Assembly: GCA_038245785.1 (NCBI GenBank)
Contig: JBBRSB010000026.1
Span: 1 to 64,000, forward strand
Direction: 5' to 3'
DNA from: Gloeobacterales cyanobacterium
Lineage (GTDB): Bacteria > Cyanobacteriota > Cyanobacteriia > Gloeobacterales > PMM-0068
Length of the DNA stretch: 64,000 nt
Shown: piece after piece, positions 1 to 64,000 of the stretch
Position numbering within the stretch: the first letter of the stretch is position 1
How the letters are laid out: each line of letters opens with the position of its first letter
Notes under the pieces: model-generated
Told to the model about the DNA's origin: nothing
The model's input: only the letters and a program-made list of their open reading frames with translations
The model's database searches: none
Translations under genes and position numbers: made by a program

Positions 1-138
1 GCTAAAAGTGTTTCGAATCCTAGCTGGACCGTATCGCAATCGACGACGGCGATTTGGATTGCGTTTGAATCTGATAGCAGGGATCTCCAATTTTGAACGC
101 TTCCTAAAAGTTCCAGCCTGATTCGTGCAAGAGCTCTA
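1..138 (+). mobile_element. Right end of an IS5-family (ISL2-like) insertion sequence: transposase C-terminus plus terminal inverted repeat
   Basis: Frame 2 (2..121) reads LKVFRILAGPYRNRRRRFGLRLNLIAGISNFERFLKVPA*, matching the typical cyanobacterial IS5/ISL2 transposase tail. It is followed by TTCGTGCAAGAGCTCTA (122-138), which resembles this family's terminal IR. Confidence 0.8.
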
Positions 139-139
139 A

Positions 140-478
140 TGCTTGCAAGTGCATTCTGTCATCACTTCAGAATTTATTCTTAATGAGTTAAAAGAAAAAT
201 TGACAGAGAAATTTAAATACTCTGATGAAGATGCTACTGCCGTTGAAGTGCTTTTACGCTCTAGGATGAGAGTAGTTGACCCAATTCTGCTGGAAAGCAG
301 CGTGTGTCGAGATCCTGACGATGATATAGTCCTGGCGACCGCGCTTACAGGCAGAGCTGCTTGTATTATTACTGGCGATAAGGATCTGCTGACTCTGAAA
401 AAGTTTGGCACAATCTATATCATAGCCCCTTCAGAATTTGAGGCTTATGAAGTGCAGTGTGGCACTGAATTAGAATAA
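140..478 (+). pseudogene. PIN-domain toxin, N-terminally truncated by the IS
   Basis: CRDPDDDIVLATA..A.CIITGDKDLL is the PIN motif. The N-terminal DTN motif is missing and the frame is closed by TAA (137-139) at the IS end. Confidence 0.8.
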
Positions 479-479
479 A

Positions 480-644
480 GAAGAGATTGTGTATGCCTTG
501 TCTGGAGAGTTGACCGCTGTTTCCCTAGAAGGTGAGTGCGTTGTGTCTGAAGGAAAATTTCTTGGCTTTCTCGCCAAGGAAGGCATCTGACACTTCGCCA
601 ACAATGATGGTCCTGAACCAGCGGTTTTGTCACTATGGCTCTAA
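480..644 (+). pseudogene. Cupin-domain gene 3' remnant
   Basis: Translates EEIVYALSGELTAVSLEGECVVSEGKFLGFLAKEGI*HFANNDGPEPAVLSLWL*, with cupin motif-like EE.VY.LSGE and G.F.GF...H...N. It has no start codon and one internal stop. Confidence 0.55.
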
Positions 645-2360
645 CTACAAGCCATAGAAATCTGGACCAGAACCTTCATAGGTTGGGTTTACCCGGAGAT
701 TCACGCGAGGGCAGACGATTTCGCAGGTTCGGCATTGGATACAGTTTTCCAAAGACATGCCATGTACTCTTCCATTTTCAAAAGCATCAATTCGATGGAC
801 TTCTGCAGTGCAGTCAGAAACACAAGGAGTGGTCCGTCCTAGCTTGTCATAGGTTGCAATGCATTCCTGACAGGTAGAAGCACTGAATTCTTCAATGTGA
901 CGATTGCCTTCATGATATTTTGGGGCCGCAAAGAAGACTGCATCTGGTCGGGTGTACAGCGTTTCAGGTGCAATTTGAGTGTTGATAGCGAGGGCCGTTG
1001 GATTAAACTCTGGCTTGATGCTCTCGTTGCAAGAAGTATAGGTAACGGGTTCTTCACTTTTCGTTTTTCCCAGAATCAGATTGAGGGCACGAATCGTATC
1101 GGTCGTCCGCTGGATTGGTTTACCCATTCCATACTGTAGGCTACCTAGCCAGGGATGTCCTTGGTCAACTTTGTTGGTTACGGCAGGCAGATATTGCTCG
1201 AGCAGGCGTCGATTTTCTAAGAAAGCTTCGCGGAAGTAACGACTGGTGTGGAGGTCTTGGCCAACAAAGCTATCTAGAACCTGCTGCTGATAGGACTCCA
1301 TCAGGGCAAAGTTTTTGGTCAAGAAGGTGTCATGGAGTAAATTAGCTGCGATATAACCTGTCTCCATCGCCCGGTCTACGCCGGAGAGACTGGCTACATC
1401 TAGAACCCCAAGAGCATCTCCTAACATCAACGCTCCGTCTACGGCAAAACGGGTAGGCAAACTATAGAAGCCTCCCTCGGGAATGACAGCGGCTCCATAC
1501 TTGCGCAGCTTTCCTCCTGCCAAAAGTTTCTGAATCCAAGGATGGCTCTTATAGTCTTGGAGGCGTTGCTGAGGATTGATATTTGGATTTTGACTGTCCA
1601 AGCTAACGATTAAGCCGAGGGCTAGTCGTTTGTGGGACATACCATAGACAAAACCACCACTGAAGGTTCCATCCAAAATCGGATAACCGAGGGTATGCCA
1701 TACTTGGCCCTGGTAATCTTCTTCGACTTCCCAAACTTCTTTTACGCCGACGGACCAGAGCTGTGGGTTGGGACGCAGATTGAACTTTGCGACAAGGTCC
1801 TTAGAGATAAAACCTTTATCACCAAAGCAAGTGTAATCGGCATAAACGGCATCATCACTGAGCGCTCCCGATTCACTGGCACGCACCCCAATCACCCGGT
1901 CTTGGTCATACAAAATTTCGTGAGCTGCAAAACCAGGGAATAAATCCAATTGAACATTGGGAATTTCCTTAGCTTTGGTCTGCAAGGCATCAGCTAACCA
2001 ACGAATCACATGGCTCAAACTGAGGATGGCATAGCCCTCTTTTTTGAATCCTTTAGGGACTATTTTTTCAGGCAAATCCCATTTCTTATCAGACCCTAAA
2101 ACACTCAACTGACTCTCGCGAACAAACCCTTCGAGGGGGAAGCCATTTTCTTTATAATCAGGAAACAATTTGGCAATCACATGGGGATTAGAAATCGCTC
2201 CACTGACAATGTGTGCGCCAAACTGTTGGCCTTTTTCTAAGATCGCTATCGATATTTTCAGACCGCTCAGTTTAGCTAAATCTAAGAGGCGATGGGCCAG
2301 AATCAAGTTAGAAGAACTGCCCCCAACGAGCAGCAGATCATAATGTATAGGTGAGGACAT
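645..2360 (-). CDS. ETF:quinone oxidoreductase (FixC-like) with fused C-terminal ferredoxin (FixX-like)
   Basis: FAD-binding start (YDLLLVGG), LEKG..FGAHIVSGA, GVKEVWEV and IPEGG motifs. C-terminal Cys motifs CQEC..PCVSDC and CIQCRTCEIVCP. Confidence 0.88.
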   Translation of the reverse strand: MSSPIHYDLLLVGGSSSNLILAHRLLDLAKLSGLKISIAILEKGQQFGAHIVSGAISNPHVIAKLFPDYKENGFPLEGFVRESQLSVLGSDKKWDLPEKIVPKGFKKEGYAILSLSHVIRWLADALQTKAKEIPNVQLDLFPGFAAHEILYDQDRVIGVRASESGALSDDAVYADYTCFGDKGFISKDLVAKFNLRPNPQLWSVGVKEVWEVEEDYQGQVWHTLGYPILDGTFSGGFVYGMSHKRLALGLIVSLDSQNPNINPQQRLQDYKSHPWIQKLLAGGKLRKYGAAVIPEGGFYSLPTRFAVDGALMLGDALGVLDVASLSGVDRAMETGYIAANLLHDTFLTKNFALMESYQQQVLDSFVGQDLHTSRYFREAFLENRRLLEQYLPAVTNKVDQGHPWLGSLQYGMGKPIQRTTDTIRALNLILGKTKSEEPVTYTSCNESIKPEFNPTALAINTQIAPETLYTRPDAVFFAAPKYHEGNRHIEEFSASTCQECIATYDKLGRTTPCVSDCTAEVHRIDAFENGRVHGMSLENCIQCRTCEIVCPRVNLRVNPTYEGSGPDFYGL

Positions 2361-3426
2361 TGGCTTCGCCTGCCTTACTAATATTTGAGGGTGTACCTTG
2401 CTTTAATTGCTGAATCATTTCGGGAATGATCTGATAGAGATCGCCGACAATGCCGTAGTGCGCAAACTTAAATATCGGAGCATTGGCATCGCGATTGATA
2501 GCAATAATGGTGGCCGACTTATCCATTCCTACCCGATGCTGAATCGCTCCAGAAATACCACAGGCAATGTAGAGCTTGGGCCGGACGGTTTTTCCAGTCT
2601 GCCCGACTTGGTGAGCATGGGCAATCCAACCGGAATCGACGGCTTTGCGGGAAGAGCCGACAGCACTATTCTCAAAGCAGCTAGCTAATTCATGGATCAG
2701 GCCAAATCCTTCCGTGGAGCCTAGACCATAACCACCGGACACAATTACATCGGCCTTGGCAAGTTCAACGCTCTCAGAAACCGCTCTCAAGGTCTCCAGC
2801 ACAACCAGTCCAAGATCTTCTGCCTGCAGAACTACTGGGATTTCTTGAACAGCACCCTGGCGCGCAGTGTCAACGGGCAATGCAATCATCACGCTTGGCC
2901 GAACAGTAGCCATTTGCGGATTTTTCCAAGGACCGAGGATCCGAGCTTTTAAGGATTCCCCAAAGCTTGGACGGATGGCGTAGAGACAGTTCTCATACAG
3001 TCCTACTTTCGTCGGGTCTAGAGCGCTGGTGTGCTCGTAGGGGCCAATATCTAGTTCTGTGCAATCGGCAGTCAACCCTGTTTCAAGATAAGCAGCAATG
3101 CGGGGGGCCAAATCTCTGCCCGTCGTGGTGGAGCCCAAAAGGATGATGTGTGGGGGTTCTTCCATGGACGCGATTAGGTCAATGAATACCCGACGGTAAG
3201 GCAAGGTTCGATAGGTCTCCAGGGCAGGATTATCGGCAATGTAGACGAGATCGGCCCCTCCAGCAATTAACAGCGACGGCAGATGGGTAATGGTATGTCC
3301 CATAACCACACAGCTCAGGCTGGCACCCAATTTATCGGCCAGTTGGCGTCCGGCTCCCAGTAGCTCTAAAGCGACGGGGCGGAGCTCACCAGCGGTTTGT
3401 TCAGCGAAGATCAGGACCTGCTTCAT
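2338..3426 (-). CDS. etfA: Electron transfer flavoprotein alpha subunit (FixB/EtfA)
   Basis: GLTADCTEL, RPSFG, PQMATVRP, QVGQTGKTVRPKLYIACGISGAIQH. The start MKQVLIFAE (3426) was chosen over the ORF-track start 3438. Confidence 0.95.
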   Translation of the reverse strand: MKQVLIFAEQTAGELRPVALELLGAGRQLADKLGASLSCVVMGHTITHLPSLLIAGGADLVYIADNPALETYRTLPYRRVFIDLIASMEEPPHIILLGSTTTGRDLAPRIAAYLETGLTADCTELDIGPYEHTSALDPTKVGLYENCLYAIRPSFGESLKARILGPWKNPQMATVRPSVMIALPVDTARQGAVQEIPVVLQAEDLGLVVLETLRAVSESVELAKADVIVSGGYGLGSTEGFGLIHELASCFENSAVGSSRKAVDSGWIAHAHQVGQTGKTVRPKLYIACGISGAIQHRVGMDKSATIIAINRDANAPIFKFAHYGIVGDLYQIIPEMIQQLKQGTPSNISKAGEANVLTYTL

Positions 3427-3450
3427 AACAAAGAGCACCTTAATAACTAA

Positions 3451-4272
3451 CTAACGTTGAACAAGCTCTGCAAGGGAAATATCCGTCAATAGTCCAGAAA
3501 CCATAGTATCTATGGACTTTCCTTGAAACAGCACACATTTACCCCCTATCTCTCCCACTTTTTCGGTGGCAGCAACAATCGTCGGCGAACCTTTCAATCC
3601 ACAGCGGACGGGGTCTGCCTGGATGTCATCCAGAGAAACAGTTCGGATGACCTGATTGCGCTCGACTTCATCGCGCTGAAGTTGGTGCACTCTCTGCACG
3701 CCTCGGAGGGTTTTATAGGCCAAGCGATGAGCGGAGTTGGCCACGGTGACGACAGAGGGCAACGGACATTCGACCACCTGAGTCCCGGATTCAGTGACCC
3801 GACGAGCAATCAGCTTGTCTCTTTGGACCTCAAAGGATTCGCAGTAGGTCACCTGAGGAACTTGTAGCCGTTCTGCAAGCTGGGGGCCCACTTGTGCGGT
3901 ATCTCCATCGGTGGTCTGGAGACCACAAAAGACCAAATCAAAAGCTCCGGCATAACGCACTGTATTGTAGAGGGCGTAGGCCGTTGCCAAGGTATCAGAA
4001 GCTGCTAAACGGCGGTCACAGAGATGTACGGCTCTGTCTACGCCATGGGCAATGGCTTCGTAGAGAATCTCAATCGCGGGAGGAGGCCCCATGGTGATCG
4101 CGGTCACGGTCGCTCCGTAGAGCCGCTTCGTCTGTAGAGCCGCTTCTAAGGCAAAACAGTCGAAGGGGTTGAGCATCCTTTTCGCTTTTGCTCGGTCGAT
4201 GGTGCCGTCAGCATTCACCCCAGCCTTGGCGCTTTGGTCCGGTACCTGCTTGATTAATACAAAACTGTTCAT
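3451..4272 (-). CDS. etfB: Electron transfer flavoprotein beta subunit (FixA/EtfB)
   Basis: IKQVPD, NPFD, SDTLATAYAL, QTTDGDTAQVGPQLAE, GLKGSPT. Confidence 0.95.
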   Translation of the reverse strand: MNSFVLIKQVPDQSAKAGVNADGTIDRAKAKRMLNPFDCFALEAALQTKRLYGATVTAITMGPPPAIEILYEAIAHGVDRAVHLCDRRLAASDTLATAYALYNTVRYAGAFDLVFCGLQTTDGDTAQVGPQLAERLQVPQVTYCESFEVQRDKLIARRVTESGTQVVECPLPSVVTVANSAHRLAYKTLRGVQRVHQLQRDEVERNQVIRTVSLDDIQADPVRCGLKGSPTIVAATEKVGEIGGKCVLFQGKSIDTMVSGLLTDISLAELVQR

Positions 4273-4403
4273 GTAAAAAGTTTTTTGATAAAGTCAAGGC
4301 CTACTCTAAGATGCTAGGCTGATCCCCTTTGGATGAGCTTTATCTTTAACTTATTTTATAGATTGCCAAGAGGTAAATCATTAGATTGAATATCGCTATA
4401 ACC

Positions 4404-5459
4404 TTAGGAGACCAGGCTTACGCGGTCTTTAAGGAGTAAAGCCGAAGGGATGTTTTGAAGAATCCAAGGCGCTAATTCTTGACCCGTAATTAGTGACAGA
4501 ATCACCCCGTTGCGGAAATGTCCTGTAGCCACCCAAAGATTTCCTAAGGTTGTGTGGGGACCTATAACAGGAAAATCATCACTGGCCCTGGGACGCAGCC
4601 CTCCCCAATAGGTGAGCAGAGGAAACTGGGAGATTTCAGGAACCGCTTTCGAGGCACGAGCCAGAATGCCCAAAGCTCCTTCCACCGTTACCGACTCGTC
4701 ATAGCCAGCATCTTCTACCGTGCTGCCCAACAAGATGCGGCCATCAAGCTTTGGTCCTAGGTACGTATCACCTGGAGCATAAACTACCTGAGAGAGCCAA
4801 CTAGGCGGCGTTTGAATAACGATGATTTGCCCTCGCGCTGGACGAATCGCAGTCTCTAGCGGGGCAAGATTCCCAGCCCAGCTTCCTGTACAATCCACTA
4901 CTTGGTCTGCATAAAACATCCTCTCTCCTGCCTGGACACCGACGACCTTTTGCTGCTGAATCAACAACTGATCAACCTGCATGTTCTCTAAAACCCGGAC
5001 GCCCAAAGTAGCAATCAGTTTGGCAAGACCCTGGGTATATCGCTTGGCATCCAAACAAGGAACCTGGGGGTACAAAAGGGCATGGTTTATATCGGGATTG
5101 AGTTGGGGGACGAAGGCTAAAGCTTCCTCTGGGGAAAGTTTTTCAATACCTTCTTCCAAGGGTTCACGCAGAGACTCATAAGAGACCGAGATTTTTCGAA
5201 TAGTTGGGTCATAGAGAGGGTCTATACCCGTCACTTCCTTTATCTGGTCGCAGACCGGGCCAAAGAGCTTTAGGCTAGCTTCTGCCCAATCTCGCACCGG
5301 GCGCTCGATGTGAAACGGGTCCAAAATGCCAGCAGCGGCTCCCGAAGCATGGCGAGCACAGGTATCCCGCTCCAAAAGCGTAACGGTAGCTCCTTTTTGG
5401 GCCAAATAGTAGGCAACTGCGCAACCAATGACTCCTCCGCCCAAAACCAAAACGTTCAT
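4404..5459 (-). CDS. thiO: Glycine oxidase ThiO / FAD-dependent D-amino-acid oxidase family
   Basis: GGGVIG, ASGAAAGIL, WGGLRP, ATGHFRNGVILS. Confidence 0.8.
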   Translation of the reverse strand: MNVLVLGGGVIGCAVAYYLAQKGATVTLLERDTCARHASGAAAGILDPFHIERPVRDWAEASLKLFGPVCDQIKEVTGIDPLYDPTIRKISVSYESLREPLEEGIEKLSPEEALAFVPQLNPDINHALLYPQVPCLDAKRYTQGLAKLIATLGVRVLENMQVDQLLIQQQKVVGVQAGERMFYADQVVDCTGSWAGNLAPLETAIRPARGQIIVIQTPPSWLSQVVYAPGDTYLGPKLDGRILLGSTVEDAGYDESVTVEGALGILARASKAVPEISQFPLLTYWGGLRPRASDDFPVIGPHTTLGNLWVATGHFRNGVILSLITGQELAPWILQNIPSALLLKDRVSLVS

Positions 5460-5566
5460 CGTGAAATTTCTAGGGGACCCTATCCTAATCCAAAAAAGAG
5501 AGCGGGTGTATCCTGCTCACGGGTCTGTGTGAAGATAGTTGCATCAAAACCGTCTGTGAATAGCCT

Positions 5567-7312
5567 ATGACCCGCTTATCCGAAAGTTTTTTCTTCACGC
5601 TCCGCGAAGAGCCTGCCGAAGCCGTAGCGATTAGCCATCGACTTTTGCTCAGGGCCGGATATATCCGCCCTGTCTTTGGAACGGCGGGCTTATATACCTA
5701 TGGACCTTTGTGCCTAAGGGTTCTAGAAAAAATTCAAGGAATTGTTCGCGAGGAGATGGATGCCACAGGCGCTCAAGAGTGTTTGTTACCGCAGTTGCAC
5801 CCGGCAGAGATGTGGCAGGAGTCTGGACGGTGGGCAGTCTATACCAGCGATGGCACCATGTTTACAGTCAGTGATGGCACGCGGGAATATGGTCTCGGTC
5901 CTACCCATGAAGAAGCGGTGTGCGATTTTGTACGCGGTGCCCTCAGTTCTTATCGACAATTGCCTTTTCAGCTCTATCAAATCCAAACAAAATTCCGCAA
6001 TGAAAAAAGGCCCCGCTTTGGCTTAATTCGGGGACGAGAATTCATCATGAAAGATGGCTATTCTTTCCACGATTCTGATGAAAGTTTAGATAAAACCTAT
6101 TGGCGCATGCATCAGGCTTATATGCAAATGTTCCAGCGCATTAGATTAAATTTTCGGCCTGTAGAAGCAGATTCTGGAGCGATTGGCGGATCTGGAAGTC
6201 ATGAATTCATGGCTCTAGCAGATATTGGTGAGGATACAATTCTCTATTGTGATCAAGCAGACTATGCCGCTAACGTCGAAAAAGCTTTATCCATACCTCC
6301 CCAAGCCATCATTAATGAAAGTTCTGGAGCGTTTGAGAAAGTAGTGACTCCAAGTATAAAAACAGTTGAGGAACAGGCTAAGCTCCTCAATATAGACCTG
6401 ACACAAATAGTGAAAAATGTCCTCTACATTATTACGTTTGCTAAAGGTGGCTCTAAACCTTGCTTAATTTCTATTCGAGGCGACCGTCAGGTTAATGAGA
6501 CTAAGCTCAAGAATCATTTGGATGCCTTAGACTTGCGCATGGCAACGGATGAAGATGTGTTAGAACTTACTGGTCTGAAGCCTGGTTATTTGGCTCCTGA
6601 TGTAAGCATTGAGAAGTGTATCCGTAGGGCTGATAAGACGGTGGAGTCTCTAGCTTATTTCTCTACCGGAGCCAATGAAAATGGCTATCAAGTCATCAAT
6701 GCACAGTGGGGTATCAATTATCCCTTGCCACAGGTCGTAGACCTCGATACGGCACAGGAAGGAGACTTTTGTCATCTAGCTCCTGCAAACAAGTTAGAGA
6801 GCGCACGCGGGATTGAGCTTGGTCATATTTTTAAGCTAGGAACAAAATATAGCAAGTCCATGAAAGTAGAGTTTTCTGATGAAAAAGGAAAACTTCAGCC
6901 TGCGATTATGGGTTGCTATGGAGTTGGAATTTCTCGTATTCCGGCTGCGGTGATTGAGCAGCATGAATGGCATGACGAAGCCGGTTTAATTTGGCCTTCT
7001 GCCATTGCACCTTATACCGTCATTTTAGTTCCAGCCAATGTGACAGAAGAAGCGCAACGGATTTGTGCAGAAAAGCTCTATCAAGAACTCACGACCCAAG
7101 GGATTGAGACTCTTCTAGATGATAGAGATGAACGAGCAGGTATCAAATTTAAAGATGCAGACTTGATTGGCATTCCCTATCGGGTAACGATTGGTCGAGA
7201 CCTCAAGGATGGCTTAGTAGAAATCAAAATTCGCAAGTCAGGAGAACTTGTTAAGGTAGCCCCAGAAAAAGTGTTTGATTTTCTAAGGGAAAAGTTATCT
7301 ATTCTTGAATAA
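5567..7312 (+). CDS. proS: Proline--tRNA ligase
   Basis: LGPTHEE, FRNEKRPRFGLIRGREFIMKDGYSF, GIELGHIFKLG, C-terminal anticodon-binding domain. Confidence 0.98.
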   Translation: MTRLSESFFFTLREEPAEAVAISHRLLLRAGYIRPVFGTAGLYTYGPLCLRVLEKIQGIVREEMDATGAQECLLPQLHPAEMWQESGRWAVYTSDGTMFTVSDGTREYGLGPTHEEAVCDFVRGALSSYRQLPFQLYQIQTKFRNEKRPRFGLIRGREFIMKDGYSFHDSDESLDKTYWRMHQAYMQMFQRIRLNFRPVEADSGAIGGSGSHEFMALADIGEDTILYCDQADYAANVEKALSIPPQAIINESSGAFEKVVTPSIKTVEEQAKLLNIDLTQIVKNVLYIITFAKGGSKPCLISIRGDRQVNETKLKNHLDALDLRMATDEDVLELTGLKPGYLAPDVSIEKCIRRADKTVESLAYFSTGANENGYQVINAQWGINYPLPQVVDLDTAQEGDFCHLAPANKLESARGIELGHIFKLGTKYSKSMKVEFSDEKGKLQPAIMGCYGVGISRIPAAVIEQHEWHDEAGLIWPSAIAPYTVILVPANVTEEAQRICAEKLYQELTTQGIETLLDDRDERAGIKFKDADLIGIPYRVTIGRDLKDGLVEIKIRKSGELVKVAPEKVFDFLREKLSILE

Positions 7313-7566
7313 CGAAATCTTGGTCCGTTATTTATACCCTCCGACTGAAGACACTTTTATCATTCCTCTTTAAACTAATGTTGTCTTGTGCACTACATAG
7401 TGACAGACTGTAAATAATAGAATTGAACAACATTTTCTGTTCTTGTGAAAGCCTATGGCTATTCAAAGGTAAATTTCGCTAAATTACCCGGATTAGGAAC
7501 CAATTAAGCCAAAAAAGACTCTAAAAGAATGTTTATGTGCTGTTGTCATAATGGGGAGGAGTGATT

Positions 7567-9987
7567 ATGTATGAGCTGATTCAGACCGTCTTAGCTGGAG
7601 ATGACCGGGCGGATCTACGCCAGTTTCTCAGCTCATTGAAGATGCTCCCCAAGCGTTACCTTCTGCGCAATGATGTCCTAAGTGCATTTACGAGTTACTG
7701 CAGCGAATCCGAAAAGCCTGAATCGTACTATAACTCCTCTGATCTGGGAAAACTCATCTACGATATCCAGGAACTTATCTTAGAGGGTGAAAGTTTTTGT
7801 CTAGTAGTCAGACCTCAGATCGCTCGTCAGGAAGTTTATCGAATTTTCGAAAATTTGACTGTAGAAAAGATGACTACTCAGGAGTTGCTGGACCTGAGGG
7901 ATCGCTTCGTCGGTCGCTCCCATCCTGAGGATGGCAATATTTTTGAGATTGACTTCCGCGCTTTTTATGACTATTCCCCGGTTATTCGTGACCCCAAAAA
8001 TATTGGCAAAGGAGTAGCATTTCTCAATCGCTATCTCTCTAGCAAATTTTTCCAAGACTCTCAGCAGTGGCTAGAAGCTCTATTTAAGTTCCTAAGCCTG
8101 CATCGCCATAATGGTTTCCAATTATTGATCAATGAACGGATTCAATCCCAACAGCAACTATCGGAGCAGGTCAAACGAGCCTTACGCTTTGTCAGTAGCC
8201 GTCCTGCCGATGAACCCTATGAGCAATTTCGGTTTGCTCTGCAAAATTTAGGGCTTGAGCCTGGTTGGGGAAACACGGCAGCTCGCGTTCAGCAAAGTTT
8301 GGAAATTCTTGACGAGCTCATCGACTCTCCCGATCACCAAATGCTAGAAGCCTTCTTGTCGAGATTACCGATGATTTTCAGGATTGTTCTGGTATCTCCC
8401 CATGGTTGGTTTGGTCAAGAAGGAGTGCTGGGACGGCCTGACACCGGAGGACAGGTCGTATATGTCCTCGATCAAGCTAAAAGTCTGGAGAAGCAACTCC
8501 AGGAAGATATTACGCTAGCTGGTTTGGATGTTTTAGAAATCAAGCCTAAAGTCATCGTTCTCACCCGCCTAATTCCCAACAGTGAAGGAACGCTTTGTCA
8601 TCAACGCCTTGAGAAAATTCATGGCACAACCAATGCCTGGATTTTACGGGTACCGTTCCGCGACTTTAATCCCAATCTCACCCAGAACTGGATCTCCCGG
8701 TTTGAAATTTGGCCTTATCTAGAAACTTTTGCCCTAGATGCAGAGCGAGAGCTGCTAGCAGAATTTCGAGGCAAACCAGACCTCATTGTAGGCAATTATT
8801 CCGATGGCAATTTAGTCGCTTTTTTACTGAGTCGCCGTTTGAAAGTTACGCAGTGCAATGTTGCCCATGCTCTAGAAAAATCTAAGTATCTATTTAGTGA
8901 CTTCTACTGGCAGGACCAAGAAGAAAATTATCATTTTTCCCTTCAGTTCACTGCTGATTTGATTGCGATGAATGCTGCCAACTTTATTGTTAGCAGTACC
9001 TACCAAGAAATTGTGGGAACTCCTGACAGCATTGGTCAGTATGAGTCTTATCGCAGCTTCACTATGCCTGAGCTCTATCATGTAGTGTCGGGCATTGAGC
9101 TATTCAATCCAAAATTCAATGTGGTGCCTCCAGGCGTTGATGAGATAACTTTTTTCCCCTACACCCGCACCGAGGAACGCATCCCGAATGTCCGTGAAAG
9201 AATTGAGGATTTACTTTTTACCCTAGATGATCCGGCCCAAGTATTTGGCAAACTAGACGATCCTAATAAGCGTCCACTCTTCTCTATGGCCCGTTTAGAC
9301 CGGATTAAAAACCTGACCGGATTGGCTGCCTGTTTTGGAAAAAGCAAAGAATTGCAGGAACGCTGCAATCTAATTTTAGTAGCAGGAAAATTGCGGGTAG
9401 AAGAGTCAACAGACCACGAAGAAATCAGCGAAATCCAAAAACTTTATCAGGTGATTGATGAGTACAACCTCCACGGTAAAGTTCGCTGGTTAGGAGTACG
9501 ACTCTCCAAGGCGGACTCTGGTGAAATTTATCGAACGATTGCCGATCATCAAGGAGTTTTCGTTCAACCTGCGCTCTTTGAAGCTTTTGGTTTAACTATT
9601 CTAGAAGCTATGATTTCTGGCCTGCCCACCTTTGCTACCCAATTTGGTGGACCTCTGGAAATCATTCAGAATCGCGCAAATGGTTTTTATATCAACCCCA
9701 CCCATTTGGAAGAAACGGCTGAGAGGCTTCTAGAGTTTATAAGTAAGTGTGACCATAATCCAAGTCATTGGGATGATATTTCTAAACGTTCTATAGAGCG
9801 GGTCTACAGTACCTACACGTGGAAAATTCATACCACTCGCTTACTTTCTCTCGCCCGCATCTATGGCTTCTGGAACTATACTTCAGAAGAAAATCGGGAA
9901 GACATGCTGCGCTATATCGAGGCTCTTTTTCACCTACTCTTCAAACCTAGAGCTAGGCATTTGTTAGAGCAACATATGCAGAGATGA
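7567..9987 (+). CDS. susA: Sucrose synthase (GT4)
   Basis: SPHGWFGQEGVLGRPDTGGQVVYVLDQ, AHALEK, QPALFEAFGLT; about 806 aa. Confidence 0.95.
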   Translation: MYELIQTVLAGDDRADLRQFLSSLKMLPKRYLLRNDVLSAFTSYCSESEKPESYYNSSDLGKLIYDIQELILEGESFCLVVRPQIARQEVYRIFENLTVEKMTTQELLDLRDRFVGRSHPEDGNIFEIDFRAFYDYSPVIRDPKNIGKGVAFLNRYLSSKFFQDSQQWLEALFKFLSLHRHNGFQLLINERIQSQQQLSEQVKRALRFVSSRPADEPYEQFRFALQNLGLEPGWGNTAARVQQSLEILDELIDSPDHQMLEAFLSRLPMIFRIVLVSPHGWFGQEGVLGRPDTGGQVVYVLDQAKSLEKQLQEDITLAGLDVLEIKPKVIVLTRLIPNSEGTLCHQRLEKIHGTTNAWILRVPFRDFNPNLTQNWISRFEIWPYLETFALDAERELLAEFRGKPDLIVGNYSDGNLVAFLLSRRLKVTQCNVAHALEKSKYLFSDFYWQDQEENYHFSLQFTADLIAMNAANFIVSSTYQEIVGTPDSIGQYESYRSFTMPELYHVVSGIELFNPKFNVVPPGVDEITFFPYTRTEERIPNVRERIEDLLFTLDDPAQVFGKLDDPNKRPLFSMARLDRIKNLTGLAACFGKSKELQERCNLILVAGKLRVEESTDHEEISEIQKLYQVIDEYNLHGKVRWLGVRLSKADSGEIYRTIADHQGVFVQPALFEAFGLTILEAMISGLPTFATQFGGPLEIIQNRANGFYINPTHLEETAERLLEFISKCDHNPSHWDDISKRSIERVYSTYTWKIHTTRLLSLARIYGFWNYTSEENREDMLRYIEALFHLLFKPRARHLLEQHMQR

Positions 9988-10065
9988 TTTATCTTTCTTC
10001 TAAGAATTTCTGATTAGCACTCCCTACTATTGCTTGATGGTATCAGTCGCCCTTCCTACAAAGAG

Positions 10066-11913
10066 TCAGCGACCAGTCGTCCCCGTTATGGTTGGGTCAT
10101 TTTTATCATTGTTGGTCACTGTATTATCTTGGGCAGGAGTGCCTGCAGTTTGTTGGAATAGAGGAGTGAAGAGCGCTACAGAGGGGAGCCCTCCCTGTGG
10201 TCTTGTTCCCGTTGGTCCCTGCAATACGTTATCCTTTACGGTCATTCCACTGGACCCATTGTCTAGGTAAATGCCTGCCGTGGGGTAGACATGAGTCCAT
10301 TTAGAACGCTGTATACCACGTATCCAATTTTTTTCAATCACTGTTCCTGGCTGTCTTGAAAGGGTATAGATCCCCGCACCATCATTCAAAAGCTTCATCA
10401 CATCATAAATTTTATTCTGACTGACTAGATTGTTTTTTAGATTTGTTTTGTCTGTGGTCCATCCCCATCCAAGGCTGATGCCTGTATAGGGCATATCAAA
10501 AATTTCATTTCGAACAATTTTGAGTTTATCTACAAAGAATGCGCCAATGCCTACAGAACCATAATAGTCTTGGGCACATTGAGATATTCGGTTGTTTGAA
10601 ATTTTGTTGTCAATGACTTGTTCTCCGATATCTCCTGAGTTCAGTAAGGCTCCTTCCACCGTAATACAGTTGCCGCTAACATCTGTAATCGTATTTCCTA
10701 CTATATCGGTATGCGTATTTCCAAGGAAGAGATTAATCCCTTGGCCCCCCAGGTGTTGAAAGCGGTTGCGCTCAAATAGAATGTCTTTGGTAAAAGATAA
10801 TTTAAGAGCACTAGGCATGGGTTCTAGTTTGTGGTCTCCAGCAACTGTTTTACCTCCTTGATTGACATAACTAATTCCACCTTGCCAGCCCACATATCCT
10901 TGCGTTTCTGGTAAGGCCCACCCAGTATCTTGAAAGACCAATCCCGCAAATTCAAGGTCATGAACAGGACTCGTTCCCCCAGGACGGTCTCCCCCATAGC
11001 TGATATTGGTTCCTTTAATTTCTACTAGAGTTTCTAATAGCGGAACGGTTGCTTGTTTAATTTTCTCACTTGGCAAAGGGCGATAGGTTACTATATTTTT
11101 TTTCTTGTCTAAAAACCATTCCCCAGGGCTATCCAGAAAGGCTTTAGCTCCCTCCCAATGATAGGGCTGACCACTATAGTGAGTGGCATCCCCAACTTTA
11201 TCAAAGAATATCTTCTCCTCAGGCTGTCGATAGCTACTCCAAGCGAAATCATTGACACATTTATAGCTTTCAAGTCTCAGTCTTGATTGATTCCATGGAT
11301 GCTGGATAACCTGTTCAGCCCCAATAGTAACCCCTTTGAGGTCTGCACAAGATAGTCCAATTCGTTTGTTTTTCGGATCATAGCTTGAATAAACTGCTCG
11401 AGGATTATTTTGGAGCAGCGTTGGATCTGCTTTAACCCTAAAGTAGTTACCTACATTAGGAGTTCTCGCCCGAATCATCCGCTTGCCATTGATGTACAGT
11501 TGGCGAAAGCTTAAACCCTGTGCACTGGCTTGGTAGTTACCTTCCTTAGTTTTAGTCCATTTCGTAAGAGTGCGTCCTCCACTGAGGATCGCAGTTCCTG
11601 TTGCCTCTCCTGGAGCAATTTGCCAGCGAACTTTAACCCCAGCCCGACCACTATCTTCTGCGGTGAAAATTAAAGGCTGCGTTAGCCTGTAGGTTCCTGC
11701 TTTTAAATTCACTGTAATCGGTTCGGTTTTGGGTATGGCCCGAACTACAGCTTTAACTTTCTCAAGAGTCTTGAATGGCCTCGCTTTGCTTCCTGGATTT
11801 TTATCATTGCCTTTTGGAGAAACAAAATAGGTTGCAGCTATACTTATTGGTATAAAAAGAGCAGCTTGAGCAAAGAAAATACAGCCCGCAAGCAGAAATC
11901 TACCCGTATACAT
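10066..11913 (-). CDS. Secreted right-handed parallel beta-helix protein (GH141/lyase-like)
   Basis: Signal peptide followed by YFVSPKGNDKNPGSKARPFKTL, beta-helix repeats and DGAGIYTL..GIYLDNGS. Confidence 0.75.
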   Translation of the reverse strand: MYTGRFLLAGCIFFAQAALFIPISIAATYFVSPKGNDKNPGSKARPFKTLEKVKAVVRAIPKTEPITVNLKAGTYRLTQPLIFTAEDSGRAGVKVRWQIAPGEATGTAILSGGRTLTKWTKTKEGNYQASAQGLSFRQLYINGKRMIRARTPNVGNYFRVKADPTLLQNNPRAVYSSYDPKNKRIGLSCADLKGVTIGAEQVIQHPWNQSRLRLESYKCVNDFAWSSYRQPEEKIFFDKVGDATHYSGQPYHWEGAKAFLDSPGEWFLDKKKNIVTYRPLPSEKIKQATVPLLETLVEIKGTNISYGGDRPGGTSPVHDLEFAGLVFQDTGWALPETQGYVGWQGGISYVNQGGKTVAGDHKLEPMPSALKLSFTKDILFERNRFQHLGGQGINLFLGNTHTDIVGNTITDVSGNCITVEGALLNSGDIGEQVIDNKISNNRISQCAQDYYGSVGIGAFFVDKLKIVRNEIFDMPYTGISLGWGWTTDKTNLKNNLVSQNKIYDVMKLLNDGAGIYTLSRQPGTVIEKNWIRGIQRSKWTHVYPTAGIYLDNGSSGMTVKDNVLQGPTGTRPQGGLPSVALFTPLFQQTAGTPAQDNTVTNNDKNDPTITGTTGR

Positions 11914-11915
11914 TT

Positions 11916-12386
11916 TTAACGCTCCTTATCAAGCTGAAGAATATGTCCAGTAGCAGGAAATTGCTCATGCCCATTCAAACGCCCTGACATAGTCTTGATG
12001 ATTCTGAATCCTTCACTTAAATACAGCTGCAAAGCGCGCTCATTCCCTTTAAGTGCTGTGGTATGAACCCTTTTGCCACAACGAGAGATAACATGTCGGA
12101 GCAGTGCTCGACCAACGCCCTGTCTATAGTATTCGGGGTCCACATATAACCAAGTCACTTCATCTTCCGCAGACGCCACAAACCCAACAATAGTTTCACC
12201 AACGCAACCGACCCAGACTTCCCCATCAAACAAATTTTCACTATCAGCGGTATCTGCTAGAGATAGAAATGCTCCCACTCCAACGGTAACCCGAAGTTCA
12301 TCGAACCGCGAACGATCGTGAACCGCAGCAATAGCATTCCAATCCTCTGGATTGTAAAGCCTGATCTGGAGGGTGGAGGATTGCAT
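11916..12386 (-). CDS. GNAT N-acetyltransferase
   Basis: LYVDPEYYRQGVGRALL acetyl-CoA motif and N.RA..LY..EGF. Confidence 0.9.
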   Translation of the reverse strand: MQSSTLQIRLYNPEDWNAIAAVHDRSRFDELRVTVGVGAFLSLADTADSENLFDGEVWVGCVGETIVGFVASAEDEVTWLYVDPEYYRQGVGRALLRHVISRCGKRVHTTALKGNERALQLYLSEGFRIIKTMSGRLNGHEQFPATGHILQLDKER

Positions 12387-12462
12387 GAGGTAATAGCTAA
12401 CAGTTACTCAGCAGAAAGAAATAGCTTAGCAATCTTCATCGGTTATAGGGCATAGGATTACA

Positions 12463-12702
12463 CTAAGCTACTTCTAAGATCTTTTCTGCTAGGTTTTTGC
12501 CTGTAGTAGGCGGAGGCAAAGGCTTGCCATCTTTCTTCATAAGCTCAATCCATTCATCAACTACTTTGCATAGCTCTGAATAAACCTGTGCTTCATCATC
12601 GCCATGACAACAGGGACCGATAATGCTTGGGCACTGTCCCACAAAGCACTGATCCTCTTCAGACCATTCAACAATTTTTATATAGTGAGCGCTTTCTTTC
12701 AT
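12463..12702 (-). CDS. hicB: HicB-like antitoxin
   Basis: Y.KIVEWSEEDQCFVGQCP...GDDE...WIE.M..DGKPLP. The ATG overlaps the hicA stop (ATGA). Confidence 0.8.
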   Translation of the reverse strand: MKESAHYIKIVEWSEEDQCFVGQCPSIIGPCCHGDDEAQVYSELCKVVDEWIELMKKDGKPLPPPTTGKNLAEKILEVA

Positions 12703-12893
12703 GACTGGGTCTCCTGAATTTTCTTTTTCACTTCCCATGTTTGGTAAGTTTTAGCATCATCACCGAGCTGACCTGAAATAGTAATTCGAATTCCTTTAGG
12801 GTGTTCATAATTTCTGTGACTACCTTTCCCTCCTCGATTAACAAAACCAGCTTTTTCCAGGTCGCGAATCAATTCTCTTATTTTGCTAGGCAT
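12699..12893 (-). CDS. hicA: HicA-family toxin (mRNA interferase)
   Basis: 64 aa, L.KAGF...GGKGSHRNYEHP. Confidence 0.9.
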   Translation of the reverse strand: MPSKIRELIRDLEKAGFVNRGGKGSHRNYEHPKGIRITISGQLGDDAKTYQTWEVKKKIQETQS

Positions 12894-13021
12894 ACCTTAA
12901 GCGACTATATGATCAGCATAACGGTAACACTCTTCTAGCTTTTCTAATGTCAAAGACTAGCCAGAGCAGATACCCATATAGCCTATCTTGATTGGTCATG
13001 ACTGCGGTGTTCTTCGAGAAC

Positions 13022-13738
13022 TTAGTAAGAAGTAAATTCGATGTTGATGCCAAAGCTAGTATCTTGCCGAGTGGGAGCATTGATAAAGTCAATATCCGCA
13101 CTGACCCGCATCGCAGGACTCAAGGCATAGCCGAAAGAGAGTTGGGTCCGGCCTACTGTTGGCCCTTGAGAGGGCAGAATAACGGTTTCTGTCAACGTTA
13201 CATCGGCAGTTTGGGCTAGGGCAAATACCAGCTTACCTCCTAGCGCAGGTCCTTGGAATTCTGCGCCCTCTAAGCGAAGCGAAGTGTATCCCACCTGCGG
13301 AGCCAAGTTGACATAAGAGCCTAGAGGGACAAGGTAATAGCGGATATTGCCGCCCCAGAGATTAGTGTTATGGATATTTTGATTTAAGGACTGGCGATAC
13401 TCAGCACTCAGCGTAAACCCACTTTTGCCTAAGAATATATCTTCAGCGCCCAGAGCCAATTCATAGTCATTTTCGCGAGAAGGGACATTAGCCACCCCTA
13501 TCTTGAACTTGGTAGGAAAAGCAGGAGTATTCTCAATATCATTGAGGACATTGGGAGGAGAATCTAGCCAACGTTTGAGGACGGGAGAACGTTGTAGTAA
13601 GTCTTGTTCTAAATTCAGGTCATCCGCCGCAGTCGAGGGCACTTTGTCAGGAGCCGCATAGCCAGGTAAACCCCAGAGGGTGATGCCCAAGAGACTGAAT
13701 AACGCCCATTTGTGAACCAGTCGGTTGGAGGACACCAT
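13022..13738 (-). CDS. Exported hypothetical protein, probable beta-barrel (cyanobacterial family)
   Basis: Signal peptide, SPVLKRWL..PPNVL.DI motif and alternating amphipathic beta segments. Confidence 0.65.
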   Translation of the reverse strand: MVSSNRLVHKWALFSLLGITLWGLPGYAAPDKVPSTAADDLNLEQDLLQRSPVLKRWLDSPPNVLNDIENTPAFPTKFKIGVANVPSRENDYELALGAEDIFLGKSGFTLSAEYRQSLNQNIHNTNLWGGNIRYYLVPLGSYVNLAPQVGYTSLRLEGAEFQGPALGGKLVFALAQTADVTLTETVILPSQGPTVGRTQLSFGYALSPAMRVSADIDFINAPTRQDTSFGINIEFTSY

Positions 13739-13781
13739 TAAGTTGCCTGAAAAAAGCCAAATTTCAGTGTAAACGAAGATG

Positions 13782-15515
13782 CTATCGAGGTAGCACGGCA
13801 GCCACCACTCTCTTACGCGCTTGCTCGACTACGCCAGTGAACAAACTGGTGACCAAGCGCTGCGGGTGTATTTGTGGACGGACCAGTTCCCAAAGCCGGG
13901 CAACTTCTCGCGTATGCAATTGGTCCCCTTCCGTAAAGGCCTGAACCACCTGCTCCCGAATGAATTGTCCTTCTTTGCTCGTCAGATACTGAAAGGCAAG
14001 CTGGGCGGAAGGCATGAGGTCTATCTCACTATCCACTGCACCCTCTCCAGCAATGCGCAACAGATTCTCCAAACGATGCCATTGGAAGCGTCCATTTTTG
14101 AACAGGATGCGCAGCAACCGTTCACGCAGACGAGGAGACTCATCGGTTAAAAGTCGACGAGCGACGTAGGGGTAGCCAATACTTACCAAGCTAAATTCAG
14201 GGTCTAGGGAAAGAGCAACCCCTTCCTGCGTGACCAGAGAACGAATGATCAAGGCAAACTGAGCAGGGATTCGGAAGGGATAATCAAACATTAATTCAGA
14301 GAATTGATCCGTAATCGTTTTGATATTAAATTCTGAGACTTTCGCTCCTAAAATATCGCCCAAGACTCTTTCTAGGGCTGGAACAATTGGGCTGATATCT
14401 ACTTCGGGAGCCAGAAAACCAAGGTCTTTAAAAGACTCCGCCAAATCGTCATAGTCTTTATTCAAAAGATGAACTAAAGCATCAATTAAGCCTTCTTTAA
14501 GCGATTCAGGCAACTGATCCATCATCCCAAAATCTATATAGGCCATCCGTCCATCACGCAGGGCGAAAAGGTTTCCTGGGTGGGGATCTGCGTGAAAGAA
14601 TCCAAATTCTAACAGTTGTTTTAGACCTGATTCTACGCCAAGGCGTATTAGGTTATCAGTACTCAGTCCCGCCTTGCGAATAGCTTTTAGATCATTGAGC
14701 TTAATGCCATCAATCCATTCTAAGGTTAGGACTCTGCGGGCAGAATATTCCCAATAGATCTTAGGAGCATAAATTCTGGGATCATTCTTGAAATATTCAG
14801 CGAAACGATTGCAGTTGCGGCCCTCTTGCTGATAGTCAATCTCTTCAAAAAGCTTGCTGCCGAACTCATCCACAATCAGGCTAAGGTCATGACCAAGGTT
14901 CAAAGGCAGATAGGGCGCGATCCATCCGGCAGCCCAGCGCAGGACAAATAAATCGAGGGTGAGCGAACGGACTAAGTTAGGCCGTTGGACTTTAACGGCG
15001 ACGACTTCACCACTTTTGAGTTTGGCCTTGTAGACCTGGCCCAGCGATGCAGCTGCCACAGGCTCAGGGCTAAATTCGGCATAGACTTCTTGAGGCTCTT
15101 TACCTAGCTGTTCTTTGATACAAGCAAAGGCAATCGCATTTTCAAAAGGAGGAAGCTGGTCTTGGAGGATAGTTAATTCTTCCATATAGGCCGCTGGAAT
15201 CAGATCAGGCCTTGTGGATAGAGCTTGACCAATCTTTATAGTTCCTGGACCCAACTTTGTAATGATCTCCCGTAGCTGAATCGCTCGGAGGGGACGATTT
15301 TGGGCCTCTGTCCCTTTTTTAAGGTCGAACCATATGCTTAGAGCAAACCCCGCGAACCACCAGAATACTTGTATAGCGCGGAATAGAGGCAACCAGGGCC
15401 TTTGACGATAGTACCGAGCGATGGCTTTGTAGTCGTAGCGCTTAAGTTTTTCTAGAGCAGTTGGGTTCACAGGAGATTTTAATTTGTTATGAAAGGTTGC
15501 ATACGTTACATACAA
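13782..15515 (-). CDS. ABC1/AarF/UbiB atypical kinase
   Basis: IKIGQALSTRPD, AAASLGQVYKA, VAVKVQRP, FHADPHPGN, IDFGMM. Confidence 0.95.
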   Translation of the reverse strand: MYVTYATFHNKLKSPVNPTALEKLKRYDYKAIARYYRQRPWLPLFRAIQVFWWFAGFALSIWFDLKKGTEAQNRPLRAIQLREIITKLGPGTIKIGQALSTRPDLIPAAYMEELTILQDQLPPFENAIAFACIKEQLGKEPQEVYAEFSPEPVAAASLGQVYKAKLKSGEVVAVKVQRPNLVRSLTLDLFVLRWAAGWIAPYLPLNLGHDLSLIVDEFGSKLFEEIDYQQEGRNCNRFAEYFKNDPRIYAPKIYWEYSARRVLTLEWIDGIKLNDLKAIRKAGLSTDNLIRLGVESGLKQLLEFGFFHADPHPGNLFALRDGRMAYIDFGMMDQLPESLKEGLIDALVHLLNKDYDDLAESFKDLGFLAPEVDISPIVPALERVLGDILGAKVSEFNIKTITDQFSELMFDYPFRIPAQFALIIRSLVTQEGVALSLDPEFSLVSIGYPYVARRLLTDESPRLRERLLRILFKNGRFQWHRLENLLRIAGEGAVDSEIDLMPSAQLAFQYLTSKEGQFIREQVVQAFTEGDQLHTREVARLWELVRPQIHPQRLVTSLFTGVVEQARKRVVAAVLPR

Positions 15516-15608
15516 ACCTTCACATCCAGTATAGGAGACAGAGATTTTTCTTGCTCGAAATATCCGCAGAATCTCGGAGAGCCTGTATCAATAGGCACAA
15601 CTCCAAGA

Positions 15609-17042
15609 TCATTCAGAGACGTCAAAGCCAGCTTGTTTCAGCGCCTGAGCCATAACACTAAGCCCCTCTAGACCAGCAGGTGAGACCGAGGTCGTAGACT
15701 TAGGCCCTCTTGATTTTCCAGAGGACACAGAACCAGAACGGGTTGGAGCGGGTGGCTTCTTAGAGCGGCTCGGGCCTCTGTGCATTTCACGAGGTTCAGT
15801 TGATGCCGTACCGCTTGCTCCTGGGACAAGTGCCCGTTGGCTTAAGCGCATCCGGCGGCGTTTAGCATCTACATCCAGGACTTGGACCGAAAGCTTTTCT
15901 CCAGCTTTTAGCGGTTCATTGCGGTTTGTCAGTTCAGCGTTAGGAAGGAGGGCTACCATGCCTTCCTCCACTTCACAGAAGGTGCCAAAGTCCACTACCT
16001 CCTGGACGGTGACTTCTACGGTCTGTCCGGGCGTATAGCGCTCCTCTGAAGAGGCCCAAGGGTCTGCCTGTAACTGCTTGCGACTCAGCGCCATCCGGCG
16101 TTTGTTAGGGTCTGCAGAAATCAGGACTACTTCGATTTCATCACCTTCTTTAGCAAAATCTTTTGGATTCGCATTACGCTGAGCCCAAGAAAATTCACTG
16201 CTATGGAGTAGCCCTTCCAGCCCAGTGACCAGCTCAACGAAAGCACCAAAGTCTGTAATCCGGGTAACTTTGCCTTTATAGTGGCCTCCCACTTGGAACT
16301 CTTCGCCAACACGGGTCCAAGGGTTTTCGGTAGCCTGCTTCAGGCTTAAACCGATTCGCTTTTTATCTCCACCTTCCAGCTTGATGATTTTTGCTTTGAT
16401 TTTCTGGCCCACTTTCAGCACATCTTGGGGCTTGGCAACACGGTCCCAGGACATTTCGGAAATGTGCATTAAACCATCCATTTCTGCCCCGATATCCACA
16501 AAAGCGCCAAAATCTACCAGTTTCCGCACAACTCCATCCACAATCGCCCCTTCTTCAGGATTGATAGGAGGAAGTTTAGATTTTCTTGCTTTGGGTTTCG
16601 GTGCTTCAGTTTTTGCCTCTGTGGTCTCGGTTCCTGCGGCCTCTACTTTCTCCACAGATGCCTCAGCAGGTGCTATCTCTTCTGTCTCAGAGGCACTGGC
16701 TTCTATCTCTGCTGCAACTATAGGTTCCAGCTCTGAGGAAGCTTCTGGAGTATCTGTGGGTGTGACTTCTACGGCGGCTTCAATCACAGGCTCTGGATCC
16801 GCAGAAACTTTGATTTCATTTGTAGCGTCTACTGACTCGGATGGCTCAGGAGATACAGACAATTCGGCAGTCTGTGGTTCTGTCAGATCACCCGGAGAAT
16901 CCGCAGATAAGGCGGGGGTTGGTTCCGGCTCTGCTGTGAATGTCACGAGTGGTTCGTTTTCGGTTGAAGAATAATTCACGGCAAAGACCCAATTTCGTCT
17001 GTTTAAATTACCTATGATCATATCCTCTTCTTCTAGAGGCAC
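15609..17042 (-). CDS. S1 RNA-binding domain protein (RpsA-like, three S1 domains) with acidic N-terminal extension; start uncertain
   Basis: Three S1 repeats (DFGAFVDIG..GLMHISE; DFGAFVEL..GLLHSSE; DFGTFCEV). Confidence 0.85.
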   Translation of the reverse strand: MPLEEEDMIIGNLNRRNWVFAVNYSSTENEPLVTFTAEPEPTPALSADSPGDLTEPQTAELSVSPEPSESVDATNEIKVSADPEPVIEAAVEVTPTDTPEASSELEPIVAAEIEASASETEEIAPAEASVEKVEAAGTETTEAKTEAPKPKARKSKLPPINPEEGAIVDGVVRKLVDFGAFVDIGAEMDGLMHISEMSWDRVAKPQDVLKVGQKIKAKIIKLEGGDKKRIGLSLKQATENPWTRVGEEFQVGGHYKGKVTRITDFGAFVELVTGLEGLLHSSEFSWAQRNANPKDFAKEGDEIEVVLISADPNKRRMALSRKQLQADPWASSEERYTPGQTVEVTVQEVVDFGTFCEVEEGMVALLPNAELTNRNEPLKAGEKLSVQVLDVDAKRRRMRLSQRALVPGASGTASTEPREMHRGPSRSKKPPAPTRSGSVSSGKSRGPKSTTSVSPAGLEGLSVMAQALKQAGFDVSE

Positions 17043-17345
17043 TTCCTCTTTTTTAGAATTTACTGCTTGTTTTTTGCTTTAGAGGAATATGAATAGCGAC
17101 TTATTCAGTTATGCCAAAGGCCTCAAGTGCATAGGGAAAGGGCGTTTGGGAGCATATTCTAAGTTGAATTGATGAAACGGTAGCCAAAAGCACTTTGAGT
17201 ACTTGAATAACAAAATTTTGAGAAATCAAAAAGGCTAATACTGCTCAGCGGAGTATAAATACTCATCGCTGAGCAACCATTCTGTCCATGGCAGGTTGCC
17301 CCAAGCCCAGGGTTACAATCAGGAAGTTGCTGTCATCCCCTGGAA

Positions 17346-18746
17346 ATGGCCAAATTAAAAACCCATTTCACCTGTAGTGCCTGTGGTGCCGATTCTCCTA
17401 AATGGTTGGGCAAATGTCCTGAGTGCAATGCTTGGAATAGTTTTACGGAACAAGTCGTAGAGCAAGCGATTGCTGCTCCCCGTCCCGGTCAGCGAACTAG
17501 TAGAACGGCAGTCCATGCTCCTGCCCAACCACTGCAGTCGATTCCCCTCAGCTTGGTGGAAGAAACAGCAGAATTTCGCCTGCCTTCCGGTTATGCGGAA
17601 CTTGACCGAGTCTTAGGAGGAGGAATTGTTCCTGGGTCTTTGGTCCTGATTGGGGGAGACCCTGGGATTGGCAAATCCACTTTGCTGCTCCAAACAGCTC
17701 AATTACTGAGTCAGCAACACCGAGTGCTCTATGTTTCGGCGGAGGAATCAGCCCGGCAAATTAAACTGAGGGCCGACCGTCTCCTGAGTGAGGGTTCGTC
17801 TCTTTATCTCTTGGCCGAAACTGATTTAGAACAGGTCTTACTGGAACTCGAACATCTACGGCCTCAGGTCGCAGTGATTGACAGTATCCAAGCCGTCTAT
17901 TTTGGAGCCTTATCTTCTGCGCCTGGTTCTGTTTCTCAGGTACGAGAATGCACCGCAGCCCTGATGCGAGTAGCTAAACGGGAAAACATCACCCTCTTTA
18001 TCGTCGGTCATGTCACGAAAGAGGGAACGCTGGCGGGTCCAAGAGTCTTGGAACACCTGGTCGATACGGTGCTTTACTTCGAGGGCGAACAGTTTCAATC
18101 CCATCGTTTACTGCGTTCGGTCAAAAATCGTTTTGGAGCGACCCAGGAAGTGGGTGTTTTTGAAATGGCCGACCGAGGCTTGCTGGAGGTGGAGAATCCT
18201 TCTGAACTGTTCCTTTCCTCAAGAGAAGATAGTAACCCTGGAACAGCAGCGATTGTTGCCTGTGAGGGCACGCGACCGCTGGTAGTCGAACTCCAGGCTC
18301 TGGTCAGCCCTACGAGCTATGGCTCACCCCGTCGCACCTGCACCGGCATCGAAACCAATCGCTTTTTGCAAATCCTCGCCGTCCTCGAAAAGCGTGTCGG
18401 TATTCCCCTATCAAAACTGGATGCCTATGTTGCTTCAGCCGGAGGTCTCAATGTGGCAGAACCGGCTGCAGATTTAGGCGTGGCCGTGGCAATTGCTGCT
18501 AGTTTCCGCGACCGAGTGGTAGACCCGAATACGGTCTTGATTGGTGAAGTCGGCTTAGGAGGTCAAGTGCGCGCCGTCTCCCAAGTGGAAATGAGACTGA
18601 AAGAAGCGGCGAAACTAGGTTTTAACAGAGCGGTTATCCCCAAAGGCTACGGTGGCCCATCTTTTGGAATGCAGTTAAATCCAGTGAGCAAACTCTTGGA
18701 AGCTTTGATTGTGGCCTTGCCTGGGGCCGTGGACACTCCTGATTGA
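17346..18746 (+). CDS. radA: DNA repair protein RadA/Sms
   Basis: C4 zinc finger, GGDPGIGKSTLLLQ, KNRFG motif, Lon-like C-terminus. Confidence 0.98.
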   Translation: MAKLKTHFTCSACGADSPKWLGKCPECNAWNSFTEQVVEQAIAAPRPGQRTSRTAVHAPAQPLQSIPLSLVEETAEFRLPSGYAELDRVLGGGIVPGSLVLIGGDPGIGKSTLLLQTAQLLSQQHRVLYVSAEESARQIKLRADRLLSEGSSLYLLAETDLEQVLLELEHLRPQVAVIDSIQAVYFGALSSAPGSVSQVRECTAALMRVAKRENITLFIVGHVTKEGTLAGPRVLEHLVDTVLYFEGEQFQSHRLLRSVKNRFGATQEVGVFEMADRGLLEVENPSELFLSSREDSNPGTAAIVACEGTRPLVVELQALVSPTSYGSPRRTCTGIETNRFLQILAVLEKRVGIPLSKLDAYVASAGGLNVAEPAADLGVAVAIAASFRDRVVDPNTVLIGEVGLGGQVRAVSQVEMRLKEAAKLGFNRAVIPKGYGGPSFGMQLNPVSKLLEALIVALPGAVDTPD

Positions 18747-18814
18747 ATCTCGGCTTACGAAGTACTATTGCACCTATCAATTACTTCAAGTGATGGAAGA
18801 GGTAAAATCAACCT

Positions 18815-19393
18815 ATGACAGCGCTCACTCTCACCCTAGACCCAATTATTCATCTGACAGACGAACAGTTCTATCAGATCTGTCAGGCGAATCGAGACCT
18901 TAGATTTGAACGCACCGCGAAGGGAGAGCTGGTAATCATGCCTCCAACGGGCTGGGATACAGGAAAACGGAATGCAGATTTAACCACTGATTTGAATTTA
19001 TGGAACCGTCAAACCCAGCTTGGTATTGTTTTTGATTCTTCCACGGGCTTTACGCTCTCTAACGGTGCCAATCGCTCTCCGGATGCAGCATGGGTAAGAA
19101 AAGAACGGCTAGACGCTTTGAGTCCAGACCCGACGGGATTTTTACCGCTGGCTCCTGATTTCGTCGTAGAATTGCGCTCTGCCAGTGATAACTGGAAGCC
19201 ACTCCAAGAAAAGATGCAAGAGTACATGGCCAATGGGGTGTGCCTGGGCTGGCTGATCAATCCTAAAGATCAGCAAGTGGAAATTTATATACCCAACCAG
19301 GAAGTAGAAGTACTTCCATCCCCCACTAATTTGTCTGGACAAGATATACTGCCAGGATTTGTTTTGGAGCTTAGTCAAATATTGAGCGTATAG
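18815..19393 (+). CDS. Uma2-family endonuclease
   Basis: FERTAKGELVIMPPTG, RSPDAAWV, APDFVVELRS, LGWLINP. Confidence 0.95.
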   Translation: MTALTLTLDPIIHLTDEQFYQICQANRDLRFERTAKGELVIMPPTGWDTGKRNADLTTDLNLWNRQTQLGIVFDSSTGFTLSNGANRSPDAAWVRKERLDALSPDPTGFLPLAPDFVVELRSASDNWKPLQEKMQEYMANGVCLGWLINPKDQQVEIYIPNQEVEVLPSPTNLSGQDILPGFVLELSQILSV

Positions 19394-19448
19394 GCGCTAG
19401 GGCAAACTTTCAAATCGTTGTGGCCCATAGACATTTTCTAGAGGCTTT

Positions 19449-20243
19449 TTATGAGTCTTCTGAATTCGAGGTTGCTTGAGCTACGGCCTCGATTTCTTCT
19501 AGGGGAAGATGGAGTGCTTGGGCTATCTGTTCCAAACTAAGGCCTAGCTTGAGAAATTCAGGCACGGTTTCCAGTTTGCCTTCCCGTTTGCCTTCCTGCT
19601 CTATCGACTTATAGAGCCTAGATTGCTTGAACTCGCTTTCCGTTATCGTTAGCATCGCCTCTATCTCCTCCTTACTCATACTGGCAAACTTGTAGGAAAC
19701 CACCGTTTCAATTATTTCTATCATATCCCTTCGGATAGCTTCCCTTGGCTCTGACTGGGCTTGCTCCAGAAGTCGTCTTGCTTTTTCTGCTGCTGTGGCT
19801 TCCGGTTCTACAACAAGTTTGAGAATACCCAGACTCATGGATGTTCCTTCTTCATCAACTTCATCCAAATAAATCCGCTCCACTTGGTTACAGTTCAGCA
19901 GGGCTCGATAGTGCGATGAATCATCGGGCTCAACATTCCTGTTGGGGAAAATGACTACCGCCCGCCAATCATTGGGCTCTGGGTACTGTCTCAAGTACAG
20001 AAAAATCTCAGAGAAGAACCGAGCATAAAATTGGGGATCTTCTTGGAACTGAACTTCTGCAAAGTAAACGGGCTGGGCAGGGAGACTCGGCAGAAATATG
20101 CCATCGATACGGAAGGCGGTCTGTTTGATTTCCACGGACCGAAATTGATATCCCTCGGCTTGTTCTGGAGACCGACCAATCAGGCAGAAGAAACTCTCTG
20201 GGAGCGTCTGGAAGATTCGGTAGAAGAGGCTATCTGTTTTCAC
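19449..20243 (-). CDS. Rpn-family nuclease / putative transposase (DUF2887)
   Basis: KTDSLFYRIFQ, SVEIKQTAFRIDG, YFAEVQFQ. The GTG start at 20243 is more plausible than 20354. Confidence 0.9.
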   Translation of the reverse strand: MKTDSLFYRIFQTLPESFFCLIGRSPEQAEGYQFRSVEIKQTAFRIDGIFLPSLPAQPVYFAEVQFQEDPQFYARFFSEIFLYLRQYPEPNDWRAVVIFPNRNVEPDDSSHYRALLNCNQVERIYLDEVDEEGTSMSLGILKLVVEPEATAAEKARRLLEQAQSEPREAIRRDMIEIIETVVSYKFASMSKEEIEAMLTITESEFKQSRLYKSIEQEGKREGKLETVPEFLKLGLSLEQIAQALHLPLEEIEAVAQATSNSEDS

Positions 20244-20382
20244 AGCGCTTAGTTTAGCGCAGACTGGTTGCGCAGGATAAGAGAACAAAAGCGCTCTTCG
20301 CCCTACATGCTTATGAAAAAAGCGAGGATAGCTCTTCTTCCGGGTTATAAACAACTTATTGGATTAGCGTGCAAGGTCTGTA

Positions 20383-22584
20383 ATGAGTAACCTTCTCATC
20401 ATTGAATCTGGAGGGAAAAAAGAGACCCTGCGAAAGATCCTGGGGGTGGGCTGGGAGATTCAAGCTTCCGGCGGCCACGTTACGCAACTGGCTAAGGACG
20501 GGCCGGAGAACTTGGGCTTTGTAATCAACGGTCAGAAGATTGATTGCCATTATGAATTGAATGGAGAACGGGGAAAGAGTTCTGTAGAGCGCATTAAAAC
20601 GGCGGTGAGAAGAGCGACTAAAGTTTATCTAGCAACGGACCCAGACCGAGAAGGAGAAGCGATCTCATGGCATCTGGCCCAAACTCTGGGATTAAAGAAT
20701 CCGCAGCGCATTACCTTTACCGAAATCACCCAAGAAGCGGTGCAGAGGGCGCTAGCCAACCCCAGAAGAATTGATGAGAACAAAGTACATGCTCAGCAGG
20801 GCCGCCAATGTTTGGACCGTTTGGTTGGTTTTAAGCTAAGTCCCCTGTTGCAGCGAACGATTCAGGCCCGTAGTGCAGGCAGAGTGCAATCGGCAGCTTT
20901 GCATATTCTTTGTGAGCGAGAACGAGAAATTCAGGAGTTTGAACCTCAAACCTACTGGAATGTCTGGGTTGATTACCTGGAAAGTGAACAATCTGAACAA
21001 ACCTGGCGAGCCTACTTTAAACAGGGGGCTCAAGAGCACGCTGCGGGAGAAGATGAACCGGATGATGCCACTGAAGTAAAGCCCCTTCAGACCTCTGAAT
21101 CAACACGGGTTTTAAGTCAGGAAGAGGCGGAACGATTGGTCCGATTGGCCCGTAGTCAAAGTCATCAAGTAGTACGGGTAGAAGGAAAGATAACGCCAAA
21201 ATCTCCGCCACCGCCGCTGATTACGAGTAGCCTGCAACAGGTCGCTGGCGCCAAGTTGGGATATAAGCCAGAAAAGACCATGGAAATCGCTGAAAAACTT
21301 TACCAGGGTGTGGACTTAGGGGATGGCCCCAAGGGCTTGATTACCTATATGCGCACAGATAGCGTGTCCTTGGCTGCCGAATTTGTAGAAGCGACACGAA
21401 CCTGGCTCGAACAGCATGATCCCAAAAATCTTCCCCCACGCAGAGGGACAGCCCATCGAAATAAAGCAGGTGCACAGGGTGCCCACGAAGCAATTCGTCC
21501 CAGTGATGTGAACTTGACGCCCAAGCAGCTCAAACCCCATTTGACCGGAGAGCAACACGCGGTCTATTCCCTGATTTGGCGCAGAGCCGTGGCGAGTTTG
21601 GTCACTCCCGCACGTTTACGCAAAACCCGCATTCTCACCCAGTCAGGAGATGTGACTTGGGAGGCACGGGGAATGGCTATAGAATTCGCTGGCTACACCC
21701 GCTATTGGGATGATTTAGCTCAGGAGCTGACTCTACCGACTGTGCATCAGGGGCAAGACTTAGCTTTAAAAAACGCAGCTTGGGAGAAAAAACAGACCCA
21801 GCCACCCTCCCGTTATTCAGAACCTAAACTCGTACAACAGATGGACAGGAGAGGGATAGGAAGACCATCAACCTACGCGATAGCTGGAAAAACGCTGCTG
21901 GAACGGGGCTATGTTTCGCTGAAGGGAAAAGTTCTGATTCCCACCGAATTAGGGATGCAGGTAGATAACCTTCTGTCTGAATACTTCCCAGGTCTGGTTG
22001 ATTCCAAATTCACCGCTCAGATGGAAACTACCCTAGACCGGATCGCTGAAGGCAAAGAAGCTTGGGAACGATGGTTAATCAACTGGAATGAAACCTATCT
22101 AGACCCTGCTTTGTCTCGGGCCAAACAACAGGTGGTTGCCCTTCCCAGAAAATCCCGTTCTCCAGAGGTGCCGCTGGAATTATCTAGAGTGCGTTGCCCT
22201 GATTGCACGAAGCCACTGGCTAAAGTCCCTTCTCAGAAAATGAAGAAGAAGTATTTTCTCAAATGCGAACCGTGTGATTTGGTCTTGTTCTGGAGTGACT
22301 TCAAACGCGAATGGCAGAAACCACGGGCAAAAACCGAAGATATTTCTGCTCCTGTAGATGCACCCCTAAAAACAAAATATCCCTGTCCCGTATGTAAAAA
22401 GATAATGTTAGAGGAGTATCACTACGTCAATGCAGAAGGCCAAAAGAAGACCATGTTGCGCTGCTCAGATCCAGAAAAAAGAAAAAATACAAAACATAAA
22501 GGTGTAGCCTTTTTTCAGTCTAAGGGCGTGTGGTGGTCGAAAGAGTATGGTCAGCTTCAACCAGATTCTTCGACAGCAAGCTAG
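20383..22584 (+). CDS. topA: Type IA DNA topoisomerase with C-terminal zinc ribbons
   Basis: TOPRIM LIIES..K and ATDPDREGEAI, SAGRVQS, catalytic LITYMRTD, GIGRPSTY, C-terminal CxxC motifs. Confidence 0.92.
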   Translation: MSNLLIIESGGKKETLRKILGVGWEIQASGGHVTQLAKDGPENLGFVINGQKIDCHYELNGERGKSSVERIKTAVRRATKVYLATDPDREGEAISWHLAQTLGLKNPQRITFTEITQEAVQRALANPRRIDENKVHAQQGRQCLDRLVGFKLSPLLQRTIQARSAGRVQSAALHILCEREREIQEFEPQTYWNVWVDYLESEQSEQTWRAYFKQGAQEHAAGEDEPDDATEVKPLQTSESTRVLSQEEAERLVRLARSQSHQVVRVEGKITPKSPPPPLITSSLQQVAGAKLGYKPEKTMEIAEKLYQGVDLGDGPKGLITYMRTDSVSLAAEFVEATRTWLEQHDPKNLPPRRGTAHRNKAGAQGAHEAIRPSDVNLTPKQLKPHLTGEQHAVYSLIWRRAVASLVTPARLRKTRILTQSGDVTWEARGMAIEFAGYTRYWDDLAQELTLPTVHQGQDLALKNAAWEKKQTQPPSRYSEPKLVQQMDRRGIGRPSTYAIAGKTLLERGYVSLKGKVLIPTELGMQVDNLLSEYFPGLVDSKFTAQMETTLDRIAEGKEAWERWLINWNETYLDPALSRAKQQVVALPRKSRSPEVPLELSRVRCPDCTKPLAKVPSQKMKKKYFLKCEPCDLVLFWSDFKREWQKPRAKTEDISAPVDAPLKTKYPCPVCKKIMLEEYHYVNAEGQKKTMLRCSDPEKRKNTKHKGVAFFQSKGVWWSKEYGQLQPDSSTAS

Positions 22585-22633
22585 TAGAGAGCCCCGTTCT
22601 CCTCCCGTAGCCCTAGCAAGGGAAGGGGATCTT

Positions 22634-23344
22634 CTATCTTGCAATCATGGCGGCGCCGCTTTCTGCTCTGACCCCAATCATTTGGGAGCTATCTCTCAAG
22701 AGGGTCTTCCACAGCCTTGCCCCAACTGCGCTTATCCGCTCGGGCGTCTGTGGAGTGCTATCCCCAGAACCGGGGAAGACCACATAGACAACCCCCTCCG
22801 GAATGCTCTCATTGAGGATGCGTGAACGGCTAGAGTCTTCCCATGGGTTGTGACCTAGCGCCTGATGTAGAGCCAGTGAGCCCTCCCCTGTTAAATCTGA
22901 GGGACCGACATCAGCAAATACGGCGTAGGTTACTTTGCCTCGATAGATAACCGCGCCAATATCCCCTAATCGGATGTTGAATTTTTGGAAAAAACCAGAC
23001 GGCAGGACAAAATAAGGCACTCGTTCGGAGTTAACAGGTCGATCGTCCTCGTAGGTGAGGCTTGTTTCCAGTTGCCCTGGTCCTGGATCTATCTCTAGAG
23101 CTCTGGGGCTGCCATCTGCATCGATATCCATATCTGAGTCGATGTAGACGGGTCCCGTTTTGAGCTTGAATATTTTGGCCGTCGTTGTAGTATCCCCTGT
23201 AAATCTCTGTCGAACGGGAACCGCTCCTTCGAGAATAGGCTGTAGCATTTGCCTTGAAGGAGCTGGAGGAAGGTATGGTTCTTGTTTCGCGACAGCGGGC
23301 AGACTAATACTAAGACTGAGTAGAAAATAAACAATCCGTTTCAT
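22634..23344 (-). CDS. Secreted glycoside hydrolase family 75 (chitosanase-like)
   Basis: Signal peptide, DMDIDADG, VPYFVLP, LGDIGAV, YAVFADVGP..GEGS.AL, YVVFPGS. Confidence 0.8.
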   Translation of the reverse strand: MKRIVYFLLSLSISLPAVAKQEPYLPPAPSRQMLQPILEGAVPVRQRFTGDTTTTAKIFKLKTGPVYIDSDMDIDADGSPRALEIDPGPGQLETSLTYEDDRPVNSERVPYFVLPSGFFQKFNIRLGDIGAVIYRGKVTYAVFADVGPSDLTGEGSLALHQALGHNPWEDSSRSRILNESIPEGVVYVVFPGSGDSTPQTPERISAVGARLWKTLLRDSSQMIGVRAESGAAMIAR

Positions 23345-23592
23345 ATTTTGGCTCGAACCTTACGTACTTATGGGGTTTAACAGAATCTTCCTCACTTCCC
23401 TAGAGATGATTTTTTATCTCCAAGAGTTCCAGCGGTTAGAAGCCTTGTAGTATCACAGTCTGAGAGGCGGCATAAAGTAGTATTCCTCAGAAGACAAAAT
23501 AATACCAAAAGAATTTGGAGGGACCTCCCCGCTAACAATCTATGCAAAAAGCGAAAGCGCTGTTGGCGGCTTTAAGCTAAAGGGGTAATCCG

Positions 23593-24699
23593 ATGAATAA
23601 GATTGAGCATAGCAACATGGTGAAGATTCTCCAGGGACAAGCGGTCGCCCTGTTTGCTTTTGATATCGGCTACGAAGTTTCTTTGGAGCAAGTGCGCAGT
23701 TTGCTCTCGTCTATCCCAATTCAGCCAATCTCCCGCAAAAAAAAGACCCCCAACTATCTGCAATATACAAAACCACCCCAAGTGCTCAACCTGGGAGGAA
23801 CTGATGCCTTTCCCGGTCGTCTTGGCCAAATTCAAGCAACGGTATTTGACTTTGGAGCGATCAGTATCGCCTATCGCTGGTCTTTATCCGGATATGCTTT
23901 GGGGGATCTACCTGGACTGAGTCAAGACCTCTACAGCTGTGATTTAGAAGAACACGCTAAGGCACAGGTCAAAACTCTAATCCAAAAAATCTATCCAGCT
24001 ATTATCCGCCCTGAATTATCAACTTTAATTGAAGATTATTATGTGTTCGTTCTAGAAAAATTAGAGACTACTTTAAAGGCCCAGGATTTATTAGGCCAGC
24101 ATTGCTCAACCTTAGCGCAAATGCTCCACTTTGACACGCAAATGCTAAGTCAGGAACAGCAGGAGGAATCCCTTAATCAAGCTATTTCCTACTATACAAG
24201 TGATTTAGTCTTGGTTGATTGGAATGCAGCTTTAATCTATGATCAAGATTATGTAGATACCTTGAATATCTTAGAACTACTCAATGTCGAGCTATTAGAA
24301 GCCCGTTATATCGATGCTCAACTGGACCAACGTTTAAAAAACTACGAAGGCATCGTACAGAAACCCACTGAATGGCCTCTTCCTTTGAGTACACCCTATC
24401 GCAAGGCCATTGAAGATTTGGCAGAATTGCGTATTGAGTTTTCTCTACTGTCAGAGCGGGTAGACAATTCATTGAAACTTATTGGAGACCTCTATCTTGC
24501 CCGAGTTCACAATGCTGCTAGCAAACAATTTCATCTGCAAGATTGGGGAAAGGCGATTGCTCGAAAGCTAGATATTATTGATGATTTATATCAATTGCTG
24601 AGTGACAGGGCCAATCATGCCCAGAGTCAGGCATTAGAGTTAATTATCATTGGCCTGATTTTGATTGAGATTTTGATGACGCTACTTTTCCGTGGCTAG
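23593..24699 (+). CDS. Hypothetical protein with C-terminal membrane helix (RMD1/CorA-like tail)
   Basis: 368-aa ORF with FAFDIG, DLVLVDWNAA and GDLYLARV motifs, ending LELIIIGLILIEIL. Confidence 0.65.
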   Translation: MNKIEHSNMVKILQGQAVALFAFDIGYEVSLEQVRSLLSSIPIQPISRKKKTPNYLQYTKPPQVLNLGGTDAFPGRLGQIQATVFDFGAISIAYRWSLSGYALGDLPGLSQDLYSCDLEEHAKAQVKTLIQKIYPAIIRPELSTLIEDYYVFVLEKLETTLKAQDLLGQHCSTLAQMLHFDTQMLSQEQQEESLNQAISYYTSDLVLVDWNAALIYDQDYVDTLNILELLNVELLEARYIDAQLDQRLKNYEGIVQKPTEWPLPLSTPYRKAIEDLAELRIEFSLLSERVDNSLKLIGDLYLARVHNAASKQFHLQDWGKAIARKLDIIDDLYQLLSDRANHAQSQALELIIIGLILIEILMTLLFRG

Positions 24700-24757
24700 G
24701 CTACGCTAGCTTTTGTAAGGGATCAGTATTTCTTGCTTAAGAAGGTGGAAGACCTAC

Positions 24758-25381
24758 ATGGATACCCTCTCACTGATTAAACAGCGCATATCAGCCAACA
24801 ACTTCGATACTACTAAGACGCTTTCCGAAGATGAAATTAAAGAACTGGTTTTCTATGCAACCCAGGCTCCTTCTTCTTTTAACCTGCAGCACTGGCGCTT
24901 TGTGGCAGTCACCGAACCTGCCGCCAAAGAACGATTAAAGGCCGTAGCCTTTAACCAGCAAAAAGTTGTAGATGCCGCTGTCACCTTCATTGTTTTGGGA
25001 GATCTGGCTGGTCATCTAAAATTGCCAGACATCCTCAGTCGTTCGGTGCAGGAAGGTATTATTGCCCAGGATCTCGCGGATACCTGGGTGGAGATGGCAG
25101 ACCAGATGTCGGCCAATGCCTTGATGGCGCGAGATGAGGCTATTCGTTCTGCTTCTTTGGCCGCGATGACCCTGATGATAGCTGCTGAGGCAAAAGGGCT
25201 AGTCAGTGGCCCCATGATTGGCTTTGACCCCATAGGCGTAAAGCGTGAATTCAATATCTCAGAACACTATGTCCCTGTGATGTTAGTCACTGTCGGCTAT
25301 GCGGCACCAGGAAATTGGCCGCGCAAACCACGTCTGCACGTAGATGAAGTACTCGCTTTTCAGGAGGGACATGAGTTTTAA
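24758..25381 (+). CDS. Nitroreductase family protein
   Basis: [23 protein letters not shown]. Confidence 0.92.
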
Positions 25382-25442
25382 GTGATCGTCCTCTTTGTAA
25401 TATAGATATGGGTTTCTAAACCAGAGCCCAAGAGGAGAGGAC

Positions 25443-25979
25443 ATGGCCCAAAATTGGAAACGGTGGATGCTCTCTGGAGGAGTAGCTTTAGGGGTATCGA
25501 CTTTGGGCCTGGGCTATACGCGGGTATTAGCTCAAAGCAAGAGTTTGGAAGGTGGGGTCAAAACGGAAGAAGCCACCCCAGAGCCGATTCTTGAGAAGTA
25601 TCAATTGTCGGCGGAACTATACTCTAAAAACTGTAGTAGCTGCCATGTCCCAATTCCTCCCCAGGTTTTCCCTTCCGATACCTGGCAGCAGCTCTTGACC
25701 CAACCAGAGCACTATGGAGTGTCCCTGAAACAGATGCGGGGGCCAGAATTAAAGCTAATTTATCTCTATTTGAAAGACTATTCCAGAGGCGTGAAAGAAA
25801 AAGAAGCGGTTCCCCTGTACTTCTCTGAATCTCGATATTTCAAGGCGCTGCATCCGAAAGTAGATTTGCCAGACCCCGTAGACACGGCCAGTTGCCTGGA
25901 ATGTCATCCATCAGCACGCCAAAATAATTACCGAGTATTGAGTGAGAGTTATCTGAAGACGGAGGCGGGTGGTAAGTAA
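25443..25979 (+). CDS. Diheme cytochrome c (DHC family), exported
   Basis: Signal peptide, two CxxCH motifs (CSSCH, CLECH) and a HYG motif. Confidence 0.85.
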   Translation: MAQNWKRWMLSGGVALGVSTLGLGYTRVLAQSKSLEGGVKTEEATPEPILEKYQLSAELYSKNCSSCHVPIPPQVFPSDTWQQLLTQPEHYGVSLKQMRGPELKLIYLYLKDYSRGVKEKEAVPLYFSESRYFKALHPKVDLPDPVDTASCLECHPSARQNNYRVLSESYLKTEAGGK

Positions 25980-26119
25980 GCCTATCTAAAGTGATTTGTG
26001 CTTCACTCTCCCTAAGCGTTTACCCTGTTCGCGCAGCGTCTTGCCCGCTGCGTCGAGGGGTTGCGTCCCCAACGAGTTCGGCTACAGTGAAGATAGATTA
26101 CAAAATGTCATAAATCCTC

Positions 26120-27688
26120 ATGCTTCCCTATTCAGAGCGTGTTCTCTATGTCCGTCTCCCCTGCAATCCCATCTTCCCAATTGGGGTTGTCTATCTAGCG
26201 GACCATGTGCATAAACAATTTCCTGGTATTGAACAGGAAATTTGTGACTTGGGGGTAGTCCCTCCCCTGGATTATCAAAAGTTTCTTGACCAGAAAATAG
26301 ACCAATTCAAACCAACGCTTTTAGTTTACTCCTGGCGCGACATTCAGCTCTATGCTCCTGTGGATGGCAGGGGTGGAAATCCGCTCCAAAACTCATTCCA
26401 GTTTTACTATTCATCCAATCTTTTGGAGAAAGTTCAAGGAGCCTTTGGTAGTCTGCGATTGGTCACTGATTACTATACGGAACTATGGCGTAATCTGGGA
26501 CTGATTAAACACGGTTATTATCGAGCCAAAGAGTTTTGTCCTAAAGCCCGTTTGATGTTGGGCGGTGGAGCGGTAAGTGTCTTTTATGAGCAGCTTGGTG
26601 CTAGTTTGCCCTACGGTACTATAGTCTCTGTAGGAGAAGGGGAAGTCCTGCTCGAAAAGATTATTCGCCATGAGTCCTTAGCTAAAGAACGTTGTTATAT
26701 TGCCCATCAAGAAAAGCCACGTCCTCATTTAGTGGATGAATTGCCTGCACCTGTCGAAAAGACTGCGACAAACTATGACTATATCGAGACCATTTGGCCA
26801 GAATTCAGCTACTATATGGATGGAGATTTCTATATCGGTGTCCAGACCAAACGCGGGTGCCCTCACAACTGTATCTACTGTATCTATACTGTCATTGAAG
26901 GAAAGAAAGTTCGGGTTAATGAAGCTGATGAAATAGTTGCCGAAATGCGCCAGCTCTATGACCGTGGCATTCGCAATTTCTGGTTTACAGACGCACAGTT
27001 TATTCCCTCTAAGAAGTATATTCCAGGCGTAATTGAGCTTCTTGAGAAGATTAAAGCCTCTGGGATGAATGATATCCATTGGGCGGCGTACATTCGAGCA
27101 GACAATGTTACGCCTGAAGTAGCGAAGCTGATGGTAGAAACAGGGATGAACTATTTTGAGATTGGCATTACTTCCGGTTCTCAAAAGCTAGTGCGTAAGA
27201 TGCGTTTAGGCTACAACCTCCGGGTTGTTTTAGAAAACTGTCAGGCGCTTAAAGATGCTGGTTATGATGACATCGTTTCAGTCAACTATTCCTTCAATGT
27301 CATTGATGAGTCGGACCAGACTATCCGGGAAACCATTGCCTACCATCGAGCCTTAGAAGAAATCTTTGGGGCTGACAAGGTAGAACCAGCGATCTTCTTT
27401 ATTGGCTTACAGCCGCATACAGGTTTGGAAGAATATGCCTTCAAGCAAGAAGTTATTCGTCCAGGCTATGACCCGATGAGCATGATGCCTTGGGATGCCC
27501 GTAAATTCCTTTGGAATCCGGGTGAGATGGGTTCTTACTTCGGGGAAGTCTGCTTAGAAGCATTTCGCTCCAATCCCCAGGATTTTGGACGAGAAGTGAT
27601 GCGGATTCTAGAGAAAAAGTTGGGTCGTGCAGACCTGGCAGAAGCCCTAGTAGCTCCTGTGGAACTGGAACCAGCTTTAGCGCGCTAG
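26120..27688 (+). CDS. Radical SAM protein, photosystem II high-light acclimation family (Slr0320-like)
   Basis: RLPCNPIFPIGVVYLADH and CPHNCIYC (CxxxCxxC). Confidence 0.9.
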   Translation: MLPYSERVLYVRLPCNPIFPIGVVYLADHVHKQFPGIEQEICDLGVVPPLDYQKFLDQKIDQFKPTLLVYSWRDIQLYAPVDGRGGNPLQNSFQFYYSSNLLEKVQGAFGSLRLVTDYYTELWRNLGLIKHGYYRAKEFCPKARLMLGGGAVSVFYEQLGASLPYGTIVSVGEGEVLLEKIIRHESLAKERCYIAHQEKPRPHLVDELPAPVEKTATNYDYIETIWPEFSYYMDGDFYIGVQTKRGCPHNCIYCIYTVIEGKKVRVNEADEIVAEMRQLYDRGIRNFWFTDAQFIPSKKYIPGVIELLEKIKASGMNDIHWAAYIRADNVTPEVAKLMVETGMNYFEIGITSGSQKLVRKMRLGYNLRVVLENCQALKDAGYDDIVSVNYSFNVIDESDQTIRETIAYHRALEEIFGADKVEPAIFFIGLQPHTGLEEYAFKQEVIRPGYDPMSMMPWDARKFLWNPGEMGSYFGEVCLEAFRSNPQDFGREVMRILEKKLGRADLAEALVAPVELEPALAR

Positions 27689-27746
27689 TAGATTCATGGT
27701 CAGAGAGGGACTATATTGTTTCCTCTGACCCTCTAGGCGTGTTTCT

Positions 27747-28763
27747 ATGACTTTTCCTATCGGCATTAATGGCTTTGGTCGCATTGGTCGTATGTTCTTG
27801 CGGGCATTGTTGGCTCGTCAATCTGACCTGGAAGTGGTTGCAGTCAACGATCTTACTTCCCCCGATAATCTGGCTTACCTACTCAAATACGACTCGGTCC
27901 ATGGTCCCTTCAAAGGCACGGTGGAGGTCGATGGCAATGACCTGGTCGTCAACGGCAAGAAAATCAAAGTCCTGTCCAAAAGAGACCCGGCAGAACTGGG
28001 CTGGGGTGACTTAGACATACCGCTCGTTGTAGAGTCCACCGGATTTTTCACCAAGAGGGAAGGGGCGGCAAAGCATATAGAAGCAGGAACGAAGGTTGTC
28101 CTGATCAGTGCTCCGGCTACCGACCCAGACCTAACCGTTGTACCCGGTGTCAATGACCATGCTTGGGATGCTGGGAAACACCGCATTATTTCTGTGGCTT
28201 CTTGTACCACCAATGCTTCTGCTCCGCCCGTAGAAGTCCTGCACCGCCACTTTGGTGTAGAGAAAGCACTGCTTAACACGGTTCATGCCTACACCAGTAC
28301 TCAGGCTGTGCTTGATAGTCCTGGAGGCAAAGGAGATTTCCGCCGAGGTAGAGCAGCAGTTGAAAGTATCATTCCGGCTAGTACAGGAGCGGCCAAAGCC
28401 ATTGCCCTGGTTTTACCGGAACTGAAAGGAAAACTGGACGGCCTCGCGGTACGGGTCCCCGTGCCCGATGGCTCTCTAGTAGATATTACAGGAACGCTAG
28501 AAAAGCCCGTTACGGTGGAAGCCCTACACGCGGTCTTCAAAGAAGAAGCGGCCTCCAGTCGTTATAAAGGCATCTTGGCCCTCAGCGAAGAGCCCTTAGT
28601 ATCCTGCGATATCATCGGCACGACCTATTCCAGCATTATCGACGCCACCTCGACGATGGTATTGGGCGACCGTTTCTTTAAGATTCTGGCCTGGTACGAC
28701 AACGAATATGGTTATGCTAACCGCGTGGTCGATATGGCCGAACGGTATGCCAAAGCGATGTAA
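27747..28763 (+). CDS. gap: Type I glyceraldehyde-3-phosphate dehydrogenase
   Basis: GINGFGRIGR, ASCTTN, STGAAKA, WYDNEYGY. Confidence 0.97.
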   Translation: MTFPIGINGFGRIGRMFLRALLARQSDLEVVAVNDLTSPDNLAYLLKYDSVHGPFKGTVEVDGNDLVVNGKKIKVLSKRDPAELGWGDLDIPLVVESTGFFTKREGAAKHIEAGTKVVLISAPATDPDLTVVPGVNDHAWDAGKHRIISVASCTTNASAPPVEVLHRHFGVEKALLNTVHAYTSTQAVLDSPGGKGDFRRGRAAVESIIPASTGAAKAIALVLPELKGKLDGLAVRVPVPDGSLVDITGTLEKPVTVEALHAVFKEEAASSRYKGILALSEEPLVSCDIIGTTYSSIIDATSTMVLGDRFFKILAWYDNEYGYANRVVDMAERYAKAM

Positions 28764-28789
28764 CCCCAATTCATATACCGATAGCAACC

Positions 28790-28815
28790 TAGAGACGCAA
28801 GACCTTGCGTCTCTA
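28790..28815. repeat. REP-like hairpin (GTAG-type)
   Basis: TAGAGACGCAAG-AC-CTTGCGTCTCTA has perfect 12-bp arms and lies just downstream of gap. Confidence 0.75.
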
Positions 28816-28833
28816 CTAATGCGCATCAGACCA

Positions 28834-29073
28834 TTAATGCAAGAAGTGACGAATTCCAGTGAGGACCATGACCAAACCAAGTTCATCACAGGCCATAGCC
28901 TGAAGTAGCGCTGTAATATAGAGAGTACAAAGAAGAATTAGCGCATGACGATTGAAATTAAAATGCCCCCGGAGCTGGAACGCCAGTTACAGCAAGCGGC
29001 AGAGCAAGCTGGCGTTACACCAGATATGTACGTTGTTCATCTCCTGCAGCAGGATCTCAAGCAGTCCCATCCC
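28834..29073 (+). repeat. 240-bp direct repeat, copy A (purH 3'-end copy + spacer + antitoxin 5' half)
   Basis: Colinear with 33323..33562. The first ~60 bp match the purH end at 37586..37645. Confidence 0.92.
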
Positions 29074-29175
29074 AATCTACTTGTTCGCAAACCAAATCTT
29101 CATCCGGGGGCATTTGTGCTCAGTGATGATTTTGATGAACCGCTGCCTGATAGTTTTTGGTTAGGAGAAGCATGA
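28945..29175 (+). CDS. Antitoxin (DUF2281-like C-terminus) of a VapBC-type module
   Basis: C-terminus RKPNLHPGAFVLSDDFDEPLPDSFWLGE. Its stop overlaps the ATG of the PIN gene. Confidence 0.8.
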   Translation: MTIEIKMPPELERQLQQAAEQAGVTPDMYVVHLLQQDLKQSHPNLLVRKPNLHPGAFVLSDDFDEPLPDSFWLGEA

Positions 29176-29558
29176 AGCTTCTGCTAGATACGCACACCTT
29201 TATGTAGTGGGACAGTGATACCAGCCGTATTCCACCAGAAACACTCTCCATAATGCAGCAATCTGACACTCAGCTTTTAGCCAGTCTTGTTAGTCTGTGG
29301 GAAGTCCAAATTAAAACTCAAATCGGCAAACTAACCTTGAAAGCTCCTCTTGCCGAAATTATTGCCCACCAGCAGACTGAAAATGGAATTATCCTACTTC
29401 CGATTACCCTGCCGCATATCCTGGAGCTTGATAACCTACCTCAACATCACAAAGATCCATTCGATCGATTGCTGATTGCTCAATGCCGTAGCGAGTCTGC
29501 AACATTAGTCAGCCGTGATCTGATTTTCAAACAATATGACTGCCCACTGCTCTGGTAA
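29172..29558 (+). pseudogene. VapC/PIN toxin with premature amber stop
   Basis: MKLLLDTHTFM*WD (TAG at 29205-29207) continues in frame to SLWEVQIK..GKL and HHKDPFDRLLIAQ. Confidence 0.88.
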
Positions 29559-29634
29559 GTCACGATTAAAGTTAGTCTTGATTAGCAACAATTGCCTCCG
29601 CCTATGGGTATTGAAACTTCCATCTGCGACAACA

Positions 29635-29870
29635 CCCTCAGCGAAGAGCCCTTAAGTGGGTCAACCTTGAAAAAGATGGCATTGCTTGAGCTGGAACTCT
29701 CTCGGGGAGAGGCATTCTTGAAGAACTGTACTATATTTAATCTGGCCCACCCACTTAATATCCTGCGATATCATCGGTACGGCCTATTCCAGCATTATCG
29801 ATGCACCTCGACGATGGAGTTGGATGACCGTTTCTTCAAGATTTTGGCCTGGTACGTCAAAGCGATGTGA
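29635..29870 (+). pseudogene. Degenerate duplicate of the gap 3' end
   Basis: Matches gap 28579..28763 (ccctcagcgaagagccctta...atcctgcgatatcatcgg...ggcctggtacg...caaagcgatgt) with substitutions, a deletion and an insertion. Confidence 0.9.
29655..29755. mobile_element. 101-bp MITE-like insertion
   Basis: Interrupts the gap copy. It has 7-bp TIRs AGTGGGT/ACCCACT and TA on both sides. Confidence 0.7.
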
Positions 29871-29948
29871 GGATAATGAATAGTCGTTATAAAAGAGCGG
29901 GCTGAATTTTTGTCTTAAAACCCCTCTTTGTTTATCAGAAAATCATCC

Positions 29949-30212
29949 TTAACTAATAATTTCTGTCTTATATTTTTTGAGATCTACTATTTCTGTATTA
30001 CCAACCCTCGTTGGGATGCCTTCGCACTTTGTAATTTTTACAATAAGAGTATTACTATCAACGGGAACTTAGAGTATTTCAGCTTCATATGTCCCATCTA
30101 CAGAGCCAGCAGGGTGAGGAATCTCTACTCCCGACAGGAAAGTTTCTTTATTTATAAATGGTATGGCTATAACTTCATTGTCTACCCGAATCAAATCTCC
30201 GACTTTATACAC
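29949..30212 (-). pseudogene. Small hypothetical gene with internal stop
   Basis: GAGGA RBS + GTG; MYKVGDLIRVDNE...AEIL*VPVDSNTLIVKITKCEG...TEIIS*, with an in-frame TAA at 30069-30071. Confidence 0.5.
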
Positions 30213-30340
30213 TTTTCTATTCCTCAACAAACGAATTTAGCATAGTTTTGAAAAAGATGTTATTTCATGAAGACTTGATGTGTTTTTTGTAAAAACTTTC
30301 TCTAGATCATCACCTGAATTGTGTCCTCAGCCGTGAGAGA

Positions 30341-30631
30341 CTAGTCGGCAGCATCTTCTTTGGTAGAGTCATAGGTGATGCGGTCGAGACGATCATTGGC
30401 ATCTTTAGCAAACTGGATACTTCGCACTGTGGATACCAAGCCTCCGGCAGTGGTGACTGCTCCCTCTGTAACTTTGCCGCTCAAGAGTAGTCCGGCTCCC
30501 CCTAAGCTAATGCAGGTAGAGGTAGCGATAGTAAACAGAGCAAGATTAAAACTATGGCGGGCTTGGCGAATACGTTCTTGGAGAATGAGATCTTCGGGTG
30601 GGGTGGGTTGAGGTTGAGAAAGCTGAGACAT
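30341..30631 (-). CDS. Two-TM membrane protein (TRADD-N-associated membrane domain-like)
   Basis: QERIRQARHSFNLAL...GAGLLLSGKVTEGAVTTAGGL...AKDANDRLD; divergent from the NACHT gene. Confidence 0.7.
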   Translation of the reverse strand: MSQLSQPQPTPPEDLILQERIRQARHSFNLALFTIATSTCISLGGAGLLLSGKVTEGAVTTAGGLVSTVRSIQFAKDANDRLDRITYDSTKEDAAD

Positions 30632-30787
30632 GACAGTTGATATCCGTTGAATCTATGTCTTCAGTATCAAGGAAAATTCTGGAGACTCTGTCTAGGTAAT
30701 GCTTTCAGCTTGAACAACTTATGTCGCCAAGTTGTGTAACTTTTGTGTAAGTGGTTACAATTAGCTCGGATTTGCTGGTATGGATAT

Positions 30788-33226
30788 ATGACAGGACGAG
30801 CAAAGCGATCGATTGCAGCGACGCCGGAAGGATTAAAGCAAATCACGAAGAAACGGGAGACAAGTGGGAAAACTGCCGAAGTGATTGGCGACCTAGTTAG
30901 TGTATCGCGAAGCTCGGCACAGAAGTTTTTTTCGGGGAAACCCATTGCTGTAGAGAATTTTCAAAAGCTTTGTAAGGAACTGAATCTGGACTGGGAGGAG
31001 ATTGCTGGGCTAAGGCAGCTAGAGCAACCAGCCACGTCCCATTCATCAGTGTCACCAATTACCCCCACAGAGTTAGAGGCGCTGGTACAGCAGGCACGCG
31101 AACGCGGGTGTAAGGATATTGAGAAGCGCTGTGGAACGATGCGCGTGTTGGATATGAACCAGCCGATTGGCTTGGGAGCGATCTATACCGACGTGAACAT
31201 TCTAGAGAAGATTACGGGGAAAACTCGACGGGATTTAGCTGAGTTGATGCAAGGGTGTACGGCAGAGAATTTTGATCGATTCTCTTTAGGGGAGGTACGT
31301 GAAAAGCGGGTGGATGGGCTGGAAGCGGTACAGGCAAAAAAGCAATTAATGATTTTGGGGCGACCGGGAGCGGGTAAAACTACTTTTCTCAAGCGATTGG
31401 CAACATTATGCAACCAAGGGGAGTTTTTGCTAGAGCAGGTGCCGATTTTTGTCACATTGAAGGAGTTTGCTGAAACGATTAATCAACCAGGGTTGCTGGA
31501 TTTTATCACGCATAACTTATCACCTCAGATAGAAATAGCAGTAGTAGATAACTTTCTAAGACAAGGGCGAGGGTTAGTATTACTAGATGGGTTAGATGAG
31601 GTGCTGGAGAAAGACCATGACCGGGTGCTACAAGAAATTCGGGAGTTCGCTCGGTACTATGACCAATCACACATCATCATTACTTGCAGAATTGCGGCAC
31701 AGGAATACGTATTTGAACAGTTTACTGATGTGGAGATGGCAGATTTTAATGATAAGCAGATCCAAGATTTTGCCGACAAGTGGTTTAAAGCAAAGGAACC
31801 AGAAAAACTGGATATAGTAGGTAAATCGACCATTGCTCAGTTATTTTGGCAAGCGCTTGAAGAGCAAAAACTAATTAAAGAACTGGCGACAAACCCATTG
31901 CTGTTGACGTTGCTATGTTTGGAGTTTAAAGAGTCTTCGAAATTTCCCCAGAGTCGGGCAGAGCTGTATGAGCGGGGATTAAATATTCTGTTGCGCAAGT
32001 GGGATAAACAGCGGCGAATTAAGCGGGATGAAGTGTATAAGGGTCTGCCAATTGAGCACAAAAAAATCATGCTAGGGCATCTGGCAATGCACACCTTTGA
32101 GCGGGGTGAGTATTTCTTTCGGACGAATGTTGCCGAAAAACAGATTGGGCAATACATTCAAAATTTGCCGAATGCCAGCATTGACCCGGATGCACTGCTG
32201 ATAGATAGCCATGCGGTGCTGAAATCAATTGAATCTCAGCATGGGTTACTCACAGAACGGGCAACGGATATCTATTCGTTTTCACATCTAACGTTTCATG
32301 AATATTTCGCGGCAAAAAATATTTTAGATACGTCTGATGCGGATCATCGGAAAGCGGCATTGGATCGGTTAGCAGGATATATTACCGAGAAGCGTTGGCG
32401 CGAAGTGTTTCTGTTGGTAGTGGAGCGAATGGAGAATGCTGATTACTTACTAACGGTGATGCTGCAACAGATTAACTCGATATTGGCAGAAGATGAAGCC
32501 CTGCAACGGTTTCTGAATTGGGTCAGCGAAAAGGCAACTTCAGTAGACACACCTTATAAAACTGCTTCAATTCGAGCGTTTTACCTCGATCTCTCCCTTG
32601 ACCGCGCCCTCGACCTCTCCCTCGACCTCGCCCTCAACCGCGCCGAAAACCTCGACCGCAACCTCGACCTCTCCCTCGACCTCGCCCTCAACCTCAACCG
32701 CGCCCTCAACCTCAACCCCAACCTCGACCTCGCCGAAAACCGCGCCAAAAACCTCGACCTCGACCTCGACCTCTCCCTCGACCTCGCCCTCGACCTCGCT
32801 CTCGCCCTCAACTGCAACCTCGACCTCTTCCTCAACCGCAGCCTCACCCTCGCCCTCAACCGCAACCTCGCCCGCGCTCTCAACCTCGACCTCGACCCCG
32901 AATTGCAGCGTGCGTTGCAAGTACTTCGAAACCAGCTACCACCCCGACCGCAAAACGCAGAAGAATTTGAACAATGGTGGAGAACTCAAGGGCAAGCATG
33001 GTGGAGAACTCAAGGGCAAGCATGGATAGAAAAACTTAGAGCCGCGATGAATGAGTATCGAAAACTTGGGCATGATTGGAAATTCAGCACTGAACAGATA
33101 AACAAACTCAACCAGTATTACACTGCCAATTTGTTGTTAGTTGAGTGTCTGAAGCGTGCTGATTCACCTAAGGAGGAGGAGGCGCGGCAACGGATTGAGG
33201 ACGGTATGCTGTTGCCAATGGGTTAG
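30788..33226 (+). CDS. NACHT-family STAND NTPase with N-terminal HTH and C-terminal helical/low-complexity region
   Basis: Walker A GRPGAGKTT, Walker B LLDGLDEV, ITCR, NPLLLTLLC, FSHLTFHEYF. The ATG at 30788 was chosen. Confidence 0.92.
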   Translation: MTGRAKRSIAATPEGLKQITKKRETSGKTAEVIGDLVSVSRSSAQKFFSGKPIAVENFQKLCKELNLDWEEIAGLRQLEQPATSHSSVSPITPTELEALVQQARERGCKDIEKRCGTMRVLDMNQPIGLGAIYTDVNILEKITGKTRRDLAELMQGCTAENFDRFSLGEVREKRVDGLEAVQAKKQLMILGRPGAGKTTFLKRLATLCNQGEFLLEQVPIFVTLKEFAETINQPGLLDFITHNLSPQIEIAVVDNFLRQGRGLVLLDGLDEVLEKDHDRVLQEIREFARYYDQSHIIITCRIAAQEYVFEQFTDVEMADFNDKQIQDFADKWFKAKEPEKLDIVGKSTIAQLFWQALEEQKLIKELATNPLLLTLLCLEFKESSKFPQSRAELYERGLNILLRKWDKQRRIKRDEVYKGLPIEHKKIMLGHLAMHTFERGEYFFRTNVAEKQIGQYIQNLPNASIDPDALLIDSHAVLKSIESQHGLLTERATDIYSFSHLTFHEYFAAKNILDTSDADHRKAALDRLAGYITEKRWREVFLLVVERMENADYLLTVMLQQINSILAEDEALQRFLNWVSEKATSVDTPYKTASIRAFYLDLSLDRALDLSLDLALNRAENLDRNLDLSLDLALNLNRALNLNPNLDLAENRAKNLDLDLDLSLDLALDLALALNCNLDLFLNRSLTLALNRNLARALNLDLDPELQRALQVLRNQLPPRPQNAEEFEQWWRTQGQAWWRTQGQAWIEKLRAAMNEYRKLGHDWKFSTEQINKLNQYYTANLLLVECLKRADSPKEEEARQRIEDGMLLPMG
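32584..32899 (+). repeat. C-rich hexamer tandem tract (CTCGAC/CTCAAC/CTCGCC) encoding LDL-type repeats
   Basis: Directly visible, in frame within the NACHT gene. Confidence 0.95.
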
Positions 33227-33322
33227 CTCGTTGCCTTCCGCTATAACTCAACCGTCCTGGCCTAGTGAATCTTCGTCGTGTCCTTTTTGAGACTTATGAA
33301 CATCCACCAGATTTTTGAAATG

Positions 33323-33562
33323 CTAATGCAAAAAGTGACGAATTCCAGTGAGGAAAATAAACAAACCGAGTTCATCACAAGCCATAACCTGAAATGACGC
33401 TGTAGTATAGAGAGTACAAAGAAAAATCAGCCCATGACGATTGAAATTAAAATGTCTCCGGAGCTAGAGCGCCAGTTACATCAGGCGGCAGAGCAAGCTG
33501 GCGTTACACCAGATATGTACGTTGTTCACCTGCTGCAACAAGATCTTAAGCAATCCCATCCC
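33323..33562 (+). repeat. 240-bp direct repeat, copy B
   Basis: Colinear with 28834..29073. 33306..33382 also matches 37569..37645, including sequence past the purH stop. Confidence 0.92.
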
Positions 33563-33847
33563 CATGATGACGTTCGAAGACTACCTCGTGATCAAGCTGA
33601 ACTACTTCAGCGAATTAATCGCAGCTTGTCTCCTGTTGAGTGGCAACGCTATCATGAACTTCAGGAAAAACGCCACGCTGAGCTATTAACCTCACAAGAA
33701 CAAGCCGAGTTGATAAGATTTTCTGACCAAATTGAAGAAATCAACGCACACCGTATTCAAGATTTAGTGGAATTGGCTCAAATCCGGCACACAACACTTA
33801 ATGACCTTATCGTTGAACTAGGGTTGAAACCGATACCTCATGCCTGA
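33434..33847 (+). CDS. Antitoxin-like protein (helical C-terminus); partner gene truncated
   Basis: First 43 aa are near-identical to those of the 28945 ORF. C-terminus is LLQRIN..L....WQRYHEL.EKR..ELLT.QEQAELI. An overlapping ATG at 33840 gives only 12 aa. Confidence 0.7.
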   Translation: MTIEIKMSPELERQLHQAAEQAGVTPDMYVVHLLQQDLKQSHPHDDVRRLPRDQAELLQRINRSLSPVEWQRYHELQEKRHAELLTSQEQAELIRFSDQIEEINAHRIQDLVELAQIRHTTLNDLIVELGLKPIPHA

Positions 33848-33909
33848 AGGCCGTCTAAAGAACAAGCACGCAGGTTAACCTGAAAACTTACTGATCACCA
33901 TATATGGCT

Positions 33910-35769
33910 TTAGAGAGGTATAAGTTTATTCTCATCATTAAACTCTGCAAATACATATTCACGAGCAATCTCTGGAACAGTATTGTCAGACACAATAATT
34001 TGCAAACGATTCTGATGTTGCTGACTGATCCGAATGATATAGGCATACATGGCTTCAATACGTTCAAGATCTGGCCCATCATAGCCAATATTACTGGACA
34101 GACCATCAATTAGCAAAATGTTGGGGAGTTTTAAATCGAAATGCATACAAGTTAGTTGGTGTGCCAAAGCATGAGCAGTATTGACCATTGTCTTGAGACC
34201 TTGAGACTCCAACTCATCAAAACGTCTTCCCTCGAAGAGAGGTAAATACGTTTTGCGATCAATGATTGATGGTCCCGGATCCGCAAAAGATGGCACTCGA
34301 ATTTCTTGTAAGATTTCTTGATAAGTGCTGTTCAGAAAACTTATATAGCTTTCAAACTCTGAAGCTCGGCTATTAGCTAAATCAATAGCTACGTCCAACT
34401 CTTCGAGACGGGATGTTAATTGTGCAATACCACTGGTAGTCTGATCTTGTCGATTATATAGTCCAAGATACTCTTCTAAACGTTGCTTTTGCTCTTGCAA
34501 TTGAGTGCGGTGTTGCTCCACCTGCGCGATTTGCTCTGCTTGTTCAGAAACATAGCGGCGAGAACGATGGTTTATCTCGGAGGATAAGGTTTGGCGATAC
34601 GCAGCTAGCTGAGTGATTTCCTGTTCAATCCTACCAACTGTAGTGCGATGTGCGTCCACTAGTTCAACGGTTTCGGTGATTTGTTGTTCTAGACGGTCTT
34701 GTTCCTTTATTAAATCGGTTTGGGTGATTTGAGGCTCTGGTTTTTGCAAGCACAGATAGCAAGTTTCTGGTTCGGTTCGGGATGGTTGAATAGGAGAGCC
34801 ACAACGAGGGCAAGACAGGAAATCAAAATCCAGTAAATAGTTTCCTGCCACGATCGACTTGGTAAGTCTGGCACTTTGGGTGTGTAGTTGGGCGATGAGG
34901 CCTTGCTTCTGTTCGAGACTGTACTGCTCATACTGGAGATTCTGGTGAAGTTTATCCAATTTTTGCTGTACTTCTAAAAGATTATGACGCAACTCATCTG
35001 TGTTTGTATAACCTCTGATTTCCTGTGCTAGAGTTTCTGAATCCGAATATGCTGTTTCCAGCTCACGGATTATATTATTGAGGCTATGGATAATAGTTGC
35101 TCGATTCTCAAATGGTGTTCCTGCAAGAAATTCATCGATGGTTTTAGCATAGTTCTGTAAACGTCTAATTTCACTAACCGTTTCACGACGTTCCATTAGT
35201 AGTTGAGCTACTTCGACATCATACTTGCCGTAAATGACTTCAAAAACGTACTTGCGTTTGTTGTTTTTGAAAGAATTACTATGTCCAAAGACGCTATCAT
35301 CAATTTCATCTTGACGAAGATGACAATACATCATGTAATCATTGATGGACAAAGGTGATGTATCACTGTCATCTTGAGTTGGGGCTGTAGGAACTCTCAG
35401 GGTCGGCAAGTTAAGTTTTTCCAGCAACCAAGTTCCATAGGTCTCTTCATTGGTCTTACCACGCAAAGCTGGTAAACGTCTTGCCTCATTTTTACCAGCG
35501 ATAGAAACCATTGCGTCAATTGTCGTGCTGAAAGGTCTGATAATTTCATAGGAATTATCACCAATAAGAACCTCCCCAGCCAAATTAGTGATGTTCTCTC
35601 GTGCTTCTCTTGAAAAATCTTTAAGTACAGAACCCAATAATCCCCGAAAGCACTTAATCAGTGTTGTCTTGCCAGTTGTGATTGAACCTGTCACGATATT
35701 TAAACCGGGTTTCAGAGAAAATTCACGCCCAGCACCTAGCAAGTTGATCTTATTGATAGCCATTTTCAT
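33910..35769 (-). CDS. SMC/Rad50-like ABC ATPase (Lamassu LmuB-like)
   Basis: Walker A GSITTGKT, coiled coils, central CPRC/CYLC zinc-hook-like motif, SQG signature and Walker B ILLIDG. Confidence 0.85.
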   Translation of the reverse strand: MKMAINKINLLGAGREFSLKPGLNIVTGSITTGKTTLIKCFRGLLGSVLKDFSREARENITNLAGEVLIGDNSYEIIRPFSTTIDAMVSIAGKNEARRLPALRGKTNEETYGTWLLEKLNLPTLRVPTAPTQDDSDTSPLSINDYMMYCHLRQDEIDDSVFGHSNSFKNNKRKYVFEVIYGKYDVEVAQLLMERRETVSEIRRLQNYAKTIDEFLAGTPFENRATIIHSLNNIIRELETAYSDSETLAQEIRGYTNTDELRHNLLEVQQKLDKLHQNLQYEQYSLEQKQGLIAQLHTQSARLTKSIVAGNYLLDFDFLSCPRCGSPIQPSRTEPETCYLCLQKPEPQITQTDLIKEQDRLEQQITETVELVDAHRTTVGRIEQEITQLAAYRQTLSSEINHRSRRYVSEQAEQIAQVEQHRTQLQEQKQRLEEYLGLYNRQDQTTSGIAQLTSRLEELDVAIDLANSRASEFESYISFLNSTYQEILQEIRVPSFADPGPSIIDRKTYLPLFEGRRFDELESQGLKTMVNTAHALAHQLTCMHFDLKLPNILLIDGLSSNIGYDGPDLERIEAMYAYIIRISQQHQNRLQIIVSDNTVPEIAREYVFAEFNDENKLIPL

Positions 35770-36284
35770 AGTTCTTGACCCCAGGAAGCACTAGTAACTT
35801 CGGGAAAGTGTTTATAGATAAAATCCTTGAGCGTACTACCGGAAAGATTGAAATTCTGTTTTAAAAGTTTGATACGTAGGCTAGTTTCTGACCAACTATC
35901 TTCCTTTGCAAGAGCTTTGGCAATTTGACTACCTCGCTCTGTGGTGCGATAACTCAAGCCTAGCTTATTAGGTACTATTTCAATTAGCCCTTTACCAATA
36001 AGTCTACCGAGTATAGCGTAGTATGATGGATCCCAAGGACCGTAACGATATCGAATCATGCGCCCCTCAATATTATGCTGTTCTTCAAAAGCTACTTCCA
36101 TAACTTGATTTGACGTGCGAATGGCTAGGGCACGTTGCATGAAGCTAGGATAGCGTAGCAGAAAATTAAGTTTAGCTAACTTGGTTCTGCCTTCTAGAGA
36201 TTGGGTTGTTGTAGTAAAAGCATTAATAAGCAGCAAGATGCGCGCTTCACTCTCAATAGAAGGTTGAAATAGTTCTTTACGCAA
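35766..36284 (-). CDS. ABC three-component middle protein (LmuC-like)
   Basis: 172 aa, overlapping both neighbours. Motifs KLAKLNFLLRYP and RYRYGPWD with a wHTH-like pattern. Confidence 0.75.
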   Translation of the reverse strand: MRKELFQPSIESEARILLLINAFTTTTQSLEGRTKLAKLNFLLRYPSFMQRALAIRTSNQVMEVAFEEQHNIEGRMIRYRYGPWDPSYYAILGRLIGKGLIEIVPNKLGLSYRTTERGSQIAKALAKEDSWSETSLRIKLLKQNFNLSGSTLKDFIYKHFPEVTSASWGQEL

Positions 36285-37428
36285 TTTTTACCCCCCAATC
36301 AATGTGGCACTCATCAGAAAGTCTACAGGCTGCACCCATTAACAGAAAAGTTTCCTGTTTATATATGAGATTGGGATCAAGAAATTCCTTCTTTTGAGTT
36401 AACTCATTGAGAACTTCTCTCCAGATAATCTTGGCTGGCTTTTCTGATTCATCATGGCTTTCTACAATTGAATTTATGATTGTTTGAATTCGAATCTGTA
36501 CATCCGTAATTTTTTCTTCCTCATTTAAAAATCCAGATGCTAGAACTTCAGTTTCGCGGATACAGGCATTAGCTCGTAAGTTTTTCGCATCTTTAATAAT
36601 TCTGTCAGTAGCTCCGCCCGCAATAAGTTTCTTTTCTAGATTAGTTGGAGTTGGCGATTCAAGATCAATAATTCTCTGTAATAGAGGATAATTGCCATTA
36701 GTCAAAGAACCCAGAATAACACTGATACTTTGAGCAGTAAGACGTTTAGACTCTATCTTTAATTTGATTTCAGTTTCAACATCTTGTCCTTGTACAATGT
36801 AATTGTACAAGGAGTTACCTAAGCAATCACAGTGCATTGCGCGATAAATTTCATCCGTAAGATTCCTCTCTATCGTTTCAATTTCAATGATCGAAGTCTT
36901 TGCTGAAATCTTGCCAATCAGGTGAATATTGTGTGAGGTAATGTTTGCTCGAGGTGTTTGATTAGGATGAACAGTGACAACTTTGAGAAAAGTCCTGCAA
37001 TCAGAATCATTAATTTTAAGTGCTTGAGATATTTTCTCCACAAAACTATCTGAAATATCTTTTTTGGTTGGAACCAAAGTATTAAGATCGTCTCCTGCTG
37101 ATATTGCTCCTTCGATAAAGAGACTATATTTAGCCTCTATATGAGATGTCTCATTAAAAGCACGGTACAGACTTTTTAAACCATCTATGGCCTCCGGTAG
37201 TTTCCAGTGCCCTCGATTTGCATTTCGGGTTTTGACTTGAATGAAATGCCAGTAATTATCGTACTCAACGACAATATCTTCAAAGTGCTCCATGATAACA
37301 GAGCGCACTTCTTCCTTGCGAGCACATGCCAGACAGAATGGTAGAGCAAGCTGAGCTTGATAACGAAACCTTCGCAGTGTCTCGGTACCTGTATCATCGG
37401 GCGGTGTCTGATTGAGAAGATTTTTCAT
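36277..37428 (-). CDS. Cap4/DUF4297-like dsDNA endonuclease effector (LmuA-like)
   Basis: RFRYQ...EHFEDIVV...FIQVKT, a PD-(D/E)xK-type motif. The C-terminal domain ends L.DEC.IDW. Confidence 0.82.
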   Translation of the reverse strand: MKNLLNQTPPDDTGTETLRRFRYQAQLALPFCLACARKEEVRSVIMEHFEDIVVEYDNYWHFIQVKTRNANRGHWKLPEAIDGLKSLYRAFNETSHIEAKYSLFIEGAISAGDDLNTLVPTKKDISDSFVEKISQALKINDSDCRTFLKVVTVHPNQTPRANITSHNIHLIGKISAKTSIIEIETIERNLTDEIYRAMHCDCLGNSLYNYIVQGQDVETEIKLKIESKRLTAQSISVILGSLTNGNYPLLQRIIDLESPTPTNLEKKLIAGGATDRIIKDAKNLRANACIRETEVLASGFLNEEEKITDVQIRIQTIINSIVESHDESEKPAKIIWREVLNELTQKKEFLDPNLIYKQETFLLMGAACRLSDECHIDWGVKIA

Positions 37429-37585
37429 CGCGTGCTGTTATGGAAGTCGCGGACAAAGCTAAGTATCTCATTGCAAGGAACGGATAGCTAAAAGGAACCA
37501 TTAGCTTTCAATTCTTGCTTTTATGCAGTGGAAACAGAAGCCTTACTTTTTAGGATTTGTGAAAATTTACCAGATTTTTGAAGCG

Positions 37586-39133
37586 CTAATGCAAAAAGTG
37601 GCGAATTCCGGTGAGGACCATGACCAAACCAAGTTCATCACAGGCTTTGATTGAATCTTGGTCACGCACACTGCCCCCTGGCTGCACAATCGCCCAAATT
37701 CCTTGAGCGGCAGCGGCGCGAACCGTGTCATCGAAAGGGAAGAAGCCATCGCTGGCTAGGACTGCTCCTTGAGCTTTTTCTCCCGCTTGCGTAAGCGCCA
37801 ATTGGGCAGAACCAACCCGATTCATCTGCCCGGCACCAATCCCCACCGTCTGACCGCCTCGCGTGACAACAATGGCGTTGGATTTGACATGCTTTACACA
37901 GCGCCAAGCGAACAGCAGTTCGGCTAAATCTTCTGGCGTGGGCTTTAGGACGGTGGCTACTTTCCATGTGGACGGGTCAATGGGGGCATTGTCACTGGCT
38001 TGACTAAGCATCCCTCCAGCAATTGGTTTCAAATCCCGTTCTGGGCAATAGCTTAAATCGGGCAATTCTAAAATGCGGAGATTGGTTTTCTTGCTGAGGA
38101 TGGCTAGGGCTTCTGGACTATAGCCTGGAGCAACCACGCATTCTAGAAAAGTGGTTGTTAGGGTTTGGGCTGTGGCTTCATCCACCGATTGGCTAAGCGC
38201 AACAATGCCACCAAAGGCAGAGACAGAATCGGCTTCATAGGCTTTGGTATAGGCCTGATGCAGGGAATCTCCAAGGGCGACGCCGCAGGGATTCATATGC
38301 TTGATAATCACCGCTGCCGCTTGGGAGTCTGCCAAAAATTCAGCCACAATTCGGCGGGAGGCTTCCAAGTCCATCAAATTGTTGAAGCTTAGCTCCTTCC
38401 CCTGATGCTTATGGGCCGTGGTCCACCCTTGAGGAGCGGTGCTATACCAAACAGCAGGTTGATGAGGATTTTCTCCGTAGCGTAGCGCTTGTAATGGAGC
38501 GGCTTCAATCCGCAAAGGCGCTAGCTCCGTCGTCTGTGTCGTGAACCAAGTACTGATCGCCTGGTCGTAGTTCGCCGTGCGGGTAAAAGCTTTCATCGCA
38601 CATTGGCGGCGGAACTCTAGGCTGGGTTTGCCTGCTTGATTCAGTTCTTCTACATAATCCCCATACTGACTGGGGTCTGTCAGCACCGTTACATACTGAT
38701 GATTTTTGGCGGCGGAGCGGGTCAGCGAAGGACCACCAATATCAATATTTTCAATCGCTTCGTCCCAGCTAACATCCGGTTTGGCGACTGTAGCCTCAAA
38801 AGGATAGAGATTTACGACCACCAACTCAATCGGGACAATGCCCTGAGCTGCCATTTGAGCCAGGTCAGAATCCCGGTCTGTGCGCCCTAGAATGCCCCCG
38901 TGCAGCTTGGGATGCAAGGTTTTAACACGACCATCCAGAATTTCGGGAGAACCTGTATAGGCAGAAACCTCCGTCACTGGAATCCCGGCAGCCATCAGCG
39001 CCTTGGCCGTGCCGCCACTGGAAATCAGATGGAACCCAAATTGCTCGACTAAGGCTCGGGCCAGTTCCACCAGCCCCGTCTTATCAGAAACACTTAAAAG
39101 GGCTTGGCGGGGCTTAGTTCCTGCAGTCGTCAT
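37586..39133 (-). CDS. purH: Bifunctional AICAR transformylase/IMP cyclohydrolase
   Basis: ALLSVSDKTG, GRVKTLHP, LRYGENPHQ, ASDGFFPF, TGIRHFLH. Confidence 0.98.
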   Translation of the reverse strand: MTTAGTKPRQALLSVSDKTGLVELARALVEQFGFHLISSGGTAKALMAAGIPVTEVSAYTGSPEILDGRVKTLHPKLHGGILGRTDRDSDLAQMAAQGIVPIELVVVNLYPFEATVAKPDVSWDEAIENIDIGGPSLTRSAAKNHQYVTVLTDPSQYGDYVEELNQAGKPSLEFRRQCAMKAFTRTANYDQAISTWFTTQTTELAPLRIEAAPLQALRYGENPHQPAVWYSTAPQGWTTAHKHQGKELSFNNLMDLEASRRIVAEFLADSQAAAVIIKHMNPCGVALGDSLHQAYTKAYEADSVSAFGGIVALSQSVDEATAQTLTTTFLECVVAPGYSPEALAILSKKTNLRILELPDLSYCPERDLKPIAGGMLSQASDNAPIDPSTWKVATVLKPTPEDLAELLFAWRCVKHVKSNAIVVTRGGQTVGIGAGQMNRVGSAQLALTQAGEKAQGAVLASDGFFPFDDTVRAAAAQGIWAIVQPGGSVRDQDSIKACDELGLVMVLTGIRHFLH

Positions 39134-39174
39134 GCTTAAACTCTGGGAGGATAACCCAACTATTTAAGCGCATC

Positions 39175-40140
39175 CTAGGCTACATCGAAGAATCCTAAGG
39201 CTAAATCCCAATCATCGGATGGAGAGGTTGGAATGGCAGGAGACGCTTGTTCAGACTCTTGAGGTTTAGATTCTTCTGCGCTTGTAGCGACTGCGACGGG
39301 CGCTTCTGTTGTAATAGGAGCTTGGACTGCTTCTGCGCTTGCAGCGACTTCATAGACCAACTCCTCTTGGGAGACTTCTTCTAACGAAGAGATAGCCTCC
39401 GGAGCTACAGGTTCTTGGGCTACTTCATACATGAGTTCTTCTTCTGCATCGTTAAGCGCAAGAGCTTCAACAGCGATAGGTTCTTGGGCCGCTTCTTGAA
39501 CTGCTTTATAGACTGGCTCTTCTTTGAAAACTGCTGCTGCGATAGGAACTGCTTCTGGCACTACTTCATAGAGGGTTTCTTCCGCTTCAAGAACTTCTGA
39601 TTCAGCCAAAGCTTTCGCAGCGATAGGCTCTTCTACCGTTTCAGGAACTTCTATTTCCACTACCGTTTCGCTCGCTACTTCAGGCACAGAGGGCTCTTCA
39701 GCGGCGACGGGCGCTTCCTCCAACATCGGCTGTTCTGTCCCGACAACATCGATCGGAAGATTCGCTTCCAGCTGTTTGACCGCTTCATCAACTTCTAGAG
39801 CCAGATGATCTAAATCCTGTTTCTCTGAGCTGAGTAAGCGTTCACAGTTCGTTTCTGCCTGTTCCGCTTCTTCTAAAGCCAATTGGAGTTCATCACCCAA
39901 AAGCGCCTGAAATTGCTGAAGCTCCTGGTTTTGATCTTCCATAGACTGGATTTTTTCATGGGCCTCTGCCAAATCTTTTTTGAGGTCCCGATAGGAAAGC
40001 AACAACTTGATCAAAATGCGTTTTAGTTTGCCATGCTCAACGTCTAAGTTGGCATAGCGACTCGCTAATTTGACATAGGCTTTGCTCAACTTCAAATAGC
40101 GTTCAGCCACAGGGGTAGCAGCAGGGCTCTCAGCGCTCAT
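39175..40140 (-). CDS. Hypothetical acidic protein with N-terminal coiled coil and E/A/V/P-rich repeats
   Basis: 321-aa ORF with repeated EEPIA / E.L(x)YEV units. Confidence 0.7.
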   Translation of the reverse strand: MSAESPAATPVAERYLKLSKAYVKLASRYANLDVEHGKLKRILIKLLLSYRDLKKDLAEAHEKIQSMEDQNQELQQFQALLGDELQLALEEAEQAETNCERLLSSEKQDLDHLALEVDEAVKQLEANLPIDVVGTEQPMLEEAPVAAEEPSVPEVASETVVEIEVPETVEEPIAAKALAESEVLEAEETLYEVVPEAVPIAAAVFKEEPVYKAVQEAAQEPIAVEALALNDAEEELMYEVAQEPVAPEAISSLEEVSQEELVYEVAASAEAVQAPITTEAPVAVATSAEESKPQESEQASPAIPTSPSDDWDLALGFFDVA

Positions 40141-40261
40141 AGGGACCTAGCTCAACAGAGATAACATCATCAGGATTCCCCAATTCAGCGCTCTGTAATC
40201 AAAGGCTCCGTTAAGCTTAAGAGCAGATTTGCATATAGTTGATAGTCAAAGGATAACCACC

Positions 40262-41134
40262 GTGAGCACACAACTCCTAGATGGCAAAGCGCTTGCCCAA
40301 AAAATTCAAGGACAACTCAGCGAAGAAGTGCGCATTCTTTCTCGAAAAGCAGGACGGGCTCCAGGGTTAGCCGTGATTTGGGTGGGGGACAATCCAGCGA
40401 GTAATGCCTATGTCGGCAATAAAGAAAAAGCCTGTGCCAAGGTCGGGATTGTTTCATTTAGCGAGCATCTAGCAGCGGACACTGCGCAAGAAGAACTAGA
40501 GCAGCTGATTGACCGGATGAATGCGGATGAAAGCATCGATGGCATTCTGGTGCAACTTCCTGTCCCAGACGGTCTAGATGGCGCAGCACTGACCCAACGC
40601 ATTCATCCTAATAAAGATGCGGATGGCCTGCACATGGTGAATTTAGGGAAACTCGTGCGGGGGGAGCCAGGACTGCGGAGCTGCACCCCTGCTGGCGTGA
40701 TGGCTATTCTAAAGGAAGCCCAAATTCCGCTAGCGGGAAAACATGCAGTCGTCGTTGGCCGCTCGATCCTGGTCGGCAAACCGATTGGGCTCATGCTTTT
40801 AGAAAAAAACTGCACTGTTACCTATGCGCATTCCCAAACCCCCGATCTAGCTAAAGTAACGAAAGAGGCTGATATCCTGATCGTTGCCGTAGGACGGCCT
40901 GAGATGATTACGGGCTCTATGGTCAAACCAGGAGCCGCCGTCATTGATGTAGGCATCAATCGGGTAACAGACTACGAAGGCAATACGCGTCTGGTTGGTG
41001 ATGTTGATTTTAAATCTGTACTATCCATCGCCGGTTGGCTCACTCCCGTTCCTGGAGGGGTTGGCCCGATGACGGTGACAATGCTGATGGCCAACACGAT
41101 TACAAGCTATAAGCATCGCCTCGGACTAATGTAG
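40262..41134 (+). CDS. folD: Bifunctional methylene-THF dehydrogenase/cyclohydrolase
   Basis: [35 protein letters not shown]. Confidence 0.97.
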
Positions 41135-41295
41135 TTGGGCAAAAACCCCTTTTTCGACTGCTTGCGTACTGCCTCATCAAGCCACTTTTCAAGGACAAAA
41201 GCTGAAATTTCTAAGTCTTCTACCGTGTCATCTTTCATGACAATAATTAGAGCATTCAGCTCCAAGGTACAGGGAAAGTACTTATTTATATGTAC

Positions 41296-41577
41296 TTATC
41301 GAGGGGATAAGGGAGATTGGAAATCGAGCGCATTAGGAATCGAAACGGGCTGCGTTTTCTTCTCTTTAGTAGATTCCGTTGGAACGAGCGATTGTTGTCC
41401 CTCATCCTCACCTCTCCCTAATGGCTTAGGAGCAAGAGCAGGCTCATCGGCTGGGACAACAGACATGGGTCTGACTGACAGCTCTTCTTGTGGTTGAGCA
41501 AACGCGACCATAGCCATAGAAGCACCTGCGATACCGATGCCAAGACATAGATTGAGAAGGGAAAATGAAAGATTCAT
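41296..41577 (-). CDS. Small exported hypothetical protein
   Basis: Signal peptide ending AFA, then a motif shared with the 42156 ORF. Confidence 0.7.
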   Translation of the reverse strand: MNLSFSLLNLCLGIGIAGASMAMVAFAQPQEELSVRPMSVVPADEPALAPKPLGRGEDEGQQSLVPTESTKEKKTQPVSIPNALDFQSPLSPR

Positions 41578-41827
41578 AAAGGAGAAGAACTCATATTAAA
41601 TTGCTCTAATTTTCATAATATAAAGCAAAGATTTAGATTTAATAAAGAATACAAAACAAAATTTCAAATATCGCCTGATTATGAAGAACTTACGTATTGT
41701 TTGTATGCTTTTTGTAAAGAGCAGAGGGCTTTTAAGGTGATACTAAGACAATCAAGGACGAAATGCTCGACAGGACATCTTTGGAAATCTATCGAGCATT
41801 TAGTTTTATGTACGGAAGCCCTTAGCA

Positions 41828-42112
41828 CTAGCTTTTTCTACATAGTTGCTTGAGTGAAGTTGCCAAGATAGCCCTTAACAGGTGAGCCTTAGCCTTATCT
41901 GAGCGCGCATCATGCATAAATTTTTCCGCTCTATAGCCATGATGAGCAGCGCGCAGAGTATTTAAAAATGCGTAGTAGAAATTCAACTTTTCCGGTAAAG
42001 ACTGAGAAGAATTGGCTAGACACTGTTTGAGGACAGGTCCTGAAGTCTTTAGTTCTTCATTGAGAAGGACATTCAGTGCCTGTACGTCAATACTGCTGGG
42101 GAGTGATACCAT
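41828..42112 (-). CDS. Hypothetical protein
   Basis: 94 aa with an AGGAG RBS before the ATG. Confidence 0.6.
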   Translation of the reverse strand: MVSLPSSIDVQALNVLLNEELKTSGPVLKQCLANSSQSLPEKLNFYYAFLNTLRAAHHGYRAEKFMHDARSDKAKAHLLRAILATSLKQLCRKS

Positions 42113-42155
42113 AAGCTCCTTTTTCTTCTGTTTACTAGCTTGCTGATAGATAGAT

Positions 42156-42338
42156 CTATTTGATAGCCCTAGTTAGGGGTCTAGGAGCCAGCATCGGCTC
42201 ATCCGTCGGAGTGACAGATATCGGTCTAACCGACTCAGGCTCTCTGTAAAAAGACTGGAACAAGACGAAGAAGACGATTGCCAAAAGTGCTAGGCCCATG
42301 AAAGGGAAAGGCATTTTCAGCGGGAGAGAAAGTTTCAT
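42156..42338 (-). CDS. Small membrane-anchored/exported hypothetical peptide
   Basis: Hydrophobic segment followed by SVRPISVTPTDEPMLAPRPL. Confidence 0.65.
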   Translation of the reverse strand: MKLSLPLKMPFPFMGLALLAIVFFVLFQSFYREPESVRPISVTPTDEPMLAPRPLTRAIK

Positions 42339-42451
42339 GGCGCAAAAAGTATCCACATGAACAAAGTATAAAGCTGATACTTAGATTTCGTGTGTATTTC
42401 GCATTACACCCTTGTGACGATTGAGGACAGGAAACCTGGGCGGAGGGGGCA

Positions 42452-43771
42452 TTAGAGCAGACGAAGTTGGTCCAATCTCTCCTGGGTCATATTTCCTTCT
42501 GTCTCCGTAGGCGATTCCGTAGGTAGCGCTACTGATGCCTGCACCCGTTGAGCTCCTTCTCCTTCCAAGAGACGCTGAGCAGCGGTGATCAGATCTCGCT
42601 GAAGATCTTCTGAACTTTCCTGGGTTTGGAGATATTGCTTCAGGGCCTCCACCGGATTCAGGGTGCTATTCTCACCCAAACCAGGAACCCGAGGCTGTGC
42701 CAACTTGCTGATTAGCTGAGGTTGAATTTGATAGGAGAATGCAGGGGCAAGCGTACGTTGAATCTCTTCTAAGTCGATCTGATCTGCTTGATGGGCATGG
42801 AGACTGTAGCGCAATCGAATCACGCAACCATCCAGCGCAATGGACCCGATCGCCTTCAGCAAAGACGTTTGCGGGTCCAAGTTTTCAGCAAGGTCTAGTT
42901 GGATGGTCCGAAAAGAACGGGCAGGCAGCTTAACAAATTCATAGCGCGCAGGACCTTCTCCGATCTCAACGAGCATAAAGCCCTTATCTTCTTTCTCTTC
43001 CCCAAAATCAACGCGCTCAATCGAACCCGGATAAATGACAGGCGGGTTTTCACAAAGTATTTGATGCCGATGAACATGCCCAAGCGCGACGTATTCAAAT
43101 TCTGAACGAGCGACTAAAGATACAGGAAGACAGAACCCTTTTCCTACGGCAAGGTGACGCTCTGCGCCGTAGACGGCCCGGTCCATCATGGCATGGGCCA
43201 CCAAGAGAGAGGGCACCTTCGGGTCTAATCTACGGATTTCTCCTTCCAGCGCCGTCTCGATCCGCTGCACCAGCAGTTCATCCACCTGTTCCAGCGACAT
43301 TCCTCGGGTTACTTCCTTAGTCAGTAGAGTTGAGCGGTGCACCCAAGGTAAAGTCACCACCTGCACAGGTCCAGAGCGGGTTTCAATGCGGTGGGTCGTC
43401 AGACTATCCCCGACAACAAATCCTGGTACCCCTAGCGCTGTGTAGATATTTAAACTGGCAGAAGCGCCTGCCCGACCATAAAGGTCATGATTGCCTACGA
43501 GAAGCACCGTAGGGATATTGGCTTCTGAGAGACGTTTAAATTGACGGGCAAAAGCTTCCTGATGCGCGGGCTCTGGGGTGGCATTTGGAAAAGCATCTCC
43601 ACCAAACAGCACTAAATCCACCGCTTCACTAATCGCGCGGTCAATTACCATGCTCAAAGTGCTGACGAAATCTTCGAAACGAGTATTCTGCCCTGTACGG
43701 GGATTGATTCTTCCATGCAGTAAGCCAGACCCCAGATGGGTATCTGCCGTATGAAGGATGCGTATCACCAT
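42452..43771 (-). CDS. sbcD: Exonuclease SbcCD subunit D (Mre11 family)
   Basis: HTADTHLG, GGDAF, VGNHD, LGHVHRHQ, YPGSIERVDFGE. Confidence 0.95.
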   Translation of the reverse strand: MVIRILHTADTHLGSGLLHGRINPRTGQNTRFEDFVSTLSMVIDRAISEAVDLVLFGGDAFPNATPEPAHQEAFARQFKRLSEANIPTVLLVGNHDLYGRAGASASLNIYTALGVPGFVVGDSLTTHRIETRSGPVQVVTLPWVHRSTLLTKEVTRGMSLEQVDELLVQRIETALEGEIRRLDPKVPSLLVAHAMMDRAVYGAERHLAVGKGFCLPVSLVARSEFEYVALGHVHRHQILCENPPVIYPGSIERVDFGEEKEDKGFMLVEIGEGPARYEFVKLPARSFRTIQLDLAENLDPQTSLLKAIGSIALDGCVIRLRYSLHAHQADQIDLEEIQRTLAPAFSYQIQPQLISKLAQPRVPGLGENSTLNPVEALKQYLQTQESSEDLQRDLITAAQRLLEGEGAQRVQASVALPTESPTETEGNMTQERLDQLRLL

Positions 43772-44164
43772 AGTGCCGATGTGTATAAGTGTCCCTATAT
43801 TAGCGTTTCACTCAGCAAACTTTTCGCCCAACCGCGCTAATGCTATGCATAGGAGCATCAGAGACACTTCTCTATGGTTTGTATCAGAAATAACAAGTAA
43901 TTATACTCAGTCTTTCGATTAGTCTATTGATTATAAATCTGTGAATCTTAAGAGTTATTTCAGAATTGAGTGCGGAAATTGACATACCCTCGCTATTCGT
44001 CTTATGGTCAAGATACCCAATAAGAAACTTTTGTAAATTCTTCAGTGTTGTTTTGTATCAAATTGTAGCTAGAAATCAACTCTTTTTGAGGAGTGTGAGA
44101 CGGGTTCCGAAAGGCAAAACGAGTAAATAAGAATTTGCATTCCAAATCGAGGGGAGAGAAAAGA

Positions 44165-45031
44165 ATGGAAAGCGTCAGAACAGGCTTCAACCGGGACTCT
44201 GTTGGGCTTTATTTGCAGGAAATTGGCAGAATTCCTCTTCTAAAACCTGAAGAAGAGGTGGTTTTAGCCCGTCAAATTGCTGACGGAGGATCTAGAGGAG
44301 AACGGGCCAAGCGCAAGCTGGTCCAAGCGAACCTGCGTTTGGTAGTTTCTATTGCCAAGAAATATCTCAATCGCGGTGTACCTTTCCTCGATCTCATCCA
44401 AGAAGGTTCTATCGGCTTGATTCGTGCCGCTGAGAAGTTTGAACACGAACGAGGTTATAAATTCTCTACCTATGCTTATTGGTGGATTCGCCAAGCTATT
44501 ACGCGGGCCGTGGCTTCTCAGTCCCGCACTGTGCGTTTGCCCGTCCATATGGTCGAAAAGATCAATCGAGTCAAGAAGGTTCGCCGTCAACTGACGCAGG
44601 AGTTGGGGCGTGCTCCGGTCATCGAAGAAGTGGCCAAAGCGTTAGACATTGATGTAGACGAACTGGAAGCGATTACTCGTGCTTCCCGTCGGACCGTTTC
44701 GCTGAATGTGACAGTAGGAAAGGAAGAGGATACAGAACTGATCCAGTTGATTGAAGACCACGAGGTCCTTCCTCCAGACGAGAATCTGGACCGTGAAGCC
44801 CTATGCTCCGAAGTCAACGATCTGCTCGATCATCACCTTACCCCTCGGGAGCGAGATATCCTCTCCTTACGTTTTGGTCTATTAGACGGACAGCGCCACA
44901 CCCTCGATCAAGTAGGTCATATTTTTGGGCTTTCTCGGGAGCGGATTCGTCAAATTCAGGCTAAAGCCTTCCGCAAGTTGCGCCGCACCCGGCATCGCCA
45001 GCGTCTCTATGAGTGGATTGGCTTAGCCTAA
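44165..45031 (+). CDS. Group 2 sigma-70 factor (RpoD/SigA family)
   Basis: [50 protein letters not shown]; lacks region 1.1. Confidence 0.95.
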
Positions 45032-45044
45032 TCAATAGTTCTTC

Positions 45045-45797
45045 CTAGACCGAGTCCTCCCGTAAGGGGGGATTTTGTTTGTGGGAATCTTGATCATTAC
45101 TCCACATCATTTGCCGGAGCACACCCCGCAGCATGGCCACTTCTTCTGAGGTCAGCTCTGCTCGATTGAACAATCGACGGAATTTCTCTATTTTGCGTTT
45201 AGCGGTGTGGGGCTGTAGGTAACCGACCTCGAGCAAAGTCTCTTTTAGATGCTGATAAAACCCCTCTGTCTCTCCAGCGGTCGCTTGAGGTTGTAGGGTG
45301 ACACTCAAGGTCAATTCTTTTTGGATTTGTTGACTGAGGACATAGGCACAAATGGCTACCGCTTGGGCCAGATTCATTGAAGGATAATTTTGGGACGTGG
45401 GGATATAGACAAACCGCTGACAAAGGGCTAATTCCGCATTACTCAGTCCTCGGTCCTCCGGGCCAAAGACAAGCGCGACAGGTCCCGCATGACGCTGTTT
45501 TTCTAACCAAGCCAGCCCAATTTCAGGAGATTCGAGGGGGGCCGGGACCGTTCGCGTACGAGCCGTAGTGCCCACAACCGCTACACAATTGTTAAGAGCT
45601 TCGGGCAAGCTATCAACTATGGAACAACGACGCAGTAAATCTTTAGCATGCACCGACATATCTAGCGCTTGGGTATCAAACGGGTCACATTGAGGGGCAA
45701 CCAGCACGAGCTCTGAAAGATCAAAGTTTTTCATCGTGCGGGCGACAGCACCAATATTCAACGGACCTTTGGGTTGGACGAGCACTATTTTGATCAT
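45045..45797 (-). CDS. trmJ: tRNA/rRNA methyltransferase, TrmJ/LasT (SPOUT)
   Basis: NIGAVARTMKNF, VFGPEDRGLSNAEL, YPSMNLAQAV. Confidence 0.9.
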   Translation of the reverse strand: MIKIVLVQPKGPLNIGAVARTMKNFDLSELVLVAPQCDPFDTQALDMSVHAKDLLRRCSIVDSLPEALNNCVAVVGTTARTRTVPAPLESPEIGLAWLEKQRHAGPVALVFGPEDRGLSNAELALCQRFVYIPTSQNYPSMNLAQAVAICAYVLSQQIQKELTLSVTLQPQATAGETEGFYQHLKETLLEVGYLQPHTAKRKIEKFRRLFNRAELTSEEVAMLRGVLRQMMWSNDQDSHKQNPPLREDSV

Positions 45798-45851
45798 GGT
45801 TTTGAGTGAGTGACTTGAACCGTTGATCCCCGAGCTTGGTCACGTTGCACG

Positions 45852-45932
45852 ATCCCACCCTAGCCCTCCCCTTGCTAAGGGGAGGGAAGGGATCGCCATT
45901 TCCCCCCTTAGCAAGGGGGGATTAAGGGGGGT
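45852..45932. repeat. Cyanobacterial GC-rich dispersed hairpin repeat
   Basis: CCCTCCCCTTGCTAAGGGGAGGG and CCCCCTTAGCAAGGGGGG palindromes; a related degenerate copy lies near 22597-22632. Confidence 0.7.
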
Positions 45933-45991
45933 CGCAGCTTAAAGTTCTCTTTTGGCAGGAGGATCGCAAGAAGTTCATTGAGGATCTTAGC

Positions 45992-46489
45992 TCAGGAGTG
46001 CTCCAGAAGCTGATTCCATGCTTCCCAAGTTAGGTCTCGCCCTGGATAAGCTACGGCTTTGAAGGGCCAAGTTTCTTCGATCCAATTCTTGACGAAGCGG
46101 TGAAGCACCTCATCTAAACCATGGTTGTAGACAGAATCTCGGACCCATAGGAAAACGGCGGCCTCGAACGTCACCTTGGGCGAGGGAAAAATATACACGC
46201 AGCCAAGGCAGAGAGACTGATCTAGATTGACCACGGTATAGGCGAAAGAGGTCCGCATCTGGAACTCTTTCTGATGCCAGCCTAGATCGATCAGTTCTTG
46301 TTCCCTCGTGAGAGTTCCAGGCCAATCGGAGTTTTTACCGAAGACTGTGGAGAGGCGCTCAGTGCTGGACAGGACGGCCTCATAGTCTTGATCAAGGTCG
46401 TTGACCGTTAGCATCCTCAGCCGGAAGTAGGGAGTCTCTACTAAGTCTGGAACGTTGAAGTTAGTGGGGACCAGCGGAGGATTGAGCAT
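45992..46489 (-). CDS. GNAT-like N-acetyltransferase
   Basis: LRML...D...DYEAV, DLGWHQKEF..R.SFAYTV...CLGCVYIFP. Confidence 0.75.
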   Translation of the reverse strand: MLNPPLVPTNFNVPDLVETPYFRLRMLTVNDLDQDYEAVLSSTERLSTVFGKNSDWPGTLTREQELIDLGWHQKEFQMRTSFAYTVVNLDQSLCLGCVYIFPSPKVTFEAAVFLWVRDSVYNHGLDEVLHRFVKNWIEETWPFKAVAYPGRDLTWEAWNQLLEHS

Positions 46490-46704
46490 CGGACCCTTTT
46501 CTCAGGAGTAGGCTTTTTATAGTTGTCTTTCCCTTGACTTTGATGGCTTGTGCAGTCGATGATACGCCCGATCTAAGGTCATTTTTATGCGTAGTCAAAA
46601 ACAGCGGGCAAACCTCGCTACTTATTTAACCTCTTTCGCGGAATTCCCCATGCGCCCATGCGGTGGGGATGGATAGCGAGGAAGAATGATGGGTTCGATG
46701 CCCA

Positions 46705-47124
46705 TCATTCTTCCAATCTTCCTCCAGATTGATTTTGGATGTACTTTTTGACTATTTCTAAAGGTGCGCCACCACAAGAAATAATGCACTTAGAGTCATG
46801 CCAAAGTTTAGCTTTGCCCCAATAGACTTTATCGATTTCAGCCTTGAATTGCTGTCTCAAGACTCTGCTAGAAGCTGATTTCAGAGAAGCCAGTAAATCA
46901 GAAATATTGTTATCAGGATGTAAGTCAATCAATAAGTGAACATGATCCGGTTCACCGTTGAACTCGGTCAAAACAGACTGATTTGCCGTCAAAACTCTCT
47001 CTAGGACAGGTTTCATGACTTCTAACATTGGCTGGGTAAGAACTTTTCTCCTGTATTTGGTCACAAAAACGATATGCAGGTGAATCCTAAAAACAACATG
47101 AGACCCGCTCCTGAGTGAAGTCAT
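46705..47124 (-). CDS. tnpA: IS200/IS605 HUH (Y1) transposase
   Basis: HIVFVTKYRR, EPDHVHLL (HUH), LKSASSR, KKYIQNQ. Confidence 0.96.
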   Translation of the reverse strand: MTSLRSGSHVVFRIHLHIVFVTKYRRKVLTQPMLEVMKPVLERVLTANQSVLTEFNGEPDHVHLLIDLHPDNNISDLLASLKSASSRVLRQQFKAEIDKVYWGKAKLWHDSKCIISCGGAPLEIVKKYIQNQSGGRLEE

Positions 47125-47210
47125 ACAGCCTTCTAGTCATTGTTAAAACTACTGTTATACTGATTGTATGCATAAATATCGAGTGAATCAATAAACCAAG
47201 GTAATCATTC

Positions 47211-48563
47211 GTGGTGATGAGACGGCAGACATTTCGACTGTATCCAAACAAGGCTCAAGAAAAAGCTTTGTTTGAGGCACGTCGTTTGCACTGCTATCTA
47301 TACAATGCCTGTATTTCTCATCGTCAAACAGAGTACCGTCTAGGCAATAAAACGGTTGACTACTTGACTCAACAAAACCTCTTGCCTGCATTCAAGCAGG
47401 AATGGGTGGAGTTTGCGGTCTTGAATTCTCAGGCGTTGCAGGGCACAGTAAAACGGGTTGACCTGGCTTACCAGTCATTCTTCAAAGGATTACGCGGGAA
47501 GCCTAAATTCAAATCGATTCATAATTACTCAGGATGGACTTACACCTCGTTTACGGGGTGGAAAGTTGATACTGAGGGCAAGCATGGAACCATGATTCTC
47601 AAAGACTTGGGAATTGCTCTCAAGATGCGAGGCGAGGCTAAAGAATGGGGCAAACCGGGTACCTTGACCCTTGTTTATAAACCGTCCTTACGTCAGTGGT
47701 TTGCATCGTTCACGATTGAAGTCGCAGTAAAAGAAGCGAAGTTTGGATCTGATTCTGACCTCGCCTATCAATCGCTCGTGACCTATGACTTAGGAACTGA
47801 GACAGCGATTACGCTGTTTGATGGGACTGAGTTTGAGGAAATTGAAAATCCTCGATTCAGTCACAACAATGACGTAAAAGTTCGTAAAGTTGCTAGACAG
47901 AAAAGGAGGAAACGCGCCCCTAGAGAAGGTGTTAGGGCTTCACGCCGTTGGAAGAAAATCAACAAACGGGAATCCAATCTAAAAGCTAAGGTGTCTCGTC
48001 AGCGTCAAGACTGGCAGCACAAGATTACATCAGACATTGCAAGTCGTTATGACATCGGTGTAACTGAAAAGCTGAATACCAAAGGAATGACCCACAAAGC
48101 GAAGAAGGGGAGTAAGCGTAAGGCTCAGAAAGCAGGACTCAATAAGTCCATTTTGTCGGTTGGGTTTGGGACTCTCAACAAGATGGTCACTTACAAAATT
48201 GAGCAAAAAGGTGGACTTGTCTTGCAGCTTCCCACACGCATTATCAAACCATCGCAGCGATGCCCCAATTGTGGAGTCATTCATAAAGAATGGGCACAAC
48301 TAGGCAATCGGTACCATATCTGTTCTGATTGTGGATTTGAGGTTCCCAGGGATCAGGGATCTGCGATGGTGATGTACAACGTTGCGACAAATCAGCAACT
48401 GGGGCTAGGAACTAGCCTCATTAGTCTTGGATGCTTTAGCTCTACTTCGCAGACTCGTAAACATACGGGTTCTATGAAGCAACTAGGGCAAATAAAGAGA
48501 CAGAAATCTAACCCTGTAGACGGAGGGGTTTCGGAAACCCCATCTGCCTACGCGGTGGGGTAG
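47211..48563 (+). CDS. tnpB: RNA-guided endonuclease TnpB
   Basis: FRLYP N-terminus, RuvC I YDLG, RuvC II TEKL, zinc finger CPNC..CSDC, RuvC III RDQGSA. Confidence 0.94.
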   Translation: MVMRRQTFRLYPNKAQEKALFEARRLHCYLYNACISHRQTEYRLGNKTVDYLTQQNLLPAFKQEWVEFAVLNSQALQGTVKRVDLAYQSFFKGLRGKPKFKSIHNYSGWTYTSFTGWKVDTEGKHGTMILKDLGIALKMRGEAKEWGKPGTLTLVYKPSLRQWFASFTIEVAVKEAKFGSDSDLAYQSLVTYDLGTETAITLFDGTEFEEIENPRFSHNNDVKVRKVARQKRRKRAPREGVRASRRWKKINKRESNLKAKVSRQRQDWQHKITSDIASRYDIGVTEKLNTKGMTHKAKKGSKRKAQKAGLNKSILSVGFGTLNKMVTYKIEQKGGLVLQLPTRIIKPSQRCPNCGVIHKEWAQLGNRYHICSDCGFEVPRDQGSAMVMYNVATNQQLGLGTSLISLGCFSSTSQTRKHTGSMKQLGQIKRQKSNPVDGGVSETPSAYAVG

Positions 48564-49034
48564 TTCATGAGGAATTCCCTTAATCCTCGTTATTTCAGCT
48601 TGTAGCCCCAACACAGCGCCGAAAGAAACCGCCAGTCCCACCACGGCTACAGCGAATCTCAGCGCTGCCCAATCTGCTCAAGCGCTCTACAACCGTCTTC
48701 TAGAAGTTGACCCCAAACAGCAATACTTTGCTCGGCAGTATGTCTTTGCCACAGACCCGAAGAAGAATCCAGCAGAACCGGCCGAAGCCGTAAAGATTCC
48801 CGCCAATGGCGCTTGGCTCAAGTTATCTAGCTCAGAGAAACAGCAATGGCTGGATAAACTCAAGCAGGTCACGGGCATGAAAACCCCAAAAGTCCTGGTG
48901 GTAGGGCCTGGGGGGACTAAAGCGGCTTTGATCGACTGCAGCAGGTCGCCTTGCAAAAAAGAAGTCTATTGACCACTGTCAGCGGTTATCAAGACAGCGC
49001 CTAGCTCGTGTTAACCTAGTAAAGCTGATATTTT

Positions 49035-49090
49035 CACACCTCCAGAGCATTCGGGTGCTTTTGGGTTTCTGGGGGGACGTTTAACCCGAA
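49035..49090 (+). promoter_or_regulatory. Putative rpsB (S2) autoregulatory leader RNA
   Basis: Stem CCTCCAGA/TCTGGGGG, an inner GCA-TTCGGG-TGC hairpin, and possible GGGT/ACCC pseudoknot pairing just upstream of the RBS. Confidence 0.55.
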
Positions 49091-49099
49091 GGAGAAAAA

Positions 49100-49903
49100 A
49101 TGAGTGTTTTAACCCTCTCGCAGATGCTAGAGGCTGGGGTTCACTTTGGACACCAGACCCGCCGCTGGAATCCTAAAATGCGGCCTTATATCTTCACTGA
49201 GCGTAATGGAATTCATGTCATCGACTTGACCCTGACCGCCCAGTATCTCGAACAAGCCTATGGCTACTTGCAGAATGCTTCCAGCAAAGGCAAAAAAGTT
49301 CTTTTCGTAGGCACCAAGCGCCAGGCAGCTTCGGTTATTTCCCAGGAAGCAGCCCGCTGCGGCATGTACTGGGTAAACCAACGCTGGTTGGGAGGCATGT
49401 TGACCAACTGGACCACGATCAAAACCCGTGTGGACCGCCTCAAAGACTTAGAAGGCATGTCTGAAAATGGCATGTTGGATCGCCTTCCCAAGAAAGAAGC
49501 CTCTTCTTTGCGTCGGGAAATGGAGCGTCTTCAGAAATATTTGGGTGGCATCAAGAGAATGCGCCGCTTACCGGATATTCTCTTTGTTGTAGACCAGCGT
49601 CGGGAAAACAATGCAGTCCTAGAAGCTCGCCGTCTGGGCATCGAAGTGATTGCCTTGTTGGATACCAACTGCGATCCAGATATGGTGGATGTTGGTATTC
49701 CCGCGAACGATGATGCAATTCGGTCTATCCGTTTGATCGTCGGACGCCTGACCGATGCCATCATTGAAGGCCGTGGCGGCAGTGCCCAAGCGACCGAAGA
49801 CGAAAATGAAATGGCTTTTGCCGTGGGCGACGATGAAGTAGAAGCAGAGGACGAAGAGGAATCCGAAGTCCCCAGCAGTGAACCCGTTGTAGAGGAAGTA
49901 TAG
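49100..49903 (+). CDS. rpsB: 30S ribosomal protein S2
   Basis: [35 protein letters not shown]. Confidence 0.99.
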
Positions 49904-49905
49904 TC

Positions 49906-50568
49906 ATGGCTGAAATCTCTCCTGCATTGGTAAAACAACTCCGGGAAAAAACCGGAGTTGGAATGATGGAATGCAAGAAAGCTCTGGTTGAAGCAGAGGG
50001 CGATGTGGAAAAAGCTGAGGAAGTCCTGCGCAAAAAAGGACTCTCCAAAGGGGAGAAACTGGCTAGCCGTGTGGCGACAGAAGGCTTAGTCGCCTCCTAT
50101 ATCCACACCGGAGACCGAATTGGCGTATTGGTGGAAGTCAATTGCCAAACGGATTTCGTGGCTCGTGGTGATGAATTCCGTCAGCTATCTCGGGACATTG
50201 CTATGCAGATTGCCGCTTCTCCCACCGTAGAGTATGTCTCTGTGGATGAAGTACCTGAGGAAACAAAAGAGCGAGAAAAAGCGATTGAAATGGGTCGCGA
50301 GGACTTGGCAAGCAAGCCAGAGGCGATTCGGGAAAAGATCGTTCAAGGAAGGATTGATAAACTCCTGAAAGAACGGGCTTTGCTGGATCAGCCGTTTATT
50401 AAAGACCCCAACATCACCGTCGACGAGCTGATCAAACAGAAGATGCTCACCATCGGAGAGAACATCAAAGTCCGTCGCTTTGCCCGCTTTGTTCTAGGCG
50501 AAGGCTTAGAAAAGAAAGAGGTAGACTTTGCAGCGGAGGTTGCTGAGCAGATGCAAAGAAAAGACTAA
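49906..50568 (+). CDS. tsf: Elongation factor Ts
   Basis: [29 protein letters not shown]. Confidence 0.99.
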
Positions 50569-50641
50569 GTGGCTAGGTGGAATTAAGAATACCCCCTATA
50601 GTCCCCCTTAAAAGGGACGGCGATAGCCGGGGGTTCTGAAC
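50566..50641 (+). repeat. Dispersed repeat, copy 1 (TAAGTGGCTAGGTGGAATTAAG...GGACGGCGATAGCCGG)
   Basis: Matches 58947..59047. Confidence 0.8.
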
Positions 50642-50662
50642 GCTAAGGCTAGCAAAATAGAC

Positions 50663-50700
50663 AAAAGTCCCTCCCAGCTCATTAAGCTAGGAGGGACTTT
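50663..50700. terminator. Bidirectional intrinsic terminator between tsf and the convergent gene
   Basis: AAAAGTCCCTCCCAGCT-CATTA-AGCTAGGAGGGACTTT hairpin with A and T flanks. Confidence 0.7.
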
Positions 50701-50708
50701 CTTGTGTT

Positions 50709-51017
50709 CTACTCAGTCTTTTTCCAATCTATCCGTTCAGCTTCAGGACAATCTTCAGACACAATCAAATCGGCTAAACTCATGGCCCCCGTGGGCACAG
50801 AGGATAAACGACGCTTGATCGTCCCGATACTTTCCAGACGGATCATCTCTTCCCAAGAACAGATTTCGTCTTCATCTTCAAGTTCGTAGCGGACGGTGAC
50901 GAGGTCTCCTTGTAGGTCTAGGATTCTCGCTCTCTCTAGCCAGACTCCCTGGTCACGAAGATAAATCCAAACCTCGGTACCTTCTCGGGAGAGTTGGTCG
51001 ATCTTACGATGCAGCAT
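50709..51017 (-). CDS. Conserved cyanobacterial hypothetical protein (DUF6679-like)
   Basis: MLHRKI.QL..EG.EV..YLRDQ..W.E.ARI...CSWEEMIRLESIG. Confidence 0.75.
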   Translation of the reverse strand: MLHRKIDQLSREGTEVWIYLRDQGVWLERARILDLQGDLVTVRYELEDEDEICSWEEMIRLESIGTIKRRLSSVPTGAMSLADLIVSEDCPEAERIDWKKTE

Positions 51018-51111
51018 GCGGTCCTCCCTTTAGAGACGCAGTACGTGCGCCCTCCATAAACGTTCATCTAGGAACGCTATACAACTATCTTATCCCACTA
51101 GACACCCTGTT

Positions 51112-51708
51112 CTAACGGGGTTCTAACGGAAGACTTGCTAAAGCCTGGTCTAACTGGTACTCCAAATGCTCTGGAGAACGGTCATTTTCGAAAACCCAGT
51201 CTGCCATCGCCACTTTTTGGTCAAGGGGTATTTGGACCTGAATGCGGGCCTGGGCGTCTTTGGCTGTCAGTTGGTCTCTCTGCTGCAAGCGAAGCTGTTG
51301 GATAGCTGGAGTGCAGGAGACAACCCAGATCAGATCAACCAGATCGGTCATCTCACTTTCGAACAGTAGCGGGATCGATAGCACCTTTATGGCGTCGTCC
51401 GCATCTCGCCACTCGCTCATCCGTGTGCGCACCAGAGGATGGATCAACTGTTCCAACCAGTGGCGTTCCGCTGCACCCTGAAAAACGATACGCCCTAATT
51501 TTTTACGGTTCAGACAGCCATTGGACTGGAGGATATCAAGGCCGTAGCGTTTAATTATTGCTGCCAGCGCTTGAGTGCCTGGTACCACAGCCTCTCGACT
51601 TACGAGATCGGCATCTAAGACAGGGACTCCTCGGGCACGCAGAAAACGTTCGAGCGTGCTTTTCCCAGTGGCGATGCCCCCTGTCAGACCAATCGTAATT
51701 TTTGGCAC
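51112..51708 (-). CDS. coaE: Dephospho-CoA kinase
   Basis: IGLTGGIATGKST, DAD, IHPLVR, IPLLFE. Confidence 0.96.
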   Translation of the reverse strand: MPKITIGLTGGIATGKSTLERFLRARGVPVLDADLVSREAVVPGTQALAAIIKRYGLDILQSNGCLNRKKLGRIVFQGAAERHWLEQLIHPLVRTRMSEWRDADDAIKVLSIPLLFESEMTDLVDLIWVVSCTPAIQQLRLQQRDQLTAKDAQARIQVQIPLDQKVAMADWVFENDRSPEHLEYQLDQALASLPLEPR

Positions 51709-52937
51709 TATCTTGGGATGAAGAATAACTGAATTAAGCCTACCGCAAAGCCTAAAATGCCCCCAAGATTGACAATAGCTTGTAACTCTTTACGAACAAT
51801 CGCCTGAATGGCACTCTCCAATTCCTGGGGCGAGGTGGACTGCACCCGCTCAGTAATCATCTGGTCTAGATTCAAGATAGGAATCACGCGCATTACTAGC
51901 TGTTCCATATCTTTTTCAAGATAACGCTCTACAATTTGAGCAAGTTCTGTGCTAATCGGCCCCATCGAATCTGATAGAGAACCGGAATTAGCTACCCGTT
52001 TGAGTAGTAGAATCGCCACACCTTCCCAATCAATAGAAGCGCCTAAACCTTCCACCAGATCAGGGCCTTCGGTCCGTACATAGTCCCGAATGCTACCGTT
52101 GAGGTTCTCCTTGAGTTGGGCAATAGTTTGGGTCGGTAGCGTCTTAAGCGTGAGACTTTGGAGCAATTCACTTAAGCGCTTTCTAATACCAACCGAGCCC
52201 AGCAACTCAGATAAAAGTGCATTAGCATTTTCTGGACTGTCTACCAAGAAAGTCCGCAGACGAACAAGGGCAGTTTTTGCCCCAACTAGATTAGCAACCA
52301 GCCAATACGTGCCTGTAGTTTTCTCTCTAAATCTTTGGTCTAAAGCCTCAATACTGCTATCTGTCAGAAAAGCAATCAGGCCCTTGCGCAAAACATCAGG
52401 AGGTAACGTATTGGATAACAAAAAATCTGAGAGTTTATCAGCTTGTGTTTGATTGATTTCTAAGCGCATGACCACGCGCTCGAAGACAGCATCCAGCTGT
52501 TCTTCCAGAAAATCTTCGCGGCGGGCGAGCACTTTAATAATTCGAGGGAGCGATTCGCTGAAAAGCTCTTTCAGCAAGTTGGCTAATAACTGGGTTGTAC
52601 GACCTTGGGCTTCAGAACTTGATAAGCGTTCTAGCGCCGATCCTAAGAGCCATTGGATCGCTGCTTCCAAGCGTTCCCGCTGCAACAGGCGATGGGCCAG
52701 GTCCTGCAAGGCATCCGGTGTCAAGAGTCGCTCCATGACGATGGTGGAGACTTTAACAGCCAGGCGGGATTGATTTAGCGGGATGAGTCCAGGTGTAAAC
52801 GGAAGCCGAAACTTGCCGACATAAACAGGCAAATAGGGCCGGAATAGCATCCGAATCGCAATGTCATTGGTGAAATAGCCAATGATTGCACCAGCGATCG
52901 GGGGGACTATGTATTGGAGGAGAGAGACATCGGCCAC
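51708..52937 (-). CDS. DUF445 family membrane protein
   Basis: GAIIGYFTNDIAIRMLFRPY..PFTPGLIP and ELQAIVNLGGILG. Confidence 0.9.
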   Translation of the reverse strand: MADVSLLQYIVPPIAGAIIGYFTNDIAIRMLFRPYLPVYVGKFRLPFTPGLIPLNQSRLAVKVSTIVMERLLTPDALQDLAHRLLQRERLEAAIQWLLGSALERLSSSEAQGRTTQLLANLLKELFSESLPRIIKVLARREDFLEEQLDAVFERVVMRLEINQTQADKLSDFLLSNTLPPDVLRKGLIAFLTDSSIEALDQRFREKTTGTYWLVANLVGAKTALVRLRTFLVDSPENANALLSELLGSVGIRKRLSELLQSLTLKTLPTQTIAQLKENLNGSIRDYVRTEGPDLVEGLGASIDWEGVAILLLKRVANSGSLSDSMGPISTELAQIVERYLEKDMEQLVMRVIPILNLDQMITERVQSTSPQELESAIQAIVRKELQAIVNLGGILGFAVGLIQLFFIPR

Positions 52938-52942
52938 CGGGT

Positions 52943-53692
52943 CTAAATTCCTGAACCGTGGGAAAAGTCGTCGAGAATAGATACGAGCTTTTTATCTTTG
53001 CTAAGAGCAGGACGGGTAGGGCTCGGATTAGAGGGAGCCTGTCCGGAGCGCAACGTTTCTAATTCTGTTTCTACTTGGTCTAACCGTTCTACTAAGCTGC
53101 GGATCACATCGGCTAATGGGTCAGGACTTTCAGCGTGGTTGAGTGGATCGATGCGTCGGCCTCCTTGATAGACTACACGACCGGGAACACCGACCACCGT
53201 GCAATCACTGGGGACAGAACGCAGGACTACAGAACCTGCACCAATGCGGACGTTATCCCCAATTTCAATATTTCCTAAAACTTTGGCTCCGGCACCGACG
53301 ACAACCCCTTTACCAAGGGTCGGGTGACGCTTCCCTAGCTCTTTTCCGGTTCCTCCCAGGGTGACTCCCTGATAAATCAGAGCCTCATCACCGACAATGG
53401 CCGTCTCTCCAATCACCACGCCCATCCCGTGGTCAATGAAAATTCCTCGGCCTAAACGTGCGCCTGGGTGAATCTCAATCCCTGTCAGAAACCTGGTGAG
53501 ATAGGAGATCAGTCGCGGAAAGAAAGGCACGCCCATCTGGAATAAACCATGGGCAATCCGATGAATGGTTAGAGCTTGGAAACCAGGGTAGAGCAAAATC
53601 TCCAGCACGCCATGGGCCGCAGGATCTTTATCAAGGGCTGCCTGGATATCTGCTCGGACGACGGTGCTCAGGTTGCGGAGGGTCTTAAACAC
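52943..53692 (-). CDS. cysE: Serine O-acetyltransferase
   Basis: DPAA, GIEIHPGA, FIDHGMGVVIGET, KRHPTLG, VVGVPGR. Confidence 0.97.
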   Translation of the reverse strand: MFKTLRNLSTVVRADIQAALDKDPAAHGVLEILLYPGFQALTIHRIAHGLFQMGVPFFPRLISYLTRFLTGIEIHPGARLGRGIFIDHGMGVVIGETAIVGDEALIYQGVTLGGTGKELGKRHPTLGKGVVVGAGAKVLGNIEIGDNVRIGAGSVVLRSVPSDCTVVGVPGRVVYQGGRRIDPLNHAESPDPLADVIRSLVERLDQVETELETLRSGQAPSNPSPTRPALSKDKKLVSILDDFSHGSGI

Positions 53693-53814
53693 GTCAGAGG
53701 TCAGGAGTGTTTCTTTATTTTAACAGTCGATTTCCTCTTCCTGCTTGTCTTACTGTTCTCTGTGGATATTTAGATCCCTATCAGATAGGGGAAAAGTTCT
53801 CTTTTAGCTAGTAA

Positions 53815-55893
53815 CTAACCGTCTTCAGCTACGCCAATCAGCCTTGCTTGTGAGGGTCTAGGCTCTTCTCCAGGTTCAGGGTAGCGTCTGGTATAGGTAG
53901 CATCGTGGAGTTCCCAGCTTTGATAGTTATCTTCAAAATAGATCTGGAGGCTAGCCAAGAGCTTCCGTTTAACAACCTCGGATTGAATCGGAGTAACAAC
54001 TTCTACTCGGCGGTCTAGATTGCGGGTCATCCAGTCGGCAGAACCAATGTAGAGTTCCTCTTCGCCTCCATTTTGGAAGTAGAAGACCCGTGAGTGCTCC
54101 AGAAAGCGTCCAATCACACTGGTCACGCGGATACTCTCACTCACTCCAGGGATCCCAGGCTTGAGCGCACAAACCCCACGGACAATCAAGTCAATCTGGA
54201 CCCCATGCTGGGAGGCATAGTAAAGGTTGCGGATAATTTCTGGATCGACTAGGGAATTCATTTTGGCCATAATCCGCCCTGGACGGTCAGGATGGTGCTT
54301 TTTCACCTCTCGTTGGATCAGGTCTAAGAAACTAGAGCGTAGACTAATCGGGGCGACTAAGAGTTTGTGATACTTATGTCTGCGGGCATAGCCAGTCAAA
54401 AAGTTGAACAGATCTGTTGCGTCTGTCCCAATCTCAGGGTCACAGGTGAAGAGGCCATAGTCTGTATAGATTCTGGCAGTTTTGGAGTTGTAGTTCCCGG
54501 TGCCAATATGCACATAGCGACGAATGCCCGAACCTTCTCGTCGGACGACTAACGCCAACTTGCTATGCGTCTTGAGGCCAATCAGCCCATAGGCCACATG
54601 GACCCCTGCTTTTTCTAAAGCCTTGGCCCAGTTGATATTGTTCTCTTCATCAAAGCGGGCTTTGAGTTCCACCAAGCAAGCCACTTGTTTCCCATTTTCA
54701 GCTGCTCGAATCAGCGATTGCACCACCGGAGAATCTCCAGAGGTACGGTAAAGCGTCTGTTTAATCGCCAATACCTTTGGGTCTGCAGCGGCTTCTGAAA
54801 TAAAGCGTTCCACCGAGGAGGCAAAGCTGTCATAAGGATGATGGACGAAGAGATCGCCTCTGCGAATGAGAGAGAAAATACTCGCCTCTTTGTTCTGCAG
54901 CGGAGTCGGAACGGCTGGGGCATGGGGTGGATATTGGAGATGGGCAAAGGGCAGATTACAGAGACTGAAGAGACTGTCATGGTCTAAGAGTCCATGGATC
55001 GGAAATACATCCCGAGAACTCAGTTCCATCGCCTCCATTAGATAGGTCAACAGGGAGGGGGGCATGTCATGAGGGACTTCCAATCGCACCACATCCCCAA
55101 ATCTGCGCGTCCTTAGGCCTTGCTCAATGACCAGGAGCAAATCATCCGCCTCTTCCTCCTCCAAAGCCATATCTGCATTGCGCGTGATCCGAAACGGATA
55201 GCTAGCGAGTACTTCCATGCCATGAAAGAGTTCGTCCAGGTGCGCTGCAATGATCTGTTCTAAAGGAACGTAGTGATACGGCGTATCAATTTCGACGAAC
55301 CGAGGCAAGATTTTTTGAGGGACCTTCACCCGTGCAAAATGATCCATCCCTCCATCAGGGTTGCGCACCAAGACTGCCAAGGAAAGGCTGAGATTAGATA
55401 GATAGGGAAAGGGGTGGGAAGGGTCTACGGCAAGAGGGGTAAGGACAGGAAAGACCATTTCCTCAAAGTAATGGCGGACCAGTTGCTTTTGGCCCTTATC
55501 AAGCTGGTCATAATCCAAAATGTAGATGCCTTCTTCGGCCAACAGCGGCCTGAGCGTTTCTTCGAAATAACGAGCCTGTTGACTCACCACCGGATGAATA
55601 TGTTCGCTTAGTACTTCTAGCTGTTGTTCTGGGGTCAGACCATCAGGAGTCCGTTTGGTGACCTGTGCAGCCTTCTGCTGCTCCAAGCCTGATACTCGCA
55701 CCATGAAAAATTCATCAAGGTTATTACTAAAAATCGCGGAGAACTTCAAACGCTCTAAAAGCGGGTTTCGCTCATCGTAGACTTCTGCCAGAACCCGTTT
55801 GTTGAACTCCAGCCAGCTTAGTTCCCGATTGTTAAAGAGTTTCGGGTCATAGAGGTCTTCAGGAATAGCCAATTTTTGATGAGAAAAGACCAT
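53815..55893 (-). CDS. ppk1: Polyphosphate kinase 1
   Basis: NRELSWLEFN, HHPYDSF, ELKARFDEENN, KTHSK, RFLEHSR. Confidence 0.98.
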   Translation of the reverse strand: MVFSHQKLAIPEDLYDPKLFNNRELSWLEFNKRVLAEVYDERNPLLERLKFSAIFSNNLDEFFMVRVSGLEQQKAAQVTKRTPDGLTPEQQLEVLSEHIHPVVSQQARYFEETLRPLLAEEGIYILDYDQLDKGQKQLVRHYFEEMVFPVLTPLAVDPSHPFPYLSNLSLSLAVLVRNPDGGMDHFARVKVPQKILPRFVEIDTPYHYVPLEQIIAAHLDELFHGMEVLASYPFRITRNADMALEEEEADDLLLVIEQGLRTRRFGDVVRLEVPHDMPPSLLTYLMEAMELSSRDVFPIHGLLDHDSLFSLCNLPFAHLQYPPHAPAVPTPLQNKEASIFSLIRRGDLFVHHPYDSFASSVERFISEAAADPKVLAIKQTLYRTSGDSPVVQSLIRAAENGKQVACLVELKARFDEENNINWAKALEKAGVHVAYGLIGLKTHSKLALVVRREGSGIRRYVHIGTGNYNSKTARIYTDYGLFTCDPEIGTDATDLFNFLTGYARRHKYHKLLVAPISLRSSFLDLIQREVKKHHPDRPGRIMAKMNSLVDPEIIRNLYYASQHGVQIDLIVRGVCALKPGIPGVSESIRVTSVIGRFLEHSRVFYFQNGGEEELYIGSADWMTRNLDRRVEVVTPIQSEVVKRKLLASLQIYFEDNYQSWELHDATYTRRYPEPGEEPRPSQARLIGVAEDG

Positions 55894-56131
55894 AGCTAGA
55901 AATCTTACCGATATTGATATAGGTGCTTCTCTCAGCGTAACGGAACCACTACGCTATCGGCATTGGATTTTTACGGGTATAGGAGATTTAGGTTAAGTCT
56001 GGGCTGGATTTCACCATCTGACTGACTAGGCTACGAGCTTTCTGTGGCTCGTGATCATGGCAATTCTGGTCAGCGTCAATCTAATCTCAATTAGACTAAT
56101 TTGGATTATAATAATTTAGATTATACAACCA

Positions 56132-57538
56132 ATGCTGGCCATGTTTGTAGGCAGAGTGCAAGAGTTACAGATTCTTGGGCGTGAGTATAACCGTTCTCGG
56201 CCTTCCCTCATTGTGGTGCTGGGGCAGCGGCGCGTTGGGAAATCAACGCTGCTTTTGAAAAGTATTGAAGGCCGATCCCATATTTACTACCAAGCGACCA
56301 AGCTCACGGATTCAGACAACCAGATGCTGTTCAAGCAAGCGATTGCGGCTGAATTAGGCTCTGATCCGCTCCTCAATAGCCTAAATGACTGGGCTGGAAT
56401 TTGGAGTTATCTTCAGCAAGTCGCAGCACAGCGACCAGGCTTAACCGTCATCCTAGATGAGTTTCCCTACCTCTGTGAGGCACAACCCGCTCTTCCCTCT
56501 ATCCTTCAAAGCGCTTGGGACCGAATACAGGCCCAGGCTGCCCCTCTCAACTTGGTGCTCTGTGGCTCCAAAATCTCCTTTATGGAGGAATTACTCGCTG
56601 AACGAAATCCCTTGCGCGGAAGACAAACGATAGAACTGGATCTTGCACCGCTCCCCTATCGCGATGCTGTGTGCTGCTTTCCAAACTGGTCGCCGATAGA
56701 GAAACTGTCTGCCTACGGAGTTTTTGGGGGTATGCCCTATTATCTTTCCCTATGCGATCCATCCGCTCCTCTGGCTGTCAATATCCGTGAGGTAATCCTC
56801 GACCGGGGTGCGGCCCTCCATGATGAACCCAATCTCTTACTCCAGGCTGAGCTTACCAGTGTTTCTCGCTATGCCAGTATCCTCCATGCCATCGCGGATG
56901 GTTGTAAAGAGTGGGGAGACATTCTTGGGCGGTTGCGGGATATCAAGGGCAGCAGCCAACTTTCCCCTTACGTCAAAAAGCTTGAAGGGTTACGCCTGAT
57001 TCAGATAATAAGGTCCCTTGATGCCCATGAACGGCAGCGCCAATATCGATACTATCTGGATGATCCTTTTCTCTCCTTCTGGTATCGCTTCGTATTACCG
57101 AATTGGTCTGCGTTAGAGTCTGGTCATTCCCAGGCAGTCTATGAACGCATGATTGAGCCCTTTCTCGATGATTATATGGGATGTCTTTTCGAACGAATTT
57201 GCCAAGAATATATGCGCTTATATGGACAAGAACTGTTAGGAAATCCTGCTCAGGAAGTGGGTCGTATTTGGGCAGGAGACTTTGATATTGATGTCGCCGG
57301 AAAACTACTGGATGGCTCAGTCTTCTACGGCGAATGCAAATGGTGGAAGAATCTTGTCGGAGAGAATATTCTGGACCGCCTGATCGAGCATTCAACACGA
57401 ACAACCTATGGAAAAGGAAACATCCCTTGCCACTATCTCATCTTTGCTCGGCAGGGATTCACCGCAGACCTCAAAGCCAGAGCTGCGAACAATCCCAACA
57501 TATATCTTGTCACCCCAGAGAAACTGCTCGGCCCGTGA
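56132..57538 (+). CDS. Archaeal-type AAA ATPase with wHTH and C-terminal PD-(D/E)xK (DUF234) domain
   Basis: FVGR..EL, GQRRVGKS, ILDEFPYL, GGMPYYL, DIDV...GECKW. Confidence 0.88.
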   Translation: MLAMFVGRVQELQILGREYNRSRPSLIVVLGQRRVGKSTLLLKSIEGRSHIYYQATKLTDSDNQMLFKQAIAAELGSDPLLNSLNDWAGIWSYLQQVAAQRPGLTVILDEFPYLCEAQPALPSILQSAWDRIQAQAAPLNLVLCGSKISFMEELLAERNPLRGRQTIELDLAPLPYRDAVCCFPNWSPIEKLSAYGVFGGMPYYLSLCDPSAPLAVNIREVILDRGAALHDEPNLLLQAELTSVSRYASILHAIADGCKEWGDILGRLRDIKGSSQLSPYVKKLEGLRLIQIIRSLDAHERQRQYRYYLDDPFLSFWYRFVLPNWSALESGHSQAVYERMIEPFLDDYMGCLFERICQEYMRLYGQELLGNPAQEVGRIWAGDFDIDVAGKLLDGSVFYGECKWWKNLVGENILDRLIEHSTRTTYGKGNIPCHYLIFARQGFTADLKARAANNPNIYLVTPEKLLGP

Positions 57539-57549
57539 AGTAATTTTGT

Positions 57550-58155
57550 TCATCCCATGGCCTCCAGATAGGGCTGGATGATACGGGCCACACGGCAAAT
57601 CTGGGCATATTTCCACAGATCATCCATACTGCCCATACGCTGCCGTCGATAGTCGTGGAGGGCTTCGAGGGCGACATCCAGCCCAATCCGACTCCGAAAT
57701 TTAAAGCAGTCAGCAACTGTCTTGGCAGGGTTATAGAGCTGTACTCGGACCCCTTCAATGAGATGTTCTTCTATCCCGCTGGTTAGGCTAGCGCTCGACA
57801 TCCGCACAACCTGGAGGTGAGGATAATCCAGATGAGGCGTACGAGCTTTATTCTCTATGGCTATCCACGTTGCAAAAGGAGCTTCGGTCGTAAGGTCATA
57901 AAATCTCAGAGCCGAAAGCAGACAAATGACTCCATGGGGAACCCGAAGACTGGCTTCTGCCATAGTGTGGTGCTCACTAATTTCCTGTGAACTGCTGGTA
58001 TAAATCCCTCTACCAACGCGTTCAATCAATCCCTGCTCAGCTAGACGGGCCAGATATCGTCGGCTGTTCGGGTCCAGTTTGAAGTCCCTAGCCCGGAGCA
58101 TTCCTCCGGCCTGAACAATTTTGAGAATTTTCTCGGTTTTCGATTCTGCGGCCAC
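57550..58155 (-). CDS. Type IV TA antitoxin/transcriptional regulator, AbiEi family (orphan)
   Basis: wHTH ERVGRGIY, ICLLSALRFYDLT, PAKTVADCFKFRSRIGLDVALEAL. Confidence 0.9.
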   Translation of the reverse strand: MAAESKTEKILKIVQAGGMLRARDFKLDPNSRRYLARLAEQGLIERVGRGIYTSSSQEISEHHTMAEASLRVPHGVICLLSALRFYDLTTEAPFATWIAIENKARTPHLDYPHLQVVRMSSASLTSGIEEHLIEGVRVQLYNPAKTVADCFKFRSRIGLDVALEALHDYRRQRMGSMDDLWKYAQICRVARIIQPYLEAMG

Positions 58156-58210
58156 TTTGTCTTATTTCGTCGGTACTTGTTTAATTCTACCTACAGAAAA
58201 GGACAAATTG
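58153..58210. promoter_or_regulatory. Putative AbiEi operator: imperfect 23-bp inverted repeat
   Basis: 58153-58175 and 58188-58210 match at 17/23 positions, with a 12-bp spacer. Confidence 0.6.
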
Positions 58211-58232
58211 CGGACTTCACCTCTTAACAACT

Positions 58233-58892
58233 TCACGAGGCAGACTCGGTGAAAACAATTTTGTATAAAGACTTTTGAAACTCGTTATCGGCCAGTTCTA
58301 GTATTTCGACGATAGGACCTGCGAACGGGGGATTGTCGACCATGGTGGCGTATTCAGCCTGGGTTGTCCACAGCCCATAGTTCACACAAACAGCGCCCTC
58401 GCCAGCAATGCTCCGGTGAAAGTGCGTAGAAACCAATCCTGGTTGCCCAGACACTAAGCCTACCGATTCTTGGGCTAACTCGATAAACCGTGCTTGGTTC
58501 TCCGGTTTCTTCATTTTGAAAATGCCGAAGTTGATCAGTCCTTCTATATCGGTAGCGATTTTGAGCTGACTGCCTTCGGGCTCACTGATAAAGATTTCGT
58601 AGAGATGAAGATCGGGTTTCGGAAAATCAGAAAGTTTCACAGCGGCTGCTTTTACATCCGCATTTTTGATGAATGCAAAATATTCCTTCTCACTCTTCCA
58701 CTGGGCATAGTTGATCACCCGTAGCCCATCTAAACTTCTATGAATAGTGGATGAAATAAATCCTGGCTGTTGCTGCATCGCTGACTGGATGAAGGTTTGA
58801 ATCGCATCTACAAGCTTTTGCTGTCCCTCAGGCTCTGTGGTGTAGATCGCCATTACCGTGGTTACGTCTTGGGCTTTAGTGATAACGGGCAT
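58233..58892 (-). CDS. Antibiotic biosynthesis monooxygenase family, tandem ABM domains
   Basis: QPGFISSTIHRSLDG..NYAQW and QPGLVSTHFHRS..NYGLW. Confidence 0.85.
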   Translation of the reverse strand: MPVITKAQDVTTVMAIYTTEPEGQQKLVDAIQTFIQSAMQQQPGFISSTIHRSLDGLRVINYAQWKSEKEYFAFIKNADVKAAAVKLSDFPKPDLHLYEIFISEPEGSQLKIATDIEGLINFGIFKMKKPENQARFIELAQESVGLVSGQPGLVSTHFHRSIAGEGAVCVNYGLWTTQAEYATMVDNPPFAGPIVEILELADNEFQKSLYKIVFTESAS

Positions 58893-58946
58893 CCTAGTAT
58901 CTCACAGTAAATAAAATGCAAGAACTACTTCCTGCCCAAAGGCAAC

Positions 58947-59047
58947 TAAGTAGCTGGGTGGAATTAAGAAGACCCCCTATAGTCCCCCTTGCCCTAAGCG
59001 AATCTTTCCCGAAGGGTGGGGGACGGCGATAGCCGGGAGTTTTAAAC
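58947..59047 (+). repeat. Dispersed repeat, copy 2, with internal insertion
   Basis: Same as 50566..50641 but with an extra CCCTAAGCGAATCTTTCCCGAAGGG segment. Confidence 0.8.
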
Positions 59048-59062
59048 CCACTCATTTTCTAT

Positions 59063-59590
59063 CTAGCGAGCTGCTGCAGGTGTGCGGTCAGCGACAGAAA
59101 CAGCTGTTTGCAGATGGGCCTCTAAGAACCAAAGGCGCTTATCAATAGCCCGTGAGACTTCCGTGTAGAGGTCAGCGGTATCCGCATCGTCAAGGCTATT
59201 GGAAGCGTCAATGTTTTGCCGCACAGACTTAGCGTAGAGGGCCAGGCGGGTGGCAAGTGCTTCTACATGGTCTTTGCCTTCAAAAATCTCTAAAGGATAC
59301 TCGGGCAAGGTGGAGCGTTCCGCTGCGACCCGAGCCGTTCCAAAAGCAACTCCACCAAGCGTTATTGCCCGCTCAGCTACCATGTCTACATATTCTTCCA
59401 GCTCCGTGGCTATTTCATCAAAGAGTTCATGTAACTGGTAGAAGTTCATCCCTTTGACATTCCAATGGGCTTGTTTCACCTGAGTTTTCAGGTCTAGGGT
59501 GTCGGCCAGGGTTTGGTTCAGCAAGTCAACAATCTGTGAACGAGTTTCTAGCGGAAGGTCAATCCGTGTACTGTGATATTGACTTTTCAT
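59063..59590 (-). CDS. dps: DNA starvation/stationary phase protection protein Dps
   Basis: KQAHWNVKG.NFYQLHELFD, DMVAERA, DKRLWFLEAH. Confidence 0.95.
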   Translation of the reverse strand: MKSQYHSTRIDLPLETRSQIVDLLNQTLADTLDLKTQVKQAHWNVKGMNFYQLHELFDEIATELEEYVDMVAERAITLGGVAFGTARVAAERSTLPEYPLEIFEGKDHVEALATRLALYAKSVRQNIDASNSLDDADTADLYTEVSRAIDKRLWFLEAHLQTAVSVADRTPAAAR

Positions 59591-59665
59591 AGCGGTTCGC
59601 TCCTTTTGCACAGGGTGAGGGCTTTTGGGCGTGAAGGCCGATGAGCAGAGTAGGTCCACTAACTT

Positions 59666-60382
59666 TCATGCTAGATCGAAAAGCAAAATTTCTGCTGTAG
59701 CGTCTGTGCCGATCGTTAGAGATTCTGCGCCGTTGATTTGTACACCATCGCCTGCACTGAGGGGCTCACCGTTCAAGGTTATCCGGCCCTTGGCGATCTG
59801 TAGCCAAGCATAGCGATTCGGTCTTACCTCAAAAGTGACGGTATTTTGAGGCGCCAACACCGCAGCGTAAATATCTACGTCTTGATGAATCGTAACTGCT
59901 CCATCCCGGCCATCCTTCGCCGCGATCAGACACAATTTGTTTTTCTTCTCTTCAAGAGGAAAAGCGCGTTGCTCGTATCGGGGTTTCAATCCCTGCTCAT
60001 CCGGAAGAATCCAAATTTGCAGTAGGTGAACAGGCTCTGTTTGGGAGTGATTAAATTCACTATGGGCAATGCCTGTACCTGCACTCATAATCTGGGCATC
60101 TCCGGGCATAATCACAGACCCTGTACCCAAACTATCCTTGTGTTCCAGAGCCCCTTCTAAGACATAGGTCAGAATTTCCATATCTTTGTGCGGATGGGTG
60201 CCAAAACCAGCCCCAGGAATAACACGGTCTTCATTGATCACCCGCAAGGAGCGAAAGCCCATCCTGTTAGGGTCATAGAAGTTGCTAAAGGAAAAAGTGT
60301 GGTAGCTGTCGAGCCAACCAATCTTGGCGTGACCACGAGCATCTCTGTCATGAATAAGATGATTCCTAACTTCTTGAATCAC
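59666..60382 (-). CDS. Pirin family protein
   Basis: [38 protein letters not shown]. Confidence 0.95.
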
Positions 60383-60545
60383 GGTAAACCTCTCTAGGCG
60401 GAACGTCCTTCTTCCTTTTTAGCGGATGCAGCTGAAAAATAAGCCAACCACTATTCTTCTCTAATGGTAAGGCCTGTCCTGAAGAACACTGGTAGAAGCT
60501 TGACGCAGTTGTTAGGGTAGAAGGGATTTTTAGAGGGTTTCTAGC

Positions 60546-60860
60546 ATGAATCAACCCAGTAAGCCCAATCCAGAGCAGAAAGAGACTTCCGGCAGCGTCG
60601 AGAGTCTGCAGTCTGCCGGGGAAGATATTGGTTATAATCTGACTCCAGAATCAGTGAACACCCAACCAACGCCCCAAGACCTCTTAACGGCAGCATCAGC
60701 CTATGCCCTTTCAAAAGTGGGAACGGGCTCAACCATTTCCAACTTCCAAATGACCTCTGAAAAGCCAGAAGTCTGGGAAGGAACGGTGACCAGAGGAGGG
60801 ACCGTAAAAGCGATCATCGGCAAACGGGTTCCTGGTGGCTACAAGTTTTCGGTGCAATAG
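60546..60860 (+). CDS. Hypothetical protein
   Basis: 104-aa ATG ORF in an otherwise free space. Confidence 0.55.
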   Translation: MNQPSKPNPEQKETSGSVESLQSAGEDIGYNLTPESVNTQPTPQDLLTAASAYALSKVGTGSTISNFQMTSEKPEVWEGTVTRGGTVKAIIGKRVPGGYKFSVQ

Positions 60861-60902
60861 AGCTAACCTGGATCTAACATCTATCTCCTAAGATTTCTCT
60901 CT

Positions 60903-62009
60903 ATGGCTCAAAGTTTCCGGTTTTCCTTGAAATATGGGTCATTCTTTTTGCTAGTAGGGCTTTTAATCTGGAGTGCTGGGTCGGTTTCAGCCGCCCAGAT
61001 TGAGGACTCTAATAAGCTCCTTACGCGCTACCACCAAGCCTTGCAAGGGCTGACTTCCCCACCTCAGAAACGCTATACTCAGCAGACCCAAACGTCCAGT
61101 TGGCAAGAAGGTATCGCTACGGCAGACTTCCGCTTTCAAGAGGATGGTAGCTGGGAAGCCCAAATTCAGGATGGAGATAAACTGCGCACGCTCAATTCTT
61201 CTCAAGTGGAACTGGTGGACCAGGGTGACCGCCTGCGTATGTATTCCCTCTATGTGCAGCAACCCGAAAAGCTGGCCCCCTATGTGGCTATCGATTTGGA
61301 TGCAACGCCAGAATCCTATACCTCTGTGGTCATGGAAACGAGGGAATTAGGGGGTAAACCCGTTGATTATCTACAGCTCAAACCCAACAACAGAGGCCGC
61401 CTTCGTGAACTATGGCTAGATCCTGAAACGGCGCTACCGCGACGTGCCAAGCTCTATCTATCTGGAGTTTGGGGGGTTGCCAACATGACCTTAGATTTTC
61501 AGCCTGTTGAAACCTACTGGTTACCGCTACAGACCCGTATGGAAATCGACATGAATTTCTGGGTACCCGCTGGTCTTTCCCAACGAACCTTTAAGGGTTT
61601 AGTGGATATTGGCAGCCAGTACACAGACTATCAACTGGGCACGCAAGCCGTTCAGCCCTTACCTGCAGCAGCTCCTCCAACCCAAACGGCTAAATCTCCA
61701 GCAGAGAATAATGGCAAGTCTGATAAAACCGAAAGTAGTCCGCCTAAGGATAGCTCTCTGGGCAAACCTTTAGAGGTGGGTGTCTCTACCCAGAAATCTT
61801 CTTCTCTCTTGGCCGACCGAATCGCTGATTTTAATTTGAGCAAACCAGATCTGAGCGATCCAAAAACCCATATCAACACGTTCTATACGTTAAGGATGGG
61901 CAAGACGAGCCTGCTGATGTATCTTTTCCGTTTCGACAGTAAACAGCCTCTAGTACCTATTGAACCAGCCAACACACGGGGAGATTCCTTCAAAATCTTT
62001 GGGAATTAA
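60903..62009 (+). CDS. Exported hypothetical protein (LolA-like beta-rich fold possible)
   Basis: Signal peptide, LQLKP....ELWLDPET.LP pattern and a Pro/Ser-rich linker. Confidence 0.65.
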   Translation: MAQSFRFSLKYGSFFLLVGLLIWSAGSVSAAQIEDSNKLLTRYHQALQGLTSPPQKRYTQQTQTSSWQEGIATADFRFQEDGSWEAQIQDGDKLRTLNSSQVELVDQGDRLRMYSLYVQQPEKLAPYVAIDLDATPESYTSVVMETRELGGKPVDYLQLKPNNRGRLRELWLDPETALPRRAKLYLSGVWGVANMTLDFQPVETYWLPLQTRMEIDMNFWVPAGLSQRTFKGLVDIGSQYTDYQLGTQAVQPLPAAAPPTQTAKSPAENNGKSDKTESSPPKDSSLGKPLEVGVSTQKSSSLLADRIADFNLSKPDLSDPKTHINTFYTLRMGKTSLLMYLFRFDSKQPLVPIEPANTRGDSFKIFGN

Positions 62010-62625
62010 TTGAAAAAATGTCCTGATAGATCTAGTCAGATTGTTAATTCATGGGTGCTTAGCTAAGCTAGACGACACATATATCTGAAGGCAAAATCTG
62101 TCCGTATAGGGAATTTGAATATTCAACTGGGCCGCTCATGAGTCCTAGATCGATAAGTACCCTCGTAGGGTCTACCTTCGCCCAGGCAAATAATCCTATC
62201 TACTACTAACTAGATGGTCAGTAATTGGGGATGGTGCGATGGCGCGGAAGCTTGAAAAGCAATGCCCATGAGGGAAATGGTCAAGCTCTTCGTCGATGCA
62301 AAACATCTTGCAGAGACAGGGCTTTAGCCAATACTGAGGCTCTAGAAAACTTGGACATGTGAACCCCTGGTGGTGAACAGAAAATTAACTGACTCCGAAG
62401 GTCAGGTTCAGTCTCGCTTTAGGGAATTGTATATCAAGAGGCTTTACGGGGTTCTGGTGCGGCCTGGAAACTACCGCCCTGCTGAAGTTTGTGTGACATA
62501 GCAGGCGATAAGATTAACCATTCCATAGGAGGCCGCGTCTTTCATTAACCTAGATCGAATATTAACAATACTAATAAATAAGGGTAAGAATGCTAATAAT
62601 GTTACATGGAGAAAGAGGTTGAAAT

Positions 62626-62790
62626 ATGACAATGACGACAGTCTACCTGAAAGGTGGGAAAAATATACAAGTTCCCCTTGAGGAACTTGAGGACTATCTA
62701 GAAAATAATCGGGACCAGATTGAAACACGTTATCACAAGGTAGGCAGACCCCGAATCCTCGAACCTCAAAGTTCCTCATCTGCCAAATAG
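62626..62790 (+). CDS. Small hypothetical protein (54 aa)
   Basis: GAGG RBS; MTMTTVYLKGGKNIQVPLEELEDYLENNRDQIETRYHKVGRPRILEPQSSSSAK. It is below the ORF-track cutoff. Confidence 0.55.
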   Translation: MTMTTVYLKGGKNIQVPLEELEDYLENNRDQIETRYHKVGRPRILEPQSSSSAK

Positions 62791-62846
62791 TCCAAGAAAT
62801 GAAATAGCTAGAAAAGCAGTCCCAAATTATAGAGACTGCTTTTGTT

Positions 62847-63119
62847 TTAGCAGTAAATGATGACGGATTGATTAGATAGCTCACCTTGAAACCTGCTGTT
62901 ATTCACATCCGCTTCAGTTTCTGCGAAAAAGACATTGCAATTGGCAAAAGCCCGAAAGCGCGTTTCTGAGTTATCCCCAGGTCTGTCCAAATAGGGCTTT
63001 TCCTGGCCTAAATCAACGTAAGCATAAAGAATTGCCTTTCTTCGCACTTCTCCATAGACACAACCATTAGAGCAGGCGGCTTCAAATTCTTGAGGAGAAA
63101 CTTTAATTTTTAGATTCAT
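62847..63119 (-). CDS. Hypothetical protein
   Basis: 90 aa, overlapping the upstream ORF in an operon-like way. Confidence 0.45.
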   Translation of the reverse strand: MNLKIKVSPQEFEAACSNGCVYGEVRRKAILYAYVDLGQEKPYLDRPGDNSETRFRAFANCNVFFAETEADVNNSRFQGELSNQSVIIYC

Positions 63120-63537
63120 TGAGGATTACCTTAAAGGCGCGTTGTGATTTCCAATTCCCTTGTATGACTAATCCCAATGCGAAAACTGAGCAGTTTTTAG
63201 GATATCTTCCTGGACCATCACGACCTATATTTACAGTGAAACTGATTAGAGCCCCGCATTGGCTTTTAATGTTTGCGACATCTAGAGAGTGCGGAGGCTG
63301 TTTTTCACTAGGAAGTAACAGAGAGTGGCACCTAGTAAGCTCGCAGTAGAAGACTTTATTCGTCTTGCTGGAACCTGCTTTGAGCCTGTGAATGCCATCT
63401 CTCAAAAAACTCTGGCCATACCAAGGTTCCAGGGTTTGTCTAGAAATACTAAAAACATCAGGGCAATCTTTTGTAAAGATAGAGAAGGTAAGGGCTTGAA
63501 GTATCGGCGGTCTAGTAATAGACTTTGCGGTAAGCAT
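63103..63537 (-). CDS. Hypothetical protein
   Basis: 144 aa with a GAGGA RBS before the ATG. Confidence 0.45.
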   Translation of the reverse strand: MLTAKSITRPPILQALTFSIFTKDCPDVFSISRQTLEPWYGQSFLRDGIHRLKAGSSKTNKVFYCELTRCHSLLLPSEKQPPHSLDVANIKSQCGALISFTVNIGRDGPGRYPKNCSVFALGLVIQGNWKSQRAFKVILNESKN

Positions 63538-64000
63538 GCAAATTCCTCGGTATTGAATTTGATGCTTTGCCTAGTTGACTGGAAGTGTTACGAGCACCTC
63601 CAGTCATTATTTTTGACTAATAAAGCATCAACACAAACCAACATCCCTGAAAAAAGCAGGGATGTCAAGGCACAGCCCCCTACATATAGCACATGAGTAC
63701 TTTTACTTGAAAAAGAAAAGTAATGTTTCTCCAAAAGAACTTTATCTGGCAAGGGTTACAGGCTCTAAATACTAATTAGATGAATTGATTAACTAGGTAT
63801 TCCTGGTAATTCGCCAGGAACATAAGTAAGCGCACTTAGATTTTTTTAAAAAAGAAAAGCCCATTTCAGCACAGAAGATAAATGGGTACTCCAACCACTA
63901 ATTGTGAGAGCAATAACAAGAATTTCTAATCGTATAGAGATGCTCTATATCTGCGGTGGAAGGGCTTTTGCGGATAGCGACTAGCACATTTAGATGCATT

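Follow-up and report, generated by a model that had tools for sequence, protein, structure and literature searches.

Gene content of the gap–purH interval

The window analysed here is a 64,000-nucleotide stretch of contig JBBRSB010000026.1 from a Gloeobacterales cyanobacterium, in which two convergent housekeeping genes, gap (GAPDH; 27747–28763, plus strand; Pfam Gp_dh_N and Gp_dh_C) and purH (37586–39133, minus strand; Pfam AICARFT_IMPCHas and MGS), enclose a stack of defence and toxin–antitoxin (TA) genes. A first-pass annotation made from the sequence had given the order as gap, REP-like palindrome, purH tail copy A, TA pair, gap tail copy, NACHT module, purH tail copy B, antitoxin, Lamassu and purH, and had held that the essential gene is kept whole. 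The order is correct, and both gap and purH are intact. The units between the tails measure 4.5, 4.3 and about 1 kb.

The REP-like palindrome (28790–28815) was recognized from its sequence, a pattern with eight matches in the genome. An inverted repeat of 73% identity between the start of gap and 28815–28840 was taken as chance. Copy A of the purH tail (28834–28893, minus strand) is followed on the plus strand by a junction and a region upstream of an antitoxin-like gene (28894–28944), with the junction as at copy B and 42 of 50 positions identical, and then by antitoxin-like ORF A (28945–29175, 76 aa), which has no Pfam family. Behind it is a VapC-type PIN toxin pseudogene (29172–29558, plus strand), matched by Pfam PIN at 5e-8 on its downstream part and carrying in translation an in-frame TAG at codon 12. 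The gap tail copy comes next on the plus strand, in a decayed state with a 1-bp deletion, a 51-bp deletion and a 101-bp MITE-like insert (29655–29755; 7-bp terminal inverted repeats, with the letters TA on each side). The insert, of which a 71% relative is present in a related genome (G001), cuts off the first 20 bp of the copy (29635–29654, identical to 28579–28598) from the remainder, which runs to 29870 and continues in a downstream flank (together 29756–29907). BLAST places this duplication at 29754–29860, with 88.9% identity.

Beyond the gap tail copy lie genes for a CyanoTRADD-associated 2TM protein (30341–30631, minus strand; PF20712) and an HTH–NACHT–repeat–NCH2 protein (30743–33226, plus strand; Pfam NACHT, NCH2 and HTH_3, and a weak PADLOC match to PDC-S60); the NACHT, PIN and CyanoTRADD-TM assignments are those of Pfam. 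From its domains we infer that the NACHT protein is a bacterial NLR-like protein with a putative role in defence. A 3' remnant of an ancestral HNH toxin gene (33241–33318, plus strand), 79% identical to the end of the intact HNH gene in a second relative (L048), abuts purH tail copy B (33323–33382, minus strand). Then follow the junction, upstream region and antitoxin-like ORF B (33383–33847, plus strand; ORF at 33434–33847, 137 aa), with an ortholog behind gap in both G001 and L048, and a 5' stub of the HNH gene (33840–33880, plus strand) identified by alignment to L048. The first 44 codons of antitoxin A are 90% identical to those of antitoxin B, and the C-termini differ.

The Lamassu operon (33910–37428, minus strand; PADLOC and Pfam) sits inside the old HNH gene, and a second HNH 3' remnant (37549–37581, plus strand), more decayed and recognized by comparison with the relative, abuts purH. 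Behind both antitoxins an intact toxin gene is absent, the PIN gene having its internal stop and the HNH partner of antitoxin B being split by Lamassu. The operon itself is intact and, like known LmuABC systems, has its effector lmuA (36277–37428, Cap4 nuclease; LmuA 5e-27), lmuC (35766–36284; LmuC 9e-9) and lmuB (33910–35769, SMC-like ATPase; LmuB 2e-93) adjacent on one strand, with PADLOC matches for all three and nothing unusual in its makeup; its anti-phage function is predicted. A search of 13 other genomes from the order turned up no lmuB.

The 60 bp that end purH are present three times (37586–37645 in the gene, and in copies B and A) and the gap end twice, as the first-pass annotation had noted. 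Copy A (56/60 identical) encodes ACDELGLVMVLTGIRHFLH followed by a stop, the exact PurH C-terminus, and its only differences from purH are the four silent changes listed in the first-pass annotation. Copy B (52/60 identical) has five silent substitutions and three that change an amino acid (V>F, M>I and V>F), the latter missing from that annotation. The two copies share one purH-tail/promoter junction and one length and have different downstream flanks. The A/B repeat carries on for ∼240 bp, taking in promoter and antitoxin sequence (88%, BLAST), and over the tail, promoter and antitoxin start the two are 84–90% alike, which points to a long divergence before they met between gap and purH. The purH tails (60 bp) and the gap tail (about 185 bp) are direct repeats of >30 bp without further copies in the genome, and tail-copy matches within the genome (BLAST E values of 5e-18 to 1e-83) are not chance.

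Simpler state in a relative and probable allelic origin of the tails

A simpler arrangement is found in L048, ∼15% diverged, which has single tails and, between gap and purH, an antitoxin gene, an intact HNH gene and a decayed HicA-like stretch. Only the L048 contig spans gap to purH among the relatives; G001 shows the same arrangement up to its contig end, and it is near-identical to L048, so the two are not independent. The content of the interval thus differs among relatives, as the first-pass annotation would have it. The antitoxin module matches that of the relative at 82%, close to the 84–85% of the core genes gap and purH, a divergence that marks the antitoxin–HNH module as a resident gene pair, vertically inherited, and no mobile cassette. 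Three paralogous loci on two other contigs (C9 and C12) contain TA-internal repeats only and no host gene tails; with these loci and the vertical inheritance of the ortholog, the pair was ruled out as a mobile driver. The spacer of the relative was also considered as a decayed purH tail, and the resemblance was not significant (in eight comparisons, between 52 and 1937 of 2000 shuffles scored at least as high). The gap copy carries the flank that is found behind gap in relatives and the working gap carries a different one; the flanks behind copy A and behind the working gap have no match in relatives.

The first-pass annotation had derived the copies from once-functional alleles and had proposed comparing synonymous with non-synonymous changes as a check. 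On the orphan-copy branches of six genes 20 of 33 changes are synonymous, against a neutral expectation of 22–31%, and this excess is significant even with a strong transition bias (p ≤ 4e-4). The predominance of synonymous changes supports descent from once-functional alleles. Silent changes alone are no proof of allelic origin, since some of the silent differences arose on the branch of the working gene (16 of 20 changes silent). The gap tail copy has six synonymous and five non-synonymous changes, one of the five being the deletion junction itself.

Probable formation of the stack

We put at roughly 0.6 the probability that the stack between the convergent gap and purH formed by repeated, nested insertions with long target duplication, likely through host recombination without an integrase, each event restoring the gene and leaving behind the tail of the other allele. 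Starting from the observed layout, the simpler relative state, the allele-like copies, the junction shared by A and B and the lack of att sites, the following steps may be proposed. A single illegitimate joint, which 7 bp of microhomology may have guided, would have linked the end of purH with the promoter of the antitoxin–HNH pair already resident, either by duplicating a short stretch in tandem or by a corresponding event involving two alleles. The 7-bp direct repeat at this joint is weak and was picked after the fact (p = 0.014–0.036). In homology-facilitated illegitimate recombination, microhomology of 3–8 bp plays a role at the joint. The interior of the unit would have been replaced in different strains, giving the Lamassu, PIN and NACHT versions. 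Chromosomal DNA from different strains, probably acquired through natural transformation, would then have recombined, on one side within the long homology that gap or purH offers; on the other side a short copy of a tail or a fresh illegitimate joint would have served, and we propose that alleles were for this reason added and not swapped. The genome has matches to comEC and dprA over their full length and free of internal stops, which fits with natural uptake, although such genes at most predict competence. The tails would be scars that double as short homology arms for host (RecA-type) recombination, with no dedicated recombinase sites. A length of 60 bp is short for homologous recombination; such reuse of purH tails A and B is plausible, given their common junction and differing downstream flanks.

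Tandem accretion of integrative elements at the purH 3' end, by a site-specific integrase that worked in trans or has disappeared since, is an unlikely origin. It has in its favour that two units with three tail copies fit an n + 1 rule, that A and B are equal in length and junction, that 12 PF00589 matches occur elsewhere in the genome, and that such tandems at gene ends (CIMEs) are described, with units split by copies of the target-gene end and no integrase left, in PMC5704250. Such elements need an integrase with site specificity as well as an att core that stays the same at its conserved target. The integrase was not found here, and as to the core, the equal length and junction of A and B stand against the lack of copies at other purH loci and the three tail lengths at nrtD. 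No integrase or integrase remnant was found in or beside the units and PF00589 has no match on the contig; of the ORFs scanned in the window, the only transposase found is an IS200/IS605 pair 9 kb away (46705–48563), so that the earlier statement that the interval lacks both kinds of gene stands. The unit ends are moreover resident genes, whose copy in the relative is at core-gene divergence, and the gap copy would need a second integrase. Among 88 further purH loci that have 1 kb or more of downstream sequence (1.5 kb only for genome loci; the locus of the window left out and 20 others excluded for less sequence or no 3' end), none carries a tail copy downstream, which argues against purH as a common attachment site. 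About 14 unrelated genes of the genome carry tail copies of varied length, and nrtD has three (47, 71 and 128 bp).

It is also improbable that the interval grew in place, by tandem duplications of gap–purH followed by deletion and neutral decay, with neither strain exchange nor tail reuse. The duplicated unit is indeed resident DNA with the 7-bp direct repeat at its joint, copy B and the gap copy have decayed, and other TA clusters of the genome contain internal partial duplications of 80–300 bp. Against this stand the strongly synonymous changes on the copy branches and the lack of any amino-acid change in copy A, although unit A is 10–16% diverged from unit B. Nor would duplication in place account for flanks behind A and the working gap that match nothing in relatives, or for the Lamassu and NACHT genes, which were not found in the relatives searched.

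There is very little chance that the 8.75 kb from copy A to purH form a circle of their own or result from a misjoin across a 35-bp identical repeat. The 35-bp stretch common to copy A and purH forms one unitig with a depth of 112, and since the k=31 unitigs break there, unitigs alone cannot phase the repeat. However, a 35-bp repeat is shorter than a normal read, the 8.75 kb contain no replication gene, and unitigs from the run that is the likely source tile the region without differing letters at a depth (49–64) that stays level from inside to outside, as expected of a single copy in each chromosome. The locus is not a simple misassembly. Alternative alleles in the read run appeared as low-depth pieces only, with no informative joint.

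The genome has an IntI-like gene on another contig (C2) and 14 attI-like sites at E<1e-3, but a profile of the genome's attI-like sites gave 27 hits at E<10 of which none, even up to E=10, fell on the contig of the window. The attC consensus is RYYYAAC..GTTRRRY, and a simple pattern scan, without a covariance model, of 28701–37700 yielded a single match, inside lmuB, with a weak fold (−7.6 kcal/mol over 130 nt). With tails that are coding sequence without att boxes and that vary in length between and within target genes, and with 0 of 88 other purH loci carrying a copy, the "integron-like" label and the site-specific "recombination sites" of the first-pass annotation are not upheld, and shuffling of cassettes at the tails by the integron integrase or a similar enzyme can be given next to no credence.

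Insertion with long target duplication fits a class described for restriction–modification genes (Furuta, Abe and Kobayashi 2010; PMC2853133), where direct repeats are >30 bp and of variable length, inserts are <20 kb without mobility genes, repeats often span the stop site so that the gene stays intact, and cases are reported in Microcystis and for the most part in naturally competent species; the mechanism is given as unproven. The locus works like this class in its repeats of >30 bp, inserts of <20 kb without mobility genes and intact target genes, but it is no restriction–modification case: its cargo is Lamassu, NACHT and TA, whereas the filter described in that text selects R and M genes. 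It further differs from the cases described there in being nested at two convergent genes with one recurring junction, and in copies that are alleles diverged by 5–13% instead of near-identical repeats. The integrase-free hotspots of Oliveira et al. 2017 (PMC5635113), which are attributed to host homologous recombination and are enriched in transformable species, similarly hold variable cargo between two core genes without mobile-element proteins. In the model given there, however, a double crossover in the flanking genes replaces content without any duplicated tail remaining, whereas cargo between gap and purH has built up and the tails occur in extra copies.

Homology-facilitated illegitimate recombination is described in PMC6382021 as RecA-dependent integration of heterologous DNA during natural transformation by means of a homologous anchor, shown in Streptococcus, Acinetobacter and Pseudomonas; by analogy with the organisms in that text, it would be the most likely route for the first joint here. 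The kind of insertion is known for restriction systems; stacking from two sides and the reuse of one junction are the new features. In the literature searched, which took in few subscription journals, no paper was found that describes such stacking at duplicated gene tails. The locus adds a clear and rich case to a known phenomenon and does not represent a new system; the way of gaining defence genes to which it belongs is known but poorly understood. With its simpler relative state, recurring junction and allele-like tails, the locus points to host recombination.

Gene-tail copies elsewhere in the genome

A self-search of the genome for copied 3' ends, as proposed in the first-pass annotation, brought out the same pattern at about a dozen other genes, with tails of 36–272 bp. 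Among 59 gene-linked short repeats, 22 touch a 3' end (17 copied downstream, 5 upstream), against 9.5% expected. Counted per gene the ratio of downstream to upstream is 14:5 (p=0.064), and several of the 14 downstream genes represent repeats between paralogs or domains and show no synonymous bias (tsaD, SpoIIM, TPS, HsdS).

A broader reading, possible but less likely than not, is that duplicated tails of housekeeping genes may serve as reusable landing pads in naturally competent cyanobacteria. Once a tail copy is present, incoming alleles of the hotspot would be added ahead of it and the resident cargo kept; defence genes would then have an additive cassette system that works without a recombinase, at many genes within a genome and from either side of a convergent pair. 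Orphan gene tails can be offered as a search rule that marks TA and defence cargo. At tsaD, nrtD and mntB no clean empty site was found in relatives, because these have other neighbours or short contigs there; the mntB site holds an MmeI-type system. At an ABC-2 permease gene, ∼8 kb of cargo and a 272-bp copy are present here, and the site is empty in both relatives compared (G001 and G002).

The gap-purH interval and its counterparts in relatives

The stack of gene-tail copies between gap and purH is a real feature of this 5.0-Mb genome (G000). The two genes converge (gap, 27747-28763, forward strand; purH, 37586-39133, reverse strand) and lie 8.8 kb apart, with a G+C content between them (0.36-0.52) below that of both genes (0.52-0.54). 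Two orphan copies of the last 60 bp of purH, copy A (28834-28893; 56/60 identical) and copy B (33323-33382; 52/60 identical), and one orphan gap tail (29635-29870) occur in this interval, and neither tail has further copies elsewhere in the genome. Copy A differs from purH by four silent changes and copy B by five silent and three amino-acid-changing substitutions, the latter all coding-strand G>T changes clustered in codons 8-10 of 20. The gap copy has decayed: it lost 1 bp and 51 bp in two deletions and gained a 101-bp MITE-like insert (29655-29755; TA on both sides) that is presumably IS630-type. A search by terminal repeats found one copy of this element in the genome, and G001, a same-genus genome, has a 71% relative.

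The cargo comprises two antitoxin-like ORFs, one of them accompanied by a PIN pseudogene, together with CyanoTRADD-TM and HTH-NACHT genes and a complete Lamassu operon. A low-complexity Leu-Asp/Asn repeat in the NACHT gene (32567-32890; 12-18 bp period) draws many foreign contigs during read mapping.

Two same-genus genomes (G001 and G002) and one metagenome contig spanning gap-purH (L048) were close enough for comparison. The order on L048 is gap, antitoxin (82% to antitoxin B of the window), an intact 142-aa HNH gene, a decayed stretch that we take to be HicA-like, and purH, with no tail copies in the interval. G001 is near-identical to L048 up to the end of its contig, and in G002 gap and purH are on separate contigs with differing neighbors. 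In the window, HNH 3' remnants adjoin both copy B and purH and an HNH 5' stub follows antitoxin B, so that Lamassu lies within the former HNH gene. None of 13 other genomes of the order yielded lmuB. Because the gap copy retains the flank found behind gap in L048 and G002, whereas the working gap has another flank, the copy is likely the older resident gap end.

Gene-tail copies elsewhere in the genome

Self-comparison of all contigs >3 kb yielded 472 local direct repeats. These were filtered for low-copy pairs, 30-400 bp long, in which one member lay in an ORF of 150 aa or more while the other fell in no same-strand ORF that large. This check, proposed in the first-pass annotation, did return duplicated 3' ends: among 59 retained rows, the 3' end was copied downstream in 17 (14 genes) and upstream in 5, the 5' end upstream in 10 and downstream in 1, and 26 were internal, compared with a 3'-end share of 9.5% under uniform placement. 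By gene the ratio is 14:5 (p=0.064), some being paralog or domain repeats. The gap and mntB rows count as internal because their alignments end ~60 bp before the stop. The cargo separating a gene from its tail copy includes metabolic genes as well as DUF4351, DUF433, a helicase-PLD gene and Uma2 with an MmeI-type system; of the 160 ORFs listed around 17 of these sites, 67 were compared and none of them matched an integrase or transposase family.

An ABC-2 permease (G000:C38:20000-31000) is followed by ~8 kb of TA and unknown genes and a 272-bp tail copy in which 21/23 changes are synonymous; its downstream flank is repeated twice more at 96%, and the site is empty in both G001 and G002. The tail of an nrtD-like ABC ATPase has two copies (47 and 71 bp) in a stack that parallels the purH locus (G000:C3:213000-225500, 3526-9862): the ATPase gene, helicase-PLD, FGE/CHAT, tail copy, small ORF with HNH, and second tail copy. 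G002 is without the operon here, yet retains the small ORF and an orphan 128-bp tail. In a restriction-system instance of the pattern (G000:C4:52500-61500), an mntB-like permease is followed by Uma2, then by a split MmeI-type restriction system, a tail copy and an Abi_2 gene. No tail copy was found at 88 other purH loci with at least 1 kb downstream. Two TA clusters that include paralogs of the antitoxin-HNH pair (G000:C12:103500-108000 and C9:127300-129200) have internal 80-300 bp duplications at ~90% identity.

Assembly of the stack and competing explanations

The similarity of copies A and B extends past the 60 bp: they share one junction, the promoter behind it and the beginning of the antitoxin (88% over 242 bp; 84-90% by part). 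A 7-bp word at the joint is common to the purH tail and a relative's promoter region, a weak, post hoc match (p=0.014-0.036).

The stack was likely built by an illegitimate joint, interior replacement and stacking through host recombination. A single illegitimate joint would have linked the resident antitoxin-HNH pair, at its promoter, to a purH tail, and the interiors of this tail-promoter unit would subsequently have been replaced in different strains. Alleles would then have been stacked, with one side recombining through long homology in gap or purH and the other through a tail copy or a new illegitimate joint; every such event would leave the gene whole and add one orphan tail from a working allele. 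The earlier proposal that the essential gene is restored holds. comEC and dprA are present, which is compatible with natural transformation but no proof of it. We tentatively suggest (probability roughly 0.3) that the duplicated tails serve as reusable landing pads, new alleles being added in front of an existing tail copy while the resident cargo stays in place.

A site-specific integrase acting in trans is unlikely. CIME accretion (PMC5704250) has the same layout but requires an integrase and a fixed core. No tyrosine recombinase was mapped on contig C26, whose positions 1-64000 form the window; the sole transposase pair among the window ORFs scanned is an IS200/IS605 element (Y1 transposase and TnpB, 46705-48563) 9 kb off.

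Substitutions bear on whether the tails were instead duplicated in place and decayed neutrally. Eighteen tail copies differ from their genes by 113 synonymous and 76 non-synonymous changes, with ~44 synonymous expected. Eight copies of six genes (purH, gap, tsaD, nrtD, ABC-2 permease and mntB) were polarised with relatives, omitting changes with ambiguous outgroups. On the working-gene branch 16/20 changes are synonymous, as expected under selection, and part of the silent-change signal first reported therefore reflects selection on the working gene. The copy branch is nevertheless biased as well, with 20/33 synonymous against 22-31% expected (transition/transversion weights 1 to 8; p=2e-6 to 4e-4), 7 of the 20 coming from the ABC-2 copy alone; for the tsaD, SpoIIM, TPS, HsdS, AKR, GH79 and C2 HNH copies the bias is not significant. 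This excess bears out the proposed origin from once-functional alleles and makes neutral decay in place rather improbable.

A misjoin or episome is very improbable: unitigs tile the region at depth 49-64 with zero differences, although they come from the likely source run and are not independent support, and the 35 bp common to copy A and purH form a single unitig (depth 112), a repeat that unitigs cannot phase. An integron-type enzyme, as in the integron-like system first suggested, is scarcely credible, the analogy failing on all defining features tested: the IntI-like integrase with its attI-like site is on another contig (G000:C2:146-1263), C26 has none of the 14 attI-like sites in the genome (E<1e-3), and the gap-purH cassettes are not separated by any attC-like hairpin.

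Relation to known insertions

The gap-purH stack is a known kind of arrangement in a new form. Restriction-modification systems are described by Furuta et al. (2010, PMC2853133) as inserting with long target duplications (repeats >30 bp that frequently extend across a start or stop site) without a mobile element, in Microcystis and mainly in competent species, by an undemonstrated mechanism. Our locus shares the structure defined there but falls outside the filter for restriction-modification cargo. Integrase-free hotspots have been attributed to double crossover (Oliveira et al. 2017, PMC5635113), which duplicates no tails, in contrast to gap-purH; homology-facilitated illegitimate recombination (PMC6382021) offers a comparison process. 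We found no description of two-sided stacking at duplicated gene tails in literature thinly covering subscription journals. Small insertions beside core genes also occur elsewhere in the window: Uma2 and DUF2887 genes separate radA from topA (18815-20354), and an ATPase-DUF234 gene lies behind ppk (56132-57538).
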